From an uncultured Actinomycetes bacterium (GTDB lineage: Bacteria; Actinomycetota; UBA4738; HRBIN12): a stretch of DNA of 64,000 bases. Both the position numbers and the translations under genes were made by a program. Position 1 is the first letter of the stretch; every line of letters starts with the position of its first letter. The stretch spans positions 1,342,942-1,406,941 of the forward strand of contig CAVQPR010000001.1 of NCBI GenBank assembly GCA_963714865.1, given 5' to 3'. The notes beneath the pieces are model-generated. The model was not told the origin of the DNA. It searched no databases and saw only the letters and a program-made list of their open reading frames with translations. Below, piece by piece: positions 1 through 64,000 of this stretch.

Positions 1-2
1 TG

Positions 3-965
3 ACGGAGCTGCTCGGATGCGAGGACGCGCTTCTGCTGCCGACGATCACCCACATCCACATGTCCGTGATCCCCGTCCTCGTCGGCGACGGGACGATCTA
101 CCTCGACGGGCGCGCCCACAAGACGATCTACGACGGCGCGATGGTCGCCGTCGGACACGGCGCCAACGTCGTGAGGTTCCGCCACAACGACTACGAACAT
201 CTGGACGAGCTCCTCGCGGCGAGCGACCCGGGCGCGCCGCGCATCGTCGCGATGGACGGAGTGAACTCGATGACGGGCAACGCGCCCGACATGGCCGCGT
301 TCGCCCGCGTCGCCCGCGAGCACGATTCGCTCCTATACGTGGACGACGCCCACGGCTTCGGAGTGATCGGCGAGCGCTCTGCCGATGAGCTGTGCGACTA
401 CGGGACGCTCGGCAACAGCGTGCTCGCGTATCAGGGCGTGGACTATGACAACGTGGTCCTCGTCGCCGGATTCTCCAAGTCGTACTCGTCGTTGCTCGCG
501 TTCATCGCCCTGCCAACGCGTCTGAAGGACGCGCTCAAGGTCCTCGCCCCGCCCTACCTCTACTCGGGCCCTTCGCCGATCGCCTCGCTCGCGTCGACGA
601 TCGCCGGCCTGCAGGTCAACCGCCGTCGCGGCGACGTCAACCGAGCGAACCTGCACCGCATGACGCACCAGCTTCTCGATGGGCTACACCACCTCGGGAT
701 CTCCACGCCGAACACGTCGGGCTTCCCGATCGTCGAGGTGCCACTCGCCGATCACGAGGCGATCGATGATGTCGGCCGGTATCTGTTCGAACACGGGCAG
801 TACGCCACGATGGCCGCGTACCCACTCGTCCCGAAAGACGAGGTCGGGTTCCGGATCCAGCCGACGGCCGCCAACACCGATGATCAGGTCGAAGAGCTGC
901 TCACGGTGCTCGGCAACCTCAAGGAGCGTTTCAAGCTCGAACAGGTTGCCTCGGCCGCGGGTTAG
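3..965 (+). CDS. PLP-dependent aminotransferase class I/II (BioF/KBL/serine palmitoyltransferase-like), 5' truncated by window
   Basis: Frame is open from position 3; motifs FRHND, DGVNSMTG, YVDDAHGFG and GFSKS (PLP lysine) of the alpha-oxoamine synthase family. Confidence 0.85.
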   Translation, partial: TELLGCEDALLLPTITHIHMSVIPVLVGDGTIYLDGRAHKTIYDGAMVAVGHGANVVRFRHNDYEHLDELLAASDPGAPRIVAMDGVNSMTGNAPDMAAFARVAREHDSLLYVDDAHGFGVIGERSADELCDYGTLGNSVLAYQGVDYDNVVLVAGFSKSYSSLLAFIALPTRLKDALKVLAPPYLYSGPSPIASLASTIAGLQVNRRRGDVNRANLHRMTHQLLDGLHHLGISTPNTSGFPIVEVPLADHEAIDDVGRYLFEHGQYATMAAYPLVPKDEVGFRIQPTAANTDDQVEELLTVLGNLKERFKLEQVASAAG

Positions 966-1732
966 GTTCCGCCACCCGACAACAGGCGCTCGACCTCCGC
1001 GTACGTCAACCCATCGATCCAGCCCCCGTCGACGCGGATATCGGTGCCCGTCACGTATCGGCTGTCATCGCTGGCCAGGAACAGGTATGCGCCCGTCACA
1101 TCCTCGGTCGTGCCCACACGTCCGAGGCAGGTGACGACGGGACACACGAGCGCCTCAGGGTCATCGTCGGGCTGCATGGGGGTGATGATCGTGCCGGGGC
1201 TGATCGTATTGACCCGGATGCCACGGTGCCCCAGCTTCATCGCCGCGTGTGCGCACATCGTGCGGAGGGGAGCCTTGGACGCCGAGTACCCCATGGTGTC
1301 GGGGAACGCCCAATGGTTGGCCGCCGTCGCGGTGATGATCACACTGCCCCCATCTCGCATAAGCGCGGGGGCGTAGTTCAGGCCGTGGAACACGCCGAGT
1401 GTGTTCACGCGAAGCATGGCCTCGAACTCCGGGACACCCGTGCCGGCACCGTCGGCGTCGAGCGTGGCGAGACCGGCGTTCAGGACGACGACGTCGAGTG
1501 GACCGATCGCTTCTGCGATGGTCGCGAAGACCTGCGCCGTTCGATCCTCGTCGCCGACGTCGGCCTCGTACATCCTCGCCCCCGCCGACTCCACCTCCGG
1601 GCGCGCGCGCCGACCGATCGCGGCCACGTCGGCTCCCTCCTCGACGAATCGCCTGACGACGGCCAACCCGATCCCCGAGGTCCCTCCCGTGACCGCGGCC
1701 GTTCGACCGACCAGCCGTGCGTGGGTATCCAT
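962..1732 (-). CDS. Short-chain dehydrogenase/reductase
   Basis: TGGTSGIG, LNAG, YSASK catalytic motif, NTISPG, VDGG; alternative ATG at 1795. Confidence 0.9.
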   Translation of the reverse strand: MDTHARLVGRTAAVTGGTSGIGLAVVRRFVEEGADVAAIGRRARPEVESAGARMYEADVGDEDRTAQVFATIAEAIGPLDVVVLNAGLATLDADGAGTGVPEFEAMLRVNTLGVFHGLNYAPALMRDGGSVIITATAANHWAFPDTMGYSASKAPLRTMCAHAAMKLGHRGIRVNTISPGTIITPMQPDDDPEALVCPVVTCLGRVGTTEDVTGAYLFLASDDSRYVTGTDIRVDGGWIDGLTYAEVERLLSGGGT

Positions 1733-1801
1733 GGGCGAACCCTGCCACACGTCCCGACCCGGCGCCACGACGCACGGCATCTTCCGCCCCCTCATACGGT
1801 C

Positions 1802-1831
1802 GACGTAGCCGTGCCCGAAAAAAGATGTCAA
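1802..1831 (-). promoter_or_regulatory. Putative sigma70-type promoter for the SDR gene
   Basis: TTGACA (1831-1826), 18 nt spacer, TACGTC (1807-1802), then an in-frame ATG 6 nt later at 1795. Confidence 0.4.
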
Positions 1832-1862
1832 CCTCCCCCCCAAGCCGTCCGATATTCGACTC

Positions 1863-4800
1863 GTGAAGAATCGCGCGTGGATCGTGTACCCGGTTCTGGC
1901 GGTGGCCGCGACGGCCGTCTACTACGCCGTGGGCCAATCGAGCTGGATGTTCAACCTGATCGGGTTGGCCTCACCGATCCTGATCTTCGTCGCCGTACGG
2001 GTGCACAAGCCCGAGAAGCCCATGCCCTGGTACCTGCTCGCGATCGGTCAGTTCCTCTTCATCGCGGGCGACGTCGTCTCCTACAACTACGAGCGGTTCA
2101 GCGCTGCCCTGCCCAACGTCTTCTGGCTCGACTACGAGTTCAATCCCGCCGGCGACGTCCCCTTCCCCGGGATCGCCGACGCCCTGTATCTCGCGGTCTA
2201 CCCCTGCCTGATCGCAGGCCTCCTCTTGCTGATCCGCGCCCGCAACCCAGAACGCGACACTGCGAGTCTGCTCGACTCCATGATGGTGTCGATCGGCGTT
2301 GGGGCCGTGTCGTGGGTGCTACTGATAGCCCCCTACATCCACTTCGACGACCTCGATCTCAAGATCAAGCTCACCGCGATGGCGTACCCGATGATGGACC
2401 TGATCCTGGCAGTGGTCGCCATCCGGCTCGTCGTTGGAGCCGGACGCAAGCCCGTCGCCTTCTACTTCATGCTGACGGCGATCGCCTCGCTGTTCGTCAC
2501 CGACGCCGTCTACGCCTGGTTCGGCCTCTACACCGAGAGCGGCTACCAGCCCGGCAGCGGCCTACTCGAGGGCGGCTGGATGGCCTTCTACGTCCTGATC
2601 GGTATGTCCGCCTTGCACCCGTCGATGCGGGAACTGACCGAGCCGGTGCCGGAATGGGATGATCGCCTCACCTTCGGCCGTCTGGCGCTGCTGACCTCCG
2701 CAGCGCTCGCGCCGCCGGTGGTCAGGATGATCCAGAATCTGCGAGGCGAGCCGGTCGACTCGCTGGTCCTCAGCATCGCTTCGATCGTGCTGTTCCTCCT
2801 CGTGGTGGCCCGCATGGTCGGCCTGATCCGTCAGCAGGAGCGGTCGGCGGGACGCGAACGCGCGCTGCGTGAGGCGGGCACGTCGCTCGTGACCGCCACG
2901 AACCGGGAGGGGATCCACGAGGCCACCGTCCAGGCCGTGCATGCCCTCGCGGGCCGCACCGCCGCGGTGCGGGTCTGCGACAAGGCCGACGACGAGCTCG
3001 TCGTCGTCGCCTCGGCCGGGGGCCACGACGCTGAACCCGGCGTTCGGATCGCCTACTCGACCCTGCAAGAGTGGAAGCGAGAGCGCCTCGCTGATAACCA
3101 CGCCTTCCAGGTCCGCACCGACGAGAGCACGCTGCGCAAGCCGATGGGACTGCCCGACGACGGGGACGGCACCGTGTTCGTCGCCCCCCTATTCATCCGC
3201 GACGGTCTGCGCGGCCTGATGGTGGTTGCCACCCCCGAGGAGATGCCACGCAACGTGGCCGACTCACTGCATGCCCTGTCGTACCAGGTCGGCCTGGCGC
3301 AGGAGAGCGCGGCATTGACCGAGGACCTGCTGCGGCGTCAGAGCGAGGCCCGGTTCGCCTCCCTCGTGCAGAACTCCAGCGACATCGTCACGGTGATCGA
3401 ACCCGACACGACCGTGCGGTACACAAGCCCCTCGGTGCTCCGAGTCCTCGGCTTCGCCCCCGACGACCTCGAGGGCACACGCTTCTCCGATCTGATCCAC
3501 GACGAGGACAAGACTCGGATGCTGGCGTTCCTGGCCGCCGACGTCGGCGCCCACACCGGGATCATGGAGTTCAAGGTCCGGCACAAGGACGGCTCGTGGG
3601 TCGACGTCGAGACCCTGCGCACCAACCTGCTCTCGGACCCCAACGTCCAGGGCATCGTCCTCAACACGCGGGACGTGACCGAGCGCAAGTCGTTCGAGAA
3701 GCAGCTGCAGCACCAGGCGTTCCACGACCCGGTCACGAACCTGGCGAACCGCGCCCTGTTCCACGACCGCGTGACCCACGCGATCGAGCGACAGGGTCGC
3801 GACGGCGCTCCGGTCTCCGTCCTGTTCATGGACATCGACGACTTCAAGACGATCAACGACTCCCTCGGACACGCCGCAGGCGACACGGTGCTGCGCGGGG
3901 TCGGAGACCGCCTCAAGGACTGCCTGCGAGCAGCGGACACTGCCGCTCGCCTGGGTGGCGACGAGTTCGCGATCCTGCTCGAGCACGGTGACGACGGGAT
4001 CCAGGCCGCCGACGTGGCCGATCGGATCATCCAGATGCTGGACGAACCATTCCACCTGGACGGCAAGGAGGTCTTCGTTCGGGCCTCGCTCGGGATCGCC
4101 GTCGCCGACGGCGGGGACATCGAGCAGGCTGAGGAGCTGTTGCGCAACGCCGACGTGGCGATGTACATGGCCAAGGAGCGCGGCAAGGGCCGCTATCAGA
4201 TGTTCGAACCCGAGATGCACGACACGGCCCTCAAGCGCCTGGAGCTGAAGGCTGACCTTCAGCGCGCTCTCGAGCACGACGAGTTCGAGCTCTACTACCA
4301 GCCGGTCATCGAGCTGGAATCGGGACGCATCGAAGGCGTCGAGGCGCTGATCCGCTGGAACCACCCTGTTCGCGGAGTCGTGCCCCCGCTCGAGTTCATC
4401 CCGCTGGCCGAAGAGACCGGCCTGATCGTCACGGTGGGACGATGGGTGATGCGCGAGGCGGCCCGTTACGCCGTCGAGCTGCAGAACCGATACCCCATGG
4501 ATCCGCCGCTCCGCATGGCCGTCAACCTGTCGGCGCGCCAGCTCAACCGTCCCGAGATCGTCGAGGAGGTCAGCGAGATCCTTCTCCTGTCGGGCCTGCG
4601 GGCGGACACGTTGGTTCTCGAGATCACCGAGTCGGTGATGATGCAGGACATGGAGCTGTCGATCGAGCGGCTGACCGCGCTCAAGGAGCTCGGCGTCCAG
4701 CTCGCGGTCGACGACTTCGGCACCGGGTACTCGAGCCTGAACTACATCCGCCGGTTCCCCGTCGACATCCTCAAGGTCGACAAGTCGTTCGTCGACGGGG

Positions 4801-5057
4801 TGAGCGAGGGCGGCGAAGCATCGGCACTCACAGCGGCCGTGATCGAGCTCGCCGGGATCTTGAACCTCAAGCCCGTCGCCGAGGGGATCGAGCGCGCCGA
4901 CCAGCTCCAGCGGCTGCTCGAGCTGCGATGCGACCTCGGCCAAGGATATTTCTTCGCCAAGCCCCTCCGCCAAGCCGAGCTCCAGTCGCTGCTCGCGGAA
5001 CGCGCTGCGATGCAGAGCGAGGCCGACGCTCTGGCCCGCGGCGCCCGGCAGCTCTAG
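1863..5057 (+). CDS. Membrane-bound diguanylate cyclase/phosphodiesterase (multi-TM sensor, GAF-like, PAS, GGDEF, EAL)
   Basis: Hydrophobic N-terminal ~320 aa; PAS (LVQNSSDIV...NTRDVTERK); RAAD I-site followed by GGDEF; EALIRW; DDFGTGYSS. Confidence 0.95.
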   Translation: MKNRAWIVYPVLAVAATAVYYAVGQSSWMFNLIGLASPILIFVAVRVHKPEKPMPWYLLAIGQFLFIAGDVVSYNYERFSAALPNVFWLDYEFNPAGDVPFPGIADALYLAVYPCLIAGLLLLIRARNPERDTASLLDSMMVSIGVGAVSWVLLIAPYIHFDDLDLKIKLTAMAYPMMDLILAVVAIRLVVGAGRKPVAFYFMLTAIASLFVTDAVYAWFGLYTESGYQPGSGLLEGGWMAFYVLIGMSALHPSMRELTEPVPEWDDRLTFGRLALLTSAALAPPVVRMIQNLRGEPVDSLVLSIASIVLFLLVVARMVGLIRQQERSAGRERALREAGTSLVTATNREGIHEATVQAVHALAGRTAAVRVCDKADDELVVVASAGGHDAEPGVRIAYSTLQEWKRERLADNHAFQVRTDESTLRKPMGLPDDGDGTVFVAPLFIRDGLRGLMVVATPEEMPRNVADSLHALSYQVGLAQESAALTEDLLRRQSEARFASLVQNSSDIVTVIEPDTTVRYTSPSVLRVLGFAPDDLEGTRFSDLIHDEDKTRMLAFLAADVGAHTGIMEFKVRHKDGSWVDVETLRTNLLSDPNVQGIVLNTRDVTERKSFEKQLQHQAFHDPVTNLANRALFHDRVTHAIERQGRDGAPVSVLFMDIDDFKTINDSLGHAAGDTVLRGVGDRLKDCLRAADTAARLGGDEFAILLEHGDDGIQAADVADRIIQMLDEPFHLDGKEVFVRASLGIAVADGGDIEQAEELLRNADVAMYMAKERGKGRYQMFEPEMHDTALKRLELKADLQRALEHDEFELYYQPVIELESGRIEGVEALIRWNHPVRGVVPPLEFIPLAEETGLIVTVGRWVMREAARYAVELQNRYPMDPPLRMAVNLSARQLNRPEIVEEVSEILLLSGLRADTLVLEITESVMMQDMELSIERLTALKELGVQLAVDDFGTGYSSLNYIRRFPVDILKVDKSFVDGVSEGGEASALTAAVIELAGILNLKPVAEGIERADQLQRLLELRCDLGQGYFFAKPLRQAELQSLLAERAAMQSEADALARGARQL

Positions 5058-5111
5058 TCGCGATCCGGCGAGTCAGATGCTCCCGGCCTCCGAGAGAGCG
5101 CGTAGCATCGC

Positions 5112-6311
5112 GTGATGCGCCTTCCCCGGATCGCAGGGCCGCTCGCGGCCGCGCTCGTGGCCGCGGCCGTCGGGCTCCCCTCGGCCGCGCAGGCCGCGCC
5201 CCCCAAGTGGGTCCAGCGGATCGACGACGTCGTGGGCGACGAGCCGGTCTCGGTCGTGATCGCCTACGGCGGCGATGTCCTCTACCGGCATCGCAGCTGG
5301 GTCGCTCGGCCGCCGGCCTCCAACGAGAAGCTGCTGCTGTCGATGGCGCTCCTGGCGAACGTCCCCGCCGACACCCGGCTCCCGCTGCGGGTGCGGGCCT
5401 CCGCCGAGCCGGTCGACGGGGTGCTCCACGGGGACCTGTGGATCATCGGACACGGCGACCCCGAGACCGACCGATGGGACATGCGCGACCTGGCTTTGGC
5501 GCTCGAGAGCGCCGGCATCCGCCGGGTCCACGGACACGTGGTCGGCGCCACGGGCCCGTTCGCACGCGACTGGTGGGCCCGCGGATGGAAGGACTACTTC
5601 CCCACCTACTACATCGCCCTGCCCACGGCCCTCACGTTCGAGGGCAACCGATCGGCGCGCGGGGCGACGATCTCGCACCCGGAGACGAGAGCCGCGGCGG
5701 CGCTCACCTCGCAGCTCAGGCGGATCGGGATCCGTGTCACGAAGAAGCCGGGCTCGGGGCGGCCGCCCGCACGCCTGTGGACGCTCGCGACGCTTCGCTC
5801 GGACCCGCTCTCGGAGATCATGCGCCGGATGAACGTGCCCTCGGCCAACTTCAGCGCGGAGGTGCTGGGCAAGCTGCTGGGCGCCACGGCAGGCAGCGCC
5901 CCCGGGACGATCGACAAGGGCGCGCGGGCGATCGAGCGATGGGCTGCGGCCCGCGGCGTCCGCGTCACCGCCCACGACGGCTCGGGGCTCTCCTACGCCA
6001 ACCGCGCGACCACGGAAGGGATCGTCGACCTGCTCGAGTTCGCGGAGGGACGCCCGTGGGGCGAGACCCTGCGGCTGACCCTGCCCACCGGCGGCCAGGG
6101 CACGCTGGGGGGGCGCCTGCTCGACGTGAGGCTGCGCGCGAAGACGGGCACCCTCGACGGGGTCTCGGCCCTGTCGGGATGGGTGTGGTTGAACCGCCTC
6201 GACGACTGGGCCGAGTTCTCGATCCTGTCGCGCGGCATCTCCAAGTCGCGGAGCGTCGGCATCGAGAACAAGATCATGCGCGTCGTCCAGGCCAACGCGG
6301 CGCCGCGCTAA
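5112..6311 (+). CDS. dacB: D-alanyl-D-alanine carboxypeptidase/endopeptidase (PBP4, peptidase S13), secreted
   Basis: Signal peptide; SxxK (ASNEK), SxN (SAN), KTG; DGSGLS motif. Confidence 0.88.
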   Translation: MMRLPRIAGPLAAALVAAAVGLPSAAQAAPPKWVQRIDDVVGDEPVSVVIAYGGDVLYRHRSWVARPPASNEKLLLSMALLANVPADTRLPLRVRASAEPVDGVLHGDLWIIGHGDPETDRWDMRDLALALESAGIRRVHGHVVGATGPFARDWWARGWKDYFPTYYIALPTALTFEGNRSARGATISHPETRAAAALTSQLRRIGIRVTKKPGSGRPPARLWTLATLRSDPLSEIMRRMNVPSANFSAEVLGKLLGATAGSAPGTIDKGARAIERWAAARGVRVTAHDGSGLSYANRATTEGIVDLLEFAEGRPWGETLRLTLPTGGQGTLGGRLLDVRLRAKTGTLDGVSALSGWVWLNRLDDWAEFSILSRGISKSRSVGIENKIMRVVQANAAPR

Positions 6312-6823
6312 CCGCGGAGGTCACGGACGTACCGAGCGTTCACGGCGCCGTCGCAGGCCGACAGCCGCTCGGTATCACCGTTCCAGCGCCACCCCTCCCG
6401 CTCGTAGAACGAACGGGCGCGCTCGTTGTCCTCGATGACCCACAGGGCGGCGCGAGCGGCGCCTCGGGTGGCCAACTCGGCCTCGGCCGCGTGCAGCAGC
6501 GAGGCCCCGAGTCCCGCTCCGACCGCCGACGGGTCGACGTGGAGCGAGTCGATCTCGGCGTCGTCGCCGAACCGGGTCAGGCCCCCAACGAAGCCGGCGA
6601 CGACGCCGTCGCGCTCGGCCACGAGCACCACGGAGGCCGGGTCCTCGATCGTCGCGCGCCACCCCTCGGCGCGCTCGTCGATCGACAGCCCCTCCAGGAA
6701 GGCGCCCGACATCATCCCGCGGTAGGCGGAGCGCCACGAGGCGACGTGCACCCGGGCCACGGCCCGCGCGTCGTCGGACACCGCGGGCCGGATCGTGTGC
6801 GTGACGGGCTCGGCGGCGCGCAT
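6308..6823 (-). CDS. GNAT family N-acetyltransferase
   Basis: C-terminal part of ORF 6308..8095: VHVASWRSAYRG, GAGLGASL, NERARSFYEREGW; TACGCT 6 nt upstream of ATG 6823. Confidence 0.85.
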   Translation of the reverse strand: MRAAEPVTHTIRPAVSDDARAVARVHVASWRSAYRGMMSGAFLEGLSIDERAEGWRATIEDPASVVLVAERDGVVAGFVGGLTRFGDDAEIDSLHVDPSAVGAGLGASLLHAAEAELATRGAARAALWVIEDNERARSFYEREGWRWNGDTERLSACDGAVNARYVRDLRG

Positions 6824-6840
6824 CCGATCAGCGTAGCGCG

Positions 6841-8421
6841 TCAGTCGTCGTGAGCCTCGCGCGGGTGCAGCAGGCCGAAGGTGTAGGCGTCGACGAGCGC
6901 CTCCCACGAGGCCTCCAGGATGTTCTCGCTGATCCCCACCGTGGTCCACTCCCGCTCGCCGTTGGACGTGTCGATCAGCACCCGGACGACGGCGCCCGTG
7001 CCCACGTCCTCGCTCAGCACGCGGACGCGGTAGTCCTCGAGCCGCATCTCGTCGAGCGCCGGGTACTCGTTGGCGAGGGCCTTGCGCAGCGCGTTGTCGA
7101 GCGCGCCGACGGGGCCCTGCCCCTCGGCGGTCTCGATGTGCCGCTCCCCCCGGGCGATCACCTTCACCGTGGCCTCGGCGGTGGCGCCTTCGTCCCATCG
7201 CTCGGCGACGAGCGCCTTGTAGCTCTCCACCTGGAAGAAGTCCTGGGCCCATCCGTGTGCCCTGCGCATCAGCAGCTCCAGCGACGCATCGGCGACGTCG
7301 AACGTGTAGCCGCGGGCCTCGAGGTCTTTGAGAGAGGTCAGCAGCGCGGGCACGTCGGCGTCGGCGAGCTCGACGTCGAACTCGGTCGCCTTCATCCGCA
7401 GGGTGGCGGCGCCGCCGAGGTCGCTGGCGACCACGCCGCGGCGGTTGCCCACCTCCTCGGGTCGCACGTGCTCGTAGGCCTCCGACAGCCGCGCGACGCC
7501 GCTGGAGTGCAGGCCGGCCTTGTGGGTGAACGCGTAGCGCCCCGCGTAGGGCTGTCGCGAATCGGGCGGCAGGTTGGCCACCTCCGCCACGTAGTGCGCG
7601 ACCTCGGTGAGGTGCTCGACGGCGCCGTCGGGCAGGCAGTCGGCCCCCATCTTCAGCACGAGGTTGGCCGCGATCGGGATCAGGTCGGCGTTGCCGGTGC
7701 GCTCGCCGTAGCCGTTCACCACGCCCTGGACCTGGTACACGCCGTGCTCCACCGCGATCAGCGAGTTCGCCACCGCGCAGCCCGCGTCGTTGTGCACGTG
7801 GATCCCCAGGGGGACGCCGACGCGCTCGCCGACCTCGGTCACCACCCGGGAGACGTCGAGCGGCAGCATGCCGCCGTTCGTGTCGCACAGCACCAGTCGC
7901 TCCGCGCCGGCCTCCTCGGCGGCCTCGAGCACGCGCAGCGCGAACGCCGGGTCGCTGCGGTAGCCGTCGAAGAAGTGCTCGGCGTCGAAGAAGACCCGGC
8001 GACCCTGGTCGCGGAGGTACGCGATCGAGTCGCGGACCATCGCCACGGCCTCGTCCAGGTCGGTGCGCAGCGCCTCGGTCACGTGCAGGTCCCACGACTT
8101 GCCCACCAGGCAGACGACCTCGGTGCCGGTGTCGAGCAGCTCGCGCAGGACCGCGCTGTCGGCGGCGCGCTCCCCCGCCTTGCGGGTCATCCCGAACGAG
8201 GTCAGGGTCGCGTGCTGGAGCGGTGCCTTCGTGGCCAGGCGGAAGAACTCGGTGTCGCGGGGGTTGGCGCCGGGCCAGCCGCCCTCGATGTAGGGCACGC
8301 CGAGCTGATCGATCTTGTGGAGGATCCGCATCCGGTCCTCGATCGAGTACGACACGCCCGTGCCCTGCGCGCCGTCGCGCAGGGTGGTGTCGTACAGCTC
8401 GACCTCGCGAGCAGCGCTCAT
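6841..8421 (-). CDS. cimA: Citramalate synthase
   Basis: [38 protein letters not shown]-terminal regulatory domain; ATGA overlap with the leuB stop. Confidence 0.9.
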
Positions 8422-9472
8422 GCGGTGGCTCCCGCCACGACGAGGTCGCCGACCTCGGACGTCGAATGGCCCATCTCGCCGGCCCGCATCGACTTCATCT
8501 GCGTGGTGGCCGCCCGGATCCCGCGGTCGACGCGATCGGCCGCCTCGGCCTCCCCGAGCTGGCGCAGCAGCATCTCCATCGCGCCGATCGCCGCGAGCGG
8601 GTTGATCGTGCCCGAGGCCGGTGTGGTCGGGCGCCGTCCCGCCGATCGGCTCGAACATGCTCACGCCCGTCGGGTTGATGTTGCCGCCCGCCGCGATGCC
8701 CATGCCGCCCTGGATCATCGCGCCGAGGTCGGTGACGATGTCGCCGAACATGTTGTCGGTGACGATCACGTCGAACCGCGCCGGCCAGTCCAGGAAGTAG
8801 ATGCACGCGGCGTCCACGTGGACGTAGTCGGTCTCGACGTCGGGGAACTCGGCGGCCACCTCGTCGACGACCCGCTGGTAGAGGTCGCCGGCGAAGGTGA
8901 GCACGTTCGTCTTGTGGACGAGGGTGAGCTTGCGCCGCCGATGGGGTTGCATCGCCAGGTCGAACGCATAACGCACGATGCGCTCGACCCCGTGTCGCGT
9001 GTTGATCGACTCCTGCACGGCCACCTCGAACTCGGTGCCCTTGCGGTGGAAGCCTCCCGCCCCCGAGTAGAGCCCCTCGGAGTTCTCGCGGACCACCACG
9101 AAGTTGACGTCGTCCTCGGCCCGTGGCTGGGCACGAGCGTCTCGACGCCCGGATAGCGCACCACCGGGCGCAGGTTCACGTACTGGTCGAGCCCGAACCT
9201 GGCCTTCAGCAGCAGGTCGCGCTCCAGGATCGCCCGGCTTGCACCCGCGGGTCGCCCACCGCCCCGAGGAAGATCGCGTCGAGCTCGCCGAGGCGCTGCG
9301 AGCTCGTCGTCGGGCAGCACGTCGCCGGTGCGCAGGTACCGCTCGGCGCCAAGGTCGAACTCGACGAGGTCGAACGAGGCATCGCCCCGCACGGCGTCGA
9401 GCACCTTGAGGCCCTCGGCGACGACCTCGGGACCGGTCCCGTCACCCCGGATGACCCCGACGCGATACCGGG

Positions 9473-9476
<4 letters not shown>
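8418..9476 (-). CDS. leuB: 3-isopropylmalate dehydrogenase (about 4 frameshifts near 9295, 9240, 9120 and 8615)
   Basis: [47 protein letters not shown] and [10 protein letters not shown] spread over three frames; GTGA/ATGA overlaps with neighbours. Confidence 0.88.
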
Positions 9477-12579
<3,103 letters not shown>

Positions 12580-12583
<4 letters not shown>

Positions 12584-14330
12584 GCGATCGGTGCCTCCTC
12601 GGGATCGACGGCGGGTTGGATGGACTCGGGCCCCAGGATGATGTCGTCGTTCGAGCCGCCCGCCGGCACCATCGGGAACACCATCTCTGCGGGGTCGACG
12701 CGGAAGTCGATCACGACGCTGCGGTCGGTGATCGAGTAGGCCTTCTCGATCGCGGCGTCGACCTCGCCGGGATCGTCCACGCGCAACCCGACGGCCCCGT
12801 AGGCCTCGGCGAGCTTCACGTAGTCGGGGACGTTCGGGTCGAGCCACACCCCCGAGTAGCGCTCGTCGAAGAACAGTTCCTGCCACTGGCGGACCATCCC
12901 CAGGTAGCCGTTGTTGAGGATGGCCGTCACGAACGGGATCTTCTCGGTGGCGCTCGTGGCGAGCTCCTGGGCGGTCATCTGGAAGCAGCCGTCGCCGTCG
13001 ATCGCCACGACGCGGGCCTCGGGACGCCCGACCTTGGCGCCCATCGCGGCGGGCACGGCGAACCCCATCGTGCCCAGTCCCCCGGAGTTGATCCAGTGGC
13101 GAGGCCGCTCGAACCGCCAGTACTGGGACGCGTACATCTGGTGCTGGCCGACCCCCGACACGACGATCGTGTCGTCGTCGGCCAGGGCGCGGAGTCGCTC
13201 GACGCAGTACTGGGGCTTGAGGGGCCCGTCGGGCTGCTGGTCGTACCGGTAGGGGTACTCCTCCTGCCAGGCGGCGAGCTGGTCCAGCCATCCCGAGCGG
13301 TCGGGCATGCCGTCGGCCTCCTGGCGCTCGGCCAGCTCGGCCGCCAGCTTGGCGATCACGTCGCGGCAGTCGCCCACGATCGGGACGTCGACCGCACGGT
13401 TCTTGCCGATCTCGGCCGGGTCGATGTCGACGTGCACGATCTTGGCGTCCGGCGCGAACGCCGGTCAGCTTGCCCGTAACGCGGTCGTCGAACCGCGAGC
13501 CGAGCGCGACCAGCAGATCGGCCTTCTGCATCGAGGTGACGGCCGTGTAGTTGCCGTGCATCCCGGGCATCCCCAGGCACAGCTCGTGCGAGTCGGGGAA
13601 GGCGCCGCGCGCCATCAGGGTCGTGACCACGGGCAGCCGACCGATCGTGCACGAGCGCGGCCAGCTCCTCGTGGGCGTCGGCCTTGATCACGCCGCCGCC
13701 GACGTAGAGCACGGGCCGGCGCGCCGCCATGATGAGCTTGACCGCCTCGCGGACCTGCCGGTTGTTGCCCTTGGTGGTCGGCTTGTAGCCGGGCAGCGTC
13801 ACGTGGTCCGGTCGCTCGTAGTCGACCTCGTTCAGCAGCACGTCCTTGGGCAGGTCGATCAGGACCGGGCCGGGACGGCCGGTGCTCGCGATGTGGAACG
13901 CCTGGCGCACCGTGTCACCGATGTCGGCCGGATCGGTGACCAGGAAGTTGTGCTTGGTCACCGGCATCGTGATGCCCGTGATGTCGGCCTCCTGGAAGGC
14001 GTCGTTGCCCACCACCGGGGTGGGGACCTGCCCGGTGATGGCCACGATCGGCACCGAGTCCATCTTCGCGTCGGCCAGCGGCGTGACCAGGTTCGTGGCT
14101 CCGGGGCCCGAGGTGGCCATGCAGACGCCGACCTTGCCCGTCGCCCACGCGTACCCCTCCGCGGCGTGGCCCGCCCCCTGCTCGTGACGGCACAGGACGT
14201 GGCGGATCGACGATCGGTCGACCAGCGGGTCGTAGATCGGCATGCTCGCGCCGCCGGGGATGCCGAAGATGACCTCGACGCCCTCGGCCTCGAGGGCCTT
14301 CAGCAGGGCGTCGGCGCCCGACATCTTCAT
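12580..14330 (-). CDS. ilvB: Acetolactate synthase large subunit (frameshifts near 13640 and 13465)
   Basis: [50 protein letters not shown]...NN ThDP motif. Confidence 0.93.
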
Positions 14331-14638
14331 CGGGCGACCGCCTCCTCCACGGGGCCGGTCTCGACCCGGCGCACGTGCGCCTGCAGGCGGTGGCCCAGGT
14401 TGCGGCAGGCACGCTCGAACTCCCAGGGGGTCCAGTCACGTCGGCGCATCTGCAGGACGTCCTCCTCCTGCTCCTGGCCGAAGTCGAAGCCCGAGCCGAG
14501 GTAGACGACGTCGGAGGACAGGTAGCGATCGACCACCGCGCGCGTGGATGAGTCGGCGGCCGAGACCGTGACCTGGCCGGGCCCCTCCCACAGCACGCTG
14601 GCAACGACCGTGCCGTCTCGCTCGAACTCGTACCTCAT
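14327..14638 (-). CDS. Hypothetical 103-aa protein, first gene of the ilv-leu operon
   Basis: AGAGGAG SD upstream of ATG 14638; stop overlaps the ilvB start (ATGA); globular-looking composition. Confidence 0.7.
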
Positions 14639-14689
14639 CGTGACTCCTCTCGCCGGGTCCTCGGACCCGCCTCGCAGATCGATGGACAC

Positions 14690-14715
14690 AAAAAACCCCG
14701 CGGGGTTCGCGGGGT
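14690..14715 (-). terminator. Intrinsic terminator of the ilv attenuator
   Basis: Minus strand ACCCCGCG-AACCC-CGCGGGGT followed by TTTTT. Confidence 0.85.
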
Positions 14716-14754
14716 CGTCGGCGCGGCGAGCAGGCCTCTTCGGCCCGGCCGCGC

Positions 14755-14814
14755 CTAGCTAATAAGTACGAGGACGGCTCGTCCTGCGTCGCTCCTGCTC
14801 GTCAACATGGTCAT
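14755..14814 (-). CDS. ilv/leu attenuator leader peptide (MTM)LTSRSDAGRAVLVLIS; the true start is probably ATG 14808
   Basis: Run of GTC CTC GTA CTT ATT (V-L-V-L-I, partly rare codons) just before TAG; followed by a GGCGCGGC/GCCGCGCC hairpin and the terminator; absent from the ORF track. Confidence 0.85.
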   Translation of the reverse strand: MTMLTSRSDAGRAVLVLIS

Positions 14815-14817
14815 GAC

Positions 14818-14845
14818 AGTTTAGGGGTGCACCGCAAGGTGTCAA
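14818..14845 (-). promoter_or_regulatory. Housekeeping sigma promoter of the ilv-leu operon
   Basis: TTGACA (14845-14840), 16 nt spacer, TAAACT (14823-14818). Confidence 0.7.
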
Positions 14846-14880
14846 CTCTGCAGGCGGCATGCGAGCGTGATCAGCACGGC

Positions 14881-16200
14881 CTAGGCGCTCTCCTCGAAGG
14901 GAGCCCCGACGAAGTAGCCCTCGCCCCCGATCCGGCATGCCTCGGGGATCCCGCCGGTCACGAGGGATCCGATATGGCTCAAGGAGACGTTCCCGCCTCC
15001 GAGCGTGATCGGTCGGCCGAGCTCGCCGACCCCCCTGCCGATCGGATCGACCAGAACATCGCGGCCCTCCCGTTGGAGCAAGACGTATCCATCCGGAAGG
15101 ACGACGTACTGGGGACGGTCCCCGGGACCGGACGACACCGCCAGGCACCCGTTGTGGACGGTGAGCTCGCTCCCCTCGCCCCCGCCGAGAGCATCCATGC
15201 CCGCCCCCGTCGCCGGGTAGGTCAGGACCCTGGCATCGACGACCGCTGACGGCCCGACCACGTTCAGCACGCCGAGGGGCGATGCCAGGCCCAACTCCGG
15301 GACGCAGGCGACGACGCCGTGGGACCCTTCTTCGAGCGCGGTACCCACGCCGCCCAAGGCCAGCGGTATCTCAAGACGCTCGCCGGCGGCGATCTCGTAG
15401 CTCAGACGGTCCGAGGGGAACGCGGTCGCAGGGCCACCCACCTCTTGGCCCGTGTCGAGGTCGAACACATGTGGGATGCCCCAGTACCCGCCTTCCTGCG
15501 ACCACGCCGAGTTGTTGCCGTTCATGAGGAGCAGCGGGGAGTTCCAGACACCCCCCTCCAGGACGACATCCTGGGACCACCTGAGCTCCATCCCACGACC
15601 ACGCTGGGCAGGCGTCGGCTGTCGGGTCGCGATCTGCTCCTGGATCAGCTTGTCGCCACCGTCTCGTAGCTCGAAGCCGATGACCCACCAGTCCTCGGTA
15701 TCGCGCGGCGACGGCGCGGCGAACGTGACGACGTCCGCTGATGTCTCGATGACCCGCCACCCGTCCGACGGGGCATACCTCCCGGCGCTCGAGGCAACGT
15801 AGGCGCGCAGCGCGTCGGTCCCCGGACCCTCGATCGTCACGATCGCCTCCCCGTCGCCCTCGAACACGCTGGCGGCATAGGGCGTCGTTTCGTTCCCGAC
15901 AAGCAACGTCACGTCGGGGTCGAAGGCCGGCACGTCGCAGACCGCGGCCGGATCCGCCTCGATGGGGGCGGCCGTACCGGGGGTCGGCGTGTCGAACGCC
16001 GGTTGGGACGAACCATCGCCGCCGAACGCCGTCCACACGACCGCGAACGAACCCGCCGCGATCGCTGCCGCGACGATCCCCGCGGAGGCCCGCTTGGTGC
16101 GACGGCGCCTGACGACGCGCCGCTGCAGGCGATCCCACCCGTGAGGGTCGGCGCTGAACCCAGCGGCGGCGCGATCGAGGCGGTCGCGGGGATCACTCAT
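14881..16200 (-). CDS. Single-TM membrane protein, putative anti-sigma factor with a large extracytoplasmic domain
   Basis: Short N-terminus, RRRR then TM helix, Pro/Thr linker; overlaps the ECF sigma stop. Confidence 0.65.
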   Translation of the reverse strand: MSDPRDRLDRAAAGFSADPHGWDRLQRRVVRRRRTKRASAGIVAAAIAAGSFAVVWTAFGGDGSSQPAFDTPTPGTAAPIEADPAAVCDVPAFDPDVTLLVGNETTPYAASVFEGDGEAIVTIEGPGTDALRAYVASSAGRYAPSDGWRVIETSADVVTFAAPSPRDTEDWWVIGFELRDGGDKLIQEQIATRQPTPAQRGRGMELRWSQDVVLEGGVWNSPLLLMNGNNSAWSQEGGYWGIPHVFDLDTGQEVGGPATAFPSDRLSYEIAAGERLEIPLALGGVGTALEEGSHGVVACVPELGLASPLGVLNVVGPSAVVDARVLTYPATGAGMDALGGGEGSELTVHNGCLAVSSGPGDRPQYVVLPDGYVLLQREGRDVLVDPIGRGVGELGRPITLGGGNVSLSHIGSLVTGGIPEACRIGGEGYFVGAPFEESA

Positions 16201-16723
16201 CGCCGGTCGCTTCCGGCTCTCGAAGTGCCGATCGGCCCCGAGACAGATGCACCCGAACGGTGGATGCCTTGATCGTCATGGCCGCCGCGGCCTCGTCGAC
16301 CGACATGCCGTACCAGTCGACCAGCACGATGGCGGTCCGCTGTCCGAGCGGCAGTCCCTTCAGGAGCCGCCTCACCTCGTCCCGTGCATCCACTCGATCG
16401 AGGGGGTCGGGAGGCGGGGGCGGAGGCGCGCCGTGTCGAAGGATCGTGCGCAGCCGACGAGCACGACTCCGATGAAGGTTGAGCGCGGTTCGGTAGAGGT
16501 ACCCGACCGGAGAATCGAGAAGGCCCACACGGTCCCACCGCTCGAAGACGCGCACGAGGGCTTCCTGTGCAAGATCCTCGGCCTCGGATCGGCTGCCGGT
16601 CACGAGATAGAGGGCCTTGCCGAGGCGCTCGTACTCGTCCTCGAAGAAGGTCCTGAAGTCCGGCGGCGTCTCGATCCGCTCGTCCGATCCCAACCGCCGT
16701 CGCTCCGATCCGCTTGCCCACAC
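16193..16723 (-). CDS. ECF RNA polymerase sigma factor (SigE-like)
   Basis: AEDLAQEALVR (region 2), LPLGQRTAIVL...TVRVHLSRGR (region 4); start uncertain. Confidence 0.9.
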   Translation of the reverse strand: MWASGSERRRLGSDERIETPPDFRTFFEDEYERLGKALYLVTGSRSEAEDLAQEALVRVFERWDRVGLLDSPVGYLYRTALNLHRSRARRLRTILRHGAPPPPPPDPLDRVDARDEVRRLLKGLPLGQRTAIVLVDWYGMSVDEAAAAMTIKASTVRVHLSRGRSALREPEATGDE

Positions 16724-16765
16724 ATCATGAACGCGACCACGACCCCGCGCGCGTACATCCCATCG

Positions 16766-16815
16766 ATGTTCGTTTGAGATCGTTCTTGACCGGGAACGTT
16801 CGAACGGGCTAGCTT
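16766..16815 (+). promoter_or_regulatory. Leaderless promoter of the kinase-GcvT operon with an overlapping palindromic operator
   Basis: TTGACC (16786-16791), 18 nt, TAGCTT (16810-16815), 6 nt, GTG; CGTTC-N8-GAACG at 16781-16798; TGTTCGTTT at 16767-16775; CGTTCGAACG at 16797-16806. Confidence 0.6.
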
Positions 16816-16821
16816 GCGCTC

Positions 16822-17728
16822 GTGGACACGGTGCTCGAGGCCGGCCTGCGGGCCGTGCCCGGCTGGGCGGGTCGTGAGCTGGAGATCACGCCGATCGAGG
16901 CCGGCATCACCAACCGCAACTTCCGGGTCGACGTCGACGACGAGACCTTCGTGCTGCGCCTGTCCGGCCGCGATACCGACCTGCTGGGCATCGATCGACA
17001 CGCCGAGGTCGTGGCCGCTCGCGCCGCGGCGGCCGCGGGGGTCGGGCCGCCGGTGGTGGCGTTCCTCCCCGAGCACGAGACCCTCGTCACCCGATTCGTG
17101 CCGGGCGTCGCGATCCCCGAGGACGACCTGCAACGTCCCGAGGTGATCGGCCTGGTGGCGCGCTCGGTGCGCACGATCCACGGCCTGGCGCCGATCGCCG
17201 CTGAGTTCCCGGTGTTCCGCATCGTGCGGGACTACCGGCGGATCGCGCACGAGCGCGGCGTCGAGGCGCCGCCCGTCTACGACGACGCGCTCGCGGTGGC
17301 CGATCGGATCGAGGCGGCGTTGTCCGCTCGAGCCGGCGCCGTCGCTGCTCTGCCACAACGATCTACTGAACGGGAACTTCCTGCGAGACGGCGACCACGT
17401 GTGGATCGTCGACTACGAGTACGCGGGGATGGGCGACCGGTTCTTCGACCTGGGGAACCTGTCGATCAACAACGGCCTCGGTGCCGGGGCGCAGGAGGCC
17501 CTGCTGGGCGCCTACCTCGGGGAGGTCGGTGATCGCGACCGGGCCCATCTCGGACTCATGCAGATCATGTCGGACTTCCGCGAGGCGATGTGGTGCGTGG
17601 TCCAGCAGGCGATCTCGACGCTGGACGTCGACTACGTGGAGTACGCCGACCGGCACTTCACGCGCCTGATGGACTCCGCGGCGGACTCGCGGCTCGGCGA
17701 CTGGCTCGACGCGGTCAAGGGAGGCTGA
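16822..17728 (+). CDS. Choline/ethanolamine kinase-like phosphotransferase (frameshift near 17335)
   Basis: AGITNRNF, LLGIDR; after the shift CHNDLLNGNF and VDYEYAG (Brenner and ChoK motifs). Confidence 0.85.
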
Positions 17729-17729
17729 C

Positions 17730-20163
17730 GTGGACTCGTACCGCGCGATCGTGGTGGGGGGCGGGGTGGCCGGGGCCTCGATCGCCTACCACCTCACCGA
17801 GCTGGGATGGCGCGACGTCTTGCTCGTGGACCGCGACGAGCTCACGAGCGGCTCGACCTTCCACTCGGCGGGCCTGGTGGGCCAGCTGCGCTCGAGCGTC
17901 TCGCTCACGCGGATGATGATGCACGGCACCGACCTGTACCGGCGCCTGGCCGCCGAGACCGACGTCGACCCCGGCTGGCACGAGGTCGGATCCCTGCGCC
18001 TGGCCTCGTCGAAGGAGCGGATGGAGGAGCTCACCCGCCTGGTGGGCTGGAGCCAGACGTTCGGGCTGCCCCTCGAGATGGTCTCGGTCGAGCGCGCCCA
18101 CGAGATGTTCCCCCTGTTCGACACGACCGGCGTCGAGGGCGCCGTGTTCCTGCCCACCGACGGGTGGCTCGATCCGACCGGGCTCACGCTGGCCCTCGCC
18201 GCAGGGGCCAGGGCCCGCGGCGCCGAGGTTCGAACCCACACGCGCGTGACCGGGATCGACGTGCGGGACGGCCGGGTGCGCGGCGTGGTCACCGAGGACG
18301 GGCCCGATCGCCGCCGCCGTCGTCGTCAACGCCGGCGGGATGTTCGCGAACCAGATCGGCCGGATGGCCGGCGTCGAGGTCCCGGTGATCCCCTTCGCCC
18401 ACCAGTACCTGCTCACCGCGCCGATCGAAGGGGTGGAGCCGACCTTCCCCACGCTGCGCGACCCCGACCGCCTCGTCTACTTCCGACAGGAAGCCGGCGG
18501 GACGCTACACGTCGGGGGCTACGAGCGCGACCCCGCGCCCTGGATGGTGGCCGACGGGCCCCCGGCCGACTTCAACAACAAGCTGCTGGCCGAGGACTGG
18601 CCCCGGTTCGAGTCGCTGGCCGAGGGCGCCTTCTCGCTCGTCCCCGCCCTGCACGACGCCGAGGTCGTCAAGATGATCAACGGGCCCGAGGCCTTCACGC
18701 CCGACGGCGAATTCATCCTCGGCGAGTCCGACGTCCGCGGGTTCTTCGTGGCCGCCGGGTTCTGCGCGCACGGGATCGCGGGCGCGGGCGGGATCGGCAA
18801 GGTGATCGCCGACTGGATCGTCCACGGCGAGCCCGAGTGGGACGTGTGGAAGATGGACGTTCGACGGTTCGGGCCGCAGTACCGCTCGCGCGACTACTCC
18901 CTGGCCCGCGCCTACGAGGTCTACGCCACCTACTACGACATCCACTATCCCGGCGAGGAGCGCGAGGCCGGGCGGCCGCTGAAGACCGCCCCGACGTACG
19001 GGCGCCTCGCGGAGATGGGCGCCGTGTTCGGCGAGAAGTCGGGCTGGGAGCGGGTGAACTGGGTCGCCGCGAACGAGGACCCGACCCACGAGTCTCGTCG
19101 CCCACGCGGGTGGGCCGGCGAGCACTGGTCGACCGCCATCTGCGCCGAGCACCTCGCGTGCCGCGAGCGCGTCGCGCTGTTCGACGAGTCGAGCTTCGCC
19201 AAGATCGAGGTGAGCGGCGCGGGCGCGGTCGCGCTGCTGCAACGCCTGTCGGCCAACGACGTCGACCGGCCGCCGGGCACGGTCGTGTACACGCAGATGC
19301 TCGACGGCCGTGGGGGCATCCAGTGCGACCTCACGATCACGAGACTGGACGATGACCGGTTCATGCTGGTGACCGGCACCGCGTTCGGGACCCACGACCT
19401 CGGGTGGATCCGCGCGCGGCTCGCCGACGGCGACCATGCCGACGTCTCGGTGCGCGACGTGACCGGATCGCTGGCCTGCTTCGGTGTGTGGGGGCCGAGG
19501 GCGCGCGACGTGCTCGGCGCGCTGACCTCCGCCGACCTGTCGAACGAGGCGTTCCCGTACATGACCGCCCGCCAGATCGTGGTGGGCAGCGTGCCGTGCT
19601 GGGCGCTGCGGGTGACCTACGTCGGCGAGCTCGGCTGGGAGCTGTACCCCGCGGTGGAGTTCGGCGGGGGCATGTTCGACGCGCTGCTGGCGGCGGGCGA
19701 GCCCCACGGGATCGCGGTGGCCGGCTACCGCGCGATCGATTCCCTGCGCCTGGAGAAGGGATACCTGGCCTGGGGCAGCGACATCACCCCCGAGGAGCAC
19801 CCGTTCGAGGCCGGGCTCGGGTTCGCCGTGCGCATGGACGTGCCCGGGTTCATCGGCAACGAGGCGCTGGAGCGCCTCGCAGGCATGGAGCACGTGAAGC
19901 GGATGGCCTGCGTCGTGCTCGAGGATCCCAACGCGATGGTGCTCGGCAACGAACCCGTGTTCCACGCGGGAGAGGTGATCGCGCGGGTGACCTCGGGCGG
20001 GATCGGCTACGCGGTGGGGGCGAGCATCGCCCTCACCTACCTGCCGGTGGCCCTCGCCGGGGAGGGAACACCGCTCGACATCGAGGTGTTCGGCGAACGG
20101 GTGGCGGCCCGGGTGGCGACCGCGCCCCTGTGGGACCCGACGGGCGAACGGATCCGGGCCTGA
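17730..20163 (+). CDS. GcvT-family FAD/folate-dependent amine oxidoreductase (DMGO/sarcosine dehydrogenase-like; frameshift near 18305)
   Basis: GGGVAG, GSTFHSAG, NGPEAFTPDG, FGEKSGWER, RVTYVGELGWE, SLRLEKGY. Confidence 0.9.
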
Positions 20164-20825
20164 TGGGCGGCGGCACGCTCACCGCCGGCCGCGGCGAGAC
20201 CCTCGTGTGCACGATCCGCCACGGACTCACGATCTTGAACCGCGACAAGCGGGTGGGCGGGCGCACCGACGTGCCCCTGTTGGAGGAGGGTCGTGAGCAG
20301 GCACGCGCGGCGGGCGCGACGTTCGAGGGACGGCGCGTCGACACGGTGGTCGCCTCACCCCTGCTGCGGGCGATCGAGACCGCCGAGCTCGTCACCGGGC
20401 GGGACCGCGCCGCCTTCGAGATCGACCGGCTCTGCACCGAGCGATCGTTCGGCGAGATGGAGGGGATGGACCCCGCCGAGGTACCGGGGCGGTTCCCCCA
20501 GGTCGAGTACCGGCGGATCGGCCATATCGCCTACTCCCTGAACCCGCCCGGCGGCGAGACGTTTCCGCAGCTGCAGGAGCGCGCCGGGCGATTCCTGGAC
20601 GGACTGCTGGATCGCCACGCGGGCGCCCATGTCGTGGTGTTCTCGCATCAGAACTTCATGCAGCAGCTCCACGCGGTGCTCCGCGGCGAGGGCCCGTTCC
20701 GAGCGCTCGAATACGACATCCTCAACTGCGAGCTGAACGAGTTCCGACTGGGTCCAGATCGCACGCTGATCGCCCACCGGGTCGAGCAGCTGGTGCCCTC
20801 GGCCGGAGAACACGCCTCCTTCTGA
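20163..20825 (+). CDS. Histidine phosphatase (phosphoglycerate mutase superfamily)
   Basis: IRHG, SPLLRAIETA, PPGGE, FSH; TGATG coupling on both sides. Confidence 0.85.
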   Translation: MGGGTLTAGRGETLVCTIRHGLTILNRDKRVGGRTDVPLLEEGREQARAAGATFEGRRVDTVVASPLLRAIETAELVTGRDRAAFEIDRLCTERSFGEMEGMDPAEVPGRFPQVEYRRIGHIAYSLNPPGGETFPQLQERAGRFLDGLLDRHAGAHVVVFSHQNFMQQLHAVLRGEGPFRALEYDILNCELNEFRLGPDRTLIAHRVEQLVPSAGEHASF

Positions 20826-22141
20826 TGGCCTCCCGTCGGCTCGACGCCGCCCACGACGACCTGGCGACGCGGTTCGCGGAGTCGTTCCCGGCGCGGCGCC
20901 CCCGCCACACCGTCGGACGCGAGTCGGAGTTCCCGCTCGTCGACGCGACCGGCCGCGCCGGCGATCACGGGCTCCTGTGGCCCGACCTCGCCGCGGGCCG
21001 CACCGTGCTCCGCGACCCCGGCGTCGACGGCCGAGGGCTCGACATCGGCGTCGCGGCGGCGCGATGGTTCGCGATCGCCGAGGTGGGACGCGGGACGGTC
21101 GAGATCGGGGTCGGGCCGCGGCGCTCGCTCGGGGAGCTGTCGGGCGATCTCGACGACGCGCTCGGAGCGGTGGGCCCGGCCGTCACGGCGGGCGGACAGC
21201 GGCTTCTGGGCCTCGGCATCCAGCCGCGCACTCCGCCCTCACCCGCCCTGATGACGCCGAAGGTCCGCTACGCGGCGCTGTTCGAGGTGATCCCGCGCTG
21301 GGCCCGGTGGAGCGTCACCGCCAGCGATCAGGTGCACGTGCGCCTGGGTCGCGACGAGATCGTCGACGCGATGAACGCCCTCAACGCGTGCTCGGGCGCG
21401 ATGGTCGCCCTGTGTGCGAACTCGTCGGTCTACGGCGGGCAACGGGGAGCCGCGAGCGGACGCGAGGCCCTCGGCGCAGGGGTGACGTCCGAGCCCTTCC
21501 GCAACGGCGCCGTGCCGCGACGGTTCGCCGACCTCGCCGACTACGTGCGCTGGACCTCGGGACTGCGGTGCCTGATCCTGCCCGATCCCCGGGGCGGGTT
21601 CGTGCGCCCGGGCGGCACCTACGACGACCGCCTCCGCCGACGCGCGGCCGACTGGGAGGAGTACCTGTTCCACGAGCACTACTGCTGGCCCAGCGCCCGG
21701 CCGCGGGCACGGCTCGGCACGCTCGAGATCCGGCCCGCGTGTCAGCAGCCCGAGGGCTCGTTCGCGGCGGCGGCGCTGGCCGTGGGGCTCGTCGAGCGGG
21801 CAGAGGAGGTCCTGGGCTTCCTCGACGACATCCTCGGCCGCACGGCGTGGCGCCGGCTGCTCGCCTACCGCCGCCGGGCCGTGCGCGACGGGCTGCGGGC
21901 CCCCGAACCCGCGGCCGGGTTCCTCGCCGGGCTCGTCGACATCGCGGGGCGGGGTCTCGCGGATCGAGGACTGGGCGAGGCTCCGATGCTCGACGAGATC
22001 CGCACGAGGCTGGCGCGGCGGCGAGGCCCTGCCGAGGACGCCTGGCGGATCCTCGAGCGGCGCGGCGTCGACGGGCTCGTGCGCGCGATGACCCTGGGCA
22101 AGCGCTCGGCCCCGAGCGATCAGTCCGCCTCGCGACCCTGA
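20825..22141 (+). CDS. Glutamate-cysteine ligase / carboxylate-amine ligase family protein
   Basis: VGRESE, TVEI, TASDQVH, ANS, RPR...LEIRPACQ. Confidence 0.75.
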   Translation: MASRRLDAAHDDLATRFAESFPARRPRHTVGRESEFPLVDATGRAGDHGLLWPDLAAGRTVLRDPGVDGRGLDIGVAAARWFAIAEVGRGTVEIGVGPRRSLGELSGDLDDALGAVGPAVTAGGQRLLGLGIQPRTPPSPALMTPKVRYAALFEVIPRWARWSVTASDQVHVRLGRDEIVDAMNALNACSGAMVALCANSSVYGGQRGAASGREALGAGVTSEPFRNGAVPRRFADLADYVRWTSGLRCLILPDPRGGFVRPGGTYDDRLRRRAADWEEYLFHEHYCWPSARPRARLGTLEIRPACQQPEGSFAAAALAVGLVERAEEVLGFLDDILGRTAWRRLLAYRRRAVRDGLRAPEPAAGFLAGLVDIAGRGLADRGLGEAPMLDEIRTRLARRRGPAEDAWRILERRGVDGLVRAMTLGKRSAPSDQSASRP

Positions 22142-22431
22142 GAGAAGCTGTGCCCGTTCCAATACGCGCGGAGGACGGGGCGTCGGCGGCCCGACAGGCG
22201 CAGATGGATCTCGTCGGGCGTGCCACGGTCGCCGGCGTCGTAGTGCACGTCGAAGTCCTCGCCACGGAACGTCACGAACTCACGGTCGGCGCCCGGCGAC
22301 TCCGTCGAGGCCTCGAGGGTGAACACCTGGTCGAACCCGTATCCGTAGACCATCCCGATCGGCCACACGAACACCTGGCCGCCGCTGGCTCGCACGTACT
22401 CGACGACGTCGTCGGTGGCGAGGATCTTCAT
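22120..22431 (-). CDS. Hypothetical protein (possibly HesB-like fold)
   Basis: TAGGGT 6 nt upstream of ATG (leaderless); non-shadow amino acid composition. Confidence 0.65.
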   Translation of the reverse strand: MKILATDDVVEYVRASGGQVFVWPIGMVYGYGFDQVFTLEASTESPGADREFVTFRGEDFDVHYDAGDRGTPDEIHLRLSGRRRPVLRAYWNGHSFSQGREAD

Positions 22432-22468
22432 GCGTCCACCCTACGCTCGGTCTCGGCAACGGGGGACC

Positions 22469-23368
22469 TCAACTCGCCGCGGAACGCAGCAGGCGCGCGT
22501 AGTCAGGTCCGCCCATGACCGCCTCGGCCCGGTCCCAGCGCTCGATCGCCCAGCCGAAGAAGTCGAAGTCGATGTCGGAGATCTTGGCCTGGATCGCGGC
22601 CCACAGCGTCCAGCCGACGTCGGCGATCATCGCGTAGAGATCCATCCGGGCAAGTAGCACGGGGTCGAGCCGGCCGAAGTAGGCCTCGCAGAGGGCGGCC
22701 CTGAGTTCGTCGTCGTATCCGCACTCCTGCGCGGTGTCGCCCAGCTCGAAGCAGGGATCGTCGTTGCCGCTGTACTCGAAGTCGATGATCCACAGCTGGG
22801 ACCCGTCGTCGATGTAGTTCTCGGCCAGCAGATCGTTGTGGCACGGGACCCGCGGGAGCGCGTTGATCGCCATCACCGGCTCGAGCGCCTCGACCGTAGC
22901 GAGGCGGTCCCAGTAGCCGTCGGGAACGAGCACGTCGTGATCCTCGACGATCTTCACGTAGTACTCGATCGTGCGGAACATGTCGAAGTCGGACAGGAAC
23001 CGGGGGCCGGCGTGGAGGCGACGGAGCGACGCGGCCATGCGGGCGGGCATCTGGGGTTCGCGCAGGCGCTCGGGCGACATCGTGACGCCGTCGATGAACG
23101 GGAGCACCATCACGCTCCACTCCTCGACGTAGTCCAAGATCGCGGGCGAGACGCCGGTCGTGGCCGCGGCCGCCGCGTTGTGGCGTTCGTTCGCCCGGTC
23201 GACGGCCAGGAGCTCGGTCGACGCGCCGGGGATGCGCACGACGTAGCGGTCCTCGCCGGCGGTGACCACGTAGTTGGCGTTCGTGAGGCCGCCCGACAGC
23301 TCCGTCGCCACGGGATCACGCCCGCGCCACAGGTCCACCCGCTCGAGCACATCGTCGATCGTCGCCAT
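22469..23368 (-). CDS. Choline/ethanolamine kinase-like phosphotransferase
   Basis: GGLTNANY, LLAVDRANE, CHNDLLAEN, IDFEYS. Confidence 0.9.
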   Translation of the reverse strand: MATIDDVLERVDLWRGRDPVATELSGGLTNANYVVTAGEDRYVVRIPGASTELLAVDRANERHNAAAAATTGVSPAILDYVEEWSVMVLPFIDGVTMSPERLREPQMPARMAASLRRLHAGPRFLSDFDMFRTIEYYVKIVEDHDVLVPDGYWDRLATVEALEPVMAINALPRVPCHNDLLAENYIDDGSQLWIIDFEYSGNDDPCFELGDTAQECGYDDELRAALCEAYFGRLDPVLLARMDLYAMIADVGWTLWAAIQAKISDIDFDFFGWAIERWDRAEAVMGGPDYARLLRSAAS

Positions 23369-23380
23369 GTCGCTCCCTCC

Positions 23381-25771
23381 TCAGGCCTCAGGCGGTGCCT
23401 CGCCGCGCAGCGGCGCGTCGGCCAGCACCTCGGCCATCACCCGCTCCCCGAACACGTCGACCTCGAGCCGCTCGCCCCGCTCGATCGCAGCCGGGAGCGA
23501 CGCCGTGACCAGGTGCCGGCCCACCGTGTACCCGAGCGCGGAGCTGCGCACCCGTCCCAGCGTCTCGTCGCCGCGCACCACGGCCTCCCCGCCGTACGCG
23601 GTCACGTAGCCTCCGTCGCCCAGGCCCAGGGCCCGTAAGCGATGCGACGGCTCGGCCCGCGCGAGCAGGGCGTCGCGACCGACGAAGTCCCGATCCTCGG
23701 AGACCACGAAGGCCCCCAGCCCCGACGCGAACGGGTCGTCGCTCGCCGTCAGGTCGCTCCCCAGCGCCCGGAAGCCGGCCTCCAGTCGCAGGCCGTCGAT
23801 CGCCCGATAGCCGCACGGCTCGATCCCGTGATCGCGTCCGGCCAGCATCAGGGTGTCCCACACGTGGACCGCCCATCCGGGCTCCACGTACAGCTCCCAA
23901 CCGGGCTCCCCGACGTAGCTCACGCCCTGGGCCCACACGTCGACCCCGGCCACCGGCAGTTGCGCCCCGTCGAACCGGCCGGGGCCCCGCACGCCCAGGG
24001 CGCCAAGCGCGTCGGGCGCCGCCACCCCCCATACGGCGATGACCGCAAGGTCCTCGGACACGTCGCGCAGCGTCACGTCGTCCCCGGCGTGCATCCGGAG
24101 CCATCCCAGATCGGCGTCGACGGCCGCCGCGCCCGTGACGACCCGGAACCGGTCCTCGGCCAGACGCACGACGGTCACGTCGGACAAGATGCCGCCGTCG
24201 GGGGCGAGGAACTGCGTGTACACGATCCGCCCGACCGGACGGTCGATGCGGTTGGCCGACACCCGCTCGAGGAGGGCGAGTGCGCCGGTCCCGCCGACCT
24301 CGATCTTGCCGAACGAGGACAGGTCGAACAGGCCCACCCGCTCCCGCACGGCCGCATGCTCCTCGCCGACTCGGCCGAGCCACGGGGGCGGGGCGAACCC
24401 GTAAGCCCGCTGGTCGGCCCCCGCGCGACGCCACGCCGCTCCGGGCTCGAAATGGTCCGGGCGCTCCCAGCCGTGCTTGACCCCGAACACCGCGCCAGCG
24501 TCCTGGAGTGCCGAATGGAGCGGCGATACGCGCCGTGGCCTCCCCCATTCATCCTGGTCGAAGGGGTATCGCTGCAGGTAGTAGTAGCGGTAGGTCTCGC
24601 GGGCGAGCTCGGCCACCCAGGCGGGATCCTCGTGGACGCTCCCGAAGCGCCAGGGCCGGTAGGGCGCAGACATCCCACTCCGTATCGCCCTCGACGATCG
24701 CCTGCGAGAGCATGCGCCCCATCCCACCGGCCCCGCCGAATCCGTTGAGCGAGAGCCCGGCCGCCATCCAGAAGCCGCGCACGCCCGGGACGGGTCCGAG
24801 GAGCGGGTTCGCGTCGGGCGTCATCGCGTCGGGGTGACACACGAGCTTGACCATTCCGGCACCTTCCAGGAACGGGAACCGCCGGATCGCGCCGCGCATC
24901 AGCGGCTCGAACCGTGACTGGTCGGCGGGCAGCGCGGTCGCCCCGTGACCCCAGGGAGCGCCGTCGATCCACCGGGCGGCCGGGTCGCCCTCGTAGCCGC
25001 CGAACAGGATGCCGCCGGCCTCCGACATCCCGTAGACGAGGTTGTCGGGATCGCGGAAGCACGGCATGTCCCGCGGCAGCTCGTGCCCAGGGGCCGCGGC
25101 GATCGCCACGTGCTGATGGTCCACGGGGGTCGAGGGCACGCGGACTCCGACCATCGCCGCGACGCGAGGGCCCCACAGCCCGGTGGCGTTCACCACCACC
25201 TCGGTCTCGATCCGCCCCCGCTCGGTCGTCACGGCGGCCACCGACCGCGCCGGCGTCAGCTCGATCCCGGTGACGCGTTCGTTCGTGAGGATCCGGGCCC
25301 CCAGCGCCCGGGCGCCGTCGGCCAGCGCGTGCGTCGCCGAGTGCGGGTCCAGGTGGCCGTCGCCCGGCATCCAGACCGCGCCGTAGAGGTCGTCGGGGCT
25401 CACCGCCGGCATCAGATCGAGGGTCTCGGCCGGGCCCAGGAGCTCGGCGTCGAGGCCGATGCCCGCGGGCCCGGGACACGCCACGCTGCAGTTCCTGCAG
25501 CTGGGCCGGGCTCGACGCGATGCCGCAGCGATCCCACCCCCTCGAACACGCCGAGCGAACGGTAGAGCTCGATCGAGTAGCGGCGGAACCGCATCATCGT
25601 GGGCGACGGGTTGAACGCCGTGACGAGCCCGGCCGCGTGCATCGTGGAGCCGCTGGTCAGCTCGCCCTTGTCGATCAGGCAGACGTCGTCCCATCCGGCC
25701 AGGGCCAGGTGGTAGGCGACGCTGCATCCGGTCACCCCGCCGCCGATCACGACGGCGCGCGCGCGATCCAC
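23381..25771 (-). CDS. GcvT-family FAD/folate-dependent amine oxidoreductase (frameshifts near 25520-25470 and 24665)
   Basis: GGGVTG, GSTMHAAG, DAMTPDANP, FGVKHGWER, SYVGEPGWE, GLRLEAG across ORFs 25412..25771, 24549..25727 and 23381..24727. Confidence 0.85.
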
Positions 25772-25799
25772 CCCTGCTCCTTCCCCGGACCGTGACGTG

Positions 25800-25831
25800 C
25801 GACGGGGCGGGACCGAAGCCCCGCCCCGTCG
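25800..25831 (-). terminator. Strong intergenic stem-loop with a C(UUCG)G tetraloop
   Basis: Minus strand CGACGGGGCGGG-GC-TTCG-GT-CCCGCCCCGTCG; no U-tract. Confidence 0.6.
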
Positions 25832-25847
25832 ACGTGCGCCCTCCGGC

Positions 25848-27482
25848 CTACTCCGGCGGGATCTCCTGGAACGCGTACTCCACCTTCAGGCCCTTCTTGG
25901 CCTGAACCGATCGCATCACGAAATACACGATCAGCCCGATCGCGGCCGTACCCAGCACGATCAGGTACGGGAGCGAGTCGGTCGAATACGCGAGCCCCAG
26001 CTCGGGCACGAACAGGAACGACAGGACCATGAACCCACCCAGCAGGAAGCCGAGCAGCCCGACCAACGTGACGGTCGGCAGGTTCCCGATCTTGTATCTG
26101 GCACCCGGCGAGGCCTCGTACACCGCCTTGGCCCGGTAGGGCAGCAGGGCGGCGGCGAGGGCCGAGATCACCATCACGGCGCCGTTCGCGAACGTGACCC
26201 CCAACGTCCACCGCGTCCAGCTGCTCACCTTGTTGTACCCGTAGATCACGGGCAAGGCGGCCAGGAAGTACGCGATGTGCGCGTTGACCGGGGTCTTGAA
26301 CTTCGGGCTGACCCGCGAGAACCAGTCGGGCAGCAGGCCGTCGAGCCCCTGCGCGACCATGATGCGGGTCGTGCCGATGTAGCAGTTACAGACGATCTGG
26401 AACGAGTTCAGGATGAACCCGAGCCCGATGAGCAGGACGATCACCCAGCTTCCGGTGAGCCCCATCGCCATCAGGTTCGGGAACATGTAGTTCCCGCCGA
26501 TCGTCGCCTCCGGCACGGCGTACCAATACCCGGACGACGCCGTGAGGATCCCGTCGGTGCCGATCCCCTTCTGCATGGCCAGGGCCAGCAGGATCAGCAG
26601 GCCGGCCACAGCGGTGAGCGATCCGACGAGGATGAACACCTGGTTGCGGAACACGTGGGCGTTCTTGACCTCGCCGCCTTGTTCCACCGAGTAGGTGGCC
26701 CACTGCAGGCTCGTCCACGCGATCGGCGCGACCATCAAGGTGCCGAACAGCCAGAACGGCGGGTTGAAGTCCACCCCGGCCGCCGCGGCCGCGCCCTTGG
26801 CGCTCGCGAAGAACCCCGTGACGCCGTCGACGCTGTTCGCGAAGCCGTCGAGCTTGAGCTGTGCGGCCGTCGGGTTGGTCGTCAGGAACAGCAGGAGCAC
26901 GAGGCCGAACGAGATCAAGATCGCGTACCACATCACGAACTGGAACCGCACGTAGTTGCGGAACCCGCTCACGAGCAGCACGAGCGCGACCCCAGCGTTC
27001 ACGACGCTGATGATGATGATGCCGTTGGCCGACGCGGCCCACGTCCCGATGTCGGTGAACGTGCTCACGCCGGTGGTCACGCCCAGGCCGATGAACGTCG
27101 GCGCGATGCCGAGCGTCGCCATGAGCCAGCCGGACAGTGCGACCCACTGCAGGATCCACACCACGAAGAACGCGAACACGACGGTGAACCCGAACCCTCC
27201 GCCGAAGACCCTGCTCTGGAACACGTAGTCGCCTCCGGATCGAGGCAACGCCGTGGCGAGCCAGGCATAGGCGAGCGCGATCGGCAGTTCGAACAGGAAG
27301 GCGAACCCGATGCCGAGGACGAGGTTGGAGCCCTGGAACGCCGTGGGCGCCCACAGGTACGTCCACGGGAAGATGACTCCCATCGTCAGCACGTTGTAGA
27401 TGAACGCCGAATACGGTGACATCACCCGGACGAGCCCGGAGGCCCGCCGCGTGAATACCTGCGGCGCTGCTGCTTCCGCCAT
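25848..27482 (-). CDS. APC family amino acid/amine permease
   Basis: FTRRASGLVR, PRSGGDYVF, about 12 TM segments, C-terminal FQEIPPE. Confidence 0.9.
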   Translation of the reverse strand: MAEAAAPQVFTRRASGLVRVMSPYSAFIYNVLTMGVIFPWTYLWAPTAFQGSNLVLGIGFAFLFELPIALAYAWLATALPRSGGDYVFQSRVFGGGFGFTVVFAFFVVWILQWVALSGWLMATLGIAPTFIGLGVTTGVSTFTDIGTWAASANGIIIISVVNAGVALVLLVSGFRNYVRFQFVMWYAILISFGLVLLLFLTTNPTAAQLKLDGFANSVDGVTGFFASAKGAAAAAGVDFNPPFWLFGTLMVAPIAWTSLQWATYSVEQGGEVKNAHVFRNQVFILVGSLTAVAGLLILLALAMQKGIGTDGILTASSGYWYAVPEATIGGNYMFPNLMAMGLTGSWVIVLLIGLGFILNSFQIVCNCYIGTTRIMVAQGLDGLLPDWFSRVSPKFKTPVNAHIAYFLAALPVIYGYNKVSSWTRWTLGVTFANGAVMVISALAAALLPYRAKAVYEASPGARYKIGNLPTVTLVGLLGFLLGGFMVLSFLFVPELGLAYSTDSLPYLIVLGTAAIGLIVYFVMRSVQAKKGLKVEYAFQEIPPE

Positions 27483-27515
27483 ACCCCCCTCCAATCTGTG
27501 CGGTGGTTCCTCCGG

Positions 27516-28520
27516 CTACCCGGAGGTGAACTGCTGTCCCACCACGTCGCCATCCCGGATGGCGACGATCACGCCTCGCAGCACCCCCTCTCCGTACTCG
27601 CTTCCCGGGTTGTACGCGGGGGTCCGGTCGAATTGCGCCGACCCCCGGGCCTCATGGATGTGTCCGTGCAACCCCACGGTGGGCTGGTACCTCGTGAGCG
27701 CGTCGGTGACCGACTGGGAGCCCGCGCCGTAGTACACGGGCTGACCCCGCTCGATCAGCGGGGTGGGCGGCCACACGCTGGCGTCCAGCTTGAGACAGCT
27801 GTCGAGCGTCGAGTCGAGCGGCGGACAGTGGAAGTTGAAGACGGCCCGGCCGGGGTCGGCGACATCGGCGAGCAGGTCGTCGATCACCTTGCCGATCTCC
27901 TCGTCGGTGCGCTCGCGAGGGGTGTCCCAGGGCGTCGGCGTCGAGTAGCCCACGGTGATGAGGGTATGGACCTCGTCGTCCAGCGGCACGACCCGGTTCT
28001 CCGCGCTCACCACCCGCTCCTGTGGCGCCTCGTCGAGGGCGCTCAGCACCACGTCCGTGTCGTCGTTCCCCCCGCATAGGTACACCTTTACGTGGGTCCC
28101 GTCGAGCCGCTCCTCGGCCAGATTCACCCACTCGGCCAGTCGTTCCTTGGCCAGGACATCGAACAGGTCGTCGATGCGGTCCTGATCGCCGACGTAGGCC
28201 TCGTACTCCTCGGGATCCATCTCCTGCCAGTAGAACCCCAGGGTCTGCAGGGCGCGCTTGAACTGAACCATCGCGTCCGGCGAGGTGATGTGGTGGTCCT
28301 GGCCCTGGAGGTGAGCACGCCAGGAGTCGCCGACGTCGCTCACGATGGGGACGAGCATCTTGCCCATCAGGTCGCCCCCGAACACGAGGGCGTCGACCTC
28401 GTAGAACTTGGCCGCGTTGAGGAACTTGCGGTACGTGGGCTCGGAACCGTGGATGTCGCTCGCGTAGAAGAGGCGGGTGGGCGTCCCCTTGGATGCCCCC
28501 TTCTTCGAGAACAGTCCCAT
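27516..28520 (-). CDS. Metallophosphoesterase (Icc-related); in frame with the upstream nucleotidyltransferase-like ORF
   Basis: SDIHG, GGDL, GNDD, FHCPP, HGHIHE, NPGSEY; own SD GGAGGAGG at 28533-28526. Confidence 0.85.
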   Translation of the reverse strand: MGLFSKKGASKGTPTRLFYASDIHGSEPTYRKFLNAAKFYEVDALVFGGDLMGKMLVPIVSDVGDSWRAHLQGQDHHITSPDAMVQFKRALQTLGFYWQEMDPEEYEAYVGDQDRIDDLFDVLAKERLAEWVNLAEERLDGTHVKVYLCGGNDDTDVVLSALDEAPQERVVSAENRVVPLDDEVHTLITVGYSTPTPWDTPRERTDEEIGKVIDDLLADVADPGRAVFNFHCPPLDSTLDSCLKLDASVWPPTPLIERGQPVYYGAGSQSVTDALTRYQPTVGLHGHIHEARGSAQFDRTPAYNPGSEYGEGVLRGVIVAIRDGDVVGQQFTSG

Positions 28521-29288
28521 CACGGCCTCCTCCGTGAGCGCGACCTCATCGACCTCGCGGTACCAACGCTTCCGATCGCCCACCTTGGCGCGGATCTTCC
28601 ATCCCGTCGACTTCGGCTGGGCCTCGATCCTCTCGAGCGCGGCCGCCACCTGGGCCGAGACGCGCCCGGTCTCGTCGGTGGTGAGGGCGTCGTAGTGCTC
28701 CGCCATCTGGCGCACCTTGTCCAGGTTCATCGTGAGGGTGCGCCACCACCCCCAGTCCTTCGCACAGATCTTCGCCACACGGGCGACGTTGATCGTGTCG
28801 CGGTCGTCGTCGCCCAGGGGGTACTCGAGGAGGAGCATCATCGTGTCGATCAGGTCCTTCTCGTTGATCTCGACGATCTGCATCTTCTGCAGGAGCAGGT
28901 CCGACAGCGGGATCGTGTCGGGATCGATCTCCAACCGGCCCTTCCACAACACGGTGTGGCAGAACTCGAGCTTGTCGAAGAACACGTCGATATGCAGCCC
29001 CGTCCCCGGGTGCTCGGCCACGACCCTCGTGCCCTCCGACCCCACGTAGACGTGCGGGTCATCCACGTATCCCGCCTCGGCCAGCATCTGCCGGATCGGA
29101 TCGGCCTGCTTGCCGTACGCGGCGAAGTCGATGTCGGTGTAGTGGCGGCCGAGCCGTTCACGAAGGTACTCGTGATCGGGGCACCGTCGAGCGAACGCGA
29201 CGGCGCCCAGCACGCGCAGGATGAGACCCCGCTCGTTCGCCATCTGCAGGAGACGCTCGGCCTCGGCCTCGAAGGTCTCCCTATCCAC
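28521..29288 (-). CDS. Nucleotidyltransferase-like protein (pol-beta fold, 256 aa), N-terminal part of ORF 27516..29288
   Basis: LRVLGAVAF followed by TDIDF (DxD) and a third acidic strand HIDVF; KMQIVEINEKD. Confidence 0.65.
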
Positions 29289-30081
29289 GCCGTCTCCCGG
29301 AGGCGGCGAGCTCGGAGGCGACGACCACGTCGATCCCCGCGTGGGTCAGCTGGGCGCGGTAGTCGTCGTCGAGGCCGGCATCGGTGACGACCGCGGTCAC
29401 GCGGTCGAGGGTCGCGACGGCGAAGTCGGCGATCGTTCCGACCTTCGTGTGGTCGGCCACCACCACCACGTCGCCGGTGGTCTGCTCGATCATCACGCGG
29501 GCGACCTCGGCCTCGGGGGCCGCTGGGGTCGTGAGGCCGGTCCGAAGCGACAACCCCTCCACGCCGATGAACGCCCGGGTCGCGAAGACGCGTCGCAGCG
29601 CCTCGATCGCGAACCCGCCGACACAGGAATTGGACTGCGGGCGGTAGTCACCCCCCACGAGCAGGAGCTCGACGCCGTGCTCGTCGGCCTCCATCGCCAT
29701 GCCGACGTGGTTCGTCACGACGCGAGCCCCCGAGGCGCGCAGGTGCCGGAACACGTGCAGGGTCGTCGTGCCCCCGTTCAGGAACACGGTGTCACCGGGG
29801 CGAACCAGCGCGGCGGCCGTGGCTCCTATCGCGCGCTTGAGCTCGGTATTCGCGGTCGAGGCCTCCGAGTAGGGGGTCTCGGCGCTCAGCCGCTGGGCGA
29901 GGATCGCTCCCCCGTGCGTGCGCTCGAGCGCGCCCCGTTGCTCCAGCTCCTCGAGGTCGCGGCGCACCGTGACCTCCGAGACCCCGAACTCCTCGGCCAG
30001 CGCCGACACTCGGACCGCGTGGCGCTCCCGCAGCAGCGCCTCGATCCGACGGTGCCGTTGTGCCGGAAGCGGCTGTTCCAC
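29281..30081 (-). CDS. DeoR/GlpR family transcriptional regulator
   Basis: VSEVTVRRDLEELE, RTHGGA, LNGGTT, VVTN, ADHTK; GTG start with GGAGG upstream. Confidence 0.93.
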   Translation of the reverse strand: MEQPLPAQRHRRIEALLRERHAVRVSALAEEFGVSEVTVRRDLEELEQRGALERTHGGAILAQRLSAETPYSEASTANTELKRAIGATAAALVRPGDTVFLNGGTTTLHVFRHLRASGARVVTNHVGMAMEADEHGVELLLVGGDYRPQSNSCVGGFAIEALRRVFATRAFIGVEGLSLRTGLTTPAAPEAEVARVMIEQTTGDVVVVADHTKVGTIADFAVATLDRVTAVVTDAGLDDDYRAQLTHAGIDVVVASELAASGRRRG

Positions 30082-30119
30082 GCATCCCTCCACGGGCTCA
30101 CGCCAAGGGCGCTCATGAC

Positions 30120-30160
30120 CGAACGGGAGCGAGTTTGTTCGTTTCCGACCGAGAACGCAA
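30120..30160 (-). promoter_or_regulatory. Putative deoR operon promoter with operator-like palindrome
   Basis: Minus strand TTGCGT, 17 nt, CAAACT; on plus CGTTT-N8-GAACG at 30140-30157, TGTTCGTTT at 30136-30144, CGAACGGG at 30120-30127. Confidence 0.5.
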
Positions 30161-30179
30161 GCCTGCCTTCGCCTGCGAC

Positions 30180-30206
30180 CGAACCCCGCCGAGGAGTGAT
30201 ACGAAT
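30180..30206 (+). promoter_or_regulatory. SigK-like ECF promoter
   Basis: CGAACC-N15-ACGAAT resembles the mycobacterial SigK consensus CCATCC-N15-CCGAAT; 9 nt upstream of ATG 30216. Confidence 0.4.
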
Positions 30207-30215
30207 CTCGAACAG

Positions 30216-31835
30216 ATGGCATCGCCCCACACCTCGACACCGACCCACGCAACGTCCGCGGGCGCCGAACGGCGGTACGGCGCGATCGCCGGACTCCTGG
30301 TGGCGGCGGTCGCCCTCGCGGTAGCGCACCTGGTGGCCGCGGGCATCGATGGGCGGTGGTCGCCGGTGGTCGCGGTGGGCAGCGCCGCGATCGACCTGTC
30401 GCCGCCCGCGCTCAAGTCGTTCGCCATCGGCGCGTTCGGCGTCAACGACAAGGCCGTGCTCCTTGTCGGCATCGTGGTCATGACGGCGCTCGCGGCGGCG
30501 CGTCTCGGCCAAGCGGCGATGCGGCGGCCGCGCGCCGGCTATCAGGGCCTCCTGGTGTTCACCGCCGTCGGCGTGGCGGCGGGACTCTCGCGGCCAGGCG
30601 CGAGCGCGGCGGCCGTCGTCCCGGCCCTGGCGGGCGGCATCGCGAGCTCGGCCGCCCTATGGGCGCTGTTGCGGACGCGCCGGTCGGCGGCCGAGGAGCA
30701 AACAGGAGCGGCCGACGGGGATGGACGAACGGAGCCGGGGCCGATCGCCACGCCGAGCGGTCCGGGCACCGTAGATCGACGCCGATTCATCGGGGCGGGT
30801 GCGGCGATCGGCGGCATCGCGCTGGCCGCCGGAGGGCTGTCCCGCGTGGTCGGCTCCTGGAGCCGCGTGGACGCATCCCGGCTGGCGCTCGAGGCTCCCG
30901 AGCCGGCCTCGGCCGCCGCGGTGCTCCCGAGGGGCGTGCAGGTCGACGCCCCGGGCGTCTCCCCTTTCATCACGCCCAACGACACGTTCTACCGTGTCGA
31001 CACCGCCCTGTTCACGCCTCGGATGACGGCAGAGAACTGGCAGATGCGGATCCACGGGATGGTCGACCGCGAGATCCGCCTGGACTACGCCCAGCTGCTG
31101 GCCCGCCCGCTGATCGAGCGCGACATCACGCTCTCCTGTGTCTCGAACGAGGTGGGTGGCGGCTACATCGGCAACGCGCGGTGGATCGGCGCCCCGTTGC
31201 GCGACCTCCTCGAAGAGGCCGGCGTCCATCCGGAGGCCGACCAACTCCTGTCGACCTCCACCGATGGTTTCACCGCCGGGTCCCCCACGTCGGTGATCAT
31301 GGACGGACGCGATGCGATGCTGGCCGTGCAGATGAACGGCGAACCGCTGCCCGTGGAGCATGGCTTCCCGGTGAGGATCGTCGTCCCCGGCCTCTACGGC
31401 TACGTCTCCGCGACCAAGTGGGTGGTGAGCCTGGAGCTGACCACGTTCGCCGCGGCCCAGGCGTATTGGATCCCCCGAGGCTGGGCCGCGCAGGCGCCCA
31501 TCAAGACCGCCTCGCGGATCGACGTCCCGCGTGACCGGGCCACGGTCGATCCCGGGACGGTGGCGATCGCGGGGGTCGCCTGGGCGCAGCATCGCGGGAT
31601 CGCCAAGGTCGAGGTGCGCGTCGACGACGGGGCGTTCGTGGAGGCGACCCTGGCGATCGAGGACACCGAGGATACGTGGCGCCAGTGGCTGCTCCCCTGG
31701 GAGGCCACATCGGGGGACCACGTGATCGCCGTCCGCGCGACCGACGGCGATGGCGAGACCCAGACCGAGGATCGAGTGCCGCCTGCCCCCGACGGTGCCA
31801 CGGGCTGGCACACGATCCGCGTCACGGTCCGCTGA
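30216..31835 (+). CDS. Membrane-anchored sulfite oxidase-family molybdopterin oxidoreductase
   Basis: N-terminal TMs, internal RRRFI, FYRVDTA, LSCVSN, EHGFPVR, PGLYGYVSATKW. Confidence 0.9.
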   Translation: MASPHTSTPTHATSAGAERRYGAIAGLLVAAVALAVAHLVAAGIDGRWSPVVAVGSAAIDLSPPALKSFAIGAFGVNDKAVLLVGIVVMTALAAARLGQAAMRRPRAGYQGLLVFTAVGVAAGLSRPGASAAAVVPALAGGIASSAALWALLRTRRSAAEEQTGAADGDGRTEPGPIATPSGPGTVDRRRFIGAGAAIGGIALAAGGLSRVVGSWSRVDASRLALEAPEPASAAAVLPRGVQVDAPGVSPFITPNDTFYRVDTALFTPRMTAENWQMRIHGMVDREIRLDYAQLLARPLIERDITLSCVSNEVGGGYIGNARWIGAPLRDLLEEAGVHPEADQLLSTSTDGFTAGSPTSVIMDGRDAMLAVQMNGEPLPVEHGFPVRIVVPGLYGYVSATKWVVSLELTTFAAAQAYWIPRGWAAQAPIKTASRIDVPRDRATVDPGTVAIAGVAWAQHRGIAKVEVRVDDGAFVEATLAIEDTEDTWRQWLLPWEATSGDHVIAVRATDGDGETQTEDRVPPAPDGATGWHTIRVTVR

Positions 31836-31907
31836 CCCCACGATCCGTGAGCGCGTTCGGCCGGCCCGCCATATAGTCCGTTCGCCCGGATCGAGGAAGG
31901 GGGAGCC

Positions 31908-32363
31908 ATGCGCAAGATCGCGTTGCTCGCGGTCGTCGCCACGGTGGGGGTGATCGTCTTCGCCGCGGTGGTGCAGTCCGCCGGAGCGGGAGGACCGATG
32001 GTGGTGACCGTCGTCGAACACGTCACCACCGACAAGGTGATCGACGTCGGCAAGCCGGGGGATTCGTCCGGCGACCTGCTGACGTTCGCCAACCAGGTGT
32101 ACGACGACACGAACACGTCGCGTGTCGGCCGAGACCAGGGAAGCTGCATCCGCATCAGCCCGGGACGAGGGCTGTGGCAGTGCAGCTGGACCACATGGTT
32201 CAACGGTGGCTCGATCACCGTCGAGGGCCCGTTCTACGACGATAGGAACAGCACGCTCGCGATCACGGGCGGCACCGGCGTCTATTCGTCGGCCACCGGG
32301 TCGATGAACCTGCGGTTCCGCCCCGACCCGACCGAGCTCGACTTCGTCTACACGATCGGCTAG
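31908..32363 (+). CDS. Secreted dirigent / allene oxide cyclase barrel-like protein
   Basis: Signal peptide; GDSSGD.LTF, VGRDQGSC, GSITVEG, AITGGTGVY. Confidence 0.7.
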   Translation: MRKIALLAVVATVGVIVFAAVVQSAGAGGPMVVTVVEHVTTDKVIDVGKPGDSSGDLLTFANQVYDDTNTSRVGRDQGSCIRISPGRGLWQCSWTTWFNGGSITVEGPFYDDRNSTLAITGGTGVYSSATGSMNLRFRPDPTELDFVYTIG

Positions 32364-32373
32364 GCACCCGAGC

Positions 32374-32403
32374 GAGGGCGCGCCCGGCAACGGGCGCGCC
32401 CTC
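32374..32403. terminator. Bidirectional hairpin between convergent genes
   Basis: GAGGGCGCGCCCG-GCAA-CGGGCGCGCCCTC, a perfect 13-bp stem with a GNRA loop. Confidence 0.7.
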
Positions 32404-33640
32404 AGCCGCCGATCGCGGCGAGGAACTCGTCGAGGTCGGGCGCGACGTGGTAGCTGGGCTCGAGGAATCCCTCGAGCGCGTCGATCGTCTTGTATCCGTT
32501 GCCAGTGACGTAGGCGACGACCTCCTCGTCACGCCGGACGATGCCCCGATCGACCATCCGCTTGAGGTTGGCGATCGTCACGCCGCCGGCCGTCTCGGTG
32601 AACACGCCCTCGGTGCTGGCCAGCAGACGGATCCCTTCGCGGATCTCCTGCTCGGTGCACCACTCGATGTGTCCGCCGGTCCCCCGCGCCACCTTGAGGG
32701 CGAAGAAGCCGTCGGCCGGCGCCCCGATCGCGAGCGATCGGGCGATGGTGTCGGGCTTGACGGGGGTGATCTCCTCCTCGCCGTCGAGGAACGCCTGCGC
32801 AACCGGTCGGCAACCCTCGGGCTGGGCTCCGGAGACCCGGTAGGGCTTCTCCTCGACGGCCCCGACGGCGATCAGCTCGCTGAAGGCGCGGTGGATCTTC
32901 GTGAGCAGGGCGCCGCTCGCGATCGGCACGACCACGTGGTCGGGCAGCCGCCATCCGAGCTGCTCGGCCGTCTCGAAGCCGAGCGACTTCGATCCCTCCG
33001 CGTAGTAGGGACGCATGTTCACGTTGACGAAGGCCCACGGGAGCGCGTCGGCCACCTCGCAGCAGAGCCGGTTCACGTCGTCGTAGTTCCCCTTGACGGC
33101 GACGACCTTGGCGCCGTACGCCTCGGTGGCCAGGATCTTGGCGCGCTCGAGGTCGTCGGGCACGAACACGTAGCAGTCGAGCCCGGCCTTCGCGGCGTGG
33201 GCCGCCGTGGCGTTGGCCAGGTTGCCCGTCGACGCGCACGACACCGTCGAGTACCCGAACGCACGCGCCATCGTGACGGCTACCGACACCACGCGGTCTT
33301 TGAACGAGTTGGAGGGGTTGACCGAATCGTCCTTGATCCACAGCGTCTCGAGCCCGAGCTCACGAGCCAGGTTGTCGGCGCGACGAAGTGGCGTGAACCC
33401 GGCGCCGAGGTCGACCCGCTCGATGCCGGGGCCGCCCGGTAGCAGCGACTCGTAGCGCCAGAGCGTTCGCGGCCCACCCTCGGCCTGCGCCTTGAACTCA
33501 TCGCCGTCCACCGACTGGAGGTCGTAGGCCGGCTCGAGCGGGCCGAAGCACTCCTCGCAGATCGTGAGCGGTTCGACGGGGTACTGCTGTCCGCAGATCC
33601 GGCACTGCAGGGCGCCGGGGGTCTCGATGAGAGTGCTCAC
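32402..33640 (-). CDS. thrC: Threonine synthase
   Basis: N-terminal CxxC..Cxx[23 protein letters not shown]; GTGA overlap with the ilvD stop. Confidence 0.88.
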
Positions 33641-35317
33641 CACGTCGGCGCCCCCTGATCGGCGGAGCCGACCGCGCGCGCGTACTTGGCGAGCGCCCCC
33701 TGCCTGTAGCGATGCTCGCGTGGTGTCCATGCCGCGCGGCGCACGTCGAGGGTCGCGTCGTCCACCAACAACTCGATCGTGCGGGCGTCGGCGTCGATCC
33801 GGATCCGATCCCCCTCCTCGACCAGCAGCGATCGGGCCGCCGACGAACGCCTCCGGCGCGATGTGGCCGACGCTGAATCCCTTCGTGGCGCCGCTGAAGC
33901 GTCCATCGGTGATCAGCGCCACCTCCGTGCCGAGCCCGGCGCCCGCGACCGCGGCCGTCACGGCGAGCATCTCCGGCATCCCCGGCGAGCCCTTCGGCCC
34001 CTCGTAGCGGATGACGATGACGTCGCCGGGCACGATCGATCCCGACGTCAGGGCGTCGAAGGCCTCCGTTTCGGAGTCGAACGGTCGGGCGGTCCCCTCG
34101 AACACCAGCCCCTCGGCCCCGGCCGCCTTGACCACGGCCCCGTCGGGAGCCAGGTTGCCGCGCAGTATCGCCAGGCCCCCCCAGGGGTGGATCGGATCCG
34201 ACGGTGGACGCACGACCTCGCCGTCGGGGGCCGCCACGGTCATCGAGGCGATGTCGTCGGCCAAGTTCCGGCCCGTCACGGTCAGGGCGTCGCCGTGCAG
34301 ATGACCCGCCTCGAGCAACTCCTTCAGCACGACCTGGATGCCGCCCACGCGGTCGATGTCGCTCATCACGAATCGACCCGCCGGCCGGACGTCGACCAGG
34401 TGCGGCACGGTGCGGCCGATCCGGTCGAAATCGTCGAGACGCAGGTCCACGTGGGCCTCGCGCGCGATCGCGAGCAGGTGCAGGACGGCGTTCGTCGACC
34501 CGGCGACGGCCATCACGACGGCGATCGCGTTCTCGAAGGCCCGCTTGGTCAGGATGTCGCGCGGCAGGGGACCTCCCTCGGCGACGAGCTCGGCCGCCCG
34601 AACCCCCGACGCTCGCGCGAAGTCCTCGCGCCGCTGATCGACCGCCGGAGGGCTGGCGCTGCCGATCAGGGACATGCCGAGCGCCTCCCCGACGGCGGCC
34701 ATCGTGTTGGCGGTGTACATCCCGGCGCAGGAGCCGACGGTCGGACAGGCAGCCCGTTCGACGGCGAGCAACTCCTCGTCGTCGATCGACCCCTTCGCAT
34801 GCGCCCCCACGGCCTCGAACACGTCCTGGATCGTGATGTCTCGTCCCCGATGCGTGCCGGGAAGGATCGTGCCGCCGTACAGGTAGACCGACGGCAGGTT
34901 GAGCCGGGCCATCGCCATCAGCATGCCGGGCTCAGACTTGTCGCATCCCGCGATCCCGACGAGGGCGTCCATCCTCTCGGCGTGCATCACGAGTTCCACG
35001 GAGTCCGCGATCAGGTCGCGTGACATGAGGCTCGCCTTCATCCCCTCGTGGCCCATCGCGATCCCGTCGCTCACCGCGATCGTCGTGAACTCGATCGGGA
35101 ACGCGCCGGCCGACCGGACGCCCTCTTTGGAGAACGCGGCGAGCTTGTCGAGGTGGAAGTTGCACGGCGTGACCTCGTTCCACGACGATGCGACGCCGAC
35201 CTGGGCCTTGCCGAAGTCTTCATCGGTGAAACCGACGGCTCGAAGCATCGCCCGGGCGGGAGCGCGCTCGGGACCCTCGGTGACCTCCCAGCTGCGGGGA
35301 CGATCGTGGCCGGCCAT
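33637..35317 (-). CDS. ilvD: Dihydroxy-acid dehydratase (frameshift near 33830)
   Basis: [47 protein letters not shown]; true C-terminus in ORF 33637..33906. Confidence 0.93.
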
Positions 35318-35413
35318 CCGGTGTGAGCCTCCTGGGATCGGTGTGGGGGGGACCCGAGCCTACCAACCGGCGGCGGCCACCCCAGGCGGGCGGACGATAC
35401 GCTGGGCCTCGCG

Positions 35414-36835
35414 ATGACCGACCCCGACCTGCCCGTCCCGCCCGACGCCGGCCGCAGCTGGTGGCTCCGAGAGGCCCTCGCCGCCGACCCCGGTGATCCT
35501 GCCCCGCCGTTGCAGGGCGACACCGGCGCCGACGTCGTGATCCTCGGTGGCGGCTATACCGGGATGTGGACCGCCCTACATCTCACCGAGCTCGACCCCG
35601 GTGTCGACGTCGTCCTGCTGGAGCAGGACATCTGCGGCGGCGGTCCAAGCGGGCGCAACGGAGGGTTCGTCAGCAGCTTCTGGAACGAGCTCCCTCACCT
35701 GGTCCACGAGTTCGGAGACGACACCGCGCTTAGGATCTGCCGCACCGGCGAGGAGAGCGTCCGGGCGATCGGTCGCTTCTGTGAGGATCACGGGATCGAC
35801 GCGTGGTTCCGTGCCGACGGCGACCTCGGCCTGGCCACCAGCGCCGCGCAGGTCGGCGCGTGGGCCGACCAAGTGATCGCCGCCGATCGCCTCGGCCTGG
35901 ACGATCTCACCGTCATGGACGCGGCGGAGGCGCGACGCCGTGTGGACTCGCCTGTGGTCTTCGGCGGGGTCTTCGCGCCGCACGGCGCAACCGTGCACCC
36001 GGCGCGTCTCGCGCGGGGGATGCGGCGCGTGCTGCTCGAGCGCGGCGTCCGTATCTACGAGGGGTCCCCCGTGACGCGGTTCGGAGCGGGCGAGCCGTCG
36101 GTCGCCGAGACGCCGAACGGCTCGGTTCGTGCCCGGGCGGCCGTCCTCGCGCTCAACGCATGGTCGGCCCGCATCAAGCGGTTCCGCCGTGCGATCACCG
36201 TGCGGGGAAGTTACATCGTGATGACCGCCCCGGCGCCCGATCGCCTCGAGTCACTGGGATGGACGGACGGCGCGGGCGTGTCGGACTATCGGGCGGCCCT
36301 GCACTACCTGCGCACCACCCCCGACGGGAGGATCGCCTTCGGGATCGGGGGAATGCAGCCCGGCCTGGCACGCGGCATCGGCCCGCGGTTCTCCTATGAC
36401 GAGCACGCCCTCCGCGTCGCGATCGACGACCTGCACCGCATGTTCCCCACGTTCACCGACGTGCCCATCGAGGCGGGGTGGGGCGGGCCCATCGACGTGT
36501 CGGGCACCCACCTGCCGTTCTTCGGCACCTACGAGAACGGTGCCGTCCACTACGGGATGGGGTACACGGGCAACGGCGTCGGGCCGGCGCACCTGGGTGG
36601 ACGGATCCTCGCCCTGCGGGCGCTCGGCCGCTTCGAGGACGTGCTCACCCTGCCCTTCGTCGACGCCGAACCGCGGGCCTTCCCGCCCGAGCCGATCCGC
36701 TCGCCGGGTGCGCTCGTCGCTAACACGGCGATCCGGCGCAAGGACGAGTTCGAGGATCGTGACCAGCCACCGAACCCGCTCGTCGACTTCGTCGCCCGCC
36801 TGCCGCGGCGCCTCGGATACAACCTGGGACCGTAG
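35414..36835 (+). CDS. FAD-dependent oxidoreductase (PuuB/DAO family amine oxidase-like)
   Basis: GGGYTG, SGRNGG, VHPARL, WGGPID, GYTGNGVG. Confidence 0.85.
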   Translation: MTDPDLPVPPDAGRSWWLREALAADPGDPAPPLQGDTGADVVILGGGYTGMWTALHLTELDPGVDVVLLEQDICGGGPSGRNGGFVSSFWNELPHLVHEFGDDTALRICRTGEESVRAIGRFCEDHGIDAWFRADGDLGLATSAAQVGAWADQVIAADRLGLDDLTVMDAAEARRRVDSPVVFGGVFAPHGATVHPARLARGMRRVLLERGVRIYEGSPVTRFGAGEPSVAETPNGSVRARAAVLALNAWSARIKRFRRAITVRGSYIVMTAPAPDRLESLGWTDGAGVSDYRAALHYLRTTPDGRIAFGIGGMQPGLARGIGPRFSYDEHALRVAIDDLHRMFPTFTDVPIEAGWGGPIDVSGTHLPFFGTYENGAVHYGMGYTGNGVGPAHLGGRILALRALGRFEDVLTLPFVDAEPRAFPPEPIRSPGALVANTAIRRKDEFEDRDQPPNPLVDFVARLPRRLGYNLGP

Positions 36836-36907
36836 TGCTCGTTGGACCCGAGAGAAGCGGGACCTGCGCCCGCCCCGAGCTCGGTCGTGTCCGGTCAAGA
36901 TGAGGGT

Positions 36908-37747
36908 ATGAGTTCGCACGGCCCGCACCCCATGTCCGGCATGGACGCGTTCGCGCCGGCCGAGATCGCGTCGCTGGTTGAGACGCGGGGCGTGGCCAAG
37001 GCCGGCGCGCCGGCCCTGACCACCTTCGTGCTCGGGATCCTCGCCGGCGCCTTCATCGGGCTGGGGGCCGTTCTGGCAACGGTCATCGGGACCGAGTCGG
37101 AGCTGGGGTACGGCATCACGCGGTGGCTGGCCGGCATCGGGTTCTCGCTTGGGCTGATCCTCGTGGTCGTCGGGGGCGCCGAACTGTTCACCGGCAACAA
37201 CCTCATCGTGATGAGCGTCGTGAGCCGCAAGGTGACGGTGGCGCGGCTGCTCCGCAACTGGGCGATCGTCTACGCGGGCAACTTCGTGGGGGCACTCTCG
37301 ATCGCGGTGTTCGTATGGCTCGGCGATTGGGGCGCCCAGGGAGACGGCGCCGTCGGCGACACGGCCGTCGCCATCGCCGGCGGCAAGACCGCCCTGGCGT
37401 TCTGGGTCGTCTTCTACCGCGCGATCCTCGCCAACGCGCTCGTATGCCTGGCCGTGTGGCTCGCCACGGGAGGGCGCACGATCGTGGACAAGGTGTTCGC
37501 GATCGTCTTCCCGATCAGCGCGTTCGTGGCCGCGGGCTTCGAGCACTCGGTGGCCAACATGTACTTCATCCCGGCCGGGATGCTCCTGGAGCGCGACCTG
37601 CCCGGGAACGGGGTGCCGGGTCTCGATCTCCCGGGCTTCGCCGAGAACCTGGCGGCCGCCACCCTGGGCAATATCGTGGGGGGCGCGGTGCTCGTCGGGA
37701 TCGTGTACTGGTTCGTCTACCTGCGGACGGAGGGCGACGCGAGATGA
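36908..37747 (+). CDS. Formate/nitrite transporter (FNT) family
   Basis: LAGAFIG, GAELFTGN, GNFVG, FEHSVANMY, TLGNIVGG. Confidence 0.92.
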   Translation: MSSHGPHPMSGMDAFAPAEIASLVETRGVAKAGAPALTTFVLGILAGAFIGLGAVLATVIGTESELGYGITRWLAGIGFSLGLILVVVGGAELFTGNNLIVMSVVSRKVTVARLLRNWAIVYAGNFVGALSIAVFVWLGDWGAQGDGAVGDTAVAIAGGKTALAFWVVFYRAILANALVCLAVWLATGGRTIVDKVFAIVFPISAFVAAGFEHSVANMYFIPAGMLLERDLPGNGVPGLDLPGFAENLAAATLGNIVGGAVLVGIVYWFVYLRTEGDAR

Positions 37748-38655
37748 TGGGCGTGATCGCCGCCCGGGCGCTGACGAAGCACTACGGCGACGTCGTCGGG
37801 GTCGAGGAACTCTCGTTCGAGGTGCAGCCCGGCGAGGTCTTCGGGTTCCTGGGACCCAACGGGTCGGGCAAGACCACCACGATCCGCACGATGCTCGACC
37901 TGATCCGCCCGACCTCGGGGAGCATCGAGGTGCTGGGCGCCGACCCGCGCCGCGAGGGCACGGCCCTCAGGGCTCGGGTCGGCTACCTGCCCGGCGAGCT
38001 CGCGCTGTACGACCGCCTGACGGTGGAACGCCTGCTGGAGGATTTCGCCGCGTTCCGCGGCGGCATCGACGAGGCACATGTAGCATGGCTCTGCGAGCGT
38101 CTGGAGCTGGCCGTCGACAAGCGGATCGGCGAGCTGTCGCACGGCAACAAGCAGAAGGTGGGGCTGGTGCAGGCATTCATGCATCGGCCGGAGCTCCTGA
38201 TCCTCGACGAACCGACCCAGGGACTCGATCCCCTCGTGCAGCAGACGTTCTACGCGCTGATCGCGGAGGAGCGCGCGCGCGGCACCACGGTCTTCCTCAG
38301 CTCCCATGTCATGCCGGAGGTCGAGCGCATCTGCGACCGCGTCGGCATCATCCGCGACGGGCGCCTCGCCACGGTCGCCGACGTCGCCGAGCTCACGAGC
38401 CGACGCCGACGCCGGGTAGAGATCGAGTTCGAGGGCGAAGCGCCTGCCGACGGCTTCGCCCGCCTGGATGGCGTCGCGGACGTGGCCGTCGAGGGCCACG
38501 CGCTCTCGATGACCGTGGAGGGGGCGTTCGACCCCGTGGTGAAGGAGGCCGCGCGCTACACGGTGACGCGATTCGACACGCGTGAGCCCACGCTGGAGGA
38601 GGTCTTCCTCGCGTTCTTCGGCGACGAGGACGATCACGAGGGAGACGCTCCGTGA
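37744..38655 (+). CDS. ABC-2 type exporter ATP-binding protein
   Basis: GPNGSGKT, LSHGN, LILDEPTQGLDP, SSH. Confidence 0.92.
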   Translation: MMGVIAARALTKHYGDVVGVEELSFEVQPGEVFGFLGPNGSGKTTTIRTMLDLIRPTSGSIEVLGADPRREGTALRARVGYLPGELALYDRLTVERLLEDFAAFRGGIDEAHVAWLCERLELAVDKRIGELSHGNKQKVGLVQAFMHRPELLILDEPTQGLDPLVQQTFYALIAEERARGTTVFLSSHVMPEVERICDRVGIIRDGRLATVADVAELTSRRRRRVEIEFEGEAPADGFARLDGVADVAVEGHALSMTVEGAFDPVVKEAARYTVTRFDTREPTLEEVFLAFFGDEDDHEGDAP

Positions 38656-39443
38656 GCGGCCTGCTGCGCAAGGCGCTCAGGGATCAGCGGCGGCCGCTGA
38701 TCGGGTGGGGCGCCGGGCTGGCCGCCATCGCGGCGATGTACGCTGCCTTCTACCCGAGCATCCGGGACAGCGCCGCCGACCTGCAGGGATATATCGACAA
38801 CCTGCCCGAGGCGCTGCAGACCGTGATCGGCACAGGGTTCACGACGCCGGCGGGCTACCTGCGGAGCGAGACGTTCGGAACGCTCGGGCCGGTCCTGTTC
38901 CTGATGTACGCGATCGGCGCGGGGGCGCGAGCGATCGCCGCCGAGGAGGAGGCGGGGACGCTCGACCTGCTCCTGTCCACGCCCGTCTCCCGCGGGCAGG
39001 TGCTCGCCTCCAAGGCGACCGGCATCCTCGTCACGACCGCCGCGTTCGCAACGATCCTGTGCGTGACGCTGGCGACCGTGGGGCCACCCTTCGATCTGAC
39101 CGTACCGGTCGGCGACATCGCGGCCGCCTGCCTCATGCTTCTGCTGCTGGCCCTCGCCTTCGGTGCGCTGGCCCTGGCCGTGGGGAGCGCCACCGGACGC
39201 CATGGGGCGGCCCAGGCCGTGGTGGGCGCGATCGCGGTCTTCACGTTCATCCTCAACGCCCTGGCCCCGACGGTCGAGGCGCTCGAGCCACTGCGGCCGT
39301 TGTCGCCCTTCTACTGGTACATCGAGCCTGACCCACTCACGTCGGGGATCGTGGCCACCAACGGGGCGGTGCTCGTGAGCATCGCCGTCCTCGGCTACGC
39401 GGTGGCCGCCATCACGCTGAACCGCCGCGACCTGGCGAGCTGA
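38652..39443 (+). CDS. ABC-2 type exporter permease
   Basis: 6 TMs, EEEAGTLDLLLSTPVSR, LSPFYWY, RRDL. Confidence 0.88.
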   Translation: MSGLLRKALRDQRRPLIGWGAGLAAIAAMYAAFYPSIRDSAADLQGYIDNLPEALQTVIGTGFTTPAGYLRSETFGTLGPVLFLMYAIGAGARAIAAEEEAGTLDLLLSTPVSRGQVLASKATGILVTTAAFATILCVTLATVGPPFDLTVPVGDIAAACLMLLLLALAFGALALAVGSATGRHGAAQAVVGAIAVFTFILNALAPTVEALEPLRPLSPFYWYIEPDPLTSGIVATNGAVLVSIAVLGYAVAAITLNRRDLAS

Positions 39444-39466
39444 GTCGCCCGACCTGCCGAGCCCCG

Positions 39467-40303
39467 CTATCCGACGGCGATGGCCGCTACGCCGGCCAGG
39501 GCCATGATCACCCCGACGACCTGAACCCGCGATAGTCGCTCGCCCAGCGAGACGCGCGCGAGCAGGACGGTGCTCACGGGATACAGCGAGGCGAGCACCG
39601 AGATCAGGCTCAACAGGCCGCGCTGCGCCGCCAGCACGAACAGCAGGTTGGCGCCGTTGTCGAGCACCCCGATACCGGCCAGGGTCGACACCTCTCGACG
39701 GGCAAGTCGGAAGGAGGGACGGCGCACCGCCACGGCGATCGCCAACAGGGACAACGCCCCGACGCGCACGGTGAGCACGGTCCAGCCGGGTGAATCCCGG
39801 CCCGCCGCTTCGAGCAGCACGAGCAGGAGCCCCAACGAGCCGGCGGCCACCAGAGCGAGGGTCACCGCGCGGGCGCTGACGCGACCGCCCGACTCATCCC
39901 GATGCCGTGCGGCAAGCACGACCCCGGCAAGGGCGAGGAACACGCCGACGATCTGGATCGAAGTGGGGCGGTCTCCCCGCAGCAGGCCGACGGCTACCGG
40001 CACGACACCGGACAGGGCGGCCAGCGGCGCGACCACGCCCATCGGCCCGAGGGCCAGCCCCGAGTACAGGGCGGCCAGCCCGACCGCGCCCGTGGTCCCC
40101 GCCGCGAGCGCGAGCGCCACGACGCGCCCCTCCGGTGCCGGCTGTCCGAACGAGAGCACCAGGGTGGCGGCGAACACGAGCCCGGCCAGCTGGGAGACGG
40201 TGGACACGGTCAGGATGGGGAGCCGTCGGGTCGACAGGCCCCCGAGGAAGTCGGCCGTACCCCAACTCGCGGCGGCCGTGAGGGCGAGCAGGACGCCGAG
40301 CAT
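39467..40303 (-). CDS. EamA/DMT family transporter
   Basis: About 10 TMs, GTADFLGG, SLYPVSTVLLA..LGERL; TAGCGT 6 nt upstream of ATG. Confidence 0.88.
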   Translation of the reverse strand: MLGVLLALTAAASWGTADFLGGLSTRRLPILTVSTVSQLAGLVFAATLVLSFGQPAPEGRVVALALAAGTTGAVGLAALYSGLALGPMGVVAPLAALSGVVPVAVGLLRGDRPTSIQIVGVFLALAGVVLAARHRDESGGRVSARAVTLALVAAGSLGLLLVLLEAAGRDSPGWTVLTVRVGALSLLAIAVAVRRPSFRLARREVSTLAGIGVLDNGANLLFVLAAQRGLLSLISVLASLYPVSTVLLARVSLGERLSRVQVVGVIMALAGVAAIAVG

Positions 40304-40422
40304 CACCGCACGCTAGCAGCCGCCGACACGGGTCCGTGTCGCGCGGCGCTCGGGCCGGGAGTAGCCTGTATGACGAGACGGAAGGTGAACGACCATCCGG
40401 CCACGGACGAGAGGGGCACGAG

Positions 40423-40614
40423 ATGTCGATGGATCCAGGCCGCGGCTCCCGCGATCTCGGGAACCAGCGCTGGCGCTCGGAACAGGACATGATCGACGGC
40501 GAGGCTCAGCGCGACCACCTGGCGCATGAAGTCGAGAAGGCGCACGAGCGCGACGACGCCGAGCGCGGCATCGTGCACGAGCCCAAGCGCCCGTGGTGGA
40601 AGTTCTGGGGCTAG
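40423..40614 (+). CDS. Small hypothetical protein (63 aa) with C-terminal KRPWWKFWG
   Basis: GAGAGGGG SD; charged body with an aromatic/basic tail. Confidence 0.6.
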   Translation: MSMDPGRGSRDLGNQRWRSEQDMIDGEAQRDHLAHEVEKAHERDDAERGIVHEPKRPWWKFWG

Positions 40615-40615
40615 T

Positions 40616-40987
40616 TCAGACCAGCGGGGCCAGGCGCAACGGGGCATCGACGACGCCCATGAGCGCGAGCAGCGGATAGGAGATCGCGAACCCGCCCAGG
40701 ATCAGGCCCACCCAGGTCGCGAGCCTGATCCGCCGCGCGCCGAGCGTGGACATGAGCCCTGCCAGGAGCGCCGCTACGCCGAAGCCGAGCGCGGCCATCA
40801 TGAGGTCCGAGCGGAACTGCCCGCCATGGGCGAGCTCGAAGGAATAGCCGCCCAGCAGCTGAGAGCTCGGGGTCAACTGGTAGCTCCACAGCACGAGGGA
40901 CGCGAGCGATCCGAGAGCGCCTGCCACCACGGTGACGACCGCGAGGGGATCCGCCGTGCGTTCGTGCTTGCCGTAGATCGTGCTCAT
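40616..40987 (-). CDS. Small 3-TM membrane protein (paralogue A)
   Basis: Hydrophobic helices; GGAGG SD; similar to the next gene. Confidence 0.7.
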   Translation of the reverse strand: MSTIYGKHERTADPLAVVTVVAGALGSLASLVLWSYQLTPSSQLLGGYSFELAHGGQFRSDLMMAALGFGVAALLAGLMSTLGARRIRLATWVGLILGGFAISYPLLALMGVVDAPLRLAPLV

Positions 40988-41003
40988 AGGGCGCCTCCAG
41001 ACG

Positions 41004-41363
41004 CTAGACGAGTCCCGAGGTCAGCGGGCGCCCGATCAGACTCAGCGCATCCAACACGGGGTAGGACAGTGCGGCGATCCCGAGGATGATCGCCAAGGTG
41101 GTGGCGCCCCTGCCGCGGCCCGAGATCGAAGAGATGAGCCCGAGTCCCAGGCCGATCGCGCCGCCGACGACCGCGATCAGCAGCATCTGGTCGTGCAGGA
41201 CGCCGCCCGTGCCGAGCTCGCCGATCGTGGTCAAGGCCTCGGCCCCGTACCGAGCGAGCCACAGCACGGCACCGGCCGCTGCGCCGACCGCCGCCGCCAC
41301 GAGGGCGACCAACCCCAACGGGTCGACGCCGACCGAGCGGCCCGAGCTCTCGTAGATGCCCAC
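41004..41363 (-). CDS. Small 3-TM membrane protein (paralogue B)
   Basis: Shares IY..DPL, VLW, EL..GG, ILG..A.SYP.L and PL...LV with paralogue A; GTG start inferred. Confidence 0.7.
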   Translation of the reverse strand: MGIYESSGRSVGVDPLGLVALVAAAVGAAAGAVLWLARYGAEALTTIGELGTGGVLHDQMLLIAVVGGAIGLGLGLISSISGRGRGATTLAIILGIAALSYPVLDALSLIGRPLTSGLV

Positions 41364-41399
41364 GCATCTATGGAAGCACCGGCGGGGGGTACGAACAAT

Positions 41400-41454
41400 G
41401 AGTCGAAAGTCGCCTCGAGCCATAGACCTTCGGCCCGAGGGGGCCGATGGACCT
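41400..41454. promoter_or_regulatory. Three DosR/OsdR-like 14-bp boxes
   Basis: GAGTCGAAAGTCGC (41400-41413), TAGACCTTCGGCCC (41423-41436), GGGCCGATGGACCT (41441-41454). Confidence 0.4.
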
Positions 41455-41474
41455 AGAGGGGCTCAACGGCGCGG

Positions 41475-42164
41475 CTATGTGCCCTCCAGGCAGCCCCGCA
41501 GCTCCTCCGGCAACCCCGGGATCGTGAGACCTTCGCCCCCTCGCACGAAGTCATAGGCGGTGCCGGCCCAGGCGCCGGGGAGCCCCGTTCGGGGGACGGG
41601 CTCGGGCTCCGCGGAGTTCCACTGGAACCCGCTCCAGTCGGGTGAGCCGAAGCCGACCGTATCGTACGGCGCAACCGCGGCCACCCCACGGCCGAACCGT
41701 CGCTGTTCGACGATGAAGCGCCCCTGATAGGCCCAGTCGTCCTCGATGTAGAGCTTGACGTACCAGCGGCGGATGTCCTGGAGATAGCCCTTGTCGTCGG
41801 CCGGCGGCGACTCGGGCCCCACGAACGTGCGGATGTCGACGATCACGAAGTCTCCCTCCGCCCCCGTCGTTCGCCGGATCACGCCCAGCGGGTCCGTGTA
41901 CAGCGGTGTGCCGGGCCGCGGCGACACCCAGCCCCCGGAACAGGTCGTGCTCGGGGGCCCCTCGGTCGCCGGTGGCTCGCTCGGGGTCGCGGGCAGCGTC
42001 GGGGAAGCCGGCACGGCCGGGGTCGCCGCCTCGCTCGTCGGCGCCGCGCTCGAAGACGCGTTCGAGAACGAGTCCGCGGCATCCTCGGGGGTCCCGCGGT
42101 CGCACCCGGCAGCGGCCATCGTGAGCACCACGCCGATCATCACCCAGGGCCCGGTCGTCTTCAC
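41475..42164 (-). CDS. Hypothetical lipoprotein
   Basis: Lipobox AAGC, Pro/Ser/Thr/Ala linker, globular C-domain with two Cys; TACCCT 7 nt upstream of GTG. Confidence 0.7.
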   Translation of the reverse strand: MKTTGPWVMIGVVLTMAAAGCDRGTPEDAADSFSNASSSAAPTSEAATPAVPASPTLPATPSEPPATEGPPSTTCSGGWVSPRPGTPLYTDPLGVIRRTTGAEGDFVIVDIRTFVGPESPPADDKGYLQDIRRWYVKLYIEDDWAYQGRFIVEQRRFGRGVAAVAPYDTVGFGSPDWSGFQWNSAEPEPVPRTGLPGAWAGTAYDFVRGGEGLTIPGLPEELRGCLEGT

Positions 42165-42255
42165 GCGCGTCAGGGTACGGGACCCATGTGGCGAGCCGAT
42201 GAAGGTCGCCGAATTCGCCCGGGCGTCGCGGCGGCCGCGTGGTAAGCATGGAGGC

Positions 42256-43665
42256 ATGGCCGACCGGGCTCATCCGAGCGACGAGGAGCGTCGCGACGTC
42301 CACCCGCTGCCGCTCAGCCGACGGCGCTTCCTCCACCGATCCGCGATGGCCGTCGCCGGTGGCGTGCTGTTCTCGTGCACCGGGGGCCGGCGCGTTCCCG
42401 TCGTCGACGATCCGACGCCGAGGCTGGACACGAGCACGCCGATCAAGCGCGTCATCTACGTGATGCTCGAGAACCGCAGCTTCAACAACCTGTTCGGCAG
42501 GTTCCCAGGTGTGAACGGCACCGACGTGGGTGTCGAGTACGGCGTCGAGAAGCCGCTGATCCGGTGCCCCGAGTGGCTGCCGGGGGACCTCCCCCACGAC
42601 CGGGCCGCCTACCTGAGCTGCGTCAACGACGGGGACCTCGACGGATTCGGCATCGGCGCATTCGGTTCCACCTACGCCTACACCATCTTCGACGAGGACC
42701 AGATCCCCAACTACTGGATGTGGGCTCGCGAGTACGCGTTGTCCGACAACTTCTTCGCCTCCGCGGCCGGACCGAGCTACGGCAACCACTACTACTTCAT
42801 CGCGGGGCAGTCGGGCGGCGTGATCGACAACCCCGAGAACATCGAGACCCGCGAGACCGAGGACGGCGGCACGTTCAAGAGCTGGGGATGCGACGCCGTG
42901 GGCGACGACGTGTTCGTGTTCGTCAAGGACGACGCCGGCAACCTCAGCAAGCACGACACCTGCTTCACGTTCGACACGGTGGGCCAGCAGCTCAGCGAGA
43001 TCGGGGTCGACTGGGCCTACTACTCGGCCGCCCCCGGCCAGCCGGGCTACTTCTGGAACGCGTACAACGGCATCTCAGACGTCTTCCACACCGACATGTG
43101 GCACGAGCACGTTCGGCCGGTCGATTCGCTCGTCGACGACATCGAGGCGAACCGACTCCCGCCCGTGACGTGGGTGACGCCGCGGTTCGAGCTGTCGGAT
43201 CATCCGCCCTACAGCACGGGCCACGCTCACAACTGGGTCACGGAGATCGTCAACGGGGTCATGTCGAGCGACTCCTGGGACCACACGGCGATCTTCATCA
43301 CATGGGACGAGTGGGGCGGCTTCTACGACCCCGTGATGCCGCCCCAGCTCGACCCCGTCGGGCTCGGGATCCGGGTCCCTCTGCTCACGATCAGCCCCTA
43401 CGCCCGGCGCGGGCTGATCGACACCGAGCTCGGAGAGTTCTCCACCCCGCTGAGGTTCATCTCCGACAACTGGGGACTCGACCACCTCACCCCGCGGATC
43501 GCGAACACCCACGGGTTCGAGCACGTATTCGACTTCTCCAAGGGTCCTCGGTCTCCGGTCATCGGGAGCGAGCGGGCGCCGGTCTACGGCGACCCGTTCG
43601 AGTTCCCCGAAGGCTACGAGGGCTGGGTGCAGGGCACGGAGCCCGACCGGAGCCACTTCATCTAG
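42256..43665 (+). CDS. Phosphoesterase family (phospholipase C/acid phosphatase), Tat-exported, probably a lipoprotein
   Basis: SRRRFL, LFSC; MLENRSFNNLFG, SDHPP, TWDEWGGFYD, GIRVP. Confidence 0.88.
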   Translation: MADRAHPSDEERRDVHPLPLSRRRFLHRSAMAVAGGVLFSCTGGRRVPVVDDPTPRLDTSTPIKRVIYVMLENRSFNNLFGRFPGVNGTDVGVEYGVEKPLIRCPEWLPGDLPHDRAAYLSCVNDGDLDGFGIGAFGSTYAYTIFDEDQIPNYWMWAREYALSDNFFASAAGPSYGNHYYFIAGQSGGVIDNPENIETRETEDGGTFKSWGCDAVGDDVFVFVKDDAGNLSKHDTCFTFDTVGQQLSEIGVDWAYYSAAPGQPGYFWNAYNGISDVFHTDMWHEHVRPVDSLVDDIEANRLPPVTWVTPRFELSDHPPYSTGHAHNWVTEIVNGVMSSDSWDHTAIFITWDEWGGFYDPVMPPQLDPVGLGIRVPLLTISPYARRGLIDTELGEFSTPLRFISDNWGLDHLTPRIANTHGFEHVFDFSKGPRSPVIGSERAPVYGDPFEFPEGYEGWVQGTEPDRSHFI

Positions 43666-45793
43666 CGTCCACCGCCGGCACGACGAGCGCGTCGACCGCG
43701 ACGCATCCCCCCGACGACACGATCACCGGGTTCACGTCGAGCTCGCCGATCAGATCGCCGAGGTCGGACGCCAGCACCGACAGTCGCGCCACGACCGCCG
43801 CCAGGCTCGCCACGTCGACGGGTGGCGATCCACGGAGGCCGTCGAGCAGCGATCGCATCGCGAGGCCGTCGATCAGCGCGCGGGCGCCGGCCTCATCGAC
43901 GGGAGGAAGGGCCAGCCTGCGATCCTTCATCAGCTCGACGAGCACGCCACCTGCCGCCACCAACACCATCGGGCCGAACTGATCGTCGCGCACCATGCCG
44001 AGGGCCATCTCCACGCCTGCCGGGGCCATCGCGGCGACCGTGACGCGGGAGCCGAGTCGGCGGGACAGATCGTCGTACGCCGCACGAACCTCATCCTCGT
44101 CGCCGAGGCCCAGCCGCACGCCGTCCACATCGGACTTGTGCGCGATCTCGGGCGAGGCGGTCTTCATCACGACGGGGAACCCGATCGTCGCCGCCGCATC
44201 CACCGCCCCGCCCAGAGTGTTCGCGATGCTCGACCGGGCGGTCGCGATGCCGTAGTCGGCAAGCAGCGAGAGGCCCTCGGCCTCGTCGAGGACGTCATCC
44301 GAAACCAACCGGGACCGCCACCGGTCGCGCACCTCGTCATCTACGGCCGCCGAAGGAACCGGAGCCGGACGCGCGCGGTGGTCGCGGTAGGCCAGCAGCG
44401 AACGCAGGGCCACCAGCCCCGACGTCGTCCCCTCGAGGACCGGGATGCCGTCGTCGCGTAGCTGCGCCGCCTCCTCGAGTGCAACCGCGCTCGCCAGGTT
44501 CGACAACACGCAGAACGGCTTCGTCGTCGCTGCGAACACATCGCGGGCGACCTGGAGGTACCCCTCGTCGTACGGGTCACCCTGACGGGTGAGGTCCACC
44601 ACGAACGCCACGGCGGCGACGTCCTCGTCGTCGTGCAGCGCGGCGAACGACTCGCGGAAGATGCGATCCGCGTCGATCCCCGTGCCCCAGGCGTCCAGGG
44701 GGTTGGCCGGCTCCAGGCCGGGATCGAGGATATCGGCGAGCGCGGCGACCGTGTCGTCCGATATGTCGGCCAGCGGCACCTCGAGGTCGGCCGCGAGATC
44801 CACGAACATCGCGCGCTCGCCGCCCGAGTCGTGGATGCTCGCGATCCCCCGACCCGCGCCGGCGGCACGACGGGGCGAGGAGAAGATCTCCATCGTGTCC
44901 GCCATCTCGTCGAGCGTGGCCACCTCGAGGACCCCGTGGGCTTCGAACAGCGCCTCGAAGGCCCCGTGCTCTCCGGCCAGCGCCCCCGAGTGAGCCGTGA
45001 CCATCGCCTTCGACGCCTCCGTGCGCCCGACCTTGAGGGCGATCACGGGGACGTCCTGCTCGGCCGCCCGCGTCAGCTGCTCACGGAACCGCTCGGGGTC
45101 GCGCACGGTCTCGATGAGCAGGGCCAGCACCCGGGTCGAGGCCAACCCGAGCGCGTACTCCATGTAGTCCGACGTCGTGGTGACGATCTCCTGGCCGCTC
45201 GACACCAGCAGGTTGAAACCGATGCCGCGGTCGTTGAAGGCCAGCGCGGCGAACGCGGAACCCGAGTGGGAGATGAAGGTCACGGGACCGTGTCGCAGAT
45301 GATCGGGAGTGTCGAAGCCGGTGGCTCGCAGGCGGTGCTCCTCGTTGAGGAATCCCATCCCATTGCCGCCGCACACCGGGATCCCGGCTTCGCGCGCGAT
45401 CGCGGCCACCCGCTCGGTCAGCGGCGGACCGCCGGGCTCGGGCGGGGCCTCCTCATGCAACGACGAGAACGTGACCGCCGAGCGCGCCCCCGCGTCGACG
45501 GCGTCCCGCAGGGCCTGCTCCACCCGATGGCTCGCGACCCCCAAGATCGCGAGATCGGGCGGTTCGGGCAGATCGCCGATCGACGCGTAGCAGGGTCGGC
45601 CCAGCACCTCCTCGTATCCGGGGTTCACCGGGAAGACGTCGCCTCCGAAGCCGCCACGCTCCAACTCGATCAACATCTGGCGCCCGAGCGAGCCCGCCTT
45701 CACGCTGGCGCCGACCACGGCGACCGAGCGCGCCTCGAGCATGGGCTCGAGCGCGGGCCGTCGGGTGCTCGTCCGGGATGAGATATCGCTCAA
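43658..45793 (-). CDS. Acetate/acyl-CoA ligase (ADP-forming, alpha-beta fusion)
   Basis: SVAVVGAS, FPVNP, GGNGMG, SHSG, AHSGALAG, NPLD, HKSDVDGV, ELDVNP; start could be ATG 45742. Confidence 0.88.
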   Translation of the reverse strand: MSDISSRTSTRRPALEPMLEARSVAVVGASVKAGSLGRQMLIELERGGFGGDVFPVNPGYEEVLGRPCYASIGDLPEPPDLAILGVASHRVEQALRDAVDAGARSAVTFSSLHEEAPPEPGGPPLTERVAAIAREAGIPVCGGNGMGFLNEEHRLRATGFDTPDHLRHGPVTFISHSGSAFAALAFNDRGIGFNLLVSSGQEIVTTTSDYMEYALGLASTRVLALLIETVRDPERFREQLTRAAEQDVPVIALKVGRTEASKAMVTAHSGALAGEHGAFEALFEAHGVLEVATLDEMADTMEIFSSPRRAAGAGRGIASIHDSGGERAMFVDLAADLEVPLADISDDTVAALADILDPGLEPANPLDAWGTGIDADRIFRESFAALHDDEDVAAVAFVVDLTRQGDPYDEGYLQVARDVFAATTKPFCVLSNLASAVALEEAAQLRDDGIPVLEGTTSGLVALRSLLAYRDHRARPAPVPSAAVDDEVRDRWRSRLVSDDVLDEAEGLSLLADYGIATARSSIANTLGGAVDAAATIGFPVVMKTASPEIAHKSDVDGVRLGLGDEDEVRAAYDDLSRRLGSRVTVAAMAPAGVEMALGMVRDDQFGPMVLVAAGGVLVELMKDRRLALPPVDEAGARALIDGLAMRSLLDGLRGSPPVDVASLAAVVARLSVLASDLGDLIGELDVNPVIVSSGGCVAVDALVVPAVDAR

Positions 45794-45802
45794 CGAGTTC
45801 GA

Positions 45803-47421
45803 CTACTTCTTGCCGAGCGCCTTGTCCTTCTTGGCCGCCTTGTACGCCTGCCAACCCGGGATACCGTTCACGCCGCCGCCGCCGTGCGTGGCGCACGAGC
45901 CGTGGTACAAGCCGCGGACCGGCGTGCGGAAGTCGGCGTAGCCGGGAGCCGGACGCATGTGGAACAGCTGATCCACCGACAACTCCCCGTGGAAGATGTT
46001 GCCGCCGATCAGGCCCAGGTCCTGCTCCATGTCGTAGGGCCCGATCACCTGGTAGTCGATGATCGAGTCCCGGAAGTTGGGCGCGAGCTCGTTGTAACCG
46101 TCGAAGATCCGCTGCGCGTAGGCGTCGAGCTCCTCGCGGTGCGGCTCCTTCGTCCAGTCGTCGGGCACCCACTGGGTGAACATCGAGAACACATGAACCC
46201 CCTCGGGCGCCAGCTTGCGATCAAGGGTCGTCGGGATCGTTCCGTCCACGAACGGGGCGACGGCTGCCTTGCGCTCGATGTGGGCGTCCTGGAAGGCGCG
46301 CTCCGCGTACTGCGGTGAGAAACAGAGCTCGACCGAACCCGTGTGGTGGTCCTGCTGCTCTTTGCCCGGCATCGATGTGAAGTCGGGCAGCTCGGAGATC
46401 GCGACGTTGACCTTCACCACTCCCGATCGGGTCTTCCACCGCTCGATGTCCCACACGAAGTCGGCGGGCAGCTCCTCGCGTTCGAGCAGCTCGAGGAAGG
46501 CGATCTTCGGGTGGATCGTCGTGACGACCACCGGGGCACGCAGCTCCTCGCCGTTGTCGAACGCCACGCCGACGGCGCGGCCGTTGCGGACCAGGATCTT
46601 CTTGACGCGGGCGTCGGTTCTGACCTCGGCGCCGAACGACTCGGCCGAGCTGCGGATCGAGTCGCTCACCGCGCCCATGCCGCCCTGCTGGAACCCCCAG
46701 GAGCCGAGGTGTCCGTCACCGACGTCGCCGATCGAGTGGTGCAGCATCACGTAGGCGGTCCCCGGCTCGTCGGGCCCGGCCCACGTGCCGATCACGCCGT
46801 TCACGGTGAGCATCGCCTTGATCGCGTCGGACTCGAACCAGTCGTCGAGCAGGTCGGTGACGCTCATCGTGAACAGCCGCGTGACGTCGCCCACGCCGCG
46901 CTACGCCGAGCTTGCGCATGTTCCAGGCCGTCTGCATCTGGGGGATCAGGTCGCCGAGCTTCGTCGAGCCCACCTGCGGCGGGACCGAGCAGCAGGAGCG
47001 GGCCCAAGACGTCGGAGACGTCCTTCATCCACGCCTCCCACTTGGGAAGGGTCTCGGCGTCCTTCTTGGAGAACTGCGCGATCGAGTCGTAGGACTTCTT
47101 GGCGTCGTCGGCGTACACCGTGATCGAGCGACCGTCGGGGAAGGCCTGGAAGTACGGGCCGAACGGCGTGACGTCGTAGCCGTGCTGCTTGAGGTTCAGC
47201 TCGCGGATGATCGTCGGCGGCATCAGCGACATGACGTAGGAGTACGTCGTGACGTTGATCTCCGGATGGTCGGCGAACGGCGCACTCGTGTCGGCGGCGC
47301 CGCCGGTCTTGTTGCGGGACTCGAGCACGACCGTACGCGCACCCGCCCGGGCGAAGTAGGCGCCGCTCGTCAGTCCGTTGTGACCTCCGCCGATCACGAT
47401 CGCGTCGTAGGTGTTGGCCAT
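45803..47421 (-). CDS. Phytoene desaturase-like / PYROXD2-like FAD oxidoreductase (frameshifts near 46990 and 46900)
   Basis: GGGHNGL, GGMGAVS, GGNIFHGE, HGGGGVNGIPG. Confidence 0.85.
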
Positions 47422-47539
47422 GGTCGATCCAGATCCTTCCCCAGCTCGTGAACGCCCAATCATCCCCTGAATCTGAATCACCAGTCAACTCCGTGGTGGG
47501 CGGAGCTCGATTTTGACTCCGCTGCTCAAGGGGGTACAG

Positions 47540-48226
47540 TTGGCTGAACCGCTGACCAGGAGCACGGCGATGGGATCGCCCTCCCTGTACGACGTTCAGG
47601 AGCGCGCATTGGCCCGCACACGCACCAAGCAGACCAAGGATCGGCACCAAGAGATCCTCGACGCGGCCGCCTACGTGATCACCGACCGAGGCCTGGCGGA
47701 TACGAGGATCTCCGACATCGCCGACCGCTGCGGCGTGTCGCCGGGCCTGATCCTGTACTACTTCGAGTCCAAGGATCGTCTGCTCGTCGAGGCCCTGAAC
47801 TACGCCAACGACAAGTACTACCTGGCCCAGGCCAGGGAGCTGCGACGGCTCGACACGGCGCGCGAGCAGCTGAGCCGGCTGATCGACCTCTCGGTCCCGG
47901 GCCTGCTGCCCGACTACGAGCGGCTCGAGGAATGGGCCCTGTGGATCGAGATCTGGGTGCGTGCGCTCCGCGACCCCGCCGTGGCCAAGGAGCGCGAGGT
48001 GCTCGACCGCCGCTGGCGCCAGTCGATCGCCGACATCGTGCGCGCGGGCAGGAGCGCCGGCGAGTTCCCCGAAGGCGCCGACGCCGACGAGCTCGGGATG
48101 CAGATCGGTGCGTTGATCGACGGCCTCGCGATCCAGGTGCTGATGAACGACACGCAGGTGAGCCCCGAGCGCATGCGGTCGACGTGTCGCCTGGTCGCCT
48201 CGAAGCTCCTCGGCGCCGAGATCTGA
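47540..48226 (+). CDS. TetR family regulator (BetI-like C-terminus)
   Basis: ILDAA...GLADTRISDIA...GLILYYFESKD; LIDGL; start uncertain (TTG 47540 or ATG 47570). Confidence 0.9.
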   Translation: MAEPLTRSTAMGSPSLYDVQERALARTRTKQTKDRHQEILDAAAYVITDRGLADTRISDIADRCGVSPGLILYYFESKDRLLVEALNYANDKYYLAQARELRRLDTAREQLSRLIDLSVPGLLPDYERLEEWALWIEIWVRALRDPAVAKEREVLDRRWRQSIADIVRAGRSAGEFPEGADADELGMQIGALIDGLAIQVLMNDTQVSPERMRSTCRLVASKLLGAEI

Positions 48227-48267
48227 CGGCGCGGGCACGCGGTCGGGAGTCGGGCTAGGCTCCGCCC

Positions 48268-49287
48268 ATGGACCCCGGGCCGACGCCGCTGATCCTCGAT
48301 GTGGACACCGGTGTCGACGACGCGCTCGCGCTCCTGTACGCCGTGGCGACGCCCGAGGTGGAGCTGATCGGCGCCACGTCCGTGATGGGCAACGTCACGG
48401 TCGAGGTCGCCACCGAGAACACCCTGGCCGTGCTGGAAGCGGCCGGACGCACCGACGTCGAGGTGGCGCGCGGCGCGTCGCGGCCGATCGTGCGCGACCA
48501 TGAACCCTTCCCCATCGTCCACGGAGCCCGCGGGCTGGGACGTGCCGAGCTGCCGCCCTCCTCGCGCGCGATCTCCGAGCGGAGCGCCGTCCAGCTGATC
48601 GTGGAGTCGGCGCGCCGACGGCCCGGCGAGGTGCTGCTCGTCGCCACCGGACCGCTCACCAACATCGCGATGGCGCTGGCCGAGGAGCCGCAGCTGCCCG
48701 AACTGCTCGGGGGGTTCGCGCTCATGGGCGGCGCCTACGCGCGGGGGGGCAACACGACGCCGGCCGCGGAGGCGAACATCTGGGTCGACCCCGACGCCGC
48801 CCAGGCCGTGTTCCGTGGGTTCTCGGGCGCCGAGGAGCCGAAGCTGCCGCTCTGCGTCGGCCTCGACGTCACCGAGAGCGCCACGCTGACCCGGGAACGG
48901 TTGGCGGAGATCTGCGAGCCGGCCCCCGATTCCCCGGTGGGTCGGTTCCTGGCCGATTCCGTGCCCTTCTATATCGAGTTCTACGAGCGAACGCGCTCCT
49001 ACGGGGGCGCCTGCATGCACGACCCCCTGGCGCTCGGGGCGGCGATCCACCCCGGGCTCATGCGGCTCGAGACCACCCGCGTCGAGGTCGAGACCGGCGG
49101 CGAATGGACACGGGGGCAGACGGTGGGCGACCTCGGGAACATCCGAACCAGCCCGTGGCCGGTCGGCTGGGACGCCGCCGACAACGCGCGCGTGGCGTTG
49201 GGCGTCGACGCCGAAGGGTTCATGTCGACCTTCGCCGACCGGTTGCGCCAGCTCGTGTCCGCCCAGGCGGAGGCTCCGCAGGGGTGA
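48268..49287 (+). CDS. Nucleoside hydrolase (IU-NH family)
   Basis: DVDTGVDDA, VHG, GPLTN, AEANIWVDP, HDPL. Confidence 0.92.
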   Translation: MDPGPTPLILDVDTGVDDALALLYAVATPEVELIGATSVMGNVTVEVATENTLAVLEAAGRTDVEVARGASRPIVRDHEPFPIVHGARGLGRAELPPSSRAISERSAVQLIVESARRRPGEVLLVATGPLTNIAMALAEEPQLPELLGGFALMGGAYARGGNTTPAAEANIWVDPDAAQAVFRGFSGAEEPKLPLCVGLDVTESATLTRERLAEICEPAPDSPVGRFLADSVPFYIEFYERTRSYGGACMHDPLALGAAIHPGLMRLETTRVEVETGGEWTRGQTVGDLGNIRTSPWPVGWDAADNARVALGVDAEGFMSTFADRLRQLVSAQAEAPQG

Positions 49288-50156
49288 GTCGGCCGACCGT
49301 GGCCGTGCTGGGGGCGATCAACGTCGACCTGGTGGTCTCGGGAGCGCCGCTCCCCGGCCCAGGAGAGACCGTCGTCGGAGGCCGCTTCGCACAGCACCAC
49401 GGCGGCAAGGGCGGCAACCAGGCGGTGGCGGCGGCACGCGCCATCGGCGATGCGGGAACCGTCGCCATGATCGGCGCCGTGGGGACCGATCAGCTCGGGG
49501 GCGAGGCGGTCGCGACGCTCGCGGCCGAGGGGATCGACGTACGCCACGTGGCGCGCGCCGCCGGACGGGCGACCGGGGTCGCCCTGATCGTGGTCGACGG
49601 GGACGGCGAGAACCTCATCGCCGTCGCGCCGGGCGCCAACGAGGGCGTGACGCCCGAGGCGGTGGCCGCCGCGCTCGACGAGCTGGCCTCCTCGCTCGTA
49701 CTGGCCAGCCTCGAGGTGCCCGCCGCCGCGGTGGACGCCGCCGGGCGGTGGTGCGGCGAGCGCGGAGCCCTCTTCGTCCTCAACCCGGCGCCGGCGACCG
49801 AGGCCGCTTCGGAACTCGTATCGCTCGCCGACGTGCTCACGCCCAACGAGGGTGAGCTGGACACGCTCGGGGGACCGTCGGAGGGCGTCACGACCGTTCG
49901 GACGCTCGGAGCGCGCGGCGCCGACATCATCGACGCCGGCGCCGCCCGGCACGTGACGGCCCCCGCCGTCGATGCGGTCGACACCACCGGCGCGGGCGAC
50001 TGCTTCAATGGGGTCCTCGCCGCCGGACTCGCGGAGGGCCGTGGTCTGGACGAGGCGGTCGGCCGCGCCTGCGCGGCCGCCGCGCTGTCGGTGACCCGCG
50101 AGGGGGCGCGGGCCGGCATGCCGGCCCGCGCCGCGATCGACGCCGCCGCCGGTTAG
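49284..50156 (+). CDS. rbsK: Ribokinase (PfkB family)
   Basis: GAINVD, GGKGGNQA, NPAP, PNEGE, DTTGAGDCF; GTGA overlap. Confidence 0.85.
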   Translation: MSRPTVAVLGAINVDLVVSGAPLPGPGETVVGGRFAQHHGGKGGNQAVAAARAIGDAGTVAMIGAVGTDQLGGEAVATLAAEGIDVRHVARAAGRATGVALIVVDGDGENLIAVAPGANEGVTPEAVAAALDELASSLVLASLEVPAAAVDAAGRWCGERGALFVLNPAPATEAASELVSLADVLTPNEGELDTLGGPSEGVTTVRTLGARGADIIDAGAARHVTAPAVDAVDTTGAGDCFNGVLAAGLAEGRGLDEAVGRACAAAALSVTREGARAGMPARAAIDAAAG

Positions 50157-51039
50157 GAGGGGACGAGCACGCGCGGCGAGCAGCTCCACGATGCGACGCG
50201 CGCTGTGCCCCTCCGGGTCGCGCTCGGGGTTGAAGCAGGCGATCGAGACTCCCAGGCACGCGGGATGGGTCACCAGGGGCGCCAGCAGGAGCTCGAGCTC
50301 GGGCCAGTCGAGACCATCGGGCACGGGGGCATCGTTGGGGAACACGGCCTCGTCGAGCACGTCGAGATCGACGAAGACGAAGAAGGGCCGCCCGCGAGAC
50401 GCCGACGCGGCCGCCTCGATGCCGGTCGGACCGAAGCCGTCGGATCGGATCGCGATCCGCGTCGCGAGCATCGATCCCGGGAAGGTCCCGTGGCGTGAGC
50501 GATCCGAACCCGCGGGCCTCGGCGAGGTCGCGGAACCCCAGGAGCACCACGTCGTCGGGCCGAAGCTGCGGGCCACCGGCCGCCTCGACCCAGGCCTCGG
50601 GCCCGAGCCCGAGCGCCGTGGCCAGAGGCATGTCGGCGGCCTCGCCCGTGGGCGAGGTTCGCCCGTCGTACAGATCGAGATGCCCGTCGATGTAGACCAC
50701 CCCGATGTCACCGACCGAGCGCCTGACCCCGGCGATGGCGCCCACCGCGAGCGTGCAGCACCCACCGAGGATGACCAGACTTCCCTCGGGCTCGATCAGC
50801 CCGGCCACCGCGTCGGCCACCGTGCGGGTCACGTCGAGCACGCTGGCGGACCCGATGATGCCGGTAGCCGCGTCGCGGATCGCAGGCTCGATCACCACAT
50901 CGAGGTCGCCGGCATCTTCGGCCTGGATCGCGCCGACCAGTCCGGCCGACCGCAGGGTCGACGGCATGAATGCGGTGCCCACGCGGCCGCCGACGCTGTC
51001 GATCGGGACACCGAGCAACCGGACTGATCGCTCAGGCAC
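50153..51039 (-). CDS. Arginase/ureohydrolase family protein (frameshifts near 50460 and 50172)
   Basis: GGCCT, DGHLD, DLDVLD, FNPERD. Confidence 0.8.
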
Positions 51040-53491
51040 GGGCTCGTTCTCCCTTGGGATCGAAGAAGGGTGACGAGGAGACCGCCACCTCGGCCCGACG
51101 GTCACCGATCTGAACCCACCAGCCGTCCCCATCGAGCGCGCCGTGGATCCAGGCGAGCGCCGCCGAGCCGCCACCGAGCGTGGGGGCGGGGCCCGCCGAC
51201 GTGACGTGGCCGACCCGATCGTCGCCGTGGAGCACCGACTCGCCGTGCCACAGGGTCTCGCCCGGCGCGTGCAGGGAGACGAGCCGCCGTACGGGTTCGG
51301 CCCGGCGCAGGCGTCCCAACGCCTCGGCGCCCACGTGGTCGCCGCCGTGGACCGAGAAGCCGAGCCCGCTCATGAACGGATCGTCCATGGAGCCGATGTC
51401 GTGACCCCACGATCGGAATCCCCGCTCGAGGCGGGCGGCGTCGAACGCGAAGGCCCCCGCCGGCCGCAACCCGAGGTCGGCGCCGGCCGCCACGATCCGG
51501 TCGTACAGGTCGGCCGCGAACTCGGTGGGAACCATCAGCTCCCAGCCGAGCTCGCCGGTGAACGACACCCGGAACGCCCATGCGGGCGCCCGACCGACCT
51601 CGATCTCGCGTGCTCGCAGGAACCCGAAGCCCTCGTTGGACAGGTCCGCGTCGGTGAGGCGTGCGAGCAGATCGCGTGACGACGGCCCCGCCAGGTGGAG
51701 CGTGGCCCATGCGCTCGTGACGTCGGTCACCACCGCATCGGCCGGCAGCCCGCCGCGCAACAGGGCCTCCGTCCGACGCTGATACAGGGTCGGCGCCAGC
51801 ACCACGAACCGATCCTCGTCCAGGCGCGTGACGGTGGGATCCATCTCGATGCCGCCGCGCTCGTTGCACATCACGGTGTAGACGATGCGCCCCGGCTCGA
51901 CATCGACGTCGGAGGCGCACAAGCGCTGGAGGCCCACGAGGGCTCCGGGTCCCTCGACGGAGAACTTCGAGTAGGTCGACAGGTCGTAGAGGGCCACGGC
52001 CTCCCGGGTGGCACGCACCTCCTCCGCGACCGGTGCGAACCAGGACGGGGACACGTAGTCGTACCCGGGCACCGGGTCGACGGCGCCCGGCTCGAACCAG
52101 TTGGCGCGCTCCCAGCCGGCCGCCTGGCCGAAGGCGGCGCCCGCCACCAGGAGCCGCTCGTACAGCGGGCCCCTGCGGACCCCGCGCGCGGTTCGCGGTT
52201 GCTTGCCCGGCCAGTGCATCTCGTACAGGCCGCCGAGGGACTCCACGGTGCGCTCGTGGAGCCATGCGCGGTTGTTCGCCCACCGTCCCATCCGAGCCAC
52301 ATCGACCTCGGCCAGATCCATCGTCGGATGTCCCGCGACGATCCACTCGGCGGCGGCCCTGCCTGCGCCCGGCGCGAAGATGATCCCCTGCGAGTTGAAC
52401 CCCGCCGCGACGAACAGGCCCGCCGCCTCGGGGACGAACCCGAGCTGGAAGTTCGAGTCGGGCGTGAAGCTCTCCGGGGCCCTCAGGTAGTGGGAGAAGC
52501 CGATCGTGGCGATCTCGGGCACGCGCTCGGTCGCGCCCACGAGGACCGGTGCGAAGTGATCCCAGTCGGGCCCGAACTCGGCGAACCCATCGACGGGCAC
52601 GTCACGGGGTCGCTTCGGCCGCCCGTCGGGCTCGAACGCGCCGATCAGGTACCGGCCGCGGTAGTGGCGGATGTACAGGAACGCGTCGAGGTCGCGCAGG
52701 AACGGCGACCGCTCGTCGGCACCCGCGGCCTCGTCCGTCATGACCCACACGTGCTCGGCCGGATACAGCGCCACGCTGGTCCCCGCGGTCCGCGCGAGCT
52801 CCGACGTCCACAGCCCGGCCGCGAGCACCACGACCTCTGCCTCGATCCGTCCGTGATCGGTGTCGACGCCCGTCGCGCGGTCGCCCGAGGTGACCACCTG
52901 GGACACGGACACGCCGGGCACGTAGCGAACGCCCGCATCGACGGCCGCCTTGGCGAGCGCCAGGGTGGCGTCGCCGGGGTTCACCGTGCCGTCCTCGGGG
53001 AACAGCACCCCACCGACGAGGTCGTCCACGACGGCAGAGGGCCACAGCTCGGCGATCCGGGCGGACGTGACCACCTCGTGCGGCACGCCCAGGTCGGCAG
53101 CCATCGCGACGGAGTACAGGATCTCCTGCATGCGGCCGGTTGTCCGGGCCACCGTGAGCGAGCCGCTACGCCGCAGCCCGGTATCGATCCCCGATTCCTC
53201 GATCACGCGTTCGTACGTAGGGGCATTGATGTATGCCAACGCGCTCAACGCGTGGGTGCCCCGGACCTGCGACACGAGCCCGGCCGCGTGCCAGGTCGTC
53301 CCGGCCGACAGGCGCGCCCGCTCGACGAGCACGACGTCGGTCTCGCCGGCCCGCGTGAGGTGATAGGCGATCGAGGCGCCGACGATCCCTCCGCCCACGA
53401 TCACCACGCGAGCCCGATCGGGCAGGTCGCTGAGCGGCGCGAGGACCTCGTCGCTCAGCTCCCGATTCGCCAGGCGCTCGGGGATCGTCAT
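51032..53491 (-). CDS. GcvT-family FAD/folate-dependent amine oxidoreductase (third paralogue, intact)
   Basis: GGGIVG, GTTWHAAG, PESFTPD, GWERANWF, SFTGELGWE, RLERG. Confidence 0.92.
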   Translation of the reverse strand: MTIPERLANRELSDEVLAPLSDLPDRARVVIVGGGIVGASIAYHLTRAGETDVVLVERARLSAGTTWHAAGLVSQVRGTHALSALAYINAPTYERVIEESGIDTGLRRSGSLTVARTTGRMQEILYSVAMAADLGVPHEVVTSARIAELWPSAVVDDLVGGVLFPEDGTVNPGDATLALAKAAVDAGVRYVPGVSVSQVVTSGDRATGVDTDHGRIEAEVVVLAAGLWTSELARTAGTSVALYPAEHVWVMTDEAAGADERSPFLRDLDAFLYIRHYRGRYLIGAFEPDGRPKRPRDVPVDGFAEFGPDWDHFAPVLVGATERVPEIATIGFSHYLRAPESFTPDSNFQLGFVPEAAGLFVAAGFNSQGIIFAPGAGRAAAEWIVAGHPTMDLAEVDVARMGRWANNRAWLHERTVESLGGLYEMHWPGKQPRTARGVRRGPLYERLLVAGAAFGQAAGWERANWFEPGAVDPVPGYDYVSPSWFAPVAEEVRATREAVALYDLSTYSKFSVEGPGALVGLQRLCASDVDVEPGRIVYTVMCNERGGIEMDPTVTRLDEDRFVVLAPTLYQRRTEALLRGGLPADAVVTDVTSAWATLHLAGPSSRDLLARLTDADLSNEGFGFLRAREIEVGRAPAWAFRVSFTGELGWELMVPTEFAADLYDRIVAAGADLGLRPAGAFAFDAARLERGFRSWGHDIGSMDDPFMSGLGFSVHGGDHVGAEALGRLRRAEPVRRLVSLHAPGETLWHGESVLHGDDRVGHVTSAGPAPTLGGGSAALAWIHGALDGDGWWVQIGDRRAEVAVSSSPFFDPKGERARA

Positions 53492-54654
53492 CCCAGCGTG
53501 GGACGTCCCATCGCCCGGCGCCACTCCTCGTTGAACCAGTAGAGGAACCGATCCTGACGCGGGAACACGCCCCTGGTGAACGCCCTCGAGCTCACGCCCG
53601 TCTGGGCTCGCTCGCACACGTCCCAGTCCTGCGTCGAGATGAGGTCCCAGAACTCGACGGTCGGCTCGGGCTTGAACAGTTCCGGGTCGGCGATCGTCTC
53701 GGGCCGGAACAGGAACTCACTTACGACGGTCGTGTGGTTCGGGCCCTTCGGATAGCCGATGTAATACATCGCGCAGTCCGGGTGCAGGTTCAGCATCAGG
53801 TTCGGGAACTGGTAGGTGCCGTAGTACATCTCGAGATCCTCGGGTTCCAGACCCGGGAACGTCGGCAGCTCGCTCCGACCGGTTTGCGTGAACGACGTCG
53901 CCCCTTCCTTCATGCGGTTCCCGTCGTCGGGGATCTCCTCGTCCCACACCTCGCCGAAGCGGAACAGCGGGATCACCTGAACGAGCTCGGGGTGGATCTG
54001 GGGACAGTGGAGGCACTCGTTGTAGTTCTCGACGACGATCTTCCAATTGGCCTTGACCTCGTAGACGAGTCGTACGCCGATCCGCAGCTCATCCATCTTG
54101 AAGCGCTCGAACGCGGTGATCGTCTCGGCGCCGTCGGTGAGCGACTCCAGCAGCGAGCGGGTCGGCCCCCCGGTCGTCAGATTGACGAACAGGAACCCGG
54201 CGTAGGTGTCGACGGCGATGTCGTATAGGGGGTGCTCGGACCGGTCGAAGTGCTCGTCCTCCTTCACGTTGGGCGAGCCGACGAGCTGCCCGTTCAGGTC
54301 GAACGCCCACGCGTGGTACGGGCATACGAACGCCCTGCGGACGCTCGCGGTGCCCTCGATGTCGTCGAGGAACTTCGTGCCCCGATGGCTGCACACGTTG
54401 TAGAAAGCGCGGATGTCGCCGGCGTCGTTGCGCACGATGAAGACCGACTCGCCCGCGATGTCGCGCACGACATAGTCACCGGGGTTCGCGATCTCTTCGG
54501 CGCGGCCGGCGCAGATCCATTCGCCCCACCAGATCCGCTCCTGCTCCTCGCGCCAGACCTCGGGACTCGCATAGTCGTCGCTGCCCAGGGTGGGGCGAGG
54601 CTCCCACTCGACCTCGTCGTTACGGATCTTGATCTCTTGCTCGGTCTTGCCCAT
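53488..54654 (-). CDS. Rieske non-heme iron oxygenase alpha subunit (GbcA/Stc2/CntA-like clade)
   Basis: CSHRG...CPYH Rieske motif; ANWKIVVENYNECLHCPQIH; QD..VCE. Confidence 0.92.
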   Translation of the reverse strand: MGKTEQEIKIRNDEVEWEPRPTLGSDDYASPEVWREEQERIWWGEWICAGRAEEIANPGDYVVRDIAGESVFIVRNDAGDIRAFYNVCSHRGTKFLDDIEGTASVRRAFVCPYHAWAFDLNGQLVGSPNVKEDEHFDRSEHPLYDIAVDTYAGFLFVNLTTGGPTRSLLESLTDGAETITAFERFKMDELRIGVRLVYEVKANWKIVVENYNECLHCPQIHPELVQVIPLFRFGEVWDEEIPDDGNRMKEGATSFTQTGRSELPTFPGLEPEDLEMYYGTYQFPNLMLNLHPDCAMYYIGYPKGPNHTTVVSEFLFRPETIADPELFKPEPTVEFWDLISTQDWDVCERAQTGVSSRAFTRGVFPRQDRFLYWFNEEWRRAMGRPTLG

Positions 54655-54787
54655 GGATCGTCCTCCGGTCGGTGCGGGATACCTCACAGGATAGGGCGCG
54701 CCGAGGGACCTGAGATAGCGCTGGGCCTGCGAACTTCGTGCGGATATCGCATTCTGCTGGCCCATCCTCTGCGATAATCGCCACGAC

Positions 54788-55273
54788 ATGGCAAGAGAGG
54801 CACGATTCGATGATCTCGACCTGCGGATCATCGACACGCTGGCCGAGGACGGCCGGCGCCCGTTCACGTCGGTCGCCGACGAGCTCGGAGTGGCCGAGGC
54901 GACGGTGCGGGCGCGGGTCAGCCGCCTCCAGCGGATCGAGGCGATCCGGTTCGTCACGGATGTCAAGCCGCACGAGCTGGGGCTGCTGTTCGCCTACCTC
55001 GGCGTGCGGATCGCCGGGGCCAAAGTCCGGGCCGCGATCGAGGCGATCTGCCGCATCCCGGAGGCGGTCTACGTCATCGAGTGCACCGGCCAATACGACG
55101 TGCTCGTCGAGGTGGTGGCCCAGGACGCCGACGATCTCCTGCGGCTGATGCAAGAGGAGATCCGAACCGTCGCGGGGGTGGCGCAGGTCGACACGTTCGT
55201 CGGCCTTCGGATCGCCAAGGGAACCTTCCGCTACACGGACCTCGGTCGCGCCGGGGAGCAGCGCCGTGGGTGA
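54788..55273 (+). CDS. Lrp/AsnC family regulator
   Basis: DDLDLRII..LAEDGR, AEATVRARV, TGQYD. Confidence 0.93.
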   Translation: MAREARFDDLDLRIIDTLAEDGRRPFTSVADELGVAEATVRARVSRLQRIEAIRFVTDVKPHELGLLFAYLGVRIAGAKVRAAIEAICRIPEAVYVIECTGQYDVLVEVVAQDADDLLRLMQEEIRTVAGVAQVDTFVGLRIAKGTFRYTDLGRAGEQRRG

Positions 55274-55327
55274 TCCGGCAGACGTGTCGGCACCGGGCAC
55301 CCCGGACGACAGGGCGGGCTCACCGGC

Positions 55328-55933
55328 ATGACGTTCGATGTGATCCCCGCTACCGACGCGCGGCTCGACGCCCTGGTGACCGTCCTGGGACGCGCCTTCG
55401 TCGATGACCCCATGACCCGGTGGCCGTTGTCGAGCGGCGGCGACATGATCGGTCGGGTCGAGACGATGTTCCGCCTGATGTACGGGCCACTGATAGAAAC
55501 CGCCGCCTATGAGGTGCCCGATGCTCGTGGCTTCGCCGTGTGGGTACCGCCGGGCGCGACCGAGGCCATGTTCGAAAGCGACGCCCGGATCCGATCGCAG
55601 CTCGCGCCGCTCACCGACGACGGCGCCACCCGCTACGCGAACCTGTGGAGCTGGATCGAGGATCACGTCCCCGACGAGCCGGTCTGGTACCTAGACGCGA
55701 TCGGGGTCGACCCCGACCATCAAGGTACGGGTGTCGGCACGGCGCTGATCCGTGACGGCCTCGGCCGCGCTGCCCGCGACGGCGTGCCCGCGTTCCTGGA
55801 GACGGCCAGGGCAGAGCTACTCGACTACTACCGCAGATTCGGCTTCGACGTGGTCGAGGACGGCGAGCATCAGCCCGGCGGGCCTCACGTCTGGTTCATG
55901 CGCGCCGAGCCCAGCGCGACGGTTGCGACCTAG
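55328..55933 (+). CDS. GNAT acetyltransferase (puromycin acetyltransferase-like)
   Basis: AFVDDP, WYLDAIGVDPDHQGTGVG, AFLET, YRRFGF. Confidence 0.88.
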   Translation: MTFDVIPATDARLDALVTVLGRAFVDDPMTRWPLSSGGDMIGRVETMFRLMYGPLIETAAYEVPDARGFAVWVPPGATEAMFESDARIRSQLAPLTDDGATRYANLWSWIEDHVPDEPVWYLDAIGVDPDHQGTGVGTALIRDGLGRAARDGVPAFLETARAELLDYYRRFGFDVVEDGEHQPGGPHVWFMRAEPSATVAT

Positions 55934-56376
55934 AGGGAGTCGGCGTACCGCTCGATCTCGCCCGTGTGATCCGCATAGTGGTCGAACGTCTCGTCGGCGA
56001 AGTACTCGACCGCCTGGTCGGTGAGCGCGGGAAGCGCGGCCAGCGCCGACCGAGCCCGCTCCCTCAGCGGCGCGGCGCCCGCCACCACGGCGTCCCACTC
56101 CATCGACTGGGATTCCTCGGCGATGCGGGCGTTCAGCCCGTCCCAGTAGGCATCATCGTGCTCCTCGTCCTCGTGGGTGCCGGCCGCCAGTCGCTCCAGG
56201 CGCTCGCCCGACCAGCCCGCCCACCATGCGCTGTGCCACAGGAGATCCTGGACGGACCAACCGGGCACGACACCCGGTTCGGACCGTCGATCGGCCGGGA
56301 CGCGCGCGATCGCGGCCTCGAGCGCCGTCCAGGAGGCGGCCTCCTTGTCGAGCAGTTCGTCCTTGGTCGCCATCAT
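55930..56376 (-). CDS. DinB/ClbS-like four-helix bundle protein
   Basis: GWSVQDLLWH, N, and HYADH His pattern. Confidence 0.75.
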   Translation of the reverse strand: MMATKDELLDKEAASWTALEAAIARVPADRRSEPGVVPGWSVQDLLWHSAWWAGWSGERLERLAAGTHEDEEHDDAYWDGLNARIAEESQSMEWDAVVAGAAPLRERARSALAALPALTDQAVEYFADETFDHYADHTGEIERYADSL

Positions 56377-56386
56377 CGGGTCCCCC

Positions 56387-57877
56387 TCATCGGGTCCTCG
56401 GGAAGCCCAGGTCGATCGAGCTGGTTCCCGGATCGGGCCAGCGCTCGGTCACGACCTTGCCTCTCGTATAGAAGTGCACGCCCTCCGGCCCGTACATATG
56501 GCTGTCGCCGAACAGCGAGTCCTTCCAGCCTCCGAACGAGTAGTACCCCACGGGCACCGGGATGGGGACGTTGACGCCCACCATCCCCGCCTGAGCGTCG
56601 AACTGGAAGGCGCGGGCGGCGCCGCCGTCCCGGGTGAAGATGGCCGTGCCGTTGCCCCACTGGCTGTCGTTCACCAGCGCGAGCGCCTCCTCGTAGGTCT
56701 CCACCCGCACGACTCCGAGCACCGGCCCGAAGATCTCGTCGCGATAGCAGTCCATCTCGGAGGTGACGTGGTCGATCAGCGACACCCCGAGGAAGAACCC
56801 GTCCGAGCCATAGAGCTCAAGCTCGCGTCCGTCGGCCACCACCGTGGCTCCCTGCGCGGCGGCCGATTCGAGGTACGAGGCCACCTTGTCCCGATGCTCG
56901 CGGGTGATGAGCGGGCCCATCTCCGAGTCGGGCTCGAAGCCGTCGCCGATCTTCAGCGAACCGAGCCGCTGCCCGATCGCGTCGACGATCGGATCCGCGG
57001 CGCCGCCGACGGCGACGACGATCGAGATCGCCATGCATCGCTCGCCCGCCGACCCATAGGCCGCCGAGACGGCCGCGTCGGCCGCCATGTCGATGTCGGC
57101 GTCGGGGAGCACGACCATGTGGTTCTTCGCCCCGCCCAGCGCCTGAACCCGCTTCCCGTTCGCCGTTCCCGTCGAATAGATGTACTTCGCGATCGGCGTG
57201 GAGCCGACGAACGACACGGCCTTGACTTCGGGGTGTTCGAGGAGCCGGTCGACGGCCACCTTGTCGCCGTGGACGACGTTGAGGACCCCGTCGGGAAGCC
57301 CCGCCTCCTTCACCAGCTCGGCGACATACATCGCCGCGCCTGGGTCCTTCTCCGAGGGCTTCAGCACGAATGTGTTGCCGCAGGCGATGGCGTTGGCCCA
57401 CATCCACATGGGCACCATGGCAGGGAAGTTGAACGGCGTGATGCCCACCACGACGCCGAGGGGCTGACGGATCGAGTAGACGTCGACGCCCGTGGAGGCC
57501 TGCTCGCTGAACCCGCCCTTGAGCAGGTGTGGGATCCCGGTGGCGAACTCGATGTTCTCCAGGCCGCGCGCGACCTCGCCCATCGCATCCGACAGGACCT
57601 TGCCGTGCTGCTCGGTGAGCAGACGGGCGATGTCGGCGCGGTGCTCGTGCACCGCCTCGCGGATCGCGAACAAGATGTCGGCGCGCTTCGACAGCGACGT
57701 CGATCGCCACGAGGCATAGGCCTCCGACGCCGCGTCGATCGCCGTGTCGATCTCATCGATCGAGGCGAAGTCGACCTCGTGGGTCTGCACCCCGGTTGAC
57801 GGGTTGAAGACGGGGCCGCTTCGACCCGATTCGCCGGGTACCAGCTTTCCGCCGATCCAATGGCTGATCCGCTCCAT
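56387..57877 (-). CDS. mmsA: CoA-acylating (methyl)malonate-semialdehyde dehydrogenase
   Basis: ITPFNFP, KPSEKDP, FVGSTP, GGAKNH, GERCMA, EIFGPV, NVPIPVP. Confidence 0.92.
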   Translation of the reverse strand: MERISHWIGGKLVPGESGRSGPVFNPSTGVQTHEVDFASIDEIDTAIDAASEAYASWRSTSLSKRADILFAIREAVHEHRADIARLLTEQHGKVLSDAMGEVARGLENIEFATGIPHLLKGGFSEQASTGVDVYSIRQPLGVVVGITPFNFPAMVPMWMWANAIACGNTFVLKPSEKDPGAAMYVAELVKEAGLPDGVLNVVHGDKVAVDRLLEHPEVKAVSFVGSTPIAKYIYSTGTANGKRVQALGGAKNHMVVLPDADIDMAADAAVSAAYGSAGERCMAISIVVAVGGAADPIVDAIGQRLGSLKIGDGFEPDSEMGPLITREHRDKVASYLESAAAQGATVVADGRELELYGSDGFFLGVSLIDHVTSEMDCYRDEIFGPVLGVVRVETYEEALALVNDSQWGNGTAIFTRDGGAARAFQFDAQAGMVGVNVPIPVPVGYYSFGGWKDSLFGDSHMYGPEGVHFYTRGKVVTERWPDPGTSSIDLGFPRTR

Positions 57878-58159
57878 GGGTATCAACTCCCCCTCACGGG
57901 ACGCGCGGCCCCGCGTTCGTGGGCTCCCTCGTCGGTGGCGCCAACCGAGCCCTCCGCCGCATCTGCACAGGATATCGGCACAGCGGGATAGGGACATCCG
58001 CGCGTCGTCGTGCCCGCGTACGACTGGGCAGACGGGACGATCGGAGAGCCGGAGCGATCGCCCGCCGGGCGCGCAGCCGTTTGCGCATCCCGGCCCACTT
58101 CGGTCATCATCCGGTCACGACGATACGCGGTGACACCGCGCCGGACGAAGGGATCCGCG

Positions 58160-59314
58160 ATGGGCCAATTCGACTCCGTGCTCGCCAACTCCACCACCCG
58201 CCGGGCGTTCATGCGCTCCATGGCGGTCGCCGGAGGCGCCGGCGTATTGGCCGCCTGTCGCAAGGACGTTCAGTCCACCGGCGGCGCCACGGCTTCGAGC
58301 GTGCCACCCGAGTCCCGGCCTCCGATCGAGGAAGAGCCAGGGGTCCTCGGCATCCACGAGTGGGCGGGATACGAGTCCAAGTGGATCTGGCGCCCCTACA
58401 AGAAGGCCGGTTACGCGGACCCGAGCTTCAGCTTCCTCACGAACACCGAAGGCGCTATCGCCAAGACGGCCGGCGGATTCGAATGGGACATCACCCACCC
58501 AGAGACCGGCTACCTCCAGGACTACTACGACCTGGGAGTGATCCAGCCGTGGGATACCTCGCTGATCTCCAACTTCGACAACCTCAACCCCGTCCTCCAG
58601 GACAGCGGAACCCTGAACGGGGAGCAGTACGGCGTCGTGCTCGACTGGGGATATTCGGCGCCGATCATCCGCACCGACCACGTCGATCCGTCGATCAACT
58701 CGTACTCCTACCTGTTCGACGACGCCTACGCGGGACGCATCTCGTGGTTCGACACCCCGTGGATCATGCTGATGGCGGGACTGGCACTCGGCGTGGAATC
58801 CGACATCTTCGACATGACGCCCGAGGACCTCAACACCTGCAAGGAATACTGCATCGACAAGACGAAGAACCTGCACTCGATCTGGGTCGACTACACGGCC
58901 ATGTGGGACGACGTCGAGAAGGACAACGTGTGGGTCGCCTACTCCTGGCCCGACACCTACGTCGTGCTGAAGGACGTGGTGCCGGTCGACTACATCCGAC
59001 CGAAGGAGGGCACCCTGTCTTGGGCCGAGGCCCTCGTCCTGCGCGCTGACACGGAGAACTACTTCCACGCGCACGAGTACGCCGACGCGTGGTCGAGCGT
59101 GCCGACCGGGGAGCGCCTGGTGAGCACATGGGGTTACGGGCACTCGAACCTGGACATCGATCTCTCGGTGATCGACCCCGAGGTCGTCGCTGCCTTCGGG
59201 CTCGAGGACCCGATCGAGTCGCTCTCGGAGCCCAACAGCCTGATCGACCGCTACCAGCCGCAGCGAACCGCATACAACCGTGCCTGGGACGAGGTCAAGG
59301 CGGCGGCGGGCTAG
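58160..59314 (+). CDS. Polyamine-type (PotD/PotF) ABC substrate-binding lipoprotein, Tat signal
   Basis: TRRAFM, LAAC, EWAGY, PKEG. Confidence 0.85.
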   Translation: MGQFDSVLANSTTRRAFMRSMAVAGGAGVLAACRKDVQSTGGATASSVPPESRPPIEEEPGVLGIHEWAGYESKWIWRPYKKAGYADPSFSFLTNTEGAIAKTAGGFEWDITHPETGYLQDYYDLGVIQPWDTSLISNFDNLNPVLQDSGTLNGEQYGVVLDWGYSAPIIRTDHVDPSINSYSYLFDDAYAGRISWFDTPWIMLMAGLALGVESDIFDMTPEDLNTCKEYCIDKTKNLHSIWVDYTAMWDDVEKDNVWVAYSWPDTYVVLKDVVPVDYIRPKEGTLSWAEALVLRADTENYFHAHEYADAWSSVPTGERLVSTWGYGHSNLDIDLSVIDPEVVAAFGLEDPIESLSEPNSLIDRYQPQRTAYNRAWDEVKAAAG

Positions 59315-59335
59315 GCGAGGTCGACCTCAGCCCCC

Positions 59336-60244
59336 ATGGCGGCCGAAACGACGATCGAGGAGGCATCGCCCACCAGCGAGCGCCACCCGAGGCGTGGCCG
59401 TCGGTCGGCGACGACGGGAGGGCTGCTGGCCGGCCCGACGGTCTGGCTCGTCGTCTTCTTCATCGTCCCGGTCATCATGGTCGGCCTCTACAGCGTCGGA
59501 GCCATCACCCTGTTGCGCAACGACGTGTACCTGTCGATGGAGCCCTGGCGCTTCTTCATCACGAGCGACGTCTATCTCCCGTTGTTCTGGAAGTCCGTGC
59601 GGATGTCGATGATCGTGTCGATCACGTCTGTCGGTCTCGCGTATCCGATCGCCTATCTGCTGGCGCTCGTGTCGGGAAGCCGGAAGTACACCCTCCTGCT
59701 GGTCATCATCGCCCCCGCCCTGACGGCCTACCTGCTGCGCGTCTTGGCCTGGCGCGTGATCCTCGGGGAGAGCGGGCTCCTCAACTCCTTCCTGCTCACC
59801 GCCGGAGTCGTCGACGAGCCGATCCAAGCCTTCTTCAACAGCCAGTTCGCCGTCTACCTCGTGCTCTCGTACGTGTGGGTGCCCTTCGTGGCCCTGCCGA
59901 TCTTCGTGTCGCTCGAGAGCCTCGACACGCACCTGCTCGAAGCGTCGAACGACCTGGGCGCGACCCGATGGCGCACCTTCCGCTCGGTCACGTTCCCGTT
60001 GTCGCTGCCCGGCGTCGCGGCCGCCTTCGTGTTCGTGTTCATCCCGACCCTCGGCGAGTACATCACCCCCCAGCTGGTCGGCGGGCCCGGCGGCTTCATG
60101 TTCGGCAGCGCGATCCAAAGCGCGTTCACCGCGGGACTCGATTGGCAGTTCGGCTCGGCGATGGCGATGTTCCTGATCTTCGCGGTGGCGGTCTTGCTCG
60201 CTGTGTTCGGTCGGTTCCTCAAGGTGAAGGACATGGCCGTATGA
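59336..60244 (+). CDS. ABC permease (PotB-like)
   Basis: LAYPIAY, LLEASNDLGA (EAA loop), PLSLPG, GEYITP. Confidence 0.9.
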   Translation: MAAETTIEEASPTSERHPRRGRRSATTGGLLAGPTVWLVVFFIVPVIMVGLYSVGAITLLRNDVYLSMEPWRFFITSDVYLPLFWKSVRMSMIVSITSVGLAYPIAYLLALVSGSRKYTLLLVIIAPALTAYLLRVLAWRVILGESGLLNSFLLTAGVVDEPIQAFFNSQFAVYLVLSYVWVPFVALPIFVSLESLDTHLLEASNDLGATRWRTFRSVTFPLSLPGVAAAFVFVFIPTLGEYITPQLVGGPGGFMFGSAIQSAFTAGLDWQFGSAMAMFLIFAVAVLLAVFGRFLKVKDMAV

Positions 60245-61086
60245 ATCCCGCCTACTCGCGCGCCGGCAAACGGAGCCTGTGGGCGATCTTCTGGATGCTC
60301 GTCGTGTTCCTCTACGCGCCGATCATCGTGCTGATCATCTTCTCGTTCAATGCGCGCGAGCTCGTCTCGTTCCCGTGGGAGGGATTCACCACGCGTTGGT
60401 ACGGGGAGTTCCTCAAGAACGCGGAGATCCTGGCCGCCCTGAAGACCAGCGTGTGGGTCGCGATCCTGGTCAGCATCGTGACGACGGCGCTCTCGATCCC
60501 CTCTGCGATCGCCCTGGTTCGTCGAACGTTCCTCGGCAAGGGCGCGGTCTCGGGCGTCATGCTCGCGCCGCTCGTGATCCCGCTGGTCGTGCTCGGAACC
60601 GCCCTGCTGATCCTGTTCAACACGATCGGACTGCCGTCCTCACCGTTCTCGATCGCGATCGGACACATCGTGATCGCCCTGCCGTTCGCGATCTTGACAC
60701 TCGTCCCGCGGCTCGAGCGGATCCCGGTCGCCCTGGAGGAGGCCTCGCGCGACCTCGGTGGGGGCTGGTGGCAGACCTTCAGCCAGATCACGTTCCCGCT
60801 CCTGCTGCCCGCCGTGTTCTCGGCCTTCCTCATCAGCTTCGTGATCTCGTTCGACGAGGTGGTCATCGCGTCGTTCGTGTCGGGTGAGCAGGTCACGTTC
60901 CCGGTCTACCTGTACTCCCAGATCCGCTTGCCGCGCAACCTCCCTCAGGTCATCGCGGTTGCCGTCGTCGTGATGGCCATCTCGGTCGTCGTCATGGTGA
61001 TCCTCGAGGCCGCGCGCCGGATCACCGATCGCAAGCTGGAGCAGAGCACCATCGTGGCAGAGGAGGAGGAGGTGGCCGTGACATGA
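60241..61086 (+). CDS. ABC permease (PotC-like)
   Basis: FLYAPI...FSFN, LEEASRDLG, SFDE; C-terminal part of ORF 59089..61086. Confidence 0.9.
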   Translation: MNPAYSRAGKRSLWAIFWMLVVFLYAPIIVLIIFSFNARELVSFPWEGFTTRWYGEFLKNAEILAALKTSVWVAILVSIVTTALSIPSAIALVRRTFLGKGAVSGVMLAPLVIPLVVLGTALLILFNTIGLPSSPFSIAIGHIVIALPFAILTLVPRLERIPVALEEASRDLGGGWWQTFSQITFPLLLPAVFSAFLISFVISFDEVVIASFVSGEQVTFPVYLYSQIRLPRNLPQVIAVAVVVMAISVVVMVILEAARRITDRKLEQSTIVAEEEEVAVT

Positions 61087-62183
61087 GCGACACCGACGTC
61101 GCCATCAGCATCCAAGGGGTCAGCAAGTCGTTCGGCTCGGTCCACGCCGTTCAGGAGGTCTCGCTGGATATCGCCGACGGCGAATTCATCACCCTGCTCG
61201 GCCCCTCCGGATGTGGCAAGACGACCACGATGAGGATGATCGCCGGCTTCGAGGAGCCCGACGGGGGCACGATCCTGCTGCGCGGAACCGACGTCGTCGG
61301 GATCCCGCCGAACAAGCGCGAGGTCAACATGTGCTTCCAGCACTACGCGCTGTTCCCGCACATGACGGTGGCCAAGAACATCGAGTACGGCCTGAAGCTG
61401 AAGAAGGTCGAGAAGGACGAGCGGACCCGTCGGGTGAAGGAGATGCTCGAGATGGTGCGCCTCGAGGGCTACGAGGAGCGCAAGCCGGGCCAGCTCTCGG
61501 GAGGACAGCAACAGCGGATCGCGCTGGCGCGAGCGCTCGTGAACCGGCCGGCCGCCCTGCTGCTCGACGAGCCGCTCGGCGCCCTCGACGTGAAGCTGCG
61601 CAAGCAGATGCAGCTCGAGCTCAAGCGGATCCAGCACGAGCTCGGGACGACGTTCGTCTACGTCACCCACGACCAGGAAGAGGCCCTGTCGATGTCGGAC
61701 CGCATCGCGGTCATGAACCACGGACGCATCGAGCACCTGGCCGGTCCGCGCGAGATCTACGAGCACCCGCGAACCCCGTTCGTGGCCGACTTCGTCGGGG
61801 TCCTCAACGCCATGGATCTACGGATCGACGAGATCACGGGAGACGACGCGATCATGCGGGTGAACGAGCGCGAGCGCGTCGTCGTGCCCGTTCCGCCGAC
61901 CGGCGCCGACACGGGATCCTCGCTGCTCGTGGCCGTACGTCCCGAGCGCATCGACATCCATGCGGCGTCCGAGGAGACCGAGGGCGACTGCCGGCTCGCC
62001 GGAACCGTGAGCCAGGCCGTCTACCTCGGGACGCTGACCCAGTTCCACGTCGAGACCTCGATCGGCAAGCGACTGATCGCCCACCGGCTGTCCGACGATC
62101 ACGCGAGCACGGTGCGCGACGGCGACGACGTCACGCTGACCTGGAGCCGCGAGGACACGTCGGTGCTCCGCGAGGTGGAGTGA
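61083..62183 (+). CDS. ABC ATP-binding protein (PotA-like)
   Basis: [37 protein letters not shown] domain. Confidence 0.93.
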
Positions 62184-62184
62184 G

Positions 62185-63360
62185 CTAGCCGACCAGCGGC
62201 CCGGTGCCGCGCTTGCCCAGCTGATCGGCGATGATGTTGCGCTGCACCTCGGAGGTCCCCTCCCAGATGCGGTCGACACGCAGCTCGCGGTAGTAGCGCT
62301 CGGCGACGTTCTCGCGCATGTAGCCCCGGCCCCCGAAGATCTGGACGGCCCGGTCGGCGACGCGGCCCGCCATCTCGCTCGCATAGAGCTTGGCCATCGA
62401 GCACTGCGCGTGCTGGATCTTGACGTCGGCCCCGGCGTCGATGTTCTCCGCCAGCCGGTAGGTCATCAGCCGGGCTGCCCACAGCTCGGTGAGCGAGTCC
62501 GCAAGCATATGCTGGATCGCCTGGAACTCGAAGATGGGGCGGTCGAACTGCACGCGCCCCTTGGCGAACGCCGTGGCCTCGTCGATCAGCCGCTCGGCCG
62601 CGCCGCAGCACCGCGCGGCGATCATCAGCCGCTCGTAGCGGAACCACTCGTAGGTGAACGCGAGCCCGTCGCCCTCCTCGCCGATCAGGTTGGCGGCCGG
62701 CACCCGAACGTGCTCGAACTCGACGACCGGGTGCGCGTCGGGGTAGGTGTGCATGTAGGCGGGCGAGCGGACCTCGCGGACGCCGGGGGCGTCCTTGTCG
62801 ACGAAGAACATCACGTGGGCACCGGCGTTGGGCCCGTCGGCCATCTTGGCCTGGAAGAAGCAGAACGTGGCGTGGTTGAACGAGGTGACGTGCATCTTCG
62901 TGCCGCTGAGCACGTACTCGTCACCCTCGCGGCGGGCGGTCGCCTCCAGCGCGTCGACATCGGAGCCGGCGCCCTCCTCCGTGATCGCGTAGCACTCCTG
63001 CGCGTCGCCGCGGATCGTCGGCACGATCCACGTTTCCAGCTGGTGCTCGCTGACGACGGCGGGCGCCCATGCCGGCGGCGTGTGGACCACCCATCCCAGC
63101 GCGTTCGTGGCCCGCCCCAGCTGCTCGGACACCAGCACCTGCTGCAGCGTCGTCATCCCGCCGCCCCCGAGCTCGGTCGGCATGTTCATCGCGTACAGCC
63201 CGAGCTCCACCGCTGCGTCGTGCTGGCGGGTGCGCTGCTCGGGAGGGATCTGCCCCCCGTGCGCCTCAGCGTGCTCCTCCCACGGGATCAGCAGATCGTC
63301 GGCGAAGGAGCGGGCCTTCGCCTGGATCTCGCGATCGGCTGGGGACAAGGGGTACGTCAT
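62185..63360 (-). CDS. Acyl-CoA dehydrogenase
   Basis: ITEEGAGSD, RVQFDRPI, SMAKLYASE, QIFGGRGY, IWEGTSEVQR. Confidence 0.93.
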   Translation of the reverse strand: MTYPLSPADREIQAKARSFADDLLIPWEEHAEAHGGQIPPEQRTRQHDAAVELGLYAMNMPTELGGGGMTTLQQVLVSEQLGRATNALGWVVHTPPAWAPAVVSEHQLETWIVPTIRGDAQECYAITEEGAGSDVDALEATARREGDEYVLSGTKMHVTSFNHATFCFFQAKMADGPNAGAHVMFFVDKDAPGVREVRSPAYMHTYPDAHPVVEFEHVRVPAANLIGEEGDGLAFTYEWFRYERLMIAARCCGAAERLIDEATAFAKGRVQFDRPIFEFQAIQHMLADSLTELWAARLMTYRLAENIDAGADVKIQHAQCSMAKLYASEMAGRVADRAVQIFGGRGYMRENVAERYYRELRVDRIWEGTSEVQRNIIADQLGKRGTGPLVG

Positions 63361-63393
63361 GGGCGGAGCATACCGCGCGTTCTGAACCGTCGT

Positions 63394-64000
63394 TCAGCCG
63401 ACGAACGGCGCCAGCCCGGCCCATGGGCGGGCTCGTTCGATGGCGGCTCCGATCCTGAAGGCATCGACGTCGGCGAAGGTGCGCGCCACGATCTGCACGC
63501 CGGTCGGCACGCCGTTCGAAGCGACGCCGCTCGGCACCGCCAGCACCGGGCACGGGGACAGGATGTTGAAGGGGGTGGTCATCATCGCCTGGAACTGGCG
63601 GTCGTTGCGCCCGCCCTCCGGGTAGATCTGCCCGAGGATGCTGTCGCCGGCGGGGATCCCGGTCACCGACCACGTCGATCCGATCAGCGCGCGGTAGCGA
63701 CGGAAGAGCCGGCCGAGCGGCTCCCAGATCCTGTGCTCGGCCTCGAGTCCCCGGAGGAACCCGCTGGGCTCCGCCGCCGTGACGGCAGCCTCCTCCGCCC
63801 AGGCCTCCAGGTAGTCGTTCACGAGGTCGGGCGCCGCAGCTACGAGCTCGGCGATCTGGGCGCCGAAGATCGCGCCGAAGTGACGCCGGGAGGCGCCCAT
63901 CAGCTCCTCCATGGTCCAGGGAAGCTCGACCTCCTCGACGATGGCACCTTCCTCCCGGAGCGCGTCGCCGACGGCCCGAGTATTCCGCGCGACCTCCTCG
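63394..64000 (-). CDS. Amidase family protein, C-terminal part (runs off window)
   Basis: TTPFNILSPCPVLAVPSG..NGVPTGVQIVAR..D...E..RPW, typical of the amidase C-terminus. Confidence 0.8.
   Translation of the reverse strand, partial: EEVARNTRAVGDALREEGAIVEEVELPWTMEELMGASRRHFGAIFGAQIAELVAAAPDLVNDYLEAWAEEAAVTAAEPSGFLRGLEAEHRIWEPLGRLFRRYRALIGSTWSVTGIPAGDSILGQIYPEGGRNDRQFQAMMTTPFNILSPCPVLAVPSGVASNGVPTGVQIVARTFADVDAFRIGAAIERARPWAGLAPFVG

Follow-up and report, generated by a model that had tools for sequence, protein, structure and literature searches.

Gene content and layout of the locus

The window analysed here is a 64-kb stretch of a 2.69-Mb genome, assembled in three contigs with a marker completeness of 78%. 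Two arms of genes lie within it on opposite strands, and neighbouring genes of the cluster either abut or share a few bases. With Pfam models run on the reading frames, every gene listed in the initial annotation was recovered in the same two arms and the same order: kinL, oxL, a His-phosphatase gene and a GCS2-family gene on the plus strand, and genes for a DeoR regulator, a nucleotidyltransferase-like protein (NTase), a metallophosphoesterase (MPE), an APC permease, oxR and kinR on the minus strand.

16760-16821, plus: promoter/operator region of the plus arm, with TGTTCGTTT at 16767-16775 and GTTC/GAAC half-sites nearby
16822-17728, plus: kinL, kinase of the choline/ethanolamine-kinase family (APH fold); Pfam Choline_kinase and APH match both halves
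17730-20163, plus: oxL, DAO-FAO_M-GCV_T-GCV_T_C (DAO-GcvT) oxidoreductase by Pfam, a DMGDH/DMGO-like putative N-demethylase
about 20160-20825, plus: His-phosphatase (His_Phos_1), accessory; Pfam 144 bits
20825-22141, plus: GCS2-family carboxylate-amine ligase-like protein, accessory; Pfam GCS2 59.5 bits
22120-22431, minus: conserved 103-aa ORF downstream of kinR, missing from the earlier list; GC3 0.88
22469-23368, minus: kinR, intact kinase of the choline/ethanolamine-kinase family; Pfam Choline_kinase 86 bits, APH 80 bits
23381-25771, minus: oxR, second DAO-FAO_M-GCV_T-GCV_T_C oxidoreductase, by Pfam on three ORF pieces
25848-27494, minus: APC-superfamily permease of an unnamed subfamily; Pfam AA_permease_2 61.8 bits
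27516-28520, minus: MPE, weak Pfam Metallophos match, fused in frame to the NTase here
28521-29288, minus: NTase, Pol-beta-fold nucleotidyltransferase-like; stop codon lost through an extra G at about 28523
29281-30081, minus: DeoR/GlpR-family regulator; Pfam HTH_DeoR and DeoRC
30082-30200, minus: promoter/operator region of the minus arm, with TGTTCGTTT at 30136-30144 on the plus strand

The regulator has GlpR and AgaR as its best NCBIfam matches, both under the cut-off. It is 68% identical to the DeoR protein of an orthologous locus, L004, in an alignment that begins at the GTG at 30081, and this codon was taken as the start in place of the longest-ORF start at 30252. The idea that both arm promoters share a motif was confirmed. 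Within the window, TGTTCGTTT is found at two sites, one in each arm promoter, and the whole genome has seven copies of this 9-mer. Several relatives also retain the operator-like motif ahead of each arm: the motif region of the plus arm aligns with sequence upstream of kinL in L003, L004 and L005, and in L004 and L011 a block running from GCGTTCTCG to GGAAACGAACAAACTCGCTC is preserved upstream of DeoR.

Both kinases are closer to choline kinases than to any of the models for APH resistance enzymes; those for APH(6) score about 21 bits. In kinR, the Brenner motif HNDLLAEN and an IDFEY motif are both present, and matches in the PDB include the choline/ethanolamine-kinase-family protein 3dxq (166 bits) and the LicA choline kinase 4r77 (81 bits); the best 120 of its 7623 homologues are 65-100% identical. 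The best NCBIfam model for the kinases is GntI, at 195 bits and, for the L004 orthologue of kinL, 269 bits, under a cut-off of 357. GntI is reported to phosphorylate pre-guanitoxin after N-hydroxylation (PMC12371840). The oxidoreductases oxL and oxR both have the full DMGDH architecture, and alignments show that the FAD-linking His and the His/Tyr region are kept. Against rat DMGDH the L004 orthologue of oxL reaches 540 bits, and against DMGO (1pj5) 512 bits, above every other paralogue tested, whereas a third DAO-GcvT gene of the window, adjoining a GbcA-like Rieske gene, gives 376 and 347 bits. Besides that Rieske oxygenase, a BetI-type TetR regulator and a PLC-family phosphoesterase are encoded in the window.

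No match to the NTase was found in Pfam or NCBIfam. Its residues D52, D54 and D101 are invariant among 52 sequences, and its structure model (pLDDT 89.8) has fold matches to ANT(2'')-Ia (Z 12.3), MenT1 (Z 12.1) and the lincosamide adenylyltransferase LnuA (Z 10.5). In the MPE, D22, H24, D50, N152, H231, H285 and H287 are invariant among 59 sequences; the best folds for its model (pLDDT 90.4) are aq_1956, TT1561, Mre11 and 5'-nucleotidases. The permease is 80% identical to its L004 orthologue, and a sequence search returned no relative in the PDB. For the His-phosphatase, the best NCBIfam matches are alpha-ribazole and acid phosphatases, all under cut-off, as are the NCBIfam matches of the GCS2-like protein. 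The 103-aa ORF has no match in Pfam or NCBIfam.

Interrupted reading frames

Six frame-breaking indels fall within the 13.4 kb of the cluster, one in kinL, one in oxL, three in oxR and one at the junction of the NTase and MPE genes, leaving three of the four core catalytic genes frame-broken in this genome as assembled. They were located by GC3 frame plots and by tblastn with intact orthologues. The break in kinL lies at about 17321-17328 and that in oxL at about 18301-18305; across their two frames, these genes align at 58-61% and 70-74%, respectively, with the intact L004 genes. The alignment of oxR to its L004 orthologue passes through frames -1, -2, -3 and -1, with breaks at about 25521-25508, 25474-25463 and 24661, and related short-read contigs lack the base at 24667 and that at 25521. 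At the junction, DNA alignment shows a 1-nt insertion: the extra G at about 28523 removes a TGATG stop/start overlap present in relatives, giving a single ORF of 590 aa. All other loci at which the two halves were found carry NTase and MPE as separate ORFs.

These indels are probably assembly errors, because the same kinds of splits and fusions affect the housekeeping genes ilvB, leuA/leuB, ilvC and ilvD elsewhere in the window. If they were instead genuine mutations, the cluster would be decaying in this genome, which we regard as unlikely. Such decay would fit the density of the indels, and the NTase is absent from all five other genomes of the genus that were searched, which would therefore suggest a loss ongoing in the lineage. 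Against it stand the damage to those essential ilv and leu genes, a marker completeness of just 78% despite an assembly of three contigs, the position of the break sites in short G/C runs, and GC3 values maintained at 0.9 or above across them. Contigs from close relatives also lack the extra base at both sites that they bridge.

Conservation and strict pairing of kinases with oxidoreductases

Two scans were made, one centred on the kinase (80 genome loci) and one on the NTase (80 metagenome loci). In Actinomycetota and Chloroflexota, each of them returns the DeoR, NTase, MPE and APC permease genes together with two kinase/DAO-GcvT pairs. The kinase-centred scan finds DAO-GcvT genes at about 65 of its 80 loci, the permease at 64 and NTase/MPE at 59. 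Of the loci in the NTase-centred scan, 29 span 6 kb or more; among these, DAO-GcvT genes are present at 27, MPE at 24, the permease at 23, and the kinase and DeoR at 21 each. Co-conservation had been named beforehand as the test of whether these genes form a system, and we see it in two phyla whichever gene served as bait. A literature search returned no description of the cluster and no characterised pathway that matches it, in agreement with the initial annotation. This is a real, uncharacterised cluster, widely conserved in soil and water bacteria.

The pairing of kinases and oxidoreductases was counted for 116 full-length DAO-GcvT genes from 160 loci. In the oxL clade (n=51, support 0.98), 38 genes adjoin a kinL-type kinase and none a kinR type, with no kinase found for the other 13. 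For the oxR clade (n=65, support 0.997), the corresponding figures are 57 with kinR, none with kinL and 8 with no kinase found. Each DAO-GcvT clade is thus strictly paired with its own kinase clade wherever any kinase adjoins. Together, oxL and oxR fall into a single clade, to which three other paralogues of the same genome do not belong; in all, this genome encodes at least four full-length DAO-GcvT paralogues beyond oxL and oxR.

Not all of the locus is core. The His-phosphatase and the Glu-Cys-ligase-like (GCS2) gene had been counted as members, but they are accessory: they always co-occur, at 6 of 80 loci in the kinase-centred scan and 1 of 29 in the NTase-centred scan. Matches to the 103-aa ORF (tblastn) occur at 30 of 80 loci, in each case immediately following kinR. 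The NTase and MPE are co-conserved with the cluster, but their grouping with the kinases does not hold, as they form a module with the permease, and this trio occurs also without any kinase nearby. The trio is the deepest module, found also in a haloarchaeon (Halobellus), where it adjoins an Fe-alcohol dehydrogenase and an aldehyde dehydrogenase; at locus G011 it adjoins a sulfatase, GcvT, DAO, FTHFS and MTHFR.

Neighbours at some loci include an MttB-family gene (19 loci), a PfkB kinase (16) and a PhnS-like ABC transporter (about 14), with PHO4/PhoU genes at 7-8 Chloroflexota loci and ETF genes upstream in L004. The cluster-linked MttB is most like the glycine betaine methyltransferase MtgB (9yce, 2qne; 237 bits). 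Sugar-type genes, namely class II FBP aldolase, transaldolase and PfkB, are also present at some loci.

A putative N-demethylation pathway and its alternatives

We put at about 40% the probability that the cluster serves, under DeoR repression, to catabolise an N-methylated amino alcohol, its likeliest substrates being N,N-dimethylethanolamine and N-methylethanolamine, bases derived from choline; if true, it would be a new aerobic route for the breakdown of choline-type compounds. In the order of steps that we infer, the base would be imported by the APC permease, and the two choline-kinase-like enzymes would each O-phosphorylate one methylation state, giving the base an anionic handle. The DMGDH-like partner of each kinase would then oxidise one N-methyl group, transferring it to tetrahydrofolate as 5,10-methylene-THF, and two rounds would yield phosphoethanolamine. 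This product may be dephosphorylated by the MPE or, in some genomes, by the His-phosphatase, with the GCS2-like ligase assimilating the amine. A phosphorylated intermediate is the likely effector of DeoR, acting at the operator common to both arms. In Chloroflexota, the adjacent PfkB kinase and MttB-family methyltransferase may take the first methyl off a quaternary amine.

A precedent comes from Eubacterium limosum, for which a 2025 study reports that choline must be phosphorylated before an MttB-family enzyme can demethylate it, its authors arguing that the phosphate provides the acidic group needed by such demethylases (PMC12155760). Phosphocholine is reported in that study as the true N-demethylase substrate. 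The logic of import, phosphorylation, folate-linked demethylation and dephosphorylation put forward in the initial annotation remains the best reading, with a biochemistry that we infer throughout, including the substrate, a phosphorylated inducer and the suggested gamma-glutamylation. Several points count against this pathway. Two kinases would not be strictly needed if the intermediates stay phosphorylated, the scheme does not require the NTase or MPE, and a kinase and a phosphoesterase in one operon look futile without chemistry in between. The sugar-type genes at some loci and the closeness of the cluster-linked MttB to MtgB also argue against it. A search of this genome (completeness 78%) turned up no ethanolamine ammonia-lyase.

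Because oxL is nearer to DMGDH/DMGO than is the third DAO-GcvT protein of the window, it could simply be a dimethylglycine dehydrogenase. The cluster would then serve classical glycine betaine demethylation, with oxR as sarcosine dehydrogenase, an MtgB-type methyltransferase feeding the route in Chloroflexota, and the kinases, NTase and MPE in a side function such as choline/phosphocholine handling upstream. The scores of oxL against DMGDH and DMGO, top among the paralogues tested, the MtgB-like MttB, the GbcA-, BetI- and PLC-type genes of the window and the ETF genes adjacent in L004 all suit this account, but we think it improbable. Betaine, dimethylglycine and sarcosine carry no phosphorylatable hydroxyl, yet the demethylase–kinase pairing is strict (38 versus 0 and 57 versus 0) and the genes abut or overlap. 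The further DAO-GcvT paralogues, at least four in number, could serve betaine catabolism, and oxL and oxR form a clade apart from three of them.

A kinase-then-demethylase order might instead apply to another substrate, such as norcarnitine or carnitine-derived amines, N-methylated serine or homoserine, or an N-methyl amino sugar or polyol, where the phosphate might double as a leaving group. Sugar and polyol phosphates are the usual signals of the DeoR family, in line with the sub-threshold GlpR and AgaR matches. PfkB kinases, class II aldolase, aminotransferase, HAD phosphatase and transaldolase occur at some loci, many alcohols are phosphorylated by APH-fold kinases, and ACAD10/11 are reported as a precedent for kinase-plus-flavoenzyme elimination logic (PMC12440821). 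We nonetheless give this a low probability: the kinases match choline/ethanolamine-kinase models and structures best, the sugar-type genes are sporadic and non-core, and the GcvT domain points to one-carbon (N-methyl) removal over elimination. Far less probable still is a role in modifying or catabolising an N-methylated aminoglycoside or aminocyclitol antibiotic, in which the APH-like kinases and an ANT-like NTase would act on hydroxyls and the two demethylases on N-methyl groups. The APH fold of both kinases and the predicted NTase structure, closest to ANT(2'')-Ia and with LnuA also matched, would agree with such a role. MenT-type toxins are equally similar to the NTase, so the fold match is generic; moreover, the kinases lie nearer to choline kinases than to APH(6), the cluster includes an importer and a catabolic-type repressor, and it is highly conserved over hundreds of environmental lineages.

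Gene content and conservation of the cluster

Scans of codon-position G+C and of Pfam domains resolved two convergent gene strings at 16.8-30.1 kb of the window (C1:1342942-1406941; ~70% G+C), which belongs to a genome of 2.69 Mb in 3 contigs. These scans gave the same genes in the same order as the initial annotation had listed, so that gene list can be taken as right. No RNA family reached its Rfam gathering score anywhere in the window.

Genes of the cluster, assigned by Pfam (103-aa ORF: codon-position G+C/Pfam scans)
16822-17728, plus strand: kinL, kinase of the choline-kinase/APH family
17730-20163, plus strand: oxL, oxidoreductase with DAO-FAO_M-GCV_T-GCV_T_C domains
about 20160-20825, plus strand: His_Phos_1 phosphatase
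20825-22141, plus strand: GCS2-family ligase-like protein
22431-22120, minus strand: 103-aa ORF
23368-22469, minus strand: kinR, second kinase
25771-23381, minus strand: oxR, second DAO-GcvT oxidoreductase
27494-25848, minus strand: APC permease
29288-27516, minus strand: 590-aa ORF, C-terminal half a metallophosphoesterase (MPE)
30081-29281, minus strand: DeoR regulator

The kinR gene is intact, and its family is very large and tightly conserved, with 7623 matches among 8000 scored and identities of 65-100% in the best 120. A kinR scan of species-representative genomes gave 80 loci, L001-L039 being mostly Actinomycetota MAGs and L040-L080 Chloroflexota. Cluster genes were counted in these loci by tblastn with the window proteins, and because many contigs are short the counts are lower bounds. 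DAO-GcvT genes were found in about 65/80 loci, the APC permease in 64, the NTase-like protein/MPE in 59, the 103-aa ORF in 30 and DeoR in 28, while the His-phosphatase and GCS2 genes were each found in 6 and neither the flanking sigma factor nor the flanking 439-aa ORF was found in any. An independent metagenome scan centred on the NTase gave a further 80 loci; 29 of these span 6 kb or more, and in the 29 we see DAO-GcvT (27), MPE (24), APC permease (23) and kinase, DeoR and a CBS-pair protein (21 each). The same gene set is thus recovered from both starting points, and, apart from the His-phosphatase and GCS2 genes, those proposed earlier to form one two-armed DeoR regulon are indeed co-conserved in other genomes.

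Gene order in the Actinomycetota loci is identical to that of the window. In Chloroflexota there are two divergent operons, DeoR-MPE-APC-kinR-oxR and NTase-CBS-kinL-oxL, and several genes are often added to the cluster: an MttB-family methyltransferase (19 loci) with an adjoining PfkB kinase (16 loci), an ABC transporter with a PhnS-like binding protein (about 14 loci), the CBS-pair protein (13 loci) and PHO4/PhoU (7-8 loci). A variant cluster occurs in Anaerolineales (L040, L041, L044, L045, L048, L057, L061, L067, L072, L078), with diverged MPE (~35% identity) and APC (~27%), a kinR orthologue (~55%), a diverged NTase and no DAO-GcvT, followed by a secreted or membrane-anchored protein of 250-281 aa with no Pfam match. 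The 281-aa family beside the variant NTase was considered as a possible transferase and set aside, given its secreted or membrane-anchored appearance and its lack of a Pfam match. At the cluster's flank, a molybdopterin oxidoreductase and a small allene-oxide-cyclase/dirigent-like protein are encoded at 30356-32360 of the window, and the same two types of gene lie near the cluster in one further locus (L005, 2644-3105 and 16675-18279).

Several cluster genes are interrupted by changes of frame. With the intact proteins of L004, a related locus, as tblastn queries, one was located in kinL, one in oxL and three in oxR, and DNA alignment with three relatives showed that a single extra G in the window abolishes a TGATG stop/start overlap and fuses the NTase and MPE genes, which are separate ORFs in every other locus having both halves. 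The 590-aa ORF has 1846 matches, and the best 120 of these include no natural NTase-MPE fusion; the fusion therefore lends no support to a bifunctional enzyme. Frame breaks have likewise split or joined housekeeping genes of branched-chain amino-acid synthesis at 6844-14435 and 32405-35359: ilvB is divided between two ORFs and lacks part of its middle domain (TPP_enzyme_M), leuA, leuB and ilvC are truncated, and ilvD continues into a gene for a PALP-domain (pyridoxal-phosphate) enzyme. These broken ilv/leu genes suggest that indel errors are frequent in the assembly.

The choice is between such errors and real decay of the cluster. Marker completeness of the source genome is only 78%, the cluster's breaks are located in short G/C runs, and coding bias continues unbroken across them. 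In addition, at 24667, 25521 and 25847 one base is absent from short-read contigs whose sources are close relatives (90-99% alike), and 24667 and 25521 are each one of oxR's three break sites. Among public runs, only two soil metagenomes contain the stretch, in small shares (0.09 and 0.08), and their contigs bridge some of the indel sites only, the kinL, oxL and NTase/MPE sites being unbridged. Because the low completeness, the G/C-run positions, the continued coding bias, the relatives' contigs and the damaged housekeeping genes all fit assembly indels, we consider these the probable origin of the breaks, with real decay as a less likely rival.

Kinases, putative demethylases and their pairing

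The kinase family is characterised by the Brenner motif HxDxxxxN and a downstream DxEY. In kinR these appear as HNDLLAEN and IDFEY, and in the second frame of kinL as HNDLLNGN and DYEY, readable from the DNA. Against Choline_kinase (PF01633, cut-off 29 bits) kinR scores 86 bits and the two halves of kinL 33 and 44.6 bits, and the nearest solved relatives of kinR are a choline/ethanolamine-kinase-family protein and LicA (4r77, 81 bits). Among curated models, both kinases match the GntI equivalog NF041256 of NCBIfam best. Since kinR (194.6 bits) and the L004 kinL (268.9 bits) fall under its cut-off of 357 bits, the two kinases are, as judged by model score, relatives of GntI and not members.

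Both oxidoreductases have the DAO + FAO_M + GCV_T + GCV_T_C architecture in Pfam and align over their full length to 4pab and 1pj5, with scores of 429-540 bits against the DMGO structure 1pj5 and the DMGDH structures 4pab/5l46. A His in each aligns with the STWHAAGL flavinylation site of DMGDH, and HQY/HQH and Tyr regions align, by sequence alignment alone, with the catalytic His/Tyr region; the catalytic dyad of DMGO is reported to be His225 and Tyr259.

A FastTree phylogeny was built from 116 full-length DAO-GcvT genes taken from 160 loci. The oxL clade (n=51, support 0.98) has kinL beside 38 genes, kinR beside 0 and no kinase found for 13, and the oxR clade (n=65, support 0.997) has kinR beside 57, kinL beside 0 and no kinase found for 8. 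One gene with oxL as its best hit that lies beside kinR falls within the oxR clade and was counted there. Jointly, the two clades have support 1.0 and leave out three of the source genome's other DAO-GcvT paralogues; that genome has six or more full-length copies in total. Because each oxidoreductase clade pairs solely with its own kinase clade, these genes represent, on phylogenetic grounds, two ancient putative kinase-demethylase modules and not a chance juxtaposition.

Regulator, nucleotidyltransferase, metallophosphoesterase and permease

The DeoR protein combines an HTH_DeoR domain (62 bits) with a C-terminal DeoRC sensor (142 bits) in Pfam, and remains under the NCBIfam equivalog cut-offs for GlpR (200 vs 300) and AgaR (186 vs 260). 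The sequence TGTTCGTTT occurs in the window solely at 16767 and 30136, both of them promoter regions, and at 7 sites genome-wide; with at most one mismatch it is present in 8/32 upstream regions of Actinomycetota relatives. When seven such regions were aligned, longer conserved blocks with GAACG/CGTTC half-sites were seen before both kinL and DeoR. The presence of TGTTCGTTT at both promoters, together with these blocks, fits a putative common operator.

The NTase-like protein has no Pfam match at E 0.01 and no NCBIfam match. Its predicted model is confident (pLDDT 89.8) and resembles small-molecule nucleotidyltransferases and MenT toxins, namely ANT(2'') (Z 12.3), MenT1 (12.1) and LnuA (10.5). 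All of 52 sequences retain D52, D54 and D101, which make up the DxD pair and the third carboxylate, and on the predicted model the protein classes as a Pol-beta-fold nucleotidyltransferase. Only a lead is given by PF14907, which is carried by 19% of one Atlas cluster of NTase look-alikes. The family comprises 2881 clusters at 50% identity, and was found in 52/401 sampled genomes of the phylum (among them G018 and G120, flagged unpublished), representing 35/248 genera, in 8/22 genomes of the same family, and in 0/5 other genomes of the same genus.

Metal motifs of calcineurin-like metallophosphoesterases are DxH, GD, GNH(D/E), H and GHxH. In 59 sequences of the MPE the residues D22, H24, G49-D50, H231 and H285-G-H287 are invariant, as is G151-N152-D153-D154, so that GNDD replaces GNHD/E. 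The Pfam score is only 24 bits, and the fold matches metallophosphoesterases; the fold searches returned generic metallophosphoesterases alone, indicating no substrate. A predicted NTase-MPE complex scored 0.05 against a mark of 0.32, which is uninformative for or against a complex.

We also see the trio of NTase, MPE and APC permease without the kinases. In Halobellus limi it adjoins an iron alcohol dehydrogenase, an aldehyde dehydrogenase and an IclR regulator; in G011 a sulfatase, GcvT, DAO, FTHFS and MTHFR; in G293 a glutamine-synthetase-like gene; and in G274 an aldehyde dehydrogenase, a second MPE and a DAO-GcvT. The partners of the kinase-less trio vary, yet all concern amines or one-carbon units, and the trio looks like a transporter-linked module. 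The module, present in Actinomycetota, Chloroflexota and haloarchaea alike, may use a nucleotide to act on, or to regulate, what the permease imports.

Proposed phosphorylation before demethylation, and the alternatives

Substrates of DMGDH-type enzymes are N-methyl amines that bear a carboxylate. A choline-kinase-like partner would add an anionic group to dimethylethanolamine and methylethanolamine, and since DMGDH-type enzymes want such a group and the kinase would supply phosphate, phosphorylation as the first step fits this chemistry. The two modules would then correspond to the two methyl groups removable by a flavin enzyme, and the quaternary step would need an MttB or Rieske enzyme. By analogy, phosphorylation and then demethylation of dimethylethanolamine/methylethanolamine is a tentative reading, to which we give somewhat under even odds. 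In E. limosum choline phosphorylation is required before MttB-family demethylation, and the phosphate is argued to be the acidic group expected by such enzymes (Jiang et al., PMC12155760).

The cluster can be compared with the Mth system (MthK/MthB/MthC/MthA) of E. limosum (PMC12155760). In both, as proposed here, a dedicated kinase first O-phosphorylates an amino alcohol and the phospho-base, not the free base, is N-demethylated, the methyl group passing to tetrahydrofolate. Kinase and demethylase genes are adjacent, and the Chloroflexota versions of our cluster have an MttB-family gene adjoining a kinase. The systems differ in that MthK is serine-kinase-like whereas the kinases here have the ChoK/APH fold, in the use of corrinoid methyltransferases there and flavin/folate DMGDH-type oxidoreductases here, and in the substrate, a quaternary amine there and, it would appear, tertiary and secondary amines here. 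The chemistry here would be aerobic or respiratory, with ETF encoded nearby in L004. No MttB, corrinoid protein or MthA is encoded in the window's cluster; the genome's four MttB loci lie outside it, the nearest ~10 kb past the window end.

A competing explanation is that oxL and oxR serve classical betaine demethylation. They share the four-domain architecture of DMGO, DMGDH and sarcosine dehydrogenase, and the main argument for a classical role is that oxL is more DMGDH-like (540 bits) than the window's third DAO-GcvT beside a GbcA-like Rieske gene (376 bits). Routes of this kind comprise BetAB/GbsAB, which convert choline to glycine betaine, and GbcAB/DgcAB/Sox for betaine catabolism. With these our proposal shares the general substrate family and the one-carbon output; a GbcA-like Rieske gene and a BetI-type TetR regulator are present in the window, and the Halobellus limi trio lies beside iron alcohol dehydrogenase and aldehyde dehydrogenase genes. 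However, Bet/Gbc/Dgc/Sox pathways have no place for kinases, whereas oxL and oxR are each strictly paired with a choline-kinase-like gene and form their own clade, apart from the three other paralogues. Neither a choline dehydrogenase/oxidase nor a betaine aldehyde dehydrogenase is encoded inside the cluster.

The lic pathway, made up of the LicA kinase, LicB permease, LicC cytidylyltransferase and LicD transferase, likewise brings together a permease, a choline-kinase-family kinase and a nucleotidyltransferase-type protein. The NTase here differs in having a Pol-beta/ANT-like fold without any Pfam family match, and the permease is of APC type. No Pfam family of a LicC-type cytidylyltransferase or LicD-type transferase was found among the cluster proteins or the window's other ORFs, and the two N-demethylases and DeoR repressor point to catabolism, unlike lic. 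Aminoglycoside-modifying APH/ANT pairs share the kinase fold and the NTase fold (ANT(2'') Z 12.3, LnuA Z 10.5), but APH resistance models score only ~21 bits with these kinases, and our cluster is chromosomal, conserved in environmental lineages and predicted to encode uptake and folate-linked demethylation. EutB gave no match in the source genome, which at 78% completeness may still encode it. We found no description of such a cluster in the literature searched, the coverage of which leaves out most subscription journals.

A bolder reading, at a probability of roughly 0.3, is that the cluster encodes a new, aerobic pathway for the choline head group that runs through phospho-bases. In this pathway, each of the two ancient modules would act on one methylation state of ethanolamine, first phosphorylating it and then demethylating it oxidatively to yield methylene-THF, a PfkB-MttB module would take off the first methyl in Chloroflexota, and the cluster would be built round an unrecognised transporter-linked module of APC permease, ANT-like NTase and MPE. 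Of the nitrogen- and methyl-bearing compounds that membranes release, choline and its partly methylated relatives rank among the most abundant, and to our knowledge the known aerobic routes first oxidise choline to glycine betaine. If true, a kinase-first, folate-linked route would be a second entry of the head group into one-carbon metabolism, would extend to flavin demethylases the 2025 finding in an anaerobe that phosphorylation precedes demethylation, and would give a function to very large unnamed families (kinase, >7600 homologues; MPE, >1800; NTase, 2881 clusters) carried by uncultured Actinomycetota and Chloroflexota of soil, groundwater and sludge. Independently of this reading, the NTase-MPE-APC grouping is an association across domains that calls for explanation.

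Further genes were noted in the source genome and in single loci. At 51035-54993 the third DAO-GcvT, which is intact, adjoins a Rieske oxygenase; the latter matches glycine betaine monooxygenase GbcA best in NCBIfam (below cut-off at 163 bits), and the two are probably a separate betaine/dimethylglycine module. MttB-family loci number four (C1:6192-7625, C3:2020-3453, C2:25121-26558, C1:1417533-1419023). Two, on C1 and the small contig C3, are intact with near-equal scores (535 and 533 bits) and may be an assembly duplicate; the other two are frame-broken, the one ~10 kb past the window end lying near further DAO-GcvT genes. A phosphoesterase of the PLC/acid-phosphatase family (PF04185; PC-PLC model 121 bits, below cut-off) and a BetI-type TetR regulator are encoded at 41788-43662 and 47477-48223, and in L004 a BetI-type TetR and an amine oxidase flank the cluster too. 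Sugar-type genes adjoin the cluster in single loci (L125, 14114-17008; L051, 2-931): class II FBP aldolase, aminotransferase, HAD hydrolase and transaldolase/FSA. At 35327-36832 of the window, a DAO-family oxidoreductase scoring 423 bits against the "putative aminophosphonate oxidoreductase" model TIGR03329 (cut-off 633) adjoins a formate/nitrite transporter.
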